DNA of 42,825 bases from Acutalibacteraceae bacterium (GTDB lineage Bacteria > Bacillota > Clostridia > Oscillospirales > Acutalibacteraceae), in the NCBI GenBank assembly GCA_045531045.1, contig JAZSDI010000102.1, positions 1 through 42,825 on the forward strand, written 5' to 3'. The position numbers were made by a program, and so were the translations under genes. Numbering within the stretch: the stretch's first letter is position 1; every line of letters starts with the position of its first letter. The notes beneath the pieces were generated by a model. It saw nothing but the letters and a program-made list of their open reading frames with translations, did not search any database and had not been told where the DNA came from. Positions 1 to 42,825 of the stretch are shown here, piece after piece.

Positions 1-620
1 CAAACCTTAAAGCAATTTGCGACTTGGCTGATGAGTATGATGCGCTTGTTATGGTTGACGACAGCCACGCTGCAGGTTTTATGGGCGATACCGGCAGAGG
101 CACTCCCGAATATTGTGGTGTTAGTGGTAGAGTTGATATTATCACAGGTACATTCGGTAAGGCTTTAGGTGGCGCTTCGGGTGGTTTCACTTCAGGTAGA
201 AGAGAAATTATCGATTTACTTCGCCAACGTTCTCGTCCTTATCTTTCCTCTAACACAATGGCTCCTGCCGTTGTTGCAGGTTCCATTAAGGTTTTGGAAA
301 TGCTTGAAAACGATACCTCTATCAGAGAAAAATTGTTCAACAACACAAAATTATTTGCTCAAAAGATTAAAGAGATTGGTTTAGATGTAATCGATGCAGG
401 AACTCCCATTATCCCCGTTATGCTTTATGACGAGCACAAGGCTGTTGAAATGGCAAAAAGAATGATGGAAAAGGGCGTTTATGTGGTTGCTTTCTCCTAT
501 CCCGTTGTTCCGAGAGGTAAGGCAAGAATTAGAACACAGATGTCTGCCGCTTTAAGCGAAGAAGATATCAACTATATTGTAGAATGCTTTAAGCAGGTTA
601 AGGAAGAAATGGGATTATAA
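1..620 (+). CDS. kbl: Glycine C-acetyltransferase / 2-amino-3-ketobutyrate CoA ligase, 5'-truncated by the window edge
   Basis: The frame is open from nt 3 (NLKAICDLADEYDALVMVDDSHAAGF). The PLP-lysine context GTFGKALGGASGG is typical of alpha-oxoamine synthases. Stop at 618-620. Confidence 0.85.
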   Translation, partial: NLKAICDLADEYDALVMVDDSHAAGFMGDTGRGTPEYCGVSGRVDIITGTFGKALGGASGGFTSGRREIIDLLRQRSRPYLSSNTMAPAVVAGSIKVLEMLENDTSIREKLFNNTKLFAQKIKEIGLDVIDAGTPIIPVMLYDEHKAVEMAKRMMEKGVYVVAFSYPVVPRGKARIRTQMSAALSEEDINYIVECFKQVKEEMGL

Positions 621-623
621 TGT

Positions 624-1271
624 ATGAATGATACAATTATAATTTTCATTATGGAAATAGTAGGTACGGTTGCTTTTGCGGTATCGGGCTCTTTGGTTGC
701 AGTTAAAGGAAGCCTTGATTTGTTCGGCGTAATTTTCGTCGGTTGTGTCACGGCTGTTGGCGGAGGAATATCACGTGATATTTTAATGGGAAGATTCCCA
801 CCCGCCATTTTCTCTAACACATTCTTTTTGGCTATTGCAGCCGTAACCTGTGTTTTGGCATTTGTTTTTTCCTATTTAAGAAGAAAATCATTCACCGATT
901 TCAGAAGAAGACTTGAGGTTGTTAACAATTTCTTCGATGCGATAGGTTTGGCAGCATTCACCGTCACTGGTGTTGAAAGTGCAATTACTTATGAATTTTC
1001 AAACTATCCCGTCTTTGCAATATCGGCGGGTGTCTTAACCGGTATCGGCGGCGGTATTATCCGTGATGTTTTGGTTGACAAAACACCCTATGTTTTAAGA
1101 AAACATATATACGCATTAGCATCTGCAATAGGCGGTTGTTTATATTTCTATACAAGAATTTATCTTAACAAAACTGTTGCAGTTTTCATTTCGGTAGGTA
1201 TAATAATATTAATAAGAATTCTGGCAACGAAATTTCATTGGAAACTGCCAAAGGTTATTGTTGAAGAATAA
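624..1271 (+). CDS. TRIC-type cation channel / UPF0126 (YadS-like) membrane protein
   Basis: 215 aa and polytopic, with two internal repeats each carrying the glycine-rich UPF0126 motif (GGGISRDILMG and GGGIIRDVLV). ATG lies 3 nt after the kbl stop. Confidence 0.8.
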   Translation: MNDTIIIFIMEIVGTVAFAVSGSLVAVKGSLDLFGVIFVGCVTAVGGGISRDILMGRFPPAIFSNTFFLAIAAVTCVLAFVFSYLRRKSFTDFRRRLEVVNNFFDAIGLAAFTVTGVESAITYEFSNYPVFAISAGVLTGIGGGIIRDVLVDKTPYVLRKHIYALASAIGGCLYFYTRIYLNKTVAVFISVGIIILIRILATKFHWKLPKVIVEE

Positions 1272-1289
1272 AAGGACGGAGGATAGAAA

Positions 1290-2204
1290 ATGACTATACA
1301 GCAATGTAAATATGTTTTGAAAATTGCAGAATGCGGTTCCCTTAACGAAGCTGCAAAACAGCTTTTCGTGGCTCAGTCAAGTCTATCTGTAAGCGTCAAG
1401 TCTTTGGAACAGGAATTAAACATTAAAATTTTTGAAAGAGCAGGCAACGGAATTTCTCTAACAGAAGATGGTGCCGAGTTTGTAAGATATGCTAAGCAAC
1501 TTACACAGCAAAATGATTTTATAGTCAACCGATATTCCCGTGATAAAAACCGCAAACGCTTATATGTTTCAACACAGCATTATGACTTTGTGGCAGATAT
1601 TTTCGGAAATCTGGTTAATCAGACCAAAGACGAGTTTTTTGACTATTCTTTGCGTGAAATGAAAACCTATGATGTTATAAGGGAAACCGAAACAGCATAT
1701 TGCGATATCGGAATTATTGCTATAAAATCAAGCGATATTGGTATTATGCAACGTTATTTAAAGAAAAAGAATTTGCTTTTCACACCTTTCTTGGAAGCTT
1801 CACCTCATATCTTTGTGAGAAAAAACCATCCGCTTGCTGACAAAAGCGAAATTTCCTTGGAAACGCTTGGAAATTATCCCTTCGTTTCATACGAGCAGGG
1901 TGAACACAGCGTCTCATTTTTTACCGAGGAAATTGTTGAAATCCACAGTGACAAGCATATAGAAATAAGTGACAGAGCAAGTCTTATGAACGTTTTGCTT
2001 TCTACCGACTGTTATACAGTTGGCACGGGCATTATGCCGTCTTTACTTAACGAGGGCAGAATAGTAAGTATTCCCTTTGAAAGTGAAGACCATTACACAA
2101 TCGGATATATTTTAAGAAGCGATATAAACACATCAAAACTTGCAAAAACATTTATAGAAATGTTAAATTTTTCCGTAAAAGACTATACAAACGGCAAAAA
2201 TTGA
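1290..2204 (+). CDS. LysR-family transcriptional regulator
   Basis: N-terminal wHTH signature (CGSLNEAAKQLFVAQSSLSVSVKSLEQELNIKIFER) followed by a ~200-aa substrate-binding domain. GGAGG RBS upstream. Confidence 0.9.
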   Translation: MTIQQCKYVLKIAECGSLNEAAKQLFVAQSSLSVSVKSLEQELNIKIFERAGNGISLTEDGAEFVRYAKQLTQQNDFIVNRYSRDKNRKRLYVSTQHYDFVADIFGNLVNQTKDEFFDYSLREMKTYDVIRETETAYCDIGIIAIKSSDIGIMQRYLKKKNLLFTPFLEASPHIFVRKNHPLADKSEISLETLGNYPFVSYEQGEHSVSFFTEEIVEIHSDKHIEISDRASLMNVLLSTDCYTVGTGIMPSLLNEGRIVSIPFESEDHYTIGYILRSDINTSKLAKTFIEMLNFSVKDYTNGKN

Positions 2205-2237
2205 GGTAATATAAAGAAAAACAATAGGAGATAAACT

Positions 2238-3731
2238 ATGAACTACATAAGCACAAGAGATAAATCTATAAAGGTTTCTGCCGCAAAAGCCATTGCTCAG
2301 GGCATTTCGGTAGAGGGTGGACTTTTCGTTCCCGATACTTTCCCTCTTTTTACAGAAGACGATTTTAATGCACTCAAAAAATTAGATTATAAAGGCAGAG
2401 CAAAGTATGTTTTAAGCAATTTTCTTAACGACTTCACAGATGAAGAAGTTGATTATTGTGTAAACGGCGCATATACAGGCACCTTTGATAACGAGCTTCC
2501 TGCTCCTATGTCAGCCGTTGGCGAAAATCAGAAAATACTTGAATTATGGCACGGTCCCACCTGCGCATTTAAGGATTTGGCTTTGCAGATTTTGCCTTAT
2601 TTGCTCACAACCGCTGCTAAAAAGGTAAATGGCGGCAAAAAGGCTGTTATTCTTGTTGCAACATCGGGCGATACAGGTAAGGCTGCACTTGAAGGCTTTA
2701 AGGATGTTGAAAACACCGAGATTTTGGTATTCTATCCAAGCGATGGCGTAAGCCCAATGCAAAAATTGCAGATGGATACCCAAAAGGGCGACAATGTTCA
2801 TGTTTGCGCAATTAAAGGTAATTTTGACGATGCACAGTCAGGCGTTAAAAAAATATTTACCGACAATGCAGTTAAAGAAAAATTGCTTGAAAACGGTATG
2901 CTCTTCTCCTCTGCTAACTCAATTAACTGGGGCAGACTTGTTCCTCAGATTGTATATTATATTTCTGCTTACTGCGATTTACTTAGCACGGACGAGAAGA
3001 TTAAGGAAAACGGCTTCAATGTTGTTGTTCCCACAGGTAACTTCGGAAACATTTTAGCGGCTTACTATGCAAAGAAGATGGGCGTTCCTGTAAACAAACT
3101 TATTTGCGCTTCTAATGCCAATAATGTTCTTACCGATTTTATAAGAACCGGCAAATATGACCGCAACCGTGATTTCTATACCACCATAACTCCTTCAATG
3201 GATATCTTGATTTCAAGCAACCTTGAAAGAATGTTGTTTGAACTTTCAAATAATGATGATAAATTTGTAGCACGACTTCAGGCAAACTTGGCTGAAAACG
3301 GCACCTTTACAATCGATGGCGAAGTTAAAGAGAAGCTTGGCGAATTATTCTGGGCAGGTTGCTCTGACGATAAGGCTACTCTTGAAACAGTGGCAAAATA
3401 TTTCGGTGAATACGGTTATCTTGTTGATACCCACACTGCCGTTGCACTTGATGTTTATAATCAGTATCTAAAGGAAACAGGCGATGACAGAACAGTGGTT
3501 GTAGCATCAACCGCATCTCCTTACAAGTTTGTAAGAAGTGTGCTCGAGGCTGTGAGCGACAAGGCTGTTGACAACGAGTTTGAAAACGCTAAAATCTTGT
3601 CTGAGGTTACAAACACCGAAATTCCCGAGCAGATTAAAGCGCTTGAAACTGCCGAAGTAAGATTTAACGAGCTTCGTGAAAAGGACGAGATGTTAGCATC
3701 TGTTTATGCAAATTTGGGAATAGAGAACTAA
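2238..3731 (+). CDS. thrC: Threonine synthase
   Basis: 497 aa. PLP-lysine motif WHGPTCAFKDLALQ and GDTGKAA loop. AGGAG RBS at 2226-2230. Confidence 0.93.
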   Translation: MNYISTRDKSIKVSAAKAIAQGISVEGGLFVPDTFPLFTEDDFNALKKLDYKGRAKYVLSNFLNDFTDEEVDYCVNGAYTGTFDNELPAPMSAVGENQKILELWHGPTCAFKDLALQILPYLLTTAAKKVNGGKKAVILVATSGDTGKAALEGFKDVENTEILVFYPSDGVSPMQKLQMDTQKGDNVHVCAIKGNFDDAQSGVKKIFTDNAVKEKLLENGMLFSSANSINWGRLVPQIVYYISAYCDLLSTDEKIKENGFNVVVPTGNFGNILAAYYAKKMGVPVNKLICASNANNVLTDFIRTGKYDRNRDFYTTITPSMDILISSNLERMLFELSNNDDKFVARLQANLAENGTFTIDGEVKEKLGELFWAGCSDDKATLETVAKYFGEYGYLVDTHTAVALDVYNQYLKETGDDRTVVVASTASPYKFVRSVLEAVSDKAVDNEFENAKILSEVTNTEIPEQIKALETAEVRFNELREKDEMLASVYANLGIEN

Positions 3732-3737
3732 AATTTC

Positions 3738-3765
3738 AAAGCCCCTTTCGGGGCTTTGTTTTTTT
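3738..3765 (+). terminator. Rho-independent terminator after thrC
   Basis: Hairpin AAAGCCCC-tttc-GGGGCTTT (3738-3757) followed by a T-run (GTTTTTTTG). Confidence 0.85.
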
Positions 3766-3783
3766 GTGTAAAATATAACCTCG

Positions 3784-3812
3784 TTGACTTTAGAGAAAAT
3801 TTCGTGTAAACT
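3784..3812 (+). promoter_or_regulatory. Candidate sigma-A promoter for the gtrA-like / vanZ-NTase pair
   Basis: TTGACT (3784-3789), a 17-nt spacer, then TAAACT (3807-3812), about 35 nt upstream of the 3849 start. Confidence 0.45.
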
Positions 3813-3848
3813 ATAAATAGTTTAATATTTTAAGAAAGGGGAGCGGAT

Positions 3849-4343
3849 ATGGAAAAGATTATAAAGTTTTTCGAAAATCTGCTCCTTAAATTTATGTCTT
3901 TTTTGAAAATACCGGAGAAAATTCAGCAAAAAGCGGTGCAGTTTATTGAGTTTTGCGTGGTTGGAGTTTCAAATACACTGATTCATTATGCAGTTTACGC
4001 TTTGCTTGTGTTTTTAAGGTTAAATTATGTTTTGGCAAACCTTATTGCCTTTCTGATTAGCGTTACAAATGCTTTTTATTGGAACAACAAGTATGTTTTC
4101 AAAACCCGTCAGGGTGAAAAACGCTCACTTTTGCGGTCTTTTCTTAAAACCGTTTTGTCCTATGGCATAACGGGTCTTGGGTTATCCACCGTTTTGCTTA
4201 TTTTGTGGGTGGAAATACTGCATTTGCCCGAACTTTTGGGACCTGTTCTTAATTTGCTTGTAACCATACCGCTTAACTTTTTGCTTAATAAATTTTGGGC
4301 TTTTGGGTCAAAGTTGAAGCCCGAAGAAAGCGGTAAATTATGA
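3849..4343 (+). CDS. GtrA-family membrane protein (putative lipid-linked sugar translocation accessory)
   Basis: 164 aa with four hydrophobic helices. GtrA hallmarks are FCVVGVSNTLIHYAVYALL at the first helix and a C-terminal LNKFWAF. GGGGAG RBS. Confidence 0.8.
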   Translation: MEKIIKFFENLLLKFMSFLKIPEKIQQKAVQFIEFCVVGVSNTLIHYAVYALLVFLRLNYVLANLIAFLISVTNAFYWNNKYVFKTRQGEKRSLLRSFLKTVLSYGITGLGLSTVLLILWVEILHLPELLGPVLNLLVTIPLNFLLNKFWAFGSKLKPEESGKL

Positions 4344-6061
4344 GTGGTTGGATATATGCCAGACCCTTGTTTCTGGTTTTTGTTGTGGCTGTATTTTTTA
4401 TAATTGTCTATTCGTTTTTCAATCTGGTTTTCAGTGATAAAAAATGGATTAGGGTATTTAATTTTTTACTTTTTGCACTCTCGGCTTTAGCGATTTTGAA
4501 TTTAACTGTTTTTTCAAGAAACGGCAATGTTAATGATTTGGAACTGAGACCATTTTACAGTTTTATAATGGCAAAAGATGAGCCTGAAATGTACCGCACA
4601 GTTTTAATGAACTGGTTTTTATATGTACCTCTCGGCACGGTTTTGCCCTATTTTTTATCTAAAAGTTTTAGAAAAATCAATGTTTTAATCACATCTGTTG
4701 CAGGATTGATTTTGTCGGTTTTTGTCGAATGGTTGCAGTTTTATTTTTCTCTTGGAAGAAGCGAGACCGACGATGTTATTTTCAACACTTTAGGCGCTGT
4801 GACAGGCGCTTGTGGATATTTGCTATACGGATTTTTAAAAGGGAAAGAAACAAAAATGAAAGAAACTTCAAAGAATTTGCAAACGGCATTTTCACACCTT
4901 TGTTCCTTTGCTCTTTTTGGCAAGGAAACTCAGACAAAAGAATTTGAAGTGGAAGAAATTTTAAAAGAGGCAAACCGCCAAACGGTTTACCCCTTGATTT
5001 GTTCTGCTCTTGAGTCGGTTTCGGGCAAAAATTACACCGCTACCCCTGAATTTTTGCAAAGAATTGCCGAAAATATGCGTGTTTGCTATGACCACGCTGA
5101 AATCCACCGAATTTTAACCCAAAAGGGTATAAAATATGTCGCTTTCAAGGGTGTGGCGTCGGCAAAATATTATAAAGAGCCTATTTTAAGAATGATGGGT
5201 GACACTGATATTCTCGTCTACCCCGAGGATATTAAAGAGGTTGATTTGGCGCTGAAAGAAATCGGCTATAACACATTGGAATCTTTGGAAAAAGACCACG
5301 GGCATATTGCATACACAAGAAAAAAGGGCGAATCCGAGTCTAAATGTGAGGTGCATTTCTCGGTTGGCGGAATACCCAAAAATAAGGCAGAGGTTTTTAG
5401 TGAATATTTAAATGTAATCGAAAATGCCGAAATTATAAACACCCAAAACGGCGAGTGTTTAGTGCCAAACAAATTCCACCACGGTGTAATTTTGCTATTA
5501 CACACTGCAACTCACTTGGTAAGAGAGGGTGTGGGATTAAGGCACCTTTGCGACTGGGCGGTTTTTGTGAACTCGGTTTCTGACAAGGAAATGACCGAAA
5601 CCTTTGAAAAGCCTTTAAAGGAAATGGGACTTTGGGAGTTTTCAAAAATTTTAACCGCTACTTGTATAGAGCATTTAGGTTGTGAGAAAAAGGCGTGGGC
5701 GGAAAATGTCGAAAAAGAACTTTCAGACGAGATTTTTTCGGATATTTTCTCGGGCGGAAATTTCGGCACAAAGGACAGTGACCGATACGCTCAAATTAAG
5801 TATATTACAGACCGAAAAGATGGCTCGGTTGACCGCACAAATCCCATTTTACAGGTTTTTAAAACCCTTACAGAAAAGACCAGACGAGAGGTAAAATTCG
5901 TTAAAGAACACCCTGTTTTGTTGCCTTTTGGTGTGGTTTTCATATCTGCAAAATATCTGTTTTTGGTGGCAACTAGAAAACGCAAAGCCGACAGCCTGAA
6001 AACCATAAACGACGCCAAACACCGCAAGGATATTTACAGTGAATTTAAACTATTTGAATAA
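4340..6061 (+). CDS. Fusion protein: N-terminal VanZ-like membrane domain plus C-terminal uncharacterised nucleotidyltransferase (NTP_transf_5-like) domain
   Basis: Residues ~1-170 are polytopic with VanZ motifs (NWFLYVPLGTVLP; EWLQFYFSLGRSETDDVIFNTLGAVTG). Residues ~200-573 are soluble with a GxxxS...DxD-type core (FKGVASAKYY...MGDTDILVYPEDI). The ATGA overlap with the gtrA-like stop indicates translational coupling. Confidence 0.7.
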   Translation: MSGWIYARPLFLVFVVAVFFIIVYSFFNLVFSDKKWIRVFNFLLFALSALAILNLTVFSRNGNVNDLELRPFYSFIMAKDEPEMYRTVLMNWFLYVPLGTVLPYFLSKSFRKINVLITSVAGLILSVFVEWLQFYFSLGRSETDDVIFNTLGAVTGACGYLLYGFLKGKETKMKETSKNLQTAFSHLCSFALFGKETQTKEFEVEEILKEANRQTVYPLICSALESVSGKNYTATPEFLQRIAENMRVCYDHAEIHRILTQKGIKYVAFKGVASAKYYKEPILRMMGDTDILVYPEDIKEVDLALKEIGYNTLESLEKDHGHIAYTRKKGESESKCEVHFSVGGIPKNKAEVFSEYLNVIENAEIINTQNGECLVPNKFHHGVILLLHTATHLVREGVGLRHLCDWAVFVNSVSDKEMTETFEKPLKEMGLWEFSKILTATCIEHLGCEKKAWAENVEKELSDEIFSDIFSGGNFGTKDSDRYAQIKYITDRKDGSVDRTNPILQVFKTLTEKTRREVKFVKEHPVLLPFGVVFISAKYLFLVATRKRKADSLKTINDAKHRKDIYSEFKLFE

Positions 6062-6063
6062 AC

Positions 6064-6088
6064 AAAACCCCCAAATAATTGGGGGTTT
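6064..6088. terminator. Bidirectional rho-independent terminator between the convergent vanZ-NTase gene and hisIE
   Basis: AAAACCCCC-aaataatt-GGGGGTTT hairpin with a T-run on the plus strand (ATTTTTAT) and TTTTGTT on the minus strand. Confidence 0.85.
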
Positions 6089-6092
6089 ATTT

Positions 6093-6740
6093 TTATACCA
6101 TCTTCTCTTGTTTTACCTTATGGTCGATAATGTGGCGGGAAGCCAGTTCCTTTCTGACTTCTTCGAGGGTTATGCCCATTTCGTTCATAAGCACCATAAC
6201 GTGATATGTAAGGTCGGCAATTTCATAAATTGTCTCTGCCTTATCGCCCGATTTTGCGCCGATTATAACCTCGGTTGACTCCTCGCCCACCTTTTTGAGA
6301 ATTTTGTCCACACCCTTTGAGAAAAGGTAGGTGGTGTATGAGCCCTCGGGCATTTTTTCTTTGCGCTCAGCTAACATATCGTAAAGAACATCAAGGGAAT
6401 ATTCTTCTCTCGTTTCGCTTTTAAAAATTTCATTTGTAAAGCAAGAATCGGTGCCTAAGTGACAGGCAGGACCCTCTTTTTCCACCATAACAACCAGTGC
6501 ATCACCGTCACAGTCGGCAGTTATTGAAACAATGTGCTGATAGTTTCCGCTGGTTTCACCTTTAAGCCAAAGCTCGTTTCTTGAACGGCTGAAAAAACAG
6601 GTCATTTCTTTTTCAATGGAAATTTTAAGGCTTTCGGCGTTCATATATGCCACAGTCAGCACTTTTTTGGAGTGGGCATCTACCACAACGGCAGGGATTA
6701 AACCTTTTTCATCAAATTTCAAACTGTTTATATCAATCAT
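6093..6740 (-). CDS. hisIE: Bifunctional phosphoribosyl-AMP cyclohydrolase / phosphoribosyl-ATP diphosphatase
   Basis: 215 aa. The HisI part has [20 protein letters not shown] and CDGDALVV...GPACHLG. The HisE tail has [24 protein letters not shown]. Confidence 0.95.
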
Positions 6741-6741
6741 T

Positions 6742-7503
6742 TTAAATGCTCCTTACTAAAATGTCATTATCTTTTAAGGTTTGTTTAAGGTCGGCAATTT
6801 TAACCTGACCGAAATGGAAAATCGAAGCGGCAAGACCGGCATCAATGTCGGGAATTTCCTTGAAAAGAGTCACAAAATCCTCACTGGAACCCGCACCGCC
6901 CGAGGCAATAACGGGAACGTTAACGGCTTTTCTTACCTCTTTTAACATTTCCAAATCAAAGCCTTTTTTAACACCGTCGGTGTCGATTGAGTTTATAACA
7001 ACCTCACCGGCGCCACGCTCTACACACTCTTTAATCCAACCGATAGCCTCAATGCCTGTGTCCTCTCGTCCGCCCTTTGCAAAAACACGGAATTCGCCGT
7101 CAACACGCTTGGCATCCACCGAAATTACAACACATTGGTTGCCGTATTTTCTCGCAGCCTCGTTTATTAAATCGGGGTTTTTAATTGCGCCCGAATTTAC
7201 ACTCACCTTGTCGGCTCCGCATTTCAAAACTCGGTCGAAATCATCAATGGTGTTAATTCCGCCACCAACAGTAAGCGGGATAAAAATATTTTTTGCAACC
7301 TCTTTTAAAATGTCGGTGAATAGTTTTCTACCGTCGCTCGAAGCGGTAATATCATAGAAAACAAGCTCGTCTGCACCGCAGTCGCTGTAATATTTTCCAA
7401 GCTCAACGGGAGAGGAAACATCATTTAAATTTTCAAAGTTTACACCCTTAACAACACGCCCGTTGCGAACATCAAGACAAGGGATAATTCTTTTTGTTAT
7501 CAT
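6742..7503 (-). CDS. hisF: Imidazole glycerol phosphate synthase, cyclase subunit
   Basis: [23 protein letters not shown]; 253 aa (beta/alpha)8 HisF pattern. Confidence 0.96.
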
Positions 7504-8213
7504 TTCGATACCTCGATAGCCTCTTTTAAATCTATTGCGCCAATGTAATAAGCCTTGCCGATTATGGCGCCGTAAATATCCATTTTTCTAAGTTCTCGTA
7601 TATCTTCCAAGGTGGAAACACCACCTGAAGCAGTGATATTTACATTAAATTTTTTGGATAATTTACGGTAAAGCTCCAAATTGGTGCCTTTCATTGCGCC
7701 GTCCTTTGAAACATCGGTGCAAATAATATATTTAACCCCCAAATTCTGCATTTCTTCGCAAAACTCGAAGGGGTCAATACCGCTTGATTCGGTCCAACCC
7801 TTAATGGCAACAAAGCCGTCCTTAATATCAATTCCAACGGCAATTCTGTCACCAAATTTCGACAAAGCCTCTTTCAAAAAAGCCTCGTCCTTAACGGCGG
7901 CAGTGCCTAAAATCACACGGTCGACACCGCTTGAAAGATATTTTTCAACCGTTTCAATGTCACGAATACCGCCGCCGATTTCGGTAAAAAGATTAGTTTG
8001 GTTGGCGATTTGTTTTACGGTATCAATATTGGGTGTTGTGCCGTCCTTAGCGCCCTCTAAATCCACAAGATGAATAAATTTTGCGCCTTTGCTTTCAAAA
8101 TCACGGGCTACCTCTAAAGGATTATCGCTATAAACGGTCATCTGGTTGTAGTCACCTTTGAAAAGGCGGACAGCCTTGCCCGAAACTAAATCTATTGCAG
8201 GGAAAATATACAT
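7500..8213 (-). CDS. hisA: ProFAR isomerase (1-(5-phosphoribosyl)-5-[(5-phosphoribosylamino)methylideneamino]imidazole-4-carboxamide isomerase)
   Basis: IFPAIDLVSGKAVRLFKGDY start and GGGIRD loop. 4-nt overlap with hisF. Confidence 0.95.
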   Translation of the reverse strand: MYIFPAIDLVSGKAVRLFKGDYNQMTVYSDNPLEVARDFESKGAKFIHLVDLEGAKDGTTPNIDTVKQIANQTNLFTEIGGGIRDIETVEKYLSSGVDRVILGTAAVKDEAFLKEALSKFGDRIAVGIDIKDGFVAIKGWTESSGIDPFEFCEEMQNLGVKYIICTDVSKDGAMKGTNLELYRKLSKKFNVNITASGGVSTLEDIRELRKMDIYGAIIGKAYYIGAIDLKEAIEVSK

Positions 8214-8214
8214 T

Positions 8215-8823
8215 TTATACCTCGCTGAATGCTTTTAAAATTTTGAGTCCCACATTACCGCTCTTTTCGGGGTGGAACTGGCAACCGTAAATGTTACCCA
8301 TACCCACCGCAGCGGTCAAATCCTTGCCGTATTCGGCGGTGGCAAGTAAAGAGTCTTCACAGTCCACCGCATAAAAGGAGTGGACAAAATAAACGCAGTC
8401 GCCCTCATTAATATACTTAAAAATGGGGCTTTGTTTAACAAATTTAAGTGAGTTCCAGCCAATGTGGGGGATTTTAAGCTTGCTTGGAATTGTGCCTTCC
8501 ATACCTATAACCTTGCCCTTTAAAAGACCTAAGCCCTCATATTCGCCGTATTCATAGCTTTTTTCAAAAGGCAACTGCATTCCAAGGCAAATACCCATCA
8601 AGGGTGTGCCCTTTGCTACCTTTTCTTTGATAATTTCACAAAGACCGCTTTGGAACAGTTTTTTGGAAGCATCTCCAAAGGCACCGACACCAGGTAATAT
8701 CAGTCGGTCGGCTTTTTTAATAACCTCGGGGTCGCTGGTTATCACCGCATCAACCCCGATAGCCGAAAAAGAGGAGACAAGGGAAAACAAATTTCCCACG
8801 CCGTAATCAATAATCGCTAACAT
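8215..8823 (-). CDS. hisH: Imidazole glycerol phosphate synthase, glutaminase subunit
   Basis: IAIIDYGVGNLFS, catalytic Cys context GICLGMQL, and FHPEKSG. Confidence 0.95.
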   Translation of the reverse strand: MLAIIDYGVGNLFSLVSSFSAIGVDAVITSDPEVIKKADRLILPGVGAFGDASKKLFQSGLCEIIKEKVAKGTPLMGICLGMQLPFEKSYEYGEYEGLGLLKGKVIGMEGTIPSKLKIPHIGWNSLKFVKQSPIFKYINEGDCVYFVHSFYAVDCEDSLLATAEYGKDLTAAVGMGNIYGCQFHPEKSGNVGLKILKAFSEV

Positions 8824-9410
8824 TAAAGTACTCCTTTGGTGGAGGGAATTTCGTTTTTAAATCTTTCGTCAATGCTAACCGCCTCTTTCAAAGAACGGGC
8901 AACCGATTTGAAAGCACCCTCAATTATGTGGTGGGAATTGTAACCCTCAAGCTGATTAATGTGAAGTGTTATGTTGGAATTTCGCACAAATGCCTCAAAA
9001 AACTCCCTTACCAACTCGGTGTCAAAATCGCCAACACGCTGGGTGGGAATATCCAAGCGAAAGCCTAAATAGCTTCTGCCCGAAATGTCAACAGCGGTTA
9101 AAATAAGACTTTCGTCCATAGGCAAAATGAAACTGCCGTAACGCTTAATTCCTCGCATTTCACCCAAACAGTTTGCCAGTGCCTTACCTAAAACAATGCC
9201 GATGTCCTCAACCGTGTGGTGATAGTCAACATAAGTGTCACCCACGCATTTCACCTCTAAATCAAACCTTGCATGGCGGGAAAAAAGGGTCAGCATGTGG
9301 TCTAAAAAACCACAGCCTGTGTCAATAGAGTTTTTACCCTCGCCATCAATGTTTAGCTTCAGTTTAATGTCGGTTTCGTTTGTTTTGCGGTTAATTTCGC
9401 TCGTTCTCAT
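8823..9410 (-). CDS. hisB: Imidazoleglycerol-phosphate dehydratase (monofunctional)
   Basis: 195 aa. RKTNETDIKLKLNIDG and histidine-rich metal motifs (DYHHTVEDIG, NSHHIIEGAFK). Confidence 0.95.
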   Translation of the reverse strand: MRTSEINRKTNETDIKLKLNIDGEGKNSIDTGCGFLDHMLTLFSRHARFDLEVKCVGDTYVDYHHTVEDIGIVLGKALANCLGEMRGIKRYGSFILPMDESLILTAVDISGRSYLGFRLDIPTQRVGDFDTELVREFFEAFVRNSNITLHINQLEGYNSHHIIEGAFKSVARSLKEAVSIDERFKNEIPSTKGVL

Positions 9411-10456
9411 AAAATCTCCTTAATTTTTTCTATCAGAGTTTTCATTTCCTTGTCGGTTCCAATGGTAATTCGGTTAAAATCTTTAATACGGTCCTTTTCA
9501 AAGTGGCGGATTAAAACGCCCTTTTCTTTAAGTTCTTCATAAAGTTTAAGACCCGAAATTTTGTCACTCTTTGCGAAAATAAAGTTAGCTTTAGAGGGAA
9601 GAACAAAGAACCCTAAATTTTTGAGCTCTTTTGTCACCCATTCACGAGTTTTAATAATTTTCTCGCAGTTTTTAAGGTAATAATCATTGTCCTTTATTGT
9701 AGCAGTACCAACACTTTGAGTCAAGCGGTTTATATTGTAAGGGTTGGTGGAATATTTTATCTTTTCAAGGTCAGCAATAAGTCGCTCGTTGGCTATTGCA
9801 AAACCCAGTCTGCCACCCGCAAGGCTTCTTGACTTTGAAAATGTGCCGACACAAAGCAAATTATCGTATTTTGCGGTGAGTTTGTAACAGCTTTCACCAC
9901 CAAAATCCACATAAGCCTCGTCTATAAGCACAACATTGTCGGGATTAGATTTCACAATTTCCTCAATTTCTTTTAAGGAAAGGGCAATTCCCGTAGGTGC
10001 ATTGGGGTTGGCAATTACAATAAGCTTATTTTTATTTTTGTATTGGCAAATATCAATGGTAAAGTCATCTTTAAGGGGGATAACCTCACTCTCTACTCCG
10101 TGAAGCTCGGCAAAAACGCTGTAAAAACCGTATGTAATATCGGGGTAAACGGCGCCCTTTTGACCGTATGCCATAAAGGCAAAGTTCAAAATATCGTCCG
10201 AGCCGTTGGAAAGGAAAATGTTTTCACCGTTGACACCAAAAAGTTTAGCCATAGCAAGTTTCAACTTTTTGCACTCGGGGTCGCAGTAAAGTCGCAAATC
10301 TTTAATCCCTTGTTTTGTGACCGCCTTTATAACATTTTGTGATGGGGGATATGGGGACTCGTTAGTGTTGAGTTTTATGTACTGCTTGTCTTGAGGTTGT
10401 TCACCTGGGGTGTATTCCTCAAGACTTCTGAATCTTTCGTTTATAAATTTGCTCAT
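9407..10456 (-). CDS. hisC: Histidinol-phosphate aminotransferase
   Basis: KLNTNESPYPPS near the N-terminus and PLP-lysine context TFSKSRSLAGGRLGF. Confidence 0.94.
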   Translation of the reverse strand: MSKFINERFRSLEEYTPGEQPQDKQYIKLNTNESPYPPSQNVIKAVTKQGIKDLRLYCDPECKKLKLAMAKLFGVNGENIFLSNGSDDILNFAFMAYGQKGAVYPDITYGFYSVFAELHGVESEVIPLKDDFTIDICQYKNKNKLIVIANPNAPTGIALSLKEIEEIVKSNPDNVVLIDEAYVDFGGESCYKLTAKYDNLLCVGTFSKSRSLAGGRLGFAIANERLIADLEKIKYSTNPYNINRLTQSVGTATIKDNDYYLKNCEKIIKTREWVTKELKNLGFFVLPSKANFIFAKSDKISGLKLYEELKEKGVLIRHFEKDRIKDFNRITIGTDKEMKTLIEKIKEIL

Positions 10457-11730
10457 TTTTTCTCACTTCTTATACTTGCACTCTTGGCGTGGGCATCAAG
10501 ACCCTCTTTCTCGGCAAAGAAAGCGACCTTTTCTGCTACACAGTCCAGCGCATTTTTGCTGTAATATACAAACTGACTTTTCTTAACAAAATCATCAACC
10601 GACAAGGGACTTGAAAATCTGGCTGTGCCCGATGTGGGCAAGGTGTGGTTGGGACCTGCAAAATAATCGCCCAAGGCTTCGGGGCAGAATCTTCCCATAA
10701 AAATGCTACCCGCATTTTTGATTTTATCAAGATAGTCAAAGGGGTTGTCAACACAAAGCTCAAGGTGCTCGGGGGCAATTTCGTTTGCCACGGCGAAAAC
10801 ATCCTCCAAATTGTCGGCAACAATAATTTTTCCGTTGTTGTCAATAGAAACCCTTGCGATTTCCTCACGGGAAAGGGTTTTAAGTTGATTTTCAATTTCC
10901 TCTGCCACAGCCTTTGCCAAATCCTCGCTGTCGGTTACCAAAACGGCACTGGCGTTCTTGTCGTGCTCGGCTTGGGATAAAAGGTCCGCCGCAACGAAAG
11001 AGGGGTCGCGTTTTCCGTCGGCAATAACCAAAATTTCGCTGGGACCTGCTATCATATCAATAGAAACTCTGCCGAAAACCTGACGCTTTGCCTCGGCAAC
11101 AAAGGCGTTGCCAGGGCCCACAATTTTGTCGACCTTTAAGACACTCTCGGTGCCGTAAGACAAGGCGGCAACCGCCTGAGCGCCGCCGATTTTAAAGATT
11201 TTATCAACACCTGCAATTTTAGCGGCGGCAAGAATAACGGGGTTGACCTTGCCGTTTGCCATTGGGGGAGTTGTGATGCAGATATAATCGCACCCTGCAA
11301 TTTTAGCGGGTATACTGTCCATAAGCACGGTGGAGGGGTAAGCCGCTGTGCCACCCGGAACATAAAGGCCAACACGCTCAATGGGGGTCACCTTCTGACC
11401 GGTTATAATCTCGCCGTTTTGGTTTATCTCAAAACCGCTTCTAACCTGTTTTTTGTGGAAGTTTTCAATATTTTTGGCGGCTTCCTTTAAAATTTCAATA
11501 AATTTTGGTTCAACAAGGCTAAAAGCCTCCTCGATTTCTTCCTCGCTTACCACAAGGGAATCAAGGTCTGCTTTGTCAAACTTTTTGGAATATTCAAAAA
11601 GCGCCTTGTCACCGTTTTTTGCAACATTTTCTATTATGTCAGCTACAATGTCGGTAACATCAAAGGTGGGCTCACTACGGGCAAAAAGCTCGTCAGAAGT
11701 AACCTCGCCATATTTTAAAATTTTAATCAT
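10453..11730 (-). CDS. hisD: Histidinol dehydrogenase
   Basis: 425 aa. YVPGGTAAYPSTVLM, SQAEHD, and GDYFAGPNHTLPTSGTARF. Confidence 0.95.
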   Translation of the reverse strand: MIKILKYGEVTSDELFARSEPTFDVTDIVADIIENVAKNGDKALFEYSKKFDKADLDSLVVSEEEIEEAFSLVEPKFIEILKEAAKNIENFHKKQVRSGFEINQNGEIITGQKVTPIERVGLYVPGGTAAYPSTVLMDSIPAKIAGCDYICITTPPMANGKVNPVILAAAKIAGVDKIFKIGGAQAVAALSYGTESVLKVDKIVGPGNAFVAEAKRQVFGRVSIDMIAGPSEILVIADGKRDPSFVAADLLSQAEHDKNASAVLVTDSEDLAKAVAEEIENQLKTLSREEIARVSIDNNGKIIVADNLEDVFAVANEIAPEHLELCVDNPFDYLDKIKNAGSIFMGRFCPEALGDYFAGPNHTLPTSGTARFSSPLSVDDFVKKSQFVYYSKNALDCVAEKVAFFAEKEGLDAHAKSASIRSEKK

Positions 11731-13261
11731 CTTTTTTCACCTGTGCTTCCAAGCCTTTTTTAATTTCCAAAATCTTTTGGGTTTTAAACTTAAAGCTTGA
11801 TTTGTTGGAAATTAGTCTTGCGCTGATGGGAACGATGGTCTCAAAGGGCGCAAGGTTGTTTTCGAGTAAGGTTTTTCCTGTTTCAACAATGTCCACAATA
11901 ACATCTGAAAGTCCCAAAATGGGGGCAATTTCGATAGAGCCGTTAAGATGGATAATGTCAATATCACGGCACTTTTCAGCGTAATATTTCTTGGCAATGT
12001 TTGAAAATTTGGTAGCCACTCGAAGTGTCGAGGAAGTGTCGTCCTCGAAGTCCTTTTTTGCGGCAACAGCCATACGGCATTTTCCCATATTAAGGTCTAA
12101 AAGCTCGTAAACCTTGGGCTCGTATTCAAGCAAAATATCCTTTCCCGCAACGCCGATGTCGGCGGCTCCTCGCTCAACATAAATTGCAACATCCGAGGGC
12201 TTAACCCAGAAATATCTGACCCTAGCTTCTTTGTTTTCAAAAATAAGTTTGCGGTTTTCTTCCTTAATTGAGGGGCAGGGAAAACCTGCTTTTTCGAACA
12301 TATTGTAAACCTTTTCACCGAGTCTGCCCTTTGGCAAAGCAACATTTATAAATTCACGCTCGGTGTTGGTTGTTTCTTCAAATCTTTCCAGCGTGTCAAG
12401 ATAAACCGCAAAACCCACAGCACCTGCGTTGCGGTTCATTTTTTTAACCAAAGCGTCATACTGACCGCCCGAAAGAACACGCTCGGCAATGCCCTCAATG
12501 TAACCACGCATAATAACTCCACTGTAATATCCTGTGGAATTAGAGAGGGAAAAGTCAATATTAATGCGTTCAGAATAGCCCGATTTTTCAGCATAAGCGC
12601 AGATTGCTTTAAGCTCGGCAAGGGCTTTTTCTGCCTGTTCGTTTTTAACAAGCTTTTCGGCGGTTTCAAGCGCTTTTTCGGTGGCACTAAAAGCATAAGT
12701 TAAAGGAATTAAATCCTCGTTTCCCAAAACCTTTAAAGCGTCGGCATTTTTCTCGTTAATTGCGGTTAAAACTGCCTTTTTATCGGCGATTTCATAACCC
12801 GATAACACCGCATCAACAAAGCCTTGGTGTGAAATATCCAAAACAAAGGAACTGCTCAGGGTTTCAAGGCTCTTTAAGGCTAAGGTTACAACCTCGCAAA
12901 CCTCCGTCTCACCCACAGCGCCGATACACTCAAGACCTGTTTGCATAATTTCCTTGTAGGTGTGGCTGGTTTCACTAATGCGGTAAACATTTTCGTTGTA
13001 ATAATAACGCTGAGGCTTTGTGTCCTCACGGGAATTTTTAATAATCGAAAGCGTAACGTCAGGCTTTAGAGCCAAGAGAGAACCGTCAGTATCGTTAAAG
13101 GTGATAACACCCTCGCCCACCAAAAAATCCTTGTTCGAGGAATAAAGGTCATACTCCTCAAACTTGCTCATTTTGTAATATTTATAGCCGTTATCACGGT
13201 AAAGCTGACGGAGACTTAAAATCGCTTTTTCGTCATTTCTTAAGATTTGCTCGTTAATCAT
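11723..13261 (-). CDS. hisZG: Fused ATP phosphoribosyltransferase: HisZ-like regulatory domain (aa ~1-295) plus short-form HisG catalytic domain (aa ~305-512)
   Basis: A single 512-codon frame. The N-terminal half resembles the HisRS-like HisZ (ILSLRQLYRDNGYKYYKMSKFEEYDLY). The C-terminal 208 aa are HisG-S (INVALPKGRLGEKV..., YFWVKPSDVAIYVERGAADIGVAGKD, DIVETGKTL). The junction codons ...ERFEETTNTEREFINVALPKG contain no stop or start. Confidence 0.85.
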   Translation of the reverse strand: MINEQILRNDEKAILSLRQLYRDNGYKYYKMSKFEEYDLYSSNKDFLVGEGVITFNDTDGSLLALKPDVTLSIIKNSREDTKPQRYYYNENVYRISETSHTYKEIMQTGLECIGAVGETEVCEVVTLALKSLETLSSSFVLDISHQGFVDAVLSGYEIADKKAVLTAINEKNADALKVLGNEDLIPLTYAFSATEKALETAEKLVKNEQAEKALAELKAICAYAEKSGYSERINIDFSLSNSTGYYSGVIMRGYIEGIAERVLSGGQYDALVKKMNRNAGAVGFAVYLDTLERFEETTNTEREFINVALPKGRLGEKVYNMFEKAGFPCPSIKEENRKLIFENKEARVRYFWVKPSDVAIYVERGAADIGVAGKDILLEYEPKVYELLDLNMGKCRMAVAAKKDFEDDTSSTLRVATKFSNIAKKYYAEKCRDIDIIHLNGSIEIAPILGLSDVIVDIVETGKTLLENNLAPFETIVPISARLISNKSSFKFKTQKILEIKKGLEAQVKKDD

Positions 13262-13559
13262 TTGCCGTCTCCTTTATGCGTTCAATGGCGGTTTTATATC
13301 CGCCGTCACCGTAATTTAGGCACTTGCTGACTCTGCCTATGGTGGTGGTCGATGCGCCGGTTATTCGGTTAATATCGTTATAGCTTTTGCCTTCGCATAA
13401 AAGCATTGCCACCTCGAAACGCTGCGAAAGGGCTTCAATTTCCTGAATTGTGCAGATATCATCAAAAAACATATCGCATTCCTCAAGTGTTTTAAGGCTT
13501 AAAATTGCTTTGAAAAAATTTTGTAAATTGGGGTTCTTTTTCAAGATAAATTCCTCCAA
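13254..13559 (-). CDS. YerC/YecD-family TrpR-like DNA-binding protein, likely his-operon regulator (HisR-type)
   Basis: ICTIQEIEALSQRFEVAMLL...ITGASTTTIGRVSKCLNYG matches the YerC/YecD family. 8-nt overlap with hisZG. The ORF-track start at 13559 is TTG; a second TTG at 13544 sits 8 nt behind GGAGG (13557-13553) and is the more likely start. Confidence 0.8.
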   Translation of the reverse strand: MEEFILKKNPNLQNFFKAILSLKTLEECDMFFDDICTIQEIEALSQRFEVAMLLCEGKSYNDINRITGASTTTIGRVSKCLNYGDGGYKTAIERIKETAND

Positions 13560-13576
13560 AAAAATAGTACTTTTCT

Positions 13577-13605
13577 ATATTATCACATTAGTGTGCTAAA
13601 GTCAA
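13577..13605 (-). promoter_or_regulatory. Candidate sigma-A promoter of the yerC-his operon
   Basis: Minus strand reads TTGACT (13605-13600), a 17-nt spacer, then TAATAT (13582-13577), with a TG one base upstream of the -10 (extended -10). Only ~20-35 nt remain before the start codon. Confidence 0.55.
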
Positions 13606-13627
13606 GGCTTTTTTCGGCGGTTTTCCC

Positions 13628-13656
13628 TTGCTTTTAGGTGTAATATATTATATAAT
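13628..13656 (+). promoter_or_regulatory. Candidate sigma-A promoter of the DUF951-prfA cluster (divergent from the his promoter)
   Basis: TTGCTT (13628-13633), a 17-nt spacer, then TATAAT (13651-13656), ~25 nt upstream of the ATG at 13682. Confidence 0.55.
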
Positions 13657-13681
13657 AAGGTGTTAGAATAGGCGGTGTATT

Positions 13682-13870
13682 ATGGAAATTAAGGTAAATG
13701 ACCGACTGGTTATGAAAAAAAGTCATCCTTGCGGCAGTAACATCTTTAAAGTAACGAGAATCGGAATGGATTTCAAACTCGTTTGCGAGGGTTGCGGTCA
13801 CGAAATACTGATACCCAGAAGCAAGGCTGAAAAAAATATTAAAAAAATCTTAGAGACCGACGGAGAGTAA
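13682..13870 (+). CDS. DUF951-family small protein
   Basis: 62 aa. [16 protein letters not shown]...[25 protein letters not shown] is the conserved DUF951 pattern. Confidence 0.8.
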
Positions 13871-13872
13871 AT

Positions 13873-14949
13873 ATGTTTAATAAATTAGATGCGGTTGTTA
13901 ACCGTTATGACCAAATTGGAATTGAGCTGACAAGACCCGATGTTGCTTCAAACAACGAGCTTTTCAGAAAACTCATGAAGGAACACAGTGAGCTTACCCC
14001 CATTGTTGAAAAATATAAAGAGTATACCGACGCTAAAAACGCCGAAAAGGGCGCACTTGAAATTTTAGCTGAGTCTGGGCTTGACAAGGAACTTAAAGAA
14101 CTTGCCGAAGAAGAACTTAAAATGGCAAAGGAAAACATTGAACTTTTTGCCGACGAGCTTAAAATTCTGCTTCTGCCCAAAGACCCTAACGACGAGAAAA
14201 ACGTTATTGTTGAAATCCGTGGCGGCGCAGGTGGCGAGGAAGCCGCTTTGTTTGCGGGTAGCCTTTACAGAATGTATACAATGTATGCCGAGTCAAGACG
14301 TTGGAGCACCGAGGTTGTAAATGCCAACGAAACCGAGCTTGGCGGTTACAAGGAAATAAGCTTTATGATAGAGGGTGCGGGTGCATATTCCCGTCTTAAA
14401 TTCGAAAGCGGTGTTCACCGTGTTCAGCGTGTGCCTGACACCGAAACCCAAGGCAGAATTCACACCTCGACCGTAACGGTTGCGGTTCTTCCCGAGGCTG
14501 AGGATGTTGAGCTTGAAATCAACCCTGCCGACCTTAAAATTGACACCTTCCGTTCATCAGGTGCGGGCGGTCAGCACATTAACAAGACCTCGTCTGCTAT
14601 CCGTGTAACCCATATCCCCACAGGCACTGTTGTTGAGTGTCAGGACGAGCGAAGCCAGTTTAAAAACAAGGATAAGGCGCTTAAAATTTTGCGTTCCAGA
14701 CTTTTGGATGAAAAACAGCGTGAGCATGATGCCGCTATTGCTTCCGACCGTAAGGCACAGGTAGGTACAGGCGACCGCAGTGAGCGTATCAGAACCTATA
14801 ACTATCCCCAAGGCAGAGTTACCGACCATAGAATTGGTCTTACCCTTTATAAATTAGACCAAATTTTAAACGGAGATATTGATGAGGTGGTAGATGCACT
14901 TATCACCCACTATCGCACCGAGGCATTAAAGCAAGAACAGGAACAGTAA
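13873..14949 (+). CDS. prfA: Peptide chain release factor 1
   Basis: GGQ motif ([11 protein letters not shown]) and an RF1-type PxT tripeptide context ([17 protein letters not shown]). 358 aa. Confidence 0.95.
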
Positions 14950-14951
14950 AA

Positions 14952-15962
14952 ATGGAAACGAAAAAGCTGAAAGACGATAAAAATGGAATAAAAACCGCCT
15001 GTGAAATTTTGAAAAAGGGCGGAATTGTAGCCGTTCCCACCGAAACGGTTTATGGTCTTGCGGCTAATTGCTATGACGAGGCGGCGGTTAAAAAGATTTT
15101 TGAAGCCAAGGGCAGACCTCAGGATAACCCTCTTATTGTCCACATTTGTGATATGGAAATGTTAAAGGATATCGCAAGAGAAATTCCCGAAATTGCCCTT
15201 AAATGCGCCCAAAAATTCTGGCCCGGCCCTTTTACAATGATTTTACCTAAAACTGAGAAAATCGGCGACTGCATATCCCCGAATTTAGATACTGTTGCCA
15301 TAAGACTGCCCGATAATAAAATCACGGCAGAGATAATAAGACAAAGCGGTCTTCCCCTTGCGGCGCCCTCGGCAAACAGGTCGGGAAGCCCAAGTCCCAC
15401 AACCCCCGAACATGTTTGGGCGGATTTAGAGGGCAGAATTGACGCTGTTGTTTATTCAGATGAGTGCAGTGTCGGTGTTGAGTCAACGGTGGTTACCTTT
15501 TGCGAACAACCCCCAAGGCTTTTAAGACCGGGCGGCATCACCCCCGAACAGTTAAAGGAAATTATACCTGACATTGTTCTTGACAAGGCAGTACTTGCAG
15601 AGCCCGAAAAGGGCGTGCAAGTGGCATCTCCTGGTATGAAATACAAGCACTATGCTCCCAAGACCGAAAGCTTTTTGGTTGAGGGCGAAAGTGACGCTTT
15701 CGCCGAGTTTGTAAACTCAAAAAGCGACTCTGTTGCAATTTGCTTTAAGGAAGATTTAGAGAAAATCAAAATCCCCACCCTTTGCTACGGCGAAGCAAAG
15801 AGCGAGGAAACCTTGGCGCACAGCGTTTTTGCGGCTTTGCGAAAGGTTGACGAAATGGGTGCTAAAGAGGTTTATATTCACGCTCCCACAAAAACAGGCA
15901 TAGGACTTGCGGTTTATAACCGACTGCTCAGAGCCTCAGGATTTAAGGTGATTACTTTATGA
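14952..15962 (+). CDS. tsaC: L-threonylcarbamoyladenylate synthase (Sua5/YwlC type, TsaC domain plus Sua5 C-terminal domain)
   Basis: GGIVAVPTETVYGLAAN, RPQDNPLIVH, LAAPSANRSG; 336 aa. Confidence 0.9.
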   Translation: METKKLKDDKNGIKTACEILKKGGIVAVPTETVYGLAANCYDEAAVKKIFEAKGRPQDNPLIVHICDMEMLKDIAREIPEIALKCAQKFWPGPFTMILPKTEKIGDCISPNLDTVAIRLPDNKITAEIIRQSGLPLAAPSANRSGSPSPTTPEHVWADLEGRIDAVVYSDECSVGVESTVVTFCEQPPRLLRPGGITPEQLKEIIPDIVLDKAVLAEPEKGVQVASPGMKYKHYAPKTESFLVEGESDAFAEFVNSKSDSVAICFKEDLEKIKIPTLCYGEAKSEETLAHSVFAALRKVDEMGAKEVYIHAPTKTGIGLAVYNRLLRASGFKVITL

Positions 15963-16537
15963 AAATCATAGGTTTAACGGGTCCCACGGGTGCGGGTAAA
16001 AGTATCCTGACTGCCACCGCCCAGAGTTTAGGGTTTAAGGTTATCGACTGTGACAAGGTTGCAAGACAGGCGGTTGTTAAAGACAGCGAGGGTCTGAAAG
16101 CCCTTGTGAAAGTTTTTGGCGCCGATATTCTTTTGGAAAACGGCGAACTTGACCGCAAGGCTTTGGCAAGAAAGGCGTTTTCTACCCCTGAAAACACCGA
16201 GCTTTTAAACAAAACCTTGTTACCTCATATCACCGCTTTGGTGGAAAAAGAGTGCGACAGTGAATATGTTTTACTCGATGCGCCAACACTCATTGAGAGC
16301 GGACTGAATAAAAAGTGCGATGCTGTAATCGGTGTTTTGGCTGACAGAGAAAAACGCCTTGAGAGAATTTGCAAACGAGACAATATAAGCCGAGAAGATG
16401 CAAATCTTAGAATAAATGCGGGAAAACCCGATGAGTTTTTTAAAGAAAATTGCAATTTTTTAATTTACAATAACGGCGACAGTGCCGAAATAACAGAGAA
16501 ATTTGCGGAAATACTAACCGAGATAAAGGAGAGGTAA
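15959..16537 (+). CDS. coaE: Dephospho-CoA kinase
   Basis: MKIIGLTGPTGAGKS P-loop; 192 aa; ATGA overlap with tsaC. Confidence 0.92.
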   Translation: MKIIGLTGPTGAGKSILTATAQSLGFKVIDCDKVARQAVVKDSEGLKALVKVFGADILLENGELDRKALARKAFSTPENTELLNKTLLPHITALVEKECDSEYVLLDAPTLIESGLNKKCDAVIGVLADREKRLERICKRDNISREDANLRINAGKPDEFFKENCNFLIYNNGDSAEITEKFAEILTEIKER

Positions 16538-16539
16538 TT

Positions 16540-17934
16540 ATGGCAGAAACACAAGCAGAGCGTTTAGCAAAGGAGCTTACAATGGAGCCTAAAAATGCTC
16601 TTTTAAAAGCAGATGATGACACCGTTTTAAAGGCATTGGACTTTGCCGAGGGTTATAAAGCATTTTTGGATAACGCTAAAACCGAGCGTGAGGCTGTAAA
16701 GGAAACCATCAAAGCCGCTGAAGATAAAGGCTTTAAGGAATTTGAGTATGGCAAGGTTTATAATGCGGGAGACAAGGTTTACATTAACAACCGTGGCAAG
16801 AGTATCGCCCTTTGCGTTATGGGTAAAGAGGCTGTGGAAAAGGGCGTTAATATCAGCGCCGCACACATTGATTCTCCCCGTCTTGATTTAAAACCCAATC
16901 CGCTTTATGAGGAAATTGAGTTGGCGCTTTTCAAAACTCACTATTACGGCGGAATTAAGAAATATCAGTGGACCGCAATTCCCTTGGCGCTTCACGGCGT
17001 TTTCGCCCTTAAAGACGGCACCGTTAAAGAGGTTTCCATTGGCGAAAATGAAAACGAGCCCAAGTTTGTTATAAACGATTTGCTTCCCCACTTGGCTCAG
17101 GAGCAAAGCAAACGCACTCTAAACGAGGGTATCAAGGGCGAGGAGCTTAATGTTTTAATCGGCTCTCATCCCTTTAAGGATGACAAGGGCAGCAACCTTG
17201 TTAAACTTAATATCTTAAAGATTTTAAACGAGAAATACGGCATTGTTGAAGAGGATTTCCTCTCGGCTGAGCTTGAAATTGTCCCTGCTTTCAAGGCGTG
17301 TGACATTGGTTTTGACCGCTCACTCGTTGGCGCATACGGTCAGGATGACCGTGTTTGCGCATACCCCGCACTCAAGGCAATTTTAGATGTTGAGACACCC
17401 GAAAAGACTGCAGTTGCTATCCTTGCTGACAAGGAAGAGGTCGGCTCAATGGGTAATACGGGTCTAGACTCCGATTTCCTAAGATATGTAATCGGTGACC
17501 TTGCAAAAATGCAGGGTGGCGACGGCACAATAGCTATCAGAAATTCAAAATGCCTTTCTGCAGATGTTAATGCAGGGCTTGACCCCACTTTCCAAGATGT
17601 TATGGAAAGAAGAAATGCAAGTCGCTTAAATTACGGCGTTGTGGTTACAAAATATACAGGTGCCAGAGGAAAATCAGGCACATCCGACGCTTCTGCCGAG
17701 TATATGGCATATATCCGCAAATTGTTAGACGATAACAATATTTTCTGGCAAAGCGGAGAACTAGGACGGGTTGATTTAGGCGGCGGCGGAACTGTGGCTC
17801 AGTTTATCGCCAATTTAGGAATTGATGTTGTTGATTTGGGTGTTCCTGTTCTTTCAATGCACGCACCTTTTGAGACTACATCTAAGCTTGACATCTACAT
17901 GTGCTATAAAGCTATGTATGAATTTATGAAATAA
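16540..17934 (+). CDS. M18-family aminopeptidase
   Basis: 464 aa. AHIDSPRLDLKPNP, DDRVCAYPAL, DKEEVGS, and SMHAPFE resemble M18 aspartyl/ApeA-type aminopeptidases. Confidence 0.85.
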   Translation: MAETQAERLAKELTMEPKNALLKADDDTVLKALDFAEGYKAFLDNAKTEREAVKETIKAAEDKGFKEFEYGKVYNAGDKVYINNRGKSIALCVMGKEAVEKGVNISAAHIDSPRLDLKPNPLYEEIELALFKTHYYGGIKKYQWTAIPLALHGVFALKDGTVKEVSIGENENEPKFVINDLLPHLAQEQSKRTLNEGIKGEELNVLIGSHPFKDDKGSNLVKLNILKILNEKYGIVEEDFLSAELEIVPAFKACDIGFDRSLVGAYGQDDRVCAYPALKAILDVETPEKTAVAILADKEEVGSMGNTGLDSDFLRYVIGDLAKMQGGDGTIAIRNSKCLSADVNAGLDPTFQDVMERRNASRLNYGVVVTKYTGARGKSGTSDASAEYMAYIRKLLDDNNIFWQSGELGRVDLGGGGTVAQFIANLGIDVVDLGVPVLSMHAPFETTSKLDIYMCYKAMYEFMK

Positions 17935-18146
17935 TGGATATAAAACTTGGAAAATACCGCCATTTCAAAGGCAACGAGTATGAGGTTGTAAGCATTGCAA
18001 AGCACTCCGAAACCCTTGAGGAAATGGTTGTGTATAAGGACTTAAAAAACGACGGCAAGGTCTGGGTAAGACCTGCTGTTATGTGGAACGAGACCGTCGA
18101 GAGAGACGGCAAAATATTCAAGAGATTTGAATTTATAGGGGAGTGA
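17934..18146 (+). CDS. DUF1653-domain protein
   Basis: 70 aa. GKYRHFKGNEYEVVSIAKHSETLEEMVVYK...WVRP is the DUF1653 signature. TAATG overlap with the upstream gene. Confidence 0.8.
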   Translation: MDIKLGKYRHFKGNEYEVVSIAKHSETLEEMVVYKDLKNDGKVWVRPAVMWNETVERDGKIFKRFEFIGE

Positions 18147-18151
18147 AAACA

Positions 18152-19513
18152 ATGTCAGAACGCACGGTTGCCGCTATTGCCACGGCTCAGGGTCAGTCGG
18201 CTTTGGGTGTAATCAGAATTTCGGGCGACAAGGCTTTAGAGGTTGCGGATAAGGTGTTTTTTCCTTTCAGCCAAAAGAAATTAGCCGATTTCAAAGGCTA
18301 CACCGCCGCATACGGACAGGTTAAGGACGGCGACAGTGTTATTGATGACGGCGTTGCATTGGTTTTTAGGGGCCCCAACAGCTTTACGGGTGAGGATACG
18401 GTTGAAATCACTCTCCACGGCGGCGCAATTATTTTGCGTGATACCCTAAGACTTATTTTAGAAAAGGGTGCTTTTCCTGCCCAGGCGGGTGAATTTACCA
18501 AACGAGCCTTTTTAAACGGCAAAACCGATTTAACAAGGGCTGAAAGTATAATGGGTCTCATTTCTGCCGAGAGCGAGGCGCAACTTAAACTGTCCCGTGC
18601 GGCGCACCTTGGTAAAACCGCCGAGAAAATTGAGGGTATAATTACCGCTTTAACAAAGGCGGACGCCGCAATTTCTGTTTTCTCCGATTACCCCGATGAA
18701 GATATTGACGGTCTTGACCGAGAAAGCTTTTCAAAAATGCTCGAAAATGCAAAAACAGACCTTGAAATTATGCTTAAAGACTATGATGCGGGTAAAATTT
18801 TGCGAGAGGGCATTGAAACCGCCATTGTGGGCAAACCCAATGTTGGAAAGTCCTCTTTAATGAATATGCTAAGCCGTGCCGACCGCTCGATTGTTACCGA
18901 TATTGCGGGAACAACCCGTGATGTTATTGAGGAAACCGTAAGACTGGGGGACATTATTCTTCGCCTTGCCGACACTGCAGGTATTCGTGAGACAGGCGAC
19001 CAAATTGAGAGTATCGGCGTGGAATTAGCCCTTAAGCGTATGGAAACTGCACAGCTTATTTTGGCAGTTTTTGACGGCTCACAAGATTTAGACAGTGACG
19101 ATTTGCGTCTGCTTGAAAACCTGAAAGGCAAAAATGCTCTTGTAATAATAAACAAAACCGACCTTGACAGTCGGCTTGACAGAGAAGTATTTAAAGATTT
19201 TAACCTTGTGGAAATTTCTGCAAAGGAAAACAATGGTTTAGATGCTTTGAGGGACAAAATCGCCGAAATCAGCGGTGTAAACAACATTTGTCCTGACAGC
19301 GCAAACCTCATAAACGAGCGTCAAAGAGCGTGTGCTAAGAGGGCGCTTGACGCTATTGACGAGGCATACACAGCAATTCTTTCGGGTCAGACTCTTGATG
19401 CCGTTGGCATTTGTGTTGACGATGCCCTTGCCTCACTTTTTGAACTGACGGGCAGACGGGTTACAAACGAGGTTGCCGACGAAATTTTCAGAAGCTTCTG
19501 TGTTGGAAAATAG
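18152..19513 (+). CDS. mnmE: tRNA modification GTPase MnmE
   Basis: G-domain motifs GKPNVGKSSL, DTAGIRE and NKTDL, plus a C-terminal CVGK. ATG 18152 lies 8 nt behind GGGGAG. The ORF track's upstream GTG at 18143 is a possible alternative start. Confidence 0.93.
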   Translation: MSERTVAAIATAQGQSALGVIRISGDKALEVADKVFFPFSQKKLADFKGYTAAYGQVKDGDSVIDDGVALVFRGPNSFTGEDTVEITLHGGAIILRDTLRLILEKGAFPAQAGEFTKRAFLNGKTDLTRAESIMGLISAESEAQLKLSRAAHLGKTAEKIEGIITALTKADAAISVFSDYPDEDIDGLDRESFSKMLENAKTDLEIMLKDYDAGKILREGIETAIVGKPNVGKSSLMNMLSRADRSIVTDIAGTTRDVIEETVRLGDIILRLADTAGIRETGDQIESIGVELALKRMETAQLILAVFDGSQDLDSDDLRLLENLKGKNALVIINKTDLDSRLDREVFKDFNLVEISAKENNGLDALRDKIAEISGVNNICPDSANLINERQRACAKRALDAIDEAYTAILSGQTLDAVGICVDDALASLFELTGRRVTNEVADEIFRSFCVGK

Positions 19514-19522
19514 AATAAAATT

Positions 19523-19549
19523 AACCGCCGACTAATTTGGTCGGCGGTT
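19523..19549. terminator. Bidirectional terminator between convergent mnmE and the glycan operon (wzx)
   Basis: AACCGCCGAC-taatttg-GTCGGCGGTT hairpin, followed by TTGTTTT on the plus strand and an A/T-rich run on the minus strand. Confidence 0.85.
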
Positions 19550-19554
19550 TTGTT

Positions 19555-21069
19555 TTAAATAATTTGCTTGCGTAAAAACTTGTCTTTTAATAGATTTATT
19601 GCAAATTTTGCAGATTCAATATTACATAGAGATAGAACAGCAAAGAATATAATTAATGTAACCAGCGAATAAGGAATTGCAAAAAGAATAATCGAAAAAT
19701 AAGAGTTTAGCGAAACAGTAATAAAACGGCTCACAAAATTCAAAATCACAAACAATGCAAAATTTACAAACCATATTTTATATGTATGCCAACAACTTCT
19801 CTTCAAAATCTTTTTGTTTGCATAAATTATAATATCGTTTGTTCTATATAAAAGTGCGGCAATTGTTCCTATAAGTGCACCGTAAATTCCCCAATATTTT
19901 ATGGCAACAACAGATACCACAATATTGATACCTGCTTCAAGAATTGTGCGCCACTGTGTTTGTTTGAAATGACCTTCAAAATTTATAACATTGTTGGGTG
20001 CGTTTCTTCCGCAAGACAACAAGCTGATAGCAGAAAATAAATACGGGAGATATTTGTTTATATAAGTAATGTCGGTAACATCGCTTGTATAAAGACCTAT
20101 AAAGGGCAAAATGAAGAAATTAACTATTGAATAAAGAGCAAAAACCAATGTAACATAGTATAATTCATAACAATTATATAGCTTCATAAACCGTTTTTTA
20201 TCTGAGTGATAGGTTTGACCCAAGACAAAAACCACGCTGCCCGAAACGGCTGTTTGCAGTGTTATTACCATATTGAAAAATAAATTATATAACGAATATA
20301 CACTAACAACCTTTAGACCGCAGAAAAAAGAAAGCAGAATACTATCAGTGCTGTTAAAAACAAGACCGCTTACCTGATGGACAAGAACATTTTTATTTTG
20401 TGAAAGTGATTCAAAATCGGGCTTGGCTTTTAGGTCAATCCAAGTATAATGTTTTTTTATATACCATGTTATATACAGCATTTGAATTAAACTTACAATC
20501 ATGGCTATCATTTGAACAAAAACAACACTGAAACCAAGTGACATAAGCACTATTTTAGCTATGTTCTTAAAAACATTGGTAAACATCGTTAGTGAGGTTT
20601 TTACATAGTTTTTTCCCTCTGCTTGAAGCAGTAAAAAATATTTTTCTTGAAAGAAGAAGCTTATAACACTGCCAAGTCCATTGAAAACTATAACCAAAAC
20701 AACAGTATTAAGGGGAATATCGGTAGCTACCACAAGAGGATAGATTATTGAGAAAAGCAAAATAGCTATTAAATACAATATTCCCGTTTTATGATAATAT
20801 CTATTTGTGGCAGATAAAACAGCATTTGTTTTATTGCGGTCTCCAATACCTATAGTTCTATATAAAGCCTGAACGGTAGCAATGCCCACACCTGCTTCTA
20901 ACAGGGCTATATAAGAATAAATTTGTGTAACGGTGCTGAGCAATCCGTTTGTTTCTGAACCGTAGCTTGTCAAAATAAAGCGAGGCACAAGGATACCCAA
21001 CAATATAGTAAGAGCCTCACTTGCAAGACTAAGGGACATATTATAAACTACTTTTTTCTTATTATTCAT
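19555..21069 (-). CDS. wzx: Oligosaccharide/polysaccharide flippase (MOP/PST family, Wzx-like)
   Basis: 504 aa with ~12-14 hydrophobic helices and a PST-type N-terminus (LASEALTILLGILVPRFILTSYGSETNGL). It is the last gene of the operon. Confidence 0.85.
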   Translation of the reverse strand: MNNKKKVVYNMSLSLASEALTILLGILVPRFILTSYGSETNGLLSTVTQIYSYIALLEAGVGIATVQALYRTIGIGDRNKTNAVLSATNRYYHKTGILYLIAILLFSIIYPLVVATDIPLNTVVLVIVFNGLGSVISFFFQEKYFLLLQAEGKNYVKTSLTMFTNVFKNIAKIVLMSLGFSVVFVQMIAMIVSLIQMLYITWYIKKHYTWIDLKAKPDFESLSQNKNVLVHQVSGLVFNSTDSILLSFFCGLKVVSVYSLYNLFFNMVITLQTAVSGSVVFVLGQTYHSDKKRFMKLYNCYELYYVTLVFALYSIVNFFILPFIGLYTSDVTDITYINKYLPYLFSAISLLSCGRNAPNNVINFEGHFKQTQWRTILEAGINIVVSVVAIKYWGIYGALIGTIAALLYRTNDIIIYANKKILKRSCWHTYKIWFVNFALFVILNFVSRFITVSLNSYFSIILFAIPYSLVTLIIFFAVLSLCNIESAKFAINLLKDKFLRKQII

Positions 21070-21070
21070 T

Positions 21071-22219
21071 TCAGCCCTCGTAAAAATACCTTTTCTTTAT
21101 AGATATAATTTTTGATTTTAACTTTGCAATCAAACTTTTAGATTTAATAGATTTTACACATTCTGAATATTTGTTTGAATTAATTTTTTCGAAAAATTCT
21201 GCCCTTTTCGAAATATCAATCTTTTTTTCTTTTTTTATTTCATTGGCAGAAAACTCGTTGTAATTAACCTGTTGTAAATGAAGCAAATTCTCACAGTTTT
21301 TAAGAAGTTCTCTTGCCTTATTACTTCTTACCATAACACAGGAAACGCCGTTTTTGGGTGGTTTTTGGGATGTGTATTTGACAACACTATAGAAATCGCC
21401 CAAGGTAATATCAGCATAACTGTTGTTGATGTTGTATTCACATTTAAAGCAAGAGGGTCTTAAAGAAAGTCCTAAGCCCATGAATTTTCGGTAACTGTCT
21501 CCGCCGTATTGGCATATCGTTTTACCATTGGCAAAATACAGTGCGGTTGCGTAGCAATCCCAACCGTAACGCTTATCCTTAAAATCAATGTTGTTAATTC
21601 GCGAACGGTATTTATTTTGGTTATAGTTTAAATATTCCTTGTAAACCTTAGGACTGGGTACACCGAAACATAAAACCTCACATAAAATGAGATTGTCATA
21701 ATCGCGGTTTAAATATCCCACAAGACCCGCAATTTGGCAAGGTGTTCCTGAAAAGAGCACCGTTTTGCCGAAATCAAGCTGAGATTTTACTTGATTATAA
21801 ATATTTGCAGCGTCGCTTTGAACATATTTTGATTTTTGTAGCTTTGAAATGTTATCAATACTATCAACAAAAATGTGTTTAACGCTGAAATCATCAGCAA
21901 AAGCGGCGCCAAAAACAACACCGCCGTTTTCTAAGATGTGTTTTGCAAGAGGCAGAAAAATACCGCCCGAAGAACTGGAATTTCGGCTGTCATTATCCTT
22001 ATTCCACGCGGCATACACATCATACTGTTGCATTTTAGGAAACACATTAAACTTACAGGTGTTTTCACATTTTTTGCAGTTAATACATACAGCATCATTT
22101 ATGATGGGATACCAAAATCCCTCATTGTCCTCTATGAATTTAATTGCATTTACAGGACAAACGTCGCCACAAGCTTTACAGCCGCAACAATTTTCTTTGC
22201 TTTTGTTGTTAAAATACAT
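21071..22219 (-). CDS. FrhB-like (coenzyme F420 hydrogenase/dehydrogenase beta-subunit family) Fe-S flavoprotein
   Basis: Two ferredoxin-type cluster motifs at the N-terminus (CCGCKACGDVCP and CINCKKCENTC), followed by an FrhB-like body. GAGG RBS. Confidence 0.75.
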   Translation of the reverse strand: MYFNNKSKENCCGCKACGDVCPVNAIKFIEDNEGFWYPIINDAVCINCKKCENTCKFNVFPKMQQYDVYAAWNKDNDSRNSSSSGGIFLPLAKHILENGGVVFGAAFADDFSVKHIFVDSIDNISKLQKSKYVQSDAANIYNQVKSQLDFGKTVLFSGTPCQIAGLVGYLNRDYDNLILCEVLCFGVPSPKVYKEYLNYNQNKYRSRINNIDFKDKRYGWDCYATALYFANGKTICQYGGDSYRKFMGLGLSLRPSCFKCEYNINNSYADITLGDFYSVVKYTSQKPPKNGVSCVMVRSNKARELLKNCENLLHLQQVNYNEFSANEIKKEKKIDISKRAEFFEKINSNKYSECVKSIKSKSLIAKLKSKIISIKKRYFYEG

Positions 22220-22222
22220 TTT

Positions 22223-23153
22223 TTACCTCAATATAATTTCGAGAGTATCTTTGACATAACTGTCAGGGCGAAGATGATTCAAATAATATTCACGGTTCTT
22301 TTGCATCATATCAGAAAGCAAATCACCGTTTGTAAATAGGCGGTTCACCTTTTCAATACAAGAATTTATACTGTCATAAGTGTAAAAATTCCTGTTCTCA
22401 ATAAGATTTGCAGGTACCAAGTAAAAAGGTTGTTCGGAACTACACCGCCGATAAAATGGCTGCCAAATTCTTTTTTAAGTGCTCTTACAAGTCCGGACCT
22501 GAGCTCACTGATTTTAGAGTATTCTTCTCTTTTTTTCTCAATTCTCTCTTCAACCGAAAAACCGTCTAAATCGGTGTTTTGGCTACTGTAAGATGAAGCA
22601 ATTGATGGGTCCCAAAGTTTGGTGTAAAAGAAAACCTTGGGGTCTTTAATTGTTGAGGGAGCCATTTCAAAGGCATCAGTATATATGTTTTTAAATAAAT
22701 TTTTAAAAAAGAGCAGTTTTCGGGCAAGTTTTTTAGCTTCTGAAATATCTCTGTTTAATATAATGCTTTTAAAATTTACCGCATTTAAAGGAGAGTCTTT
22801 GCAAGTAACATGGTATCTTGGGGCAAGGACAAATATTTTATCCTTATTTCGCATATCGCTATGAAAAGATTCACGCAAAGATGCCCTAAATAAAAATCAA
22901 CATTATCAAGCATATCGTCAATTGCTTTAAAGGAGGGGTAATTATTATATCCGTCGATCAAATCGTAAATTACCCCTTTGCCATCTACTAAAACCTCAAT
23001 TATTGCACTATGAAAAAACTCTTTTTTGAGGTCGGGTTTTTCTGCTAAAGTGAATGTGAGGTGGTTTTCTTTTGCGAGAAGTGTAAAACCTGCTATTATT
23101 TGGTCAACATACATTGAATTGCGGTCTGCAACTGCAATGGAACAATTGAGCAT
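22223..23153 (-). pseudogene. Uncharacterised glycan-locus gene (~310 codons) interrupted by two frameshifts
   Basis: Three consecutive overlapping same-strand ORFs (22785-23153, 22366-22878, 22223-22420) read as one protein if one base is added or removed near 22892-22896 and near 22423-22427. Both sites are A5/T5 runs. The gene is packed 3 nt from both neighbours. Confidence 0.6.
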
Positions 23154-23156
23154 ATT

Positions 23157-24110
23157 TTAGTTCTCCTTTTTGTGTATAAACAACGCATTATAAAGAATGA
23201 AAAAAAGAGTAGAAAGTTTTTCTTTTAAATTATAAGCGGGGTTAGAAAACAAAGGCTTTTCCAAATTGCAAAGCATGCCTGAAATGACTTGTCGATTTGA
23301 TTTTAACTGTTTTTTTGAAAGAATAGACATTAACAATTCTATTATGAGCTTGTTTTTTCTTATTTTAATTTTTTTAAGCTCCTCATTTGGAAAACAGGGC
23401 TCGACAAATTCAAAAATTTCGTCCCAAACCTTGATTCTATCAAGAAAATTAACGGTTGAAAATGTACCCATTATACTCGAACTTCTTTGTCTGTAATTAT
23501 AAAGGCAAAGAGGTGAAACCACGGCACAGTCACATTTTGCGGCTAAGCGATAGGTGGTTCTTGCATCTTCATATAATTTTCCCTCGGGGTATTTTATATC
23601 GTCAAATAAATTACGCTTATAAATCTTGTTACAAGCCGAAAATTCGTGATATAAACGCAAAAGAACATCATTTCCTCGATATACAGTTGTTTCTTTCTCG
23701 GGAATTTCACGGCTTATTCTTTTCGAGTCGTTAAAAAACGCGAAGAAATTGCACATTGAAATATCGGCATTATATTTTAATGCGTTGCCAACTAAATGTT
23801 CGAACATATTGTTTTCAACAAAATCGTCACTGTCTATAAAAGCAAGATACTCTCCACGGGCTTTTTCTATACCATAGTTTCTGGCAGAGGAAAGGCCTCC
23901 GTTTTGTTTGTGAAAGGCAAAAACGTTGTCATATTTTTCTGCAAATTTATCGCATATTGAACCGCTGTTGTCGGTAGAACCGTCATCAACAAGAATAATT
24001 TCAAAACCCTTGAAGGTTTGATTTATCAGCGAATCAATGCATTGATTCAAATAAACTTCAACATTATAAACAGGCACTATAACGCTTAGAACAACGTTTT
24101 GTTTGTTCAT
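23157..24110 (-). CDS. Family 2 glycosyltransferase
   Basis: LSVIVPVYNVEVYLNQCIDSLINQT, VDDGSTD, and FIDSDD (DxD). Confidence 0.9.
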   Translation of the reverse strand: MNKQNVVLSVIVPVYNVEVYLNQCIDSLINQTFKGFEIILVDDGSTDNSGSICDKFAEKYDNVFAFHKQNGGLSSARNYGIEKARGEYLAFIDSDDFVENNMFEHLVGNALKYNADISMCNFFAFFNDSKRISREIPEKETTVYRGNDVLLRLYHEFSACNKIYKRNLFDDIKYPEGKLYEDARTTYRLAAKCDCAVVSPLCLYNYRQRSSSIMGTFSTVNFLDRIKVWDEIFEFVEPCFPNEELKKIKIRKNKLIIELLMSILSKKQLKSNRQVISGMLCNLEKPLFSNPAYNLKEKLSTLFFILYNALFIHKKEN

Positions 24111-25213
24111 TTAATTTCTTCCTTTTTTAAAACAGAGTCTATATATTTTTTGGATTTTTCAATATGTTGGGTTAATTTAGGCAAAACCAAATCATAGTTT
24201 ATGTTTTCAATCGGTTGAGAAGCATCTAAAACAAGGCGGTTTTCAAGCCCTGCAATTTTCAACAAATCGGTCATTCGGGAATTTATACCCTCGATTCGAT
24301 TAAAAACAACAAATTGTTTTTTGAAAATCAAGGAAAATGCGGTAGCATGGAAAGAGTTTGAGACCACAAACTTGGCGTTTTTGACCAAACTCAAAAACGC
24401 TGCCGGACCTTCGTTATAAAAGCATTTATCGGCATAATCACAATCCAAAACCGAATATATTTTAAGTCCCTCTTTTTTTGCCTTTTCAAAAACAAAGGAT
24501 TTAATGTTTTCATCCCCGTTAAATGCGTAGGTTAAAATATACTCATCTTTTAAATCTAATTTTTTGCAAACAGGCGACCATTTTTCTTCCTCTAACAAAA
24601 ATACAGGGTCTAAAACGGTTGTGGCGCCCTTGATTCCAAGATTTTCTATAATTTCTACGCCGGTTTTTTCTCTGACCGAAATAAAATCAAGATTTGAAAG
24701 CCACTTTTTAATTTGCGGTTTATATTCTTCTGCAACAGTAGCGGTTGCAAAACTTGCCGCATAAGAGGCTTTAATGCTATCCTTCGGCGCAAAATCAAGA
24801 TAAAACGCAGGGTCTTTTCCGTTATTAAAAAGGGTGTTCCAAATCTGGTCGCTTCCCGCAAAATAAACATCAGCCAAAGGGGGATTTGCCTTCAAATCCT
24901 CATTAGAAACATATCTTTTTTCGGTTAAAGGCAGTTTAGCGGTGAAATTGTCATATTCTTTTTTGCGTTTAGAAAAAAGCGCCGATAATCTCCGGGGCAA
25001 TTTTGCCAAAATATAAAGTTGTTTAACAATGGGTTTATTAAACCTTGAGTTTCCCGCATAAGTCAGAGAGTAGTGTCTGCTTAAATAATCAGGTTTATAG
25101 TTTATTATTTCGGTGTCATGCCCTAGGTTGTTTAAATATTTTGACAAAGCATAGGCTTGTAAACTTGCACCCGAATTATAAACATCGTGACAGGTTATAG
25201 TTTTAATTTTCAT
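24107..25213 (-). CDS. Polysaccharide pyruvyl transferase family protein
   Basis: 368 aa. The N-terminus (KIKTITCHDVYNSGASLQAYAL) and overall pattern resemble the PS_pyruv_trans (WcaK/CsaB-like) family. Confidence 0.75.
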   Translation of the reverse strand: MKIKTITCHDVYNSGASLQAYALSKYLNNLGHDTEIINYKPDYLSRHYSLTYAGNSRFNKPIVKQLYILAKLPRRLSALFSKRKKEYDNFTAKLPLTEKRYVSNEDLKANPPLADVYFAGSDQIWNTLFNNGKDPAFYLDFAPKDSIKASYAASFATATVAEEYKPQIKKWLSNLDFISVREKTGVEIIENLGIKGATTVLDPVFLLEEEKWSPVCKKLDLKDEYILTYAFNGDENIKSFVFEKAKKEGLKIYSVLDCDYADKCFYNEGPAAFLSLVKNAKFVVSNSFHATAFSLIFKKQFVVFNRIEGINSRMTDLLKIAGLENRLVLDASQPIENINYDLVLPKLTQHIEKSKKYIDSVLKKEEIK

Positions 25214-25232
25214 TAGAACTGCGTCCTTATTT

Positions 25233-26297
25233 TTAAGTTTTATTTTTTAATGAGATACGGTATATACAGCGCTCAATTCCCATAATCACATAGGAAGTTG
25301 CAACGCAGAGAATAATTAAAAACAAAAATATAAATAAAGGATATTTGACCGAAACCAAAAGTTCTTTAAACATAATAGCATAAAAGAACATATGAGTAAG
25401 CCACATATTTGTTGAGTGTTTTCCTAAAAACAGGAACACTTTTTGCACCAAATTTGACTTTTTAAGCAAATTAAAAATCAAAAATGAAGCCACCGAAACA
25501 AAGCCCATCAAAACGGCTTTGTGCACAATAGAGTTGGCAACGAAAATTAAAATCCACGTAGATAAAAGAAATAAGTTTTGATATTTAGATGGAATAAACT
25601 TATCAAGCTTTTCTTTTACCGTATCCATAGTCTTGAATTTGCAAAAGAATGCACCCATCCAAAACCAAGGCAAAACATCAATTATATTCAATGTTTCTAC
25701 CACAACAAAGGTGAAAACAGAATCGTTTTTAACAAGCTCGGGTATAAAATTAAAACGGTTAAGAAAATACCAAGCAATATCTATTCCAAAGCAGAGTGAA
25801 AAACCTATAAAAGGATTTTTAATTTTCTTTACAGGTAATAAGACAAGTGCTGCAGGAATTAAGAGCAGTAAAATATATGTATTCAAATACCACCAAGCGC
25901 CGTTGTAACTATGGAGTAAAAATATGCTTTTAATGAAAGCCACAGGACTTGCGGGTATTCTTTCGTTTTTGAAAATAAGACCTAAAAGGCCAAACAGAAA
26001 AAGCACTATCCAATAGTTTGTTAAAAGCCTTAAAATCCTGCCGCCGTTACTTTTAAAAGAGGTTTTACCCTTTTGGAACAAAAGATATTGAGCAAAACCG
26101 GCACACATAGAATAAAGCGGAACGCAAATTTCGGCAAAAAAGCCAAGATAATATACCGCGGGTGTGGTTTCGTTTACCCATAACAGCGGTGTGCCAAGCA
26201 CACCTTCGCCTGTTACACAAAAAAGGTGTAACACAAGCATACTTAAAATGGCTAAACCCTTTGTCATTATAGAATCGTTTTTAGTATACATTACCAT
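25233..26297 (-). CDS. Acyltransferase-3 family membrane O-acyltransferase
   Basis: 354 aa with ~10 helices and the KGLAILSMLVLHLF histidine motif near the N-terminus. Confidence 0.75.
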   Translation of the reverse strand: MVMYTKNDSIMTKGLAILSMLVLHLFCVTGEGVLGTPLLWVNETTPAVYYLGFFAEICVPLYSMCAGFAQYLLFQKGKTSFKSNGGRILRLLTNYWIVLFLFGLLGLIFKNERIPASPVAFIKSIFLLHSYNGAWWYLNTYILLLLIPAALVLLPVKKIKNPFIGFSLCFGIDIAWYFLNRFNFIPELVKNDSVFTFVVVETLNIIDVLPWFWMGAFFCKFKTMDTVKEKLDKFIPSKYQNLFLLSTWILIFVANSIVHKAVLMGFVSVASFLIFNLLKKSNLVQKVFLFLGKHSTNMWLTHMFFYAIMFKELLVSVKYPLFIFLFLIILCVATSYVIMGIERCIYRISLKNKT

Positions 26298-27381
26298 AAA
26301 TAAACCCCTGTACAGATTTGGTTTTGATTATATAAGAGGAAAGCTTGTTAAATAAAACCGCAACAACAATCGTGATTGTTAATACAGATATGGTAAATAA
26401 TTCTTCGGATATTTTAGGCAATCCCAAATCTAACAAGCACTCTATTATAAGTCCGTGGAAAAGATATATTTCCAAAGAAATTTTACCAAGGAAACTTGTT
26501 ATACGGTTTATAACATTAAATTTATACATTAAAATGCATAAAAATATTGGAATAAAGAAGCCCATAAGAACACTGTTTATAAACCAAACATCAAAGGTGA
26601 ATTTTCCTCTTGCAAAAGAAAAGGGTAAATTTATTATACGGTTAAAGATTGCAGGGAATAAATACGCACCTAGACTAAAGATAAATGCAATTCCCGTAAA
26701 TAACCAGTAATTATTTTTTAAGGTCATTTCAATGCTATCTTTTTTATACGCAAAACAAATTCCAACAACAAACATTTCGCATGTGAGTATCCACCACTCG
26801 GGCCAACCGAAAATCACGCAACAAAATATATAAATTGCTATTCCTATGCAAATTTTCAAAACAGTTTTTTTGGTATTAAACCCTTTTTTGCGGAAAACAA
26901 GCCAGAAAATAACCGAAAAGACCAAAATTGCAACCATATACCAAGAGTTGCTTATAAGGTCACCTTTAACGGTTCTTGTCAAAATTTCTTTAAATGGAAC
27001 GTCAAAGAAGACACAGCGAACAAATATGTAAATCAAAATTAAAATTAAGTAAGGTATACCCAAGTTTACAAATCGCTTCTTTAAAAAACCGTTCATATAG
27101 TTTGGCTTGTTTTTTAAGCTTACAACCAAAGAATATCCGCTGAATATAAAAAACAGTCCGACTCCCACACTTGCCATAATAGACATTGATACAAAAGGAA
27201 GTTCTCTTTCAACCCTTGCGGTCAAATGACACAAAACGATTGAAATCGCAAGTATTCCTCTTACAGCGTTAGTATTCTTTAAAGAAAAGGCCTCTTGCGA
27301 AATGTCATTAGAAAAAACATCAGTATTCTTTCTAATTGAAAAAAGAAGAAAAACTAAAAACACAGCAGTTACGATAATCAT
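26281..27381 (-). CDS. Acyltransferase-3 family membrane O-acyltransferase
   Basis: 366 aa. NAVRGILAISIVLCHL motif; polytopic. Confidence 0.8.
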   Translation of the reverse strand: MIIVTAVFLVFLLFSIRKNTDVFSNDISQEAFSLKNTNAVRGILAISIVLCHLTARVERELPFVSMSIMASVGVGLFFIFSGYSLVVSLKNKPNYMNGFLKKRFVNLGIPYLILILIYIFVRCVFFDVPFKEILTRTVKGDLISNSWYMVAILVFSVIFWLVFRKKGFNTKKTVLKICIGIAIYIFCCVIFGWPEWWILTCEMFVVGICFAYKKDSIEMTLKNNYWLFTGIAFIFSLGAYLFPAIFNRIINLPFSFARGKFTFDVWFINSVLMGFFIPIFLCILMYKFNVINRITSFLGKISLEIYLFHGLIIECLLDLGLPKISEELFTISVLTITIVVAVLFNKLSSYIIKTKSVQGFIYGNVY

Positions 27382-28580
27382 ATTTTGTGTTTCTCCAACT
27401 CAAATATTTTTTGCGCTTCAAAAGCGTTGTCGTAATTGACAGTTTTTGTGTTTTCAATAAGCGTGTTTCTAAAATCGGGATTGTTAATCATATACTCAAT
27501 TCCCTCTACAACACCATCAATACCCATTTCGCAAATGTAACCGTCAAAACCCTCTTTTAATTGTGCCGAACTTGTGGTATATCGGGTTATCATAACGGGT
27601 TTATTTAAAATCTGAGCTTCGGTAACGGTTACCGCTTTGCCCTCATAGCGTGAAGGTTGAGCGTATATATCGCACTCTTTCATATAAGGGTAAGGGTTGT
27701 CCTTTTTGCCAAGAACAATTACAGTATCCTGCAATGAATACTTTTCAATAAGACTCTTAATCAGTTGCTCATCTTGACCGTAGCCGATAAGATACCACTT
27801 GAAGTCATAACCTTTTTGCTTTAGTTTATCACAAGCGATTACAACATCATCAAAGGCTTTTGCCGTGCAAAATCTGCCGACCGAAAGGATTTTTACATCA
27901 GTATTGTCTGGCATGTCGTCCTTTACTGCAAATTCCTCGGCTCTTGTCTTTACAAAATCGCTTGAAAATATGTTTTCAATAACAACGGTTTTTTCTTGCA
28001 GAGAGGGATAAATTTTGTCAAACGAAAGTTTAACCTGTTCGCTGACACAAGCAACATAATCAAGTCCCGCCCACATAGGTAATGTGAATTTTACATCTGG
28101 TAGTTCAGTAGAACTGCTGTAATCGGTGTGTACCCAGCCGATTTTAAGATCGGCATCTACATTGTTGCAAAGAAAATAATGGGGTCCCAAGAATCCGAGT
28201 GCAACATCATAATGCTTAGGTATTTTTTTTACTATACGGGAAACTATTTTTTTGCAAAGGGTAATGTTTATTGTATCGGTCTTTTTGATTTTTGCTCTTA
28301 AATCACCATAAAATTTGGAGAACAAGCGAATTGCCGCCATATAAAACTTGCCTTTTTTAATCAATTGTAAAATAGGCCAACTAACATAAGAAAACATTTT
28401 ATTTTCAGGCAACAAATTTACCTTTTCATTTATCAAAGGCATAAACTCACCCGTATGGGACAAAAGAAACAAATCAACCTCATATTTATCATAATCTATG
28501 GCGTCAAGCAGACCTAAAAGGCTTCGCTCTACACCGCCGATTTCCATTCCGGGACCTATTATCAAAACTTTTTTCTTCAT
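27378..28580 (-). CDS. GT-B fold glycosyltransferase (family 4/group 1)
   Basis: MKKKVLIIGPGMEIGGVERSL N-terminus and a C-terminal E-x7-E-like region (PSRYEGKAVTVTEAQ). Confidence 0.85.
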   Translation of the reverse strand: MKKKVLIIGPGMEIGGVERSLLGLLDAIDYDKYEVDLFLLSHTGEFMPLINEKVNLLPENKMFSYVSWPILQLIKKGKFYMAAIRLFSKFYGDLRAKIKKTDTINITLCKKIVSRIVKKIPKHYDVALGFLGPHYFLCNNVDADLKIGWVHTDYSSSTELPDVKFTLPMWAGLDYVACVSEQVKLSFDKIYPSLQEKTVVIENIFSSDFVKTRAEEFAVKDDMPDNTDVKILSVGRFCTAKAFDDVVIACDKLKQKGYDFKWYLIGYGQDEQLIKSLIEKYSLQDTVIVLGKKDNPYPYMKECDIYAQPSRYEGKAVTVTEAQILNKPVMITRYTTSSAQLKEGFDGYICEMGIDGVVEGIEYMINNPDFRNTLIENTKTVNYDNAFEAQKIFELEKHKI

Positions 28581-28619
28581 AAAATCAATTCCATTTTTAT
28601 TATAAGGTAGTGTAGTTAA

Positions 28620-29726
28620 CTATAAAGATAAATAGAAATTCTCTAAATATTTTGCAGTGCTTTCTATATCATAGTCCATATCTTTTACTTTTTTAGCATA
28701 TTGCTCTCTGTTAACATAATCTTTGTTTTCAAAATTTTTTAGTGCCTCAAGCCAAGAAATAAATGTATCAAGAGGATAATAATTTATTAAATCTGTCAAA
28801 TCGGTCTCTCTCGGTATCATATCAGAAGCTAAAACGGGCAGTCCGCTTGCTTGAGCTTCAATAGCCACGATTCCGAGTCCTTCAAATAAAGACGGGAAGA
28901 GAAAAACATCCATTGCCGACAGAAAATCAGGAACATTATTGTGAGAGCCTAAGAATAAAACTTTATCCTCTAAGCCCTTTGCTTTTACATACTCTTTGTG
29001 TTTTTTCATATCCTCGCCGGCGCCCAAAAAGATTAAAACTGCATTAGGGTTGCATTTTGAGTATTCCTCAAAAAGTTTTATTGAAAAAATTTGGTTTTTT
29101 TCATAAGAAAATCTGCCAATGTTACCTATAACAAATTTGCCCTCTAAACCGTATTCTTTTCTGATTTTATCCCTAGCGGATTTTGAAAACATAAATCTAT
29201 TTGTGTTTATAGCATTGTTGATGATTTTACATTTGTTTCTGTTTTTTGGGGTTTTAAATAAATACTTGGCAGCGGCTTTTGAACAGGCAAAACAATGGGT
29301 TACGCAGAATGGGATTTTAAGTCGTATTAATCTTTTATAGATGTCAATTTTCCAGTTGTCTTCTTTGGCGTTTCCTACATGAGAGTGTGCGATTCTAACT
29401 GGTATGCCCGCTTTCTTCGCCATTGATAGGGCATTTCCGTTTTCACAGTTTATGTGGGAATGAATTATTTTATATTCAGGATGATCCTTAAAAAACTCAT
29501 AAAGGCCCTTCAGGTACCCCAAATATCCCACCTTGGAGGCATAAGGGATGGCATACATTTTGCCACCAAGCTCTTCGATTTCCTTTGAAAAGAAATTATC
29601 GCAAGAATTATGACATAAAAAATCAAACTGAATCTTTTCACGGTCTATATTGCGGTAAATAGACATAAGCAAAGTTTCAACTCCGCCGTAATCCATAGAG
29701 GTAACAAAATGTAAAATTCGTTTCAT
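28620..29726 (-). CDS. GT-B fold glycosyltransferase (family 4/group 1, EpsF-like)
   Basis: ILHFVTSMDYGGVETLL N-terminus and FPSLFEGLGIVAIEAQASGLPV. Confidence 0.88.
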   Translation of the reverse strand: MKRILHFVTSMDYGGVETLLMSIYRNIDREKIQFDFLCHNSCDNFFSKEIEELGGKMYAIPYASKVGYLGYLKGLYEFFKDHPEYKIIHSHINCENGNALSMAKKAGIPVRIAHSHVGNAKEDNWKIDIYKRLIRLKIPFCVTHCFACSKAAAKYLFKTPKNRNKCKIINNAINTNRFMFSKSARDKIRKEYGLEGKFVIGNIGRFSYEKNQIFSIKLFEEYSKCNPNAVLIFLGAGEDMKKHKEYVKAKGLEDKVLFLGSHNNVPDFLSAMDVFLFPSLFEGLGIVAIEAQASGLPVLASDMIPRETDLTDLINYYPLDTFISWLEALKNFENKDYVNREQYAKKVKDMDYDIESTAKYLENFYLSL

Positions 29727-29743
29727 AGATATGTTCCTTAAAT

Positions 29744-30706
29744 CTAATTGTGTATTTTTCTATATAAATCCAAATTATGATTGGGCTTAGGCAATTCTAA
29801 ATCTTTGCCGAAAATAAAGTCATATTCGTCAGGCTCATATACGATAAATCCGCTACTATCGAAAAATGTAATTTCACCAAAGTAAATTTTTCCGTTACAT
29901 TCATAAAAATCAACCCTAGCGTGAGGGAAAGGCTTGCTGATTTCTCTTGCGAGTTTTGTCATTTCTCTATGTATTTCTTTAATTTCAAAGCTTTTAAGCT
30001 GTTGCATATCAGGTGCATCATACATGGGGAAAATATTGCCGTCAATATCTGCGTAAAGACGTTTGTGATTGGTCATTCTAAGCTCGTCCACCTCTAAAAC
30101 TTGCGGTTCGCCGTTAAAACAGAAAAATTTAAAGTCTCTAAGTTCACCCGAGTCATCTTCGAGGTATTTTTCAATGATTATTCTGGGTTTTTGGCCCGCA
30201 TAATTCCATTCTCTGCCAAACCAAGCTAAATTTTGTTTAAGCCAACTTTTCATTATCCTTTTTTGGCGTTTCCAGTCAACTGTTGATTTGTCTTTGACAA
30301 TCAAATTCCAGCCTGAACCGTGTGATGCTTTTAAAACAAATCTTTCAGGTAAAGCGTCGACATCTATATCATCTACATTCTCATAAACGGCGATAAGCTC
30401 GTTTAAAAGTTCGCCGTACCCCAAATTATTCAAGTATTCGCGAACAGCATATTTATCCGATGCCGCAGTCATATTATCATCGCGGTAAAAGAGTTTTAAC
30501 CATTGCAATTTTTCGGTAAATCTTTGTGGATTTTTTAAGTCGATTTCTCTTTTACATTCTTTTTTGTATTGCCTACAAATGAAAGAATAGTCGGATTGAA
30601 ATTTATAAGTTAAGCCCCATTTAAAGCGCTTGTACTCATCCCAAAAATATGCAAAGGTTAAGTTTTTTTTCTTAAATTTACGCAAAGTATTCTTAAATGA
30701 CTTCAT
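29744..30706 (-). CDS. TupA-like ATP-grasp amide ligase (paralogue 1)
   Basis: TEKLQWLKLFYRDDNMTAASDKYAVREYL, FVLKASHGSGWN, RDFKFFCFNGEP, and RVDFYECNGKIYFGEITFF. ATG 30706 lies 8 nt behind GGAG; the ORF-track GTG at 30712 is less likely. Confidence 0.8.
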   Translation of the reverse strand: MKSFKNTLRKFKKKNLTFAYFWDEYKRFKWGLTYKFQSDYSFICRQYKKECKREIDLKNPQRFTEKLQWLKLFYRDDNMTAASDKYAVREYLNNLGYGELLNELIAVYENVDDIDVDALPERFVLKASHGSGWNLIVKDKSTVDWKRQKRIMKSWLKQNLAWFGREWNYAGQKPRIIIEKYLEDDSGELRDFKFFCFNGEPQVLEVDELRMTNHKRLYADIDGNIFPMYDAPDMQQLKSFEIKEIHREMTKLAREISKPFPHARVDFYECNGKIYFGEITFFDSSGFIVYEPDEYDFIFGKDLELPKPNHNLDLYRKIHN

Positions 30707-30721
30707 AAACACATCTCCTTC

Positions 30722-31801
30722 TTATCTGTTCCAAATAAATCTGAAATTATAAAGTGCATCGCTGTTCGATATTTCATACCGCCAATAGAAAAAGAAAAAT
30801 ATTAAAATACCCGCTTTGACAAAAATCTCGAAATTCTTATTTTTAAATACAACTAATTTTCCTAATGCAAGAGGTAATAGAACCGACAAATAAATATTGA
30901 TTCTTGAAATATAGGGACTGTTCATACCGATAATGGCGAATAGACCATATAAAATAAGCCAATTCAAATAAAAAGTTTGTTCGGGTGTTTTTTCTGATTT
31001 TGTGTATACAAAAAAACAAAATATTGCAGGCATCATAGAAATTAAAACTCTTAAAATATTAACCTGTCTTAAATAATATGATCCTTCTTCTATAACGATT
31101 TCTGATTCTTTTAAACCGCCAATGAAGGAGAAAATAAATTCATAATTATATAAAAGAATAATTGAACCTATGGTCAGAAGCAGTATATTGCTTAAATTAA
31201 TCTTTTTGCGTAACATAAAATAAGGCACTATCATAATTATTGCAGACTTATGAAAGAGAAAGGCAATAAAGACGCATAAGATATATTTTAATAATTTTTT
31301 ATCAAAAACAAATCTGTGACCAAGACATATTATCGCTGCAGCAAAAAACTGGCGCACACCATTAAAAGAACCATGCCAAACACCTGTAAACATAAATAAA
31401 AGGGCTGATAAAAGGTATGTATCGGTATATTTAAATGTTATAGCAAGTATGCTGACCACTGTGAATGCAGAGGTTATAAATATAAATACCGCACCGTCAG
31501 TTGTAAAAAGTGTGATTATTGCTGCAAGTATTGGAAATCCAGGTTCATCTAATTCTTTAAGCGTTGATAACCAATTAGGAGCATAGTTATCAGCAAATCT
31601 GTAATATGCACCAAAGTCGGCACCTACAAAATATCTAAATCCGGAAATAGAGACCAAAATTAGTGTTATTGTTAAAAGAAATAACTTTGTGACATGGTTG
31701 TTTTTTATCAATTGGCCTGTTTCGGTTGCAACATAATTTGAATATAACGCTAATGCCGAAAAAATAAACACCGATAGCGCGGTTAAATAATATACTACCA
31801 T
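30722..31801 (-). CDS. wzy: EpsG-family polysaccharide polymerase (Wzy-like)
   Basis: 359 aa with ~10-11 helices. EpsG-like N-terminal region (SGFRYFVGADFGAYY). Confidence 0.75.
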   Translation of the reverse strand: MVVYYLTALSVFIFSALALYSNYVATETGQLIKNNHVTKLFLLTITLILVSISGFRYFVGADFGAYYRFADNYAPNWLSTLKELDEPGFPILAAIITLFTTDGAVFIFITSAFTVVSILAITFKYTDTYLLSALLFMFTGVWHGSFNGVRQFFAAAIICLGHRFVFDKKLLKYILCVFIAFLFHKSAIIMIVPYFMLRKKINLSNILLLTIGSIILLYNYEFIFSFIGGLKESEIVIEEGSYYLRQVNILRVLISMMPAIFCFFVYTKSEKTPEQTFYLNWLILYGLFAIIGMNSPYISRINIYLSVLLPLALGKLVVFKNKNFEIFVKAGILIFFFFYWRYEISNSDALYNFRFIWNR

Positions 31802-31819
31802 TAATAATCTCCAAATAAA

Positions 31820-32647
31820 TTATCGTTCTTCATTTTCTTTGAGATATTTATGTTTTTGCCAGTTTCTGTAAACTTCCACAAGCTTAAAAGGAACTATTGA
31901 CTTTACAATCATCTCAACCGCCGGACGAATTAACCAAACCTTAGGATACTTAAGGAGTTTAAATCCTATCAAGGTTGTTTTAAAAGCATTGTATCTAACC
32001 TTAAAAGTTCTGCGACGAATGGCATTTTCATCCTCTCTCACGAGATAGAGCGCTTCCCTCATATTGGTTCCTTTAAAACCATTAGCATAAAATCTAAACC
32101 ACAAATCATAATCCTGAGCGCGCATAGTTCTTTTGCTGACAGTATATCCGTTTACAGTGTCATACATTTTCTTTTCGGTTAAAATCGTTGCGTGGTGGAA
32201 AGGTATTTTTGTGCGTAAGGTATAATAGTCGGGATTATCCACCGCATAAACTATATCCGCCAAGCCTTTTTGATTAAATCGTTGCATAGCGGTACCCACA
32301 AGCTGATATTCGGGGTTTTCTTTTAAAAATGCCATTTGTTTTTCAAGTCGCTCGGGAAGACTGATATCATCAGCGTCCATTCGGGCAATATAATCCCCTG
32401 TGGCATATTTAAGACAGTGGTTAAGCGAAAAAGAAAGTCTTGAATTAACTTCATTTCTTATCAAAACAATTCGGTTATCCTTTTTAGCATATTCTTTTAA
32501 AAGTTTAAAGCTGTTATCTGTTGAAGCATCATCACAAATAATAAATTCAATGTTTTTATATGTTTGATTTAAAATTGAATCTACGGCTTCTTTGAGGGTT
32601 GCTTCAGCATTGTAAACTGCCATAATAACGGATATTTTATCACTCAT
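31820..32647 (-). CDS. Family 2 glycosyltransferase
   Basis: ISVIMAVYNAEATLKEAVDSILNQTY, CDDASTDNS, and RMDADD. Confidence 0.9.
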   Translation of the reverse strand: MSDKISVIMAVYNAEATLKEAVDSILNQTYKNIEFIICDDASTDNSFKLLKEYAKKDNRIVLIRNEVNSRLSFSLNHCLKYATGDYIARMDADDISLPERLEKQMAFLKENPEYQLVGTAMQRFNQKGLADIVYAVDNPDYYTLRTKIPFHHATILTEKKMYDTVNGYTVSKRTMRAQDYDLWFRFYANGFKGTNMREALYLVREDENAIRRRTFKVRYNAFKTTLIGFKLLKYPKVWLIRPAVEMIVKSIVPFKLVEVYRNWQKHKYLKENEER

Positions 32648-32675
32648 TTATACATCCACCATGTTTCATATAATC

Positions 32676-33929
32676 TTATTTTAAAATTGTTTTGACGCTT
32701 TCTTTCAAAATGTTTAAGCCTTCCATAAGTTTTTCCTTTTCAATGGTTAAAGGAGGAAGGATTTTAACAACCGAGTCGTGACGTCCTGCACGCTCGATGA
32801 TTAGATTGTTTTTAACACATTCAAACATAACCTTTTTGGATATATCTTCACCGATTTCGGCAAAATCAATTCCCCATATCATACCAATACCTCTATAGGA
32901 AAGCTTATTATTTAAAGGTAGTATGTTTTCTTTAATAAAGTTTTCGATGATTTCACTGTTTTGTTTAACTACTGCATTTAAATCATTGGCACAGTAATAT
33001 TCAACAGCTGCTTTTGCACCAACAAAAGCCAATTGGTTTCCTCTGAAGGTGCCGTTATGTTCGGCGGGTCTGAAAACATCGATTTCGGGTCTCATAAGCA
33101 ACATAGACATTGGTAATCCGAATCCACTGAGAGATTTTGAAAGCACAACAATATCAGGAACAACGCCTGCTCTTTCAAAAGAGAAGAATGTTCCTGTTCT
33201 GCCTATGCCCACCTGTATATCATCGCACACAAGCAAGATTTCATATTTATCGCAGATTTCACGCAATTTTTTAAGCCAAGATATATCGCAGACATTAACT
33301 CCGCCTTCTGCCTGTACTGTTTCAAGGAAGATGGCGGCGGGTTTGTCGATGCCCGAATGGTCGTCGCTCAAAACCCATTCAAGATATTCGATAGATTTAT
33401 TGTAATCACCAAATTGATTGGAATAAGGCATAAATGTAACGTTATTAAGGCTAACTCCGCCGCCCGCACGGGAGAAAGAGTCGCTTGTCATGCTAAGGCT
33501 TCCGAGAGACATGCCGTGGAATGCGCCCGAAAAAGCAAAAACATTGCTTCTGCCGGTATATTTTCTTGCAAGTTTTAGAGCGGCTTCAACAGCGTTTGTG
33601 CCGGTCGAACCGCAAAACATCATTTTGTAATCTAAATTTCTGGGTTTTAAAATTAAATTGTAAAAGGTATCAATAAAACCTTCTTTGGCGGTTGTATACA
33701 TATCCAAAGCGTGAATAATAGTATCTTCGGATAAATATTCTAAAATAGCATTTTTAATGTAGGGATTGTTATGGCCATAATTAATTGCGCCTGCACCAGC
33801 AAAAAAGTCTATATATTTTTCGCCACTTTCTGAAATGAGTTGAGCATTTTTTGCGTATTTCAATTTAATTGGGAAATTTCTGCAGTATGACCTTACGTTA
33901 GATTCGTGTTTTTCAAATGTTTTGTACAT
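32676..33929 (-). CDS. Class-III PLP aminotransferase of the diaminobutyrate--2-oxoglutarate transaminase (EctB/Dat) type
   Basis: HESNVRSYCRNFPIKL and YIDFFAGAGAINYGHNNP match the EctB/Dat N-terminal signature. DDIQVGIGRTG and the lysine context VVLSKSLSGFG are present. ATG 33929 lies 9 nt behind GGAG; the 27 upstream codons of the ORF track overlap the preceding gene and are unlikely to be translated. Confidence 0.8.
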   Translation of the reverse strand: MYKTFEKHESNVRSYCRNFPIKLKYAKNAQLISESGEKYIDFFAGAGAINYGHNNPYIKNAILEYLSEDTIIHALDMYTTAKEGFIDTFYNLILKPRNLDYKMMFCGSTGTNAVEAALKLARKYTGRSNVFAFSGAFHGMSLGSLSMTSDSFSRAGGGVSLNNVTFMPYSNQFGDYNKSIEYLEWVLSDDHSGIDKPAAIFLETVQAEGGVNVCDISWLKKLREICDKYEILLVCDDIQVGIGRTGTFFSFERAGVVPDIVVLSKSLSGFGLPMSMLLMRPEIDVFRPAEHNGTFRGNQLAFVGAKAAVEYYCANDLNAVVKQNSEIIENFIKENILPLNNKLSYRGIGMIWGIDFAEIGEDISKKVMFECVKNNLIIERAGRHDSVVKILPPLTIEKEKLMEGLNILKESVKTILK

Positions 33930-33942
33930 TTTAATAACTCCT

Positions 33943-34818
33943 TTATAATTTAATCCAACTTCCGAATTTTTGCTCGTATTCGGGCGGAAACTCATAAAAT
34001 CCGCCGTCATGGAAAAAGGTTAATTCAGAAAAATATATTTTGCCATCAATGTCATAAAGATCAACTCGTATAAAAGGAAATCCCTCCGAAAGTTTTCGGC
34101 AAATATCAACCATTTTATCGAAATTCGCCGACTTTTCAACGGGAGTATCGGATTTTGGACAAATGTGTTCAAAATCATATGGATTAAAATCGATATCAAA
34201 ATAATCAAATCGTTGGTCAGTGTGCTGATTTGTAATGACCTGAATCACCTTTGGTTCACCGCCAAAACATAAAAACTTGTAGGTTTTGAGTTCATCCCCC
34301 GAAAGAGTGCTCATATATTTTTCGGCAATAATATGCGGAACAACCGTTTTATACGGAAACTCTCTAGCTGCATTAAAAGGATTGATTCTGAGTCTTCCTT
34401 CAAAAAACTTTTTGAGTTCGCCCTTATCGATTTTGCTTTTGTCGGTAATGATTTTAACACTTCCCGAATCATGAGAACATTTTAAAACAAACTTTTCGGG
34501 GAGTTTTTCAAAATCTATATCATCGAAATTTTTCCATACACCTAATAGTGGGATAGATAAATCTTCGCCTGTCTTTTCTTTTACATAATCGCGAACTGCA
34601 ATTTTATCTACATAGCGGGCATAGGAATCATCTTTTGCATAAAGTTTTATCCAGTTTAACTTTTCGTTAAAACCTGTTGGATTTTTAAAATTAAGTTTAT
34701 TACCGGTCTTAATCCAATAAACCATTTTCAAATAGGGCTTATCGGGGATAAAGGACAACTTATCAATGAGTTGTAAACGAGCTTCTCTATTTTTAAAGAT
34801 TTTTTTATAATCCCACAT
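33943..34818 (-). CDS. TupA-like ATP-grasp amide ligase (paralogue 2)
   Basis: NEKLNWIKLYAKDDSYARYVDKIAVRDYV, FVLKCSHDSGS, KTYKFLCFGGEP, and RVDLYDIDGKIYFSELTFF. TAATG overlap with the epimerase stop. Confidence 0.8.
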   Translation of the reverse strand: MWDYKKIFKNREARLQLIDKLSFIPDKPYLKMVYWIKTGNKLNFKNPTGFNEKLNWIKLYAKDDSYARYVDKIAVRDYVKEKTGEDLSIPLLGVWKNFDDIDFEKLPEKFVLKCSHDSGSVKIITDKSKIDKGELKKFFEGRLRINPFNAAREFPYKTVVPHIIAEKYMSTLSGDELKTYKFLCFGGEPKVIQVITNQHTDQRFDYFDIDFNPYDFEHICPKSDTPVEKSANFDKMVDICRKLSEGFPFIRVDLYDIDGKIYFSELTFFHDGGFYEFPPEYEQKFGSWIKL

Positions 34819-35804
34819 TATAAATTCTCCTTATACCACTTTATTGCAAGTTTAATGCCGTCGGCGAAACTGTAATCGGGGTCGTAACCAAGTAAGCGTT
34901 TTGCTTTAGAAATATCAGCATTTGAGTGTTTGATATCACCCTTACGGTCGGGACCGAAGTTCGGCTCAATATCAACCTTTAAAGCCTCGGTTAAGCCGTA
35001 ATAAATATCAATCAAATATTCTCTGCCGCCAAAAGCAATGTTGAAAGCCTCGCCTGCCGCCTCGCTGGGCGCTAAACAAGCCTTTAAGTTTGCTTCAATA
35101 ACATTATCAATATAGGTAAAGTCTCGGCTTTGCTTACCATCGCCGTTAATGGTGGGTTGTTCGCCCTTTAAGAGCAACTTGATAAATTTCGGGATAACTG
35201 CGGCATAAGCACCGTCAGGTGTCTGTCTTCTTCCGAAAACATTGAAGTAACGCATACCGTAGGTATCAAGACCGTAGTGCATGGTATAAAGCTTTGCCCA
35301 CTCCTCATCGCAACGCTTGGTTAAAGCGTAAGGAGAAAGCAAGTTGCCCTCAACACCCTCGGTTTTGGGGAGTTTTGGCTCATCGCCGTAAACAGAAGAG
35401 GAGGAGGCGTAAACAAACTTCTTAACACCCTGCTGGCGTGCAGCCTCTAACATATTAAGAGTGCCTTCAATATTGTTTTTGCAGTAGAAAATCGGCATTT
35501 CAAGACTTCTTGGAACACTGCCCCAAGCGGCTTGGTTAAGAACAAAGTCAACACCCTCGCAAGCCTTCATACAGGTATCCAAATCCTTGATATCGCCCTT
35601 TACAAACTCGTAGTTAGGGTTGTCTAAAAACATATCAACATTTTCCTGTTTGCCTGTTGAAAGGTCATCAAGGCAACGCACCTTGTAACCTAAATTCAAA
35701 ATTGCTTCACAAAGGTTGGAGCCGATAAAACCTGCTCCGCCTGTTACTAAAAAGAGTGAATTTTTGGGGAATTTTAAATGTTTATAACTCATAATTAACC
35801 TCAT
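34818..35804 (-). CDS. SDR-family UDP-N-acetylhexosamine(uronate) 4-epimerase, WbpP/TviC-like
   Basis: VTGGAGFIGSNL, AAWGSVPRS, SPYALTK (YxxxK), YFNVFGRRQTPDGAYAAVIPKF, and INGDGKQSRDFTYIDNVIEANL align closely along the length with remembered WbpP/TviC sequences. An alternative ATG at 35792 sits behind GAGG. Confidence 0.85.
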   Translation of the reverse strand: MRLIMSYKHLKFPKNSLFLVTGGAGFIGSNLCEAILNLGYKVRCLDDLSTGKQENVDMFLDNPNYEFVKGDIKDLDTCMKACEGVDFVLNQAAWGSVPRSLEMPIFYCKNNIEGTLNMLEAARQQGVKKFVYASSSSVYGDEPKLPKTEGVEGNLLSPYALTKRCDEEWAKLYTMHYGLDTYGMRYFNVFGRRQTPDGAYAAVIPKFIKLLLKGEQPTINGDGKQSRDFTYIDNVIEANLKACLAPSEAAGEAFNIAFGGREYLIDIYYGLTEALKVDIEPNFGPDRKGDIKHSNADISKAKRLLGYDPDYSFADGIKLAIKWYKENL

Positions 35805-36568
35805 TTAACCTTTCGGAATATTCGATTATATATATATTGAAAAAAAGTAGGGTGAGTATACAGTTGCGACGGCAAACTGGATGTCACGGTTTTCAAATTA
35901 TTGTTTATAACATCATTAATCGCTTTAATTTCACATTTAACGCCCACCCCCGTTTGAATCAACGGATAGGTGACAAAATTATCGGATTTTGTAATCGCTA
36001 TATTTTCTTGATATAAAATATTTCCTGTATCTATACCTTCATCAACCAAATGAACCGTAACACCCATGTTTTCCTGATCATTATTATACAAAGCCCAATA
36101 AGCACCATGGCAACCCCTGTATTTTGGAGTGATTCCTGCGTGCATATTTATAAAAACTGAATCAATAGAATTTAAAACTTCTGAGCTTATAATACGAGTT
36201 CCGTTAACAATAACTATCTGCGGAGAAATTTCTTGTAATGCTTTTATGCATTCCTTTGAGTTTACAGAATCAACGAACATTGTACTATCTTTCTCCAAAT
36301 AATGAGGAGCGATATCAATATCATACTGTTCTATAATTTCCCACACTCTTTTTTTAGAGGTCTTTTTCAAAAAAGGAACTATAACTGCTGAAAAGGCCAT
36401 CTGTCCTAAAACTTTAAATAATCCTAGTTTTTTTATTCTCCGTTTTAAGAAAACGGATTTTTTAACGCCTTCTTCGATTATTACTTTCTCAATATTATAA
36501 TGTTTGCACAATTCGTTATACACAACCGCACTTGAAGTACCTCGACTACAAAGCATAACTATTTTCAT
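35801..36568 (-). CDS. Formyltransferase-domain protein (candidate sugar N-formyltransferase)
   Basis: 255 aa. Formyl_trans_N catalytic pattern: FINMHAGITPKYRG (N-x-H, RG) and VHLVDEGIDTGNIL (Asp). Confidence 0.7.
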   Translation of the reverse strand: MKIVMLCSRGTSSAVVYNELCKHYNIEKVIIEEGVKKSVFLKRRIKKLGLFKVLGQMAFSAVIVPFLKKTSKKRVWEIIEQYDIDIAPHYLEKDSTMFVDSVNSKECIKALQEISPQIVIVNGTRIISSEVLNSIDSVFINMHAGITPKYRGCHGAYWALYNNDQENMGVTVHLVDEGIDTGNILYQENIAITKSDNFVTYPLIQTGVGVKCEIKAINDVINNNLKTVTSSLPSQLYTHPTFFQYIYNRIFRKVK

Positions 36569-37530
36569 GTGTATATCTCCTCCGCCAATTCTTTCATATT
36601 TCTACTTTCAAAGCCATATCGTTTATTTAATTTTACATAAAATTTAAAAATTTCTTCAAGTTGCTGTAGGTTTTTCTCGGTGTTTAGACCTATATTATGG
36701 GGATGCCACCAAAAATGAAAAACCTTTCCACGCTTAGCAGCATGCTTCATTTGTTGTTTTATGCACGATAGTTTTAAGCACTCTAAAATCCTCAAACGGT
36801 TATCATATTGACGGAAAAATCTACTTGCAGGTATATTAAATATTCCATCTTCATAACAATTTTCTATTTTATAACATTTTAATCCGCAAATATTTATATA
36901 AGAGTCTATTAAACGAATTGCTCTTGCCGCTAAAGTAGAGTTATTATACGCATAATGTTTGTAATTTCCACGTATGGTTTTAAACCCACATTTTTTTGCA
37001 ACTTTTATGTATTCATTTAAAAATTGATTTCGTGGAAATATTAAGCTTTTTAAGGCGATATTTTTTTTGTCTTTTGCAATTTTTTGTGCACTTTCCAAAT
37101 CACTTTGGAAGGTTTCAACATTTTGACCTTCTTCTTTGCAATAATAATGAGAATATGTGTGCGAACCAACCTCTTGATTTTTCGAATTTAGTATTTTATC
37201 TATCAAGCTAGATGCAAAGTGGAAACAATCTTCGTTTTCGTTTTCCCCAACAAACTTCAAATGATTTTCCGCCGAAAGCTTAACATTTGAATAATTCGGT
37301 TTTATTTTCGGAAAATATTCTCTCATTTCAGTAGCATTTTCAGCAAAAAGAAGCCCAACAACACCCCATGTTGCATGAATATCATATCTTTGAAATAAAT
37401 CCAATAATTGAGGTATAGCATCCCTTGCGCCTATTATTCGTTTTGAAAAAGTATCCCGAGTTGCATGATCAAATACGCCCCAAAGCAATTCAAAATCTAA
37501 AGAAATAACAAAGCGACCTTTTTTGTTCAT
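36565..37530 (-). CDS. CE4 (NodB-type) polysaccharide deacetylase family protein
   Basis: ISLDFE (motif 1), GSHTYSHY (H-x4-H, motif 2), and IFPRNQ (motif 3). ATG 37530 lies 8 nt behind GGAGAC; the ORF-track extension to 37602 overlaps the upstream gene. Confidence 0.75.
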   Translation of the reverse strand: MNKKGRFVISLDFELLWGVFDHATRDTFSKRIIGARDAIPQLLDLFQRYDIHATWGVVGLLFAENATEMREYFPKIKPNYSNVKLSAENHLKFVGENENEDCFHFASSLIDKILNSKNQEVGSHTYSHYYCKEEGQNVETFQSDLESAQKIAKDKKNIALKSLIFPRNQFLNEYIKVAKKCGFKTIRGNYKHYAYNNSTLAARAIRLIDSYINICGLKCYKIENCYEDGIFNIPASRFFRQYDNRLRILECLKLSCIKQQMKHAAKRGKVFHFWWHPHNIGLNTEKNLQQLEEIFKFYVKLNKRYGFESRNMKELAEEIYT

Positions 37531-37531
37531 T

Positions 37532-38854
37532 TTACAGTCTCCAATAAATGTATCCCGCATTTTCATACTGTGTGCGGTCAAGAAGTCCCTTAATGTCGGC
37601 AAGAACTTTCTTGGAATTGTCTCCTGCCTTAAACATTTTGTCGAAATCAGCCTCGGTAAAGTTTTTAAACTCTTCGTGGGCTACGGCTAAAATTACAGCG
37701 TCACAGTCCTTAATGTCAGAAATGTCAACAAATTCCATACCGTAAAGGTGTTTTGCCTCTGCCTTGTCAGCGGTGGGGTCAGCAACTGCAGCGGTAATGC
37801 CGTATTCTTTAAGTTCGTTATAAATATCAATAATCTTTGTGTTTCTGGTGTCGGGGCAGTTTTCTTTAAAGGTGAAGCCCAAAATCGCAACCTTAGCGGT
37901 TTTAATAGCAACATCGGCTTTAATAAGGTTTTTAACAATGCTTTCGGCAACATATTTACCCATATCATCATTAATTCTTCTACCCGAAAGGATAACCTGA
38001 CTGTGATAACCCAACTGCTCTGCCTTGTATGTAAGGTAATAAGGGTCAACACCGATACAGTGACCGCCAACAAGACCGGGGTAGAACTTAAGGAAGTTCC
38101 ACTTTGTACCTGCAGCCTCTAAAACAGATTTTGTATCAATTCCCATTTTATTGAAAATAATGGAAAGTTCGTTCATAAAGGCAATGTTAATGTCTCTTTG
38201 GCTGTTTTCAATAACCTTTGCAGCCTCGGCAACCTTAATGCAGGATGCTCTGTGAACGCCTGCGTCAACAACAATTTCGTAAACCTTTGCGACCTCGTCA
38301 AGAGTCTCGGCGTCCATACCTGAAACAATTTTAACAATGGTTTCAAGGCGGTGCACCTTGTCGCCTGGGTTGATACGCTCAGGAGAATAGCCAACCTTAA
38401 AGTCAACGCCGCACTTAAGACCAGACTCTTTTTCCATAATGGGAACGCAAACATCCTCGGTAACACCGGGGTAAACGGTGGACTCGAAAACAACGATAGC
38501 GCCCTTTGTCAAGTTTCTGCCGACAATGCGACTTGCGCCCTCAACGGGGGTTAAGTCGGGGGTGTGGTCGTCGTTAACTGGGGTTGGAACAGCTACAATG
38601 TGGAATTTTGCATCTCTAAGACGGGTTTCGTCAGCAGTGAATTCAACAGTTGTGTTCTTTATAGCCTCGTCGCCAACCTCGTTAGTGGGGTCAATACCCG
38701 ATTTGTAGGTGTTGATTTTAGCTTCGTTAAGGTCATAACCTATAACCTTAACGCCGCGTTTTGCAAACTCAATAGCGATAGGCATTCCAACATAACCTAA
38801 ACCTACCAAAGAAATTTTTTCTTCACCGTTTATAATTTTTTCATACAAAGACAT
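37532..38854 (-). CDS. UDP-N-acetylhexosamine 6-dehydrogenase, TviB/WbpO-like nucleotide-sugar dehydrogenase
   Basis: VGLGYVGMPIA Rossmann motif, YSPERINPGDKVHRL, KVAEAAKVIENSQRDINIA, catalytic Cys in GLVGGHCIGVDPYYLT, and GFTFKENCPDTRNT. Confidence 0.88.
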   Translation of the reverse strand: MSLYEKIINGEEKISLVGLGYVGMPIAIEFAKRGVKVIGYDLNEAKINTYKSGIDPTNEVGDEAIKNTTVEFTADETRLRDAKFHIVAVPTPVNDDHTPDLTPVEGASRIVGRNLTKGAIVVFESTVYPGVTEDVCVPIMEKESGLKCGVDFKVGYSPERINPGDKVHRLETIVKIVSGMDAETLDEVAKVYEIVVDAGVHRASCIKVAEAAKVIENSQRDINIAFMNELSIIFNKMGIDTKSVLEAAGTKWNFLKFYPGLVGGHCIGVDPYYLTYKAEQLGYHSQVILSGRRINDDMGKYVAESIVKNLIKADVAIKTAKVAILGFTFKENCPDTRNTKIIDIYNELKEYGITAAVADPTADKAEAKHLYGMEFVDISDIKDCDAVILAVAHEEFKNFTEADFDKMFKAGDNSKKVLADIKGLLDRTQYENAGYIYWRL

Positions 38855-39965
38855 TGTTTTTTTCTCCTTTGTTTACAGTTTTATTAATATTTTCCAAATA
38901 CATATCAATTACAATTTGTCTGTCAAACTCTTTTTCAATTTTTGCACGGGCATTTTCACCCATGATTTTTCGCTCGTTTTCTGACAATGATATGAATTTT
39001 TCTATACAATTAAAAAGCTTTTCGGCGTTTTTAACGGGGAAGGTGTATCCACTTTCGTTTTCGTCAATTATTTCCTTACAACCCGAAATATCTGATGCAA
39101 TACACGCTCTTCCCGCCGAGGACGCTTCCATTAAAACGTTTGCCATTCCTTCGTGGTATGAGGGGTGTAGTATGCAGTGGCACTCGGAAATCAGGTCGTG
39201 CACCTGTGTTTGGGTTTTCTCACCGTGATATATAACGGGATATTCCTCACAAAGGTCGGCAATTTCCTTTTGGTACCTTTCTTCTTCGCACCAACCTACA
39301 ACATTAAATTCTATATTGTCGCGTTTGCCTAATTTTTTAATAGCATAAAACAGTTCGTCAAAACCTTTGTCTTGCCTTAGCCTTGAAACAACTATGAATT
39401 TAATTTTGCCGTTTTCTTCAGGGTAAGGAACAAAGGTGTGTTTTTGGGTGTTAACGCCAGAGCCCGGCAACAAAACCGACGCCTTGCCCGTAATTTTGTT
39501 TTGGTTTAAGAGCTTCATATTTTCCTCGTTTTGGAAAAATATTACCTCACTGCTTTTCATAGCGTATCTCATAAGGAAAAACATCACGCTTTGTTTTAGT
39601 CCTTTAGACTGCATTGTGCTGCCAAGTCCTGTTATGTTGTTTAAAACCGAAACCTTACATTTTCTACAGGCTATTGAGCCGTAGATATTCGGTTTTACAG
39701 TGTAGGTCAAAACTACATCGGGTTTTACGCTTTTGATGAGTGCTTTGTATTCTTTTATAAGTTTAAGTTCTTTTAGAGGATTTGTGCCGTGGCGGGTAAG
39801 ATTATTTTCTATAACGCTGCAACCCAAATCTCTAAAGGCTTGGTTTTTTTCGTCCTTTGGCAAACTTAAAATAACTTCGTATTTTTCCTTGATGAATCTT
39901 TCTAAAAGCTCCATTCGAAAATTAAAGAGAGTTTTAAAATCGTTTGCCAGAATTAAAATTCTCAT
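38841..39965 (-). CDS. GT-B fold glycosyltransferase (family 4)
   Basis: MRILILANDFKTLFNFRMEL N-terminus and HPSYHEGMANVLMEASSAGRACI. 14-nt overlap with the dehydrogenase start. Confidence 0.85.
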   Translation of the reverse strand: MRILILANDFKTLFNFRMELLERFIKEKYEVILSLPKDEKNQAFRDLGCSVIENNLTRHGTNPLKELKLIKEYKALIKSVKPDVVLTYTVKPNIYGSIACRKCKVSVLNNITGLGSTMQSKGLKQSVMFFLMRYAMKSSEVIFFQNEENMKLLNQNKITGKASVLLPGSGVNTQKHTFVPYPEENGKIKFIVVSRLRQDKGFDELFYAIKKLGKRDNIEFNVVGWCEEERYQKEIADLCEEYPVIYHGEKTQTQVHDLISECHCILHPSYHEGMANVLMEASSAGRACIASDISGCKEIIDENESGYTFPVKNAEKLFNCIEKFISLSENERKIMGENARAKIEKEFDRQIVIDMYLENINKTVNKGEKNNVFV

Positions 39966-40880
39966 TTAAATTTTCTCCAAAATTTTATTTGCAATTCCTT
40001 TAGCGTCAATGCCAAATTGGCTTCTCAAATATTTTTGCGAGCCAACCTTTGAAGAATATGTATCCTCAAGACCAATTTTCAAAAGCTTTGCGTTCTGGGG
40101 ATTTTCTGCCATAACCTCGGCAACGGCACTTCCGAATCCGCCTACAACATTGTGCTCTTCAACGGTTGTTATCAAGTCAAACTTTTCAGCAGAGTCCAAA
40201 ATCACCTTGCGGTCAATGGGCTTTACTGTGGGGAAGGTGTAAACCTCGGGGTTGATTCCCTTTTCTTTTAAAAGTTCAACCGCCTCGTCAACTTCCTCAA
40301 AAATTGCGCCAGTTGAGAAAATTGCAACCTTGGCACCGTCTTTAACCTTGATGGCTTTTCCAATTTGGAAATTTTCTATTTTTTCGTGAATGCGCTTTTC
40401 ACCGCCGCGGCCAAGACGAAGATAACAAGTGCCGTTATATTCAGCAATAGCCTTTGTTGCGGCTTCAGCTTCGGTTAAATCACCGGGGGCTAAAACCACC
40501 ATATCGGGGAGTGCGCGCATAATCGCGATATCCTCGGTGGCGTCGTGGCTCATACCAAGAGAGCCGTAAACAAATCCGCCGCCAACACAAACGATTTTTA
40601 CATTTGCATTGTGATAACAACAGTCATTTCTTATCTGCTCAACACAACGAAGTGTTGGGAAGTTGCCGATAGAGTATGTAAATACGCTTTTGCCCTCAAG
40701 CGCCATACCTGCGGCGAGAGCGGTCATATTCTGCTCGGCAATGCCGGCGTTTGTAAACTGATTTGGAACAGCTTCCCAGTAAGGCTTCAAAACGCCAAAA
40801 CCAAGGTCGCCTGTTACAAGCTCAATATTTTTGTTTTCCTTGGCTAATTCAACAAGGGTTCTAACAAATGTATCTCTCAT
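39966..40880 (-). CDS. Transketolase, C-terminal (pyrimidine-binding) subunit
   Basis: MRDTFVRTLVELAKENKNIELVTGDLG, AGIAEQNMT, and FGSAV. ATG 40880 sits behind GGAGGG; the ORF-track start at 40910 is over-extended. The stop abuts the GT4 start with no gap. Confidence 0.88.
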   Translation of the reverse strand: MRDTFVRTLVELAKENKNIELVTGDLGFGVLKPYWEAVPNQFTNAGIAEQNMTALAAGMALEGKSVFTYSIGNFPTLRCVEQIRNDCCYHNANVKIVCVGGGFVYGSLGMSHDATEDIAIMRALPDMVVLAPGDLTEAEAATKAIAEYNGTCYLRLGRGGEKRIHEKIENFQIGKAIKVKDGAKVAIFSTGAIFEEVDEAVELLKEKGINPEVYTFPTVKPIDRKVILDSAEKFDLITTVEEHNVVGGFGSAVAEVMAENPQNAKLLKIGLEDTYSSKVGSQKYLRSQFGIDAKGIANKILEKI

Positions 40881-40881
40881 T

Positions 40882-41862
40882 TTATTTGCCCTCCTTCGCT
40901 TTCTCAACATCGCTCAAGGTGTTTACACGCCTTGGACTCTGTAAAAAGTCGGGTTTCCAGGTTTCGGTCATGGTGTGGTCACTGCCGTCAAGTTCGGTGT
41001 TAAGATTTGGGTTTTCAATTCCGTTAGGTGTATAAACATCCTCAACACCCTCGGGTTTAACCTTGTGTAACTCGGTTACAGCGGTGTCGTACTCCCAACC
41101 TTCGTGGGGGAAGCGGTAGTGCCATAAAATATCCGACTCCATAAAGGAAATGCCTTTACCCTTTGTGGTATTCGCAACAATAACGGTGGGCTTGTCCTTT
41201 TCAGTTTTTGCGCTTTCAAAGGCTTTTTTTAATTCTTCGTGATTATTGCCATCAATCTCAATGGTGTTCCAGCCAAACGCTTTCCATTTTGAAGCAAAGT
41301 TTTCAATTTCAAGGGTGTTTTCGTTATAGTCAAGACTCTGCATACGGTTGTGGTCTACAACGGCGATTAAATTATTCAGTCTGAAATGGTTTGCAAACAA
41401 AGCAGCCTCCCAAACCGAGCCTTCGTTACACTCACCGTCGCCTAAAACAACAAATACACGGTTTTCTTTGCCATCCTTTTTAAGTGCATAAGCCATACCT
41501 GTTCCAACCGAAAGGCCGTGACCCAAAGAGCCGGTTGACAAATCAACACCGGGCAAATGGTGGGAAACGTGACCTGAAAGGCGGCTGCCGTTCTGGTAGT
41601 GGCTCTTTAATTCTTCAACAGGGAAAAAACCGCTTTCTGCCAATGCGGCATAAACGCTCGCACCTGCGTGACCCTTGCTTAGAATAAAGCGGTCCCTATT
41701 GGGTGATTTCGGGTTTTTGGGGTCGATTTTTAAAACATCGGCATAAAGCACTGCCATAATATCGGCAACCGACAAAATCGCGCCAATATGACTTCCGCCT
41801 GAAAGGTGGGTCATTTCAATACCGTGTCTTCTAATTTTCCAAGCAAGTTGTTGACTGTTCAA
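40882..41862 (-). CDS. Transketolase, N-terminal (ThDP/PP-binding) subunit with a ~60-aa C-terminal extension
   Basis: GGSHIGAILSVADIMAVLY, RDRFILSKGHA, and GDGECNEGSVWEA (ThDP-Mg motif). The canonical domain ends near aa 266 of 326. Confidence 0.88.
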   Translation of the reverse strand: MNSQQLAWKIRRHGIEMTHLSGGSHIGAILSVADIMAVLYADVLKIDPKNPKSPNRDRFILSKGHAGASVYAALAESGFFPVEELKSHYQNGSRLSGHVSHHLPGVDLSTGSLGHGLSVGTGMAYALKKDGKENRVFVVLGDGECNEGSVWEAALFANHFRLNNLIAVVDHNRMQSLDYNENTLEIENFASKWKAFGWNTIEIDGNNHEELKKAFESAKTEKDKPTVIVANTTKGKGISFMESDILWHYRFPHEGWEYDTAVTELHKVKPEGVEDVYTPNGIENPNLNTELDGSDHTMTETWKPDFLQSPRRVNTLSDVEKAKEGK

Positions 41863-41878
41863 TTAAAACACCTCATCG

Positions 41879-42811
41879 TTATAAAGAAATTTGGTTCAAA
41901 AGTTTAAGTTCTTCTTGACTTAACGACCAGTCCAAAGCATCAAGGTTTGAAAGCATCTGCTTTTCGCTTTTAACACCTGCAATTACAACTGAATCTTTCA
42001 GGTTGTCAAGAATAAATCTGATTGCGGTTGCGGGAACGGTTTTGCCGTGTGCTGCCGCAATTTTTTTAAGTTCTTCTACTATTTCTAAATTCTTTTTTAG
42101 TTTCTCGCCGTGGAAATTAACATAAATTTCACGGCTTCTTCTGTCGTTTGAGTCAAACTTGGTGTTAATGTCATATTTTCCTGTTAAAATTCCTTGTCCC
42201 AAGCTTCCCCAAGTAAGAGGCGTGGCGTTTAACTTGTCTGACACAAACTGCATATCTTCCTCAAACTTGCGACAAGCAAGTGAATACTCGTTTTGGAAGT
42301 TAACGAAAAGATTTTTGTAAGGCAAAAGCTCGTCCATTTTCTCTTTTTGAATATTGCTTAAACCGAAATAACGAACCTTACCCTCTTTTTGCAGAGCTTT
42401 AAGACCGTCCACAACCTCTTCAATAGGGGTATTGTCACGGTAGTGAATTACATAAATATCAACATAATCGGTGTTAAGGCGGGAAAGACTTTTTTCCAAC
42501 GCCTCACGCATATATTCGGGGGAGTTATCGTAAACGGTTTTACCGTCAAGTATTCTTACTCCAAATTTAGACTGAATAACAACGTCTTTTCTGCGGTTGC
42601 CAAGTCCTTTGGCTAAGGTCATTTCGGACTGACCTAAACCGTAGGTGTCGGCAGTGTCAAAATAATTCACACCGTTTGCAATGGCGGTGTCAATAGCGGT
42701 GAGAAAATTTTGTTCGTTGGTTTCTCCCCAACCGTATCCACCCATAGGGCAACCACCCATACAAAGACGGGAGACCTTTAAATCGGAATTTTTTAAGGTT
42801 ATGTATTCCAT
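41879..42811 (-). CDS. Aldo/keto reductase family oxidoreductase
   Basis: YFDTADTYG, IQSKFG, VRYFGLSN, and LTWGSLGQGILTGKY. GAGGT RBS at the window edge; the operon continues upstream beyond nt 42825. Confidence 0.88.
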   Translation of the reverse strand: MEYITLKNSDLKVSRLCMGGCPMGGYGWGETNEQNFLTAIDTAIANGVNYFDTADTYGLGQSEMTLAKGLGNRRKDVVIQSKFGVRILDGKTVYDNSPEYMREALEKSLSRLNTDYVDIYVIHYRDNTPIEEVVDGLKALQKEGKVRYFGLSNIQKEKMDELLPYKNLFVNFQNEYSLACRKFEEDMQFVSDKLNATPLTWGSLGQGILTGKYDINTKFDSNDRRSREIYVNFHGEKLKKNLEIVEELKKIAAAHGKTVPATAIRFILDNLKDSVVIAGVKSEKQMLSNLDALDWSLSQEELKLLNQISL

Positions 42812-42825
42812 TATTTTTTACCTCT

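Follow-up and report, generated by a model that had tools for sequence, protein, structure and literature searches.

In an Acutalibacteraceae bacterium, a gut or rumen member of the Clostridia, a gene for a predicted EctB/Dat-type L-2,4-diaminobutyrate transaminase follows a gene for a predicted TupA-like ATP-grasp amide ligase, here called Grasp1, within a polysaccharide operon. The pair recurs in other glycan loci. We propose, with a probability of roughly 0.45, that diaminobutyrate is amide-linked to a hexosaminuronic acid, which would bring a new amine to the known Campylobacter-type uronamide scheme. The sequence analysed was a 42,825-nt stretch, hereafter the window, and its relevant features are listed in Table 1. 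Loci used for comparison are designated by L numbers.

Table 1. Features of the window discussed in the text, in operon order
Feature	Coordinates	Strand	Basis
Glycan operon, at least 22 tightly packed genes	19555..42811	-	Pfam scans
TviB-like UDP-N-acetylhexosamine 6-dehydrogenase, predicted uronic acid source	37532..38854	-	three UDPG_MGDP_dh domains
Polysaccharide deacetylase	36565..37602	-	Pfam Polysacc_deac_1
Formyltransferase	35801..36568	-	Pfam Formyl_trans_N
TviC-like UDP-HexNAcA 4-epimerase (predicted)	34818..35804	-	Pfam Epimerase, E 1.3e-61
Grasp1, TupA-like ATP-grasp amide ligase (predicted), allele class A, 291 aa	33943..34818	-	PF14305 ATPgrasp_TupA, E 4.2e-59
Spacer with ribosome-binding site AAAGGAG, 13 nt, ligase stop to aminotransferase start	33930..33942	-	read directly
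EctB/Dat-type L-2,4-diaminobutyrate:2-oxoglutarate transaminase (predicted), 417 aa	32676..33929	-	Pfam Aminotran_3, E 2.9e-70
Grasp2, TupA-like ATP-grasp ligase, other candidate diaminobutyrate user, 322 aa	29744..30712	-	PF14305, E 2.9e-50, 171 bits

The aminotransferase and the adjoining ligase

The start of the aminotransferase was placed at the ATG at position 33929, which is preceded by AAAGGAG. A longer version in the ORF list (32676..34010, 444 aa) was rejected because its start falls within the ligase gene. The distance between the two genes is exactly that given in the first-pass annotation. The EctB/Dat N-terminal signature described there was likewise borne out, with ESNVRSYCRNFP at residue 9 and YIDFFAGAGAINYGHNNP at residue 39. 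Placement with profile HMMs, which had been suggested as a check, put the protein above three curated cut-offs: it scored 606 bits with NCBIfam NF006733 (cut-off 438), 452 bits with TIGR00709 dat (cut-off 402) and, by a slim margin, 573 bits with the TIGR02407 ectB equivalog (cut-off 552). The match to EctB extended over the full length of the protein, at 412 bits for structure 6RL5 (residues 5-415) and 411 bits for structure 9S1Q. GABA and acetylornithine transaminases gave at most 180 bits.

Active-site residues were compared with those of the EctB from P. lautus. K265, M140, N292 and T294, corresponding to the PLP lysine, the Met that replaces the Arg of GABA transaminase, and the Asn/Thr loop, match K274, M149, N301 and T303 at a constant offset of 9, as mapped by motif and offset instead of an alignment with the P. 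lautus sequence itself. All four residues are invariant across 28 relatives of the aminotransferase. The enzyme shares ~50% identity with EctB, which we count inside the 51-91% range reported for genuine EctBs (n = 430) (PMC6915088). Values of dN/dS for the gene, calculated against L005 and L001, were 0.04-0.06, indicating strong purifying selection in this lineage. Judged by its sequence, the aminotransferase is a bona fide enzyme of the EctB/Dat family.

The predicted reaction is that of ectoine EctB and of Dat from 1,3-diaminopropane and siderophore pathways, but the genetic setting differs. Pfam scans, which took in nearly every ORF of 100 aa or more in the window (all but 7500..8213 and 8823..9410), revealed no ectA-type acetyltransferase, EctC, group-II decarboxylase or ask_ect, in agreement with the earlier statement that ectA, ectC and a diaminobutyrate decarboxylase are missing. 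Instead of belonging to an ectABC cluster, the aminotransferase gene is flanked by the ligase and a GT2 gene and is co-oriented with the glycan operon that contains it. Moreover, its closest relatives (60-71% identity) predominantly adjoin TupA-like ligases. The two ORFs outside the scans belong to the his operon.

Grasp1 covers the entire PF14305 model (positions 1-241 of 241) with 200 bits against a gathering score of 25. The start of its gene overlaps the stop of the TviC-like gene by 1 nt. An AF2 model of the protein had a pLDDT of 94.3 and a pTM of 0.91. The best Foldseek matches to this model were Ddl, RizA, ArgX and YwfE, with probabilities of 1.0 and TM-scores of about 0.4, and sequence and profile searches of the PDB returned no TupA-like relative. 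As the structural matches were limited to distant ATP-grasp ligases, their substrate pockets cannot be transferred to Grasp1. Grasp1 has all seven charged residues that 31-41 homologues share without exception (K53, K113, E153, K181, R251, D253 and E265), which are predicted to bind ATP and Mg.

The operon and the recurrence of the gene pair

Within the window, the operon starts with genes for an aldo-keto reductase (AKR), a split transketolase, a GT4, the TviB-like dehydrogenase, the deacetylase, the formyltransferase and the TviC-like epimerase, followed by Grasp1 and the aminotransferase. Downstream of these are a GT2, an EpsG-type polymerase, Grasp2, two GT4s, two Acyl_transf_3 proteins and a pyruvyl transferase, and the operon ends with a GT2, two unassigned ORFs, an FrhB-like protein and a flippase. 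From the AKR gene to orf122, intergenic distances range from overlaps to 39 nt; the gap between the FrhB-like and flippase genes is 1 nt. The edge of the window lies inside the operon head or just past it, and a phosphoglycosyl transferase gene is found upstream in L005, L128 and L129.

The uronic-acid genes that had been reported next to the pair indeed lie upstream of it in the same operon, with the TviB-like gene, Grasp1 and the aminotransferase gene contained within 6.2 kb. The TviB-like protein scored 465 bits with the TviB model, under the cut-off of 592, and passed that of the nucleotide-sugar dehydrogenase subfamily (392 versus 190 bits). For the TviC-like protein, TviC was the best NCBIfam match, at 298 bits under an equivalog cut-off of 760. 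The adjacency of TviC-like and TupA-like genes is kept in L005 and L127-L133, and the TviB-TviC-TupA triad is conserved in about nine loci. The deacetylase and formyltransferase genes (35801..37602) form a window-specific insertion, missing in the 95%-identical L005 and in L128-L133, that probably alters the N-acyl group of the uronic sugar. We considered whether a divergent Grasp1 co-varies with this insertion, as for an N-formyl acceptor, and rejected the idea since L127-L131 carry the same ligase allele without the insertion.

An alignment-based metagenome scan yielded far more relatives of the aminotransferase than did a contig scan with exact peptide patterns, which gave 6 close ones. The survey of co-occurrence called for in the first-pass annotation returned the ligase/EctB pair, at the same tight spacing, from 14 or more independent glycan loci. 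A TupA-like gene adjoins the aminotransferase in 13 of 21 non-redundant loci at 60% identity or more, versus 3 of 47 below 60%. The TupA-like gene directly precedes a co-oriented aminotransferase gene in 15 loci, at distances of -24 to +24 nt, and lies nearby in 3 more. The junction between ligase stop and aminotransferase start is identical in sequence in the window, L001 and L005. The EctB-adjacent ligases share only 36-63% identity and come from taxa that include Pelotomaculum, Lachnospiraceae and unclassified Clostridia. All 8 additional TupA-EctB loci were glycan loci. Ligase alleles forming such a cassette with EctB were found in L002, L003, L044, L047, L051, L052, L055, L058/59, L060, L065 and L120, and a PGA_cap protein is encoded in 7 TupA-EctB loci other than the window.

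Other relatives of the aminotransferase have different neighbours. At 11 loci, relatives of 49-67% identity adjoin NRPSs, one of which was confirmed to comprise three C-A-T modules and a TE; further relatives adjoin a Mur-type ligase or an Orn/Lys/Arg-type decarboxylase. Based on these neighbours, the EctB-like family appears to supply free diaminobutyrate to varied consumers.

Proposed pathway and alternatives

In the proposed pathway, the 417-aa enzyme would convert aspartate semialdehyde and glutamate to free L-2,4-diaminobutyrate, as do EctB and Dat, and the product would enter glycan synthesis and not that of ectoine or polyamines. A TupA-like ligase of the operon would activate the C6 carboxylate of an N-acyl-hexosaminuronic acid, the predicted product of the TviB-like and TviC-like enzymes, as an acyl phosphate. 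Capture of this intermediate by an amino group of diaminobutyrate would yield a uronamide. The acting ligase would most likely be Grasp1, the translationally coupled neighbour upstream of the aminotransferase. As in Campylobacter, the growing or lipid-linked repeat unit would be the substrate of amidation, which would turn an anionic sugar into a zwitterionic one. Our literature searches returned no diaminobutyrate-containing polysaccharide, which weighs against this pathway, and no report of diaminobutyrate alongside ATP-grasp ligases.

More tentatively, gut and rumen Firmicutes may harbour a mobile cassette of TupA-like amidoligase and EctB-type synthase, often with PGA_cap, by which acidic sugars in their capsular or cell-wall polysaccharides would receive L-2,4-diaminobutyrate. 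Such a cassette might create a new class of zwitterionic glycans, with serotype switches set by the ligase allele and by whether the synthase is present.

The distribution of ligase alleles bears on whether the two genes act together. Compared with L005 and L001, the window has the whole Grasp1 ORF swapped for a different allele: these three EctB-bearing loci, otherwise 88-95% identical, carry three Grasp1 alleles of 56-61% aa identity. The claim that the pair works together found no support among the five closest sampled relatives of Grasp1 (L127-L131; 79-92% aa identity), all of which lie in syntenic loci that lack EctB, as judged at the glycan locus only. With EctB in none of the five other sampled loci bearing allele class A, the synthase is not a regular partner of this allele. 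In the EctB-less loci, allele A is highly conserved, with 92% aa identity despite saturated dS and a dN/dS of 0.019, a sign of very strong constraint between species; this conservation suggests that Grasp1 probably uses the same substrates with or without EctB. Either of the window's ligases is thus a candidate user of diaminobutyrate, given that the nearest relatives of Grasp1 occur without the aminotransferase.

These data are the main argument for a view that we consider unlikely, though the likeliest of the alternatives: that the two genes are decoupled, with diaminobutyrate being used elsewhere and Grasp1 linking a housekeeping amine, perhaps a common amino acid, to the uronic acid, as it presumably does in the EctB-less loci. 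Diaminobutyrate might then go to Grasp2, to a different decoration step or beyond the locus, to the cell wall or a secondary metabolite. Consistent with decoupling, most of the broader TviC-linked ligase clade lacks EctB, which is associated with it only sporadically; behind one 57%-identical ligase of this clade, two ATPgrasp_ST genes take the place of EctB. The NRPS, Mur-type ligase and decarboxylase contexts of other EctB relatives point the same way. Nevertheless, as in independent cassettes, EctB is inserted directly behind the ligase stop, with an RBS in the 13-nt spacer, and its location inside the operon, together with the purifying selection on it, argues against decoupling. Allele A itself nests in the clade of EctB-adjacent ligases and keeps 8 of 9 positions that distinguish this clade from second-copy ligases, a comparison that phylogenetic confounding makes weak evidence.

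Grasp2 shares 39% identity with Grasp1. It is 96% identical in L005 and at most 54% identical to every other second-copy ligase compared, including those of EctB-less loci, so that its allele is confined to two EctB-bearing loci, the window and L005, as would suit a user of diaminobutyrate decoupled from Grasp1. However, ligases of the Grasp2 type are also present at loci without EctB, and they group apart from the EctB-adjacent ligases. The first-pass annotation made no mention of this second ligase.

It is improbable that the polarity is reversed, with the ATP-grasp enzyme activating the carboxylate of diaminobutyrate and N-acylating an amino sugar to give an N-(diaminobutyryl) amino sugar and no uronamide. 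The closest structural matches of Grasp1, Ddl and the L-amino-acid ligases, do activate amino-acid carboxylates, and the deacetylase of the window could expose a free amine; L005, however, has the pair without a deacetylase, and the formyltransferase partnering the deacetylase already accounts for the freed amine. In several TupA-EctB loci, the available sequence, up to 21 kb, shows amino-sugar genes (DegT and FdtA in L044) and no UDP-sugar dehydrogenase, which also weighs against a uronamide as the product of the pair. Against reversed polarity stand the conserved TviB-TviC-TupA triad and the fact that the sole characterised TupA-like enzyme activates a sugar carboxylate (PMC11800379).

Least probable, and by our estimate very unlikely, is that the aminotransferase aminates another aldehyde or ketone, such as a product of the transketolase and AKR, to provide a different amine for ligation: the slim ectB equivalog margin, the versatility of class-III enzymes and the otherwise unexplained AKR and split transketolase would allow it, but the EctB match is full length and more than twice that of any other class-III family, the EctB-specific active-site residues are retained, transketolase and AKR are both missing from the cassettes of L002, L003 and L044, and L128, L129 and L131 have both of these without the aminotransferase. 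As either set is found without the other, we rejected a transketolase-AKR supply to the aminotransferase.

Known systems and significance

The Campylobacter precedent named in the first-pass annotation proved correct: Cj1438C, a TupA-like domain, uses ATP to form amides between the C6 carboxylate of GlcA and amines that PLP enzymes supply (PMC11800379). The glucuronamide module of C. jejuni HS:2 comprises the dehydrogenase Cj1441, the PLP enzymes Cj1436 and Cj1437, the C-terminal TupA-like amidoligase of Cj1438 and the phosphatase Cj1435 (PMC11800379). The window resembles this module in combining a uronic-acid dehydrogenase, a dedicated PLP enzyme and a PF14305 ligase in one glycan locus, the ligase being likened to Cj1438 by Pfam family and gene context and not by sequence similarity. 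The amine would differ, as diaminobutyrate from aspartate semialdehyde would replace a phosphorylated amino alcohol. The class-III EctB type presumably also belongs to a different PLP family from Cj1436 and Cj1437. Unlike the HS:2 pathway, that of the window would need no phosphatase step, and Pfam scans of the window found no HAD phosphatase. Further, the 291-aa ligase stands alone, whereas that of Cj1438 is fused to a polymerising GT2; the predicted acceptor is an N-acyl-hexosaminuronic acid, not GlcA; and the host is a Gram-positive member of the Clostridia with a Wzy/flippase-type locus.

TupA of the Bacillus halodurans teichuronopeptide and WemR of the Proteus mirabilis O-antigen belong to surface-polysaccharide loci and have a predicted role in amino-acid decoration (PMC13419641). 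The window ligases share their family, PF14305, but TupA and WemR are thought to use proteinogenic amino acids without a dedicated partner for amine synthesis. No solved structure is known for these enzymes. The supply of polymyxin-type NRPSs is similar in that a stand-alone EctB homologue adjoins a consumer of diaminobutyrate, an arrangement met here in 11 loci with homologues of 53-60% identity; there, however, diaminobutyrate goes to an NRPS adenylation domain and ends up in a peptide instead of a glycan.

The locus offers several natural experiments, namely related loci that have or lack the synthase, otherwise near-identical operons with three different ligase alleles, and the strain-specific insertion of deacetylase and formyltransferase, through which the question of ligase specificity is directly testable. 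Zwitterionic polysaccharides of gut commensals, such as PSA of Bacteroides fragilis, have unusual T-cell-dependent immunomodulatory activity, so that a pathway producing such charge patterns widely among Clostridia would bear on host-microbe biology and phage-receptor variation. Should the proposed chemistry prove right, the amide decorations of bacterial uronic acids, which include serinol, ethanolamine and proteinogenic amino acids, would be extended by diaminobutyrate, and EctB-type enzymes would add the decoration of surface glycans to their roles in ectoine, polyamine, siderophore and lipopeptide synthesis.

The ligase-aminotransferase gene pair and its operon

Two TupA-like ATP-grasp ligases, Grasp1 and Grasp2, are encoded in the window. 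Grasp1 matched the whole of model PF14305 (E = 4.2e-59). The class-III aminotransferase gene starts at an ATG at 33929, preceded by AAAGGAG and, as read from the sequence, located exactly 13 nt past the Grasp1 stop codon. The first-pass annotation had described this spacing, two EctB/Dat N-terminal motifs and a lack of ectA, ectC and diaminobutyrate decarboxylase genes. Indeed, the motifs were found at residues 9 and 39, and nothing in the window resembled any of the three genes. The gene pair is real and was correctly identified, and the observation is confirmed as written. A mechanical ORF listing placed the aminotransferase at 32676..34010; this start was rejected as it falls within the ligase gene.

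The minus strand carries all of the relevant genes. The intergenic gaps, where measured, range from small overlaps to 39 nt over 19555..42811, indicating one long glycan operon. TviB and TviC are termed "like" because both scored under their NCBIfam equivalog cut-offs. The aldo-keto reductase and split transketolase genes also head the operon, directly after a phosphoglycosyl transferase gene, in several related loci (L005, L128, L129, L131).

The closest genome (locus L005), a Clostridia MAG of water-deer caecal origin, has 91-95% nucleotide identity along the operon. The deacetylase and formyltransferase genes constitute an insertion that neither L005, otherwise 95% identical, nor L128-L133 contains, which suggests a strain-specific N-formyl hexosaminuronic acid. 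The gene for an FrhB-like iron-sulfur protein lies approximately 1.9 kb downstream of the pyruvyl transferase gene, with a GT2 gene and two unassigned ORFs between them. Based on the occurrence of both in one operon, the glycan is probably pyruvylated in addition to being O-acylated by the two Acyl_transf_3 enzymes. The unassigned ORFs overlap, have no Pfam match, and may represent a frameshifted or novel gene. A separate operon, his, is headed by a single ORF that joins a HisRS-like (HisZ-type) domain to a HisG ATP-phosphoribosyltransferase domain.

Features of the window, with operon genes in order from the head, and of compared loci
Locus	Feature	Coordinates	Strand	Size
Window	Aldo-keto reductase, split transketolase (N and C subunits)	39966..42811	-	
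Window	GT4, then TviB-like UDP-HexNAc 6-dehydrogenase		-	
Window	Insertion between TviB-like and TviC-like genes	35797..37538	-	
Window	Polysaccharide deacetylase	36565..37602	-	
Window	Formyltransferase	35801..36568	-	
Window	TviC-like 4-epimerase		-	
Window	Grasp1, TupA-like ligase	33943..34818	-	291 aa
Window	Aminotransferase	32676..33929	-	417 aa
Window	GT2, then EpsG-type polymerase		-	
Window	Grasp2, TupA-like ligase	29744..30712	-	
Window	Two GT4, two Acyl_transf_3, pyruvyl transferase, GT2		-	
Window	Two unassigned ORFs	22366..23153	-	170, 122 aa
Window	FrhB-like protein, then flippase		-	
Window	Pyruvyl transferase to FrhB-like protein	21071..25213	-	
Window	HisZ-type/HisG ORF	11723..13261	-	512 aa
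L002	PGA_cap gene	11304-12437		
L003	PGA_cap gene	11263-12366		
L006, L047, L052, L089	PGA_cap gene			
L048	Mur-ligase-type neighbor	8249-9763		505 aa
L045/L046	EctB-like gene (locus includes flanks)	7001-8266		
L132	TviB-TviC-TupA, two ATPgrasp_ST	5001-8203		

Assignment of the two enzymes

By every test applied to its sequence, the aminotransferase is assigned to the EctB/Dat family, but it does not lie in an ectoine cluster. It scored over the cut-off in three curated diaminobutyrate-transaminase models; scores were 573 for the ectB equivalog model (cut-off 552) and, by a wide margin, 606 for NF006733 (cut-off 438). Against crystallized EctB (6RL5), residues 5-415 gave an alignment of 412 bits, versus only ~180 bits for the best non-EctB class-III structures. 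In EctB, K274 is the PLP lysine, M149 is conserved in place of the GABA-transaminase arginine, and N301 and T303 are contributed by the neighboring subunit (Richter et al., PMC6915088). The window counterparts, K265, M140, N292 and T294, are all offset by the same number of residues, and none varies among 28 relatives. The family range, 51-91% identity among 430 genuine EctBs (PMC6915088), accommodates the ~50% identity shared with the Chromohalobacter enzyme. Formation of diaminobutyrate from aspartate semialdehyde by the aminotransferase is highly likely.

Grasp1 carries all residues invariant across 31-41 family members, and its AlphaFold model is confident (pLDDT 94.3). The model matched D-Ala-D-Ala ligases, L-amino-acid ligases and ArgX/LysX with a probability of 1.0, at TM scores of only ~0.4. 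No solved structure related in sequence was found, including by profile search. Together, these data place Grasp1 among ATP-grasp amide ligases, in a family that is structurally uncharacterized.

Ligase exchange and the proposed amidation

We tentatively favor, with a probability of roughly 0.45, a uronamide of diaminobutyrate as the product. The aminotransferase would first make L-2,4-diaminobutyrate, and the TviB-like and TviC-like enzymes would make UDP-GlcNAcA and UDP-GalNAcA; in the window strain, the inserted deacetylase and formyltransferase might re-acylate the sugar to an N-formyl form. Once the uronic acid had been moved onto the growing repeat unit, a TupA-like ligase would phosphorylate its C6 carboxylate with ATP, and an amino group of diaminobutyrate would attack the acyl phosphate to yield a uronamide in which an amino-acid or amino/carboxyl pair remains free. 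The enzyme families and gene linkage are read from the locus; the amine, acceptor, timing and regiochemistry are proposed by analogy with Cj1438C, the TupA-like amidoligase domain of the Campylobacter jejuni HS:2 capsule pathway, which amidates non-reducing-end GlcA prior to addition of the next sugar (PMC11800379). The HS:2 glucuronamide pathway has the same logic, combining a dehydrogenase and a TupA-like ligase with a PLP enzyme dedicated to forming the amine. However, where HS:2 uses a phosphorylated amino alcohol, the window pathway would use an amino acid. Its PLP enzyme is of the class-III EctB type, apparently another family; there is no phosphatase, and no GT2 is fused to its ligase. 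Differences extend to the acceptor sugar and host lineage. TupA-like ligases have already been predicted to attach amino acids to surface polysaccharides (PMC13419641).

Relative to L001 and L005, near-identical operons with EctB, the Grasp1 ORF of the window is wholly replaced by a different allele between flanks of 88-95% nucleotide identity. Identity was 45-65% between ~34790 and 33980 and recovered to 97-100% over the final 30 nt of the gene and beyond. The three Grasp1 alleles (A in the window, B in L005, and C) share 56-61% protein identity with saturated synonymous divergence, versus a dS of 0.1-0.6 for flanking genes. The loci are 88-100% identical right to the ends of the gene, a pattern resembling serotype-type cassette exchange of an amide ligase.

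Allele A is 92, 84, 82, 80 and 79% identical to the ligases of L127-L131, which are syntenic (TviB-TviC-TupA-GT2-EpsG-TupA...) and contain no aminotransferase. For L127, the 92% amino acid identity occurs at a dS of ~2.5 and a dN/dS of 0.019. Such extreme constraint makes it unlikely that the substrates differ between the window and L127-L131, and the comparison indicates that EctB is a lineage-specific insertion in this clade. These data weaken the first-pass proposal that the window pair makes and ligates diaminobutyrate, which is still plausible. Decoupling of the pair, with Grasp1 using a housekeeping amine, is the next most probable reading after the uronamide. Some findings point instead to a working pair. 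In all three loci with EctB, strong purifying selection acts on this gene (dN/dS 0.04-0.06), and a rough NJ tree placed allele A among EctB-adjacent ligases. The allele also keeps 8 of 9 positions separating these from second-copy ligases, a weak, phylogeny-confounded signal.

Grasp2 is a candidate user of diaminobutyrate. Its allele is common only to the window and L005 (96%); the other second-copy ligases compared reach at most 54% identity to it. The gene follows that of the EpsG polymerase, and related loci have hypervariable counterparts (30-62% amino acid identity), a pattern that would imply a second, variable amide decoration without a dedicated amine-synthesis gene.

Allele B also falls within the large TviC-linked clade. 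In a member of this clade that is 57% identical to allele A, two ATPgrasp_ST genes follow the ligase in place of EctB; L132 and L133 have this arrangement after a TviB-TviC-TupA triad, and the two enzymes might assemble a short peptide on the uronic acid. Throughout the clade, the ligase is constantly partnered by the TviB/TviC pair, which supports a uronic acid as the acceptor in the favored uronamide. Reversed polarity, yielding an N-diaminobutyryl amino sugar, is distinctly improbable. Least probable is that the aminotransferase acts on a different substrate, in view of its model scores and active-site residues.

Recurrence of the pair and other neighbors of EctB-like proteins

Relatives of the aminotransferase were sampled through look-ups of encoding contigs and a metagenome scan. 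At 15 loci, a co-directional TupA-like gene directly precedes the aminotransferase gene (gap -24 to +24 nt), and at three more one lies nearby; hosts include Pelotomaculum, Lachnospiraceae and unclassified Clostridia. The paired ligases share just 36-63% identity with each other; the aminotransferases are 61-71% identical. With near-duplicates removed, the ligase was present at 13 of 21 loci whose aminotransferase is at least 60% identical to that of the window, versus 3 of 47 below 60%. The pairing is therefore more than chance. Gene-by-gene scans of eight further paired loci showed each to be a glycan locus (GT1/GT2/GT4, flippase, EpsG and acyltransferase genes). In seven TupA-EctB loci, a PGA_cap (PF09587; CapA-like) gene directly follows the aminotransferase to give a cassette of three genes; the window pair lacks this gene.

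Other relatives have different neighbors. NRPS genes adjoin 11, the one verified having three C-A-T modules and a TE domain, and an Orn/Lys/Arg-type decarboxylase gene adjoins one. Members of one protein family, which fall in a single sequence cluster, adjoin three relatives (L048, L066, L069); the L048 member was confirmed as Mur-ligase type (Mur_ligase_M and Mur_ligase_C domains), which hints at diaminobutyrate in the peptidoglycan of some gut Firmicutes. The glycan locus of a very common gut EctB-like protein (L045/L046; 65% identical, indexed in 156 contig-collection blocks) also encodes an ATPgrasp_ST ligase and FemAB-family, PIG-L deacetylase and LpxD-like acyltransferase proteins, and may offer a further route of diaminobutyrate into a surface polymer.

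The literature searched, an incomplete collection, contained no diaminobutyrate-containing polysaccharide or such a pathway, and the recurrent pairing of TupA-like ligases with a diaminobutyrate synthase appears undescribed. The window pair belongs to a recurrent, apparently unreported cassette. The EctB-like family is most simply read as a portable source of free diaminobutyrate that is positioned next to whatever enzyme uses it.
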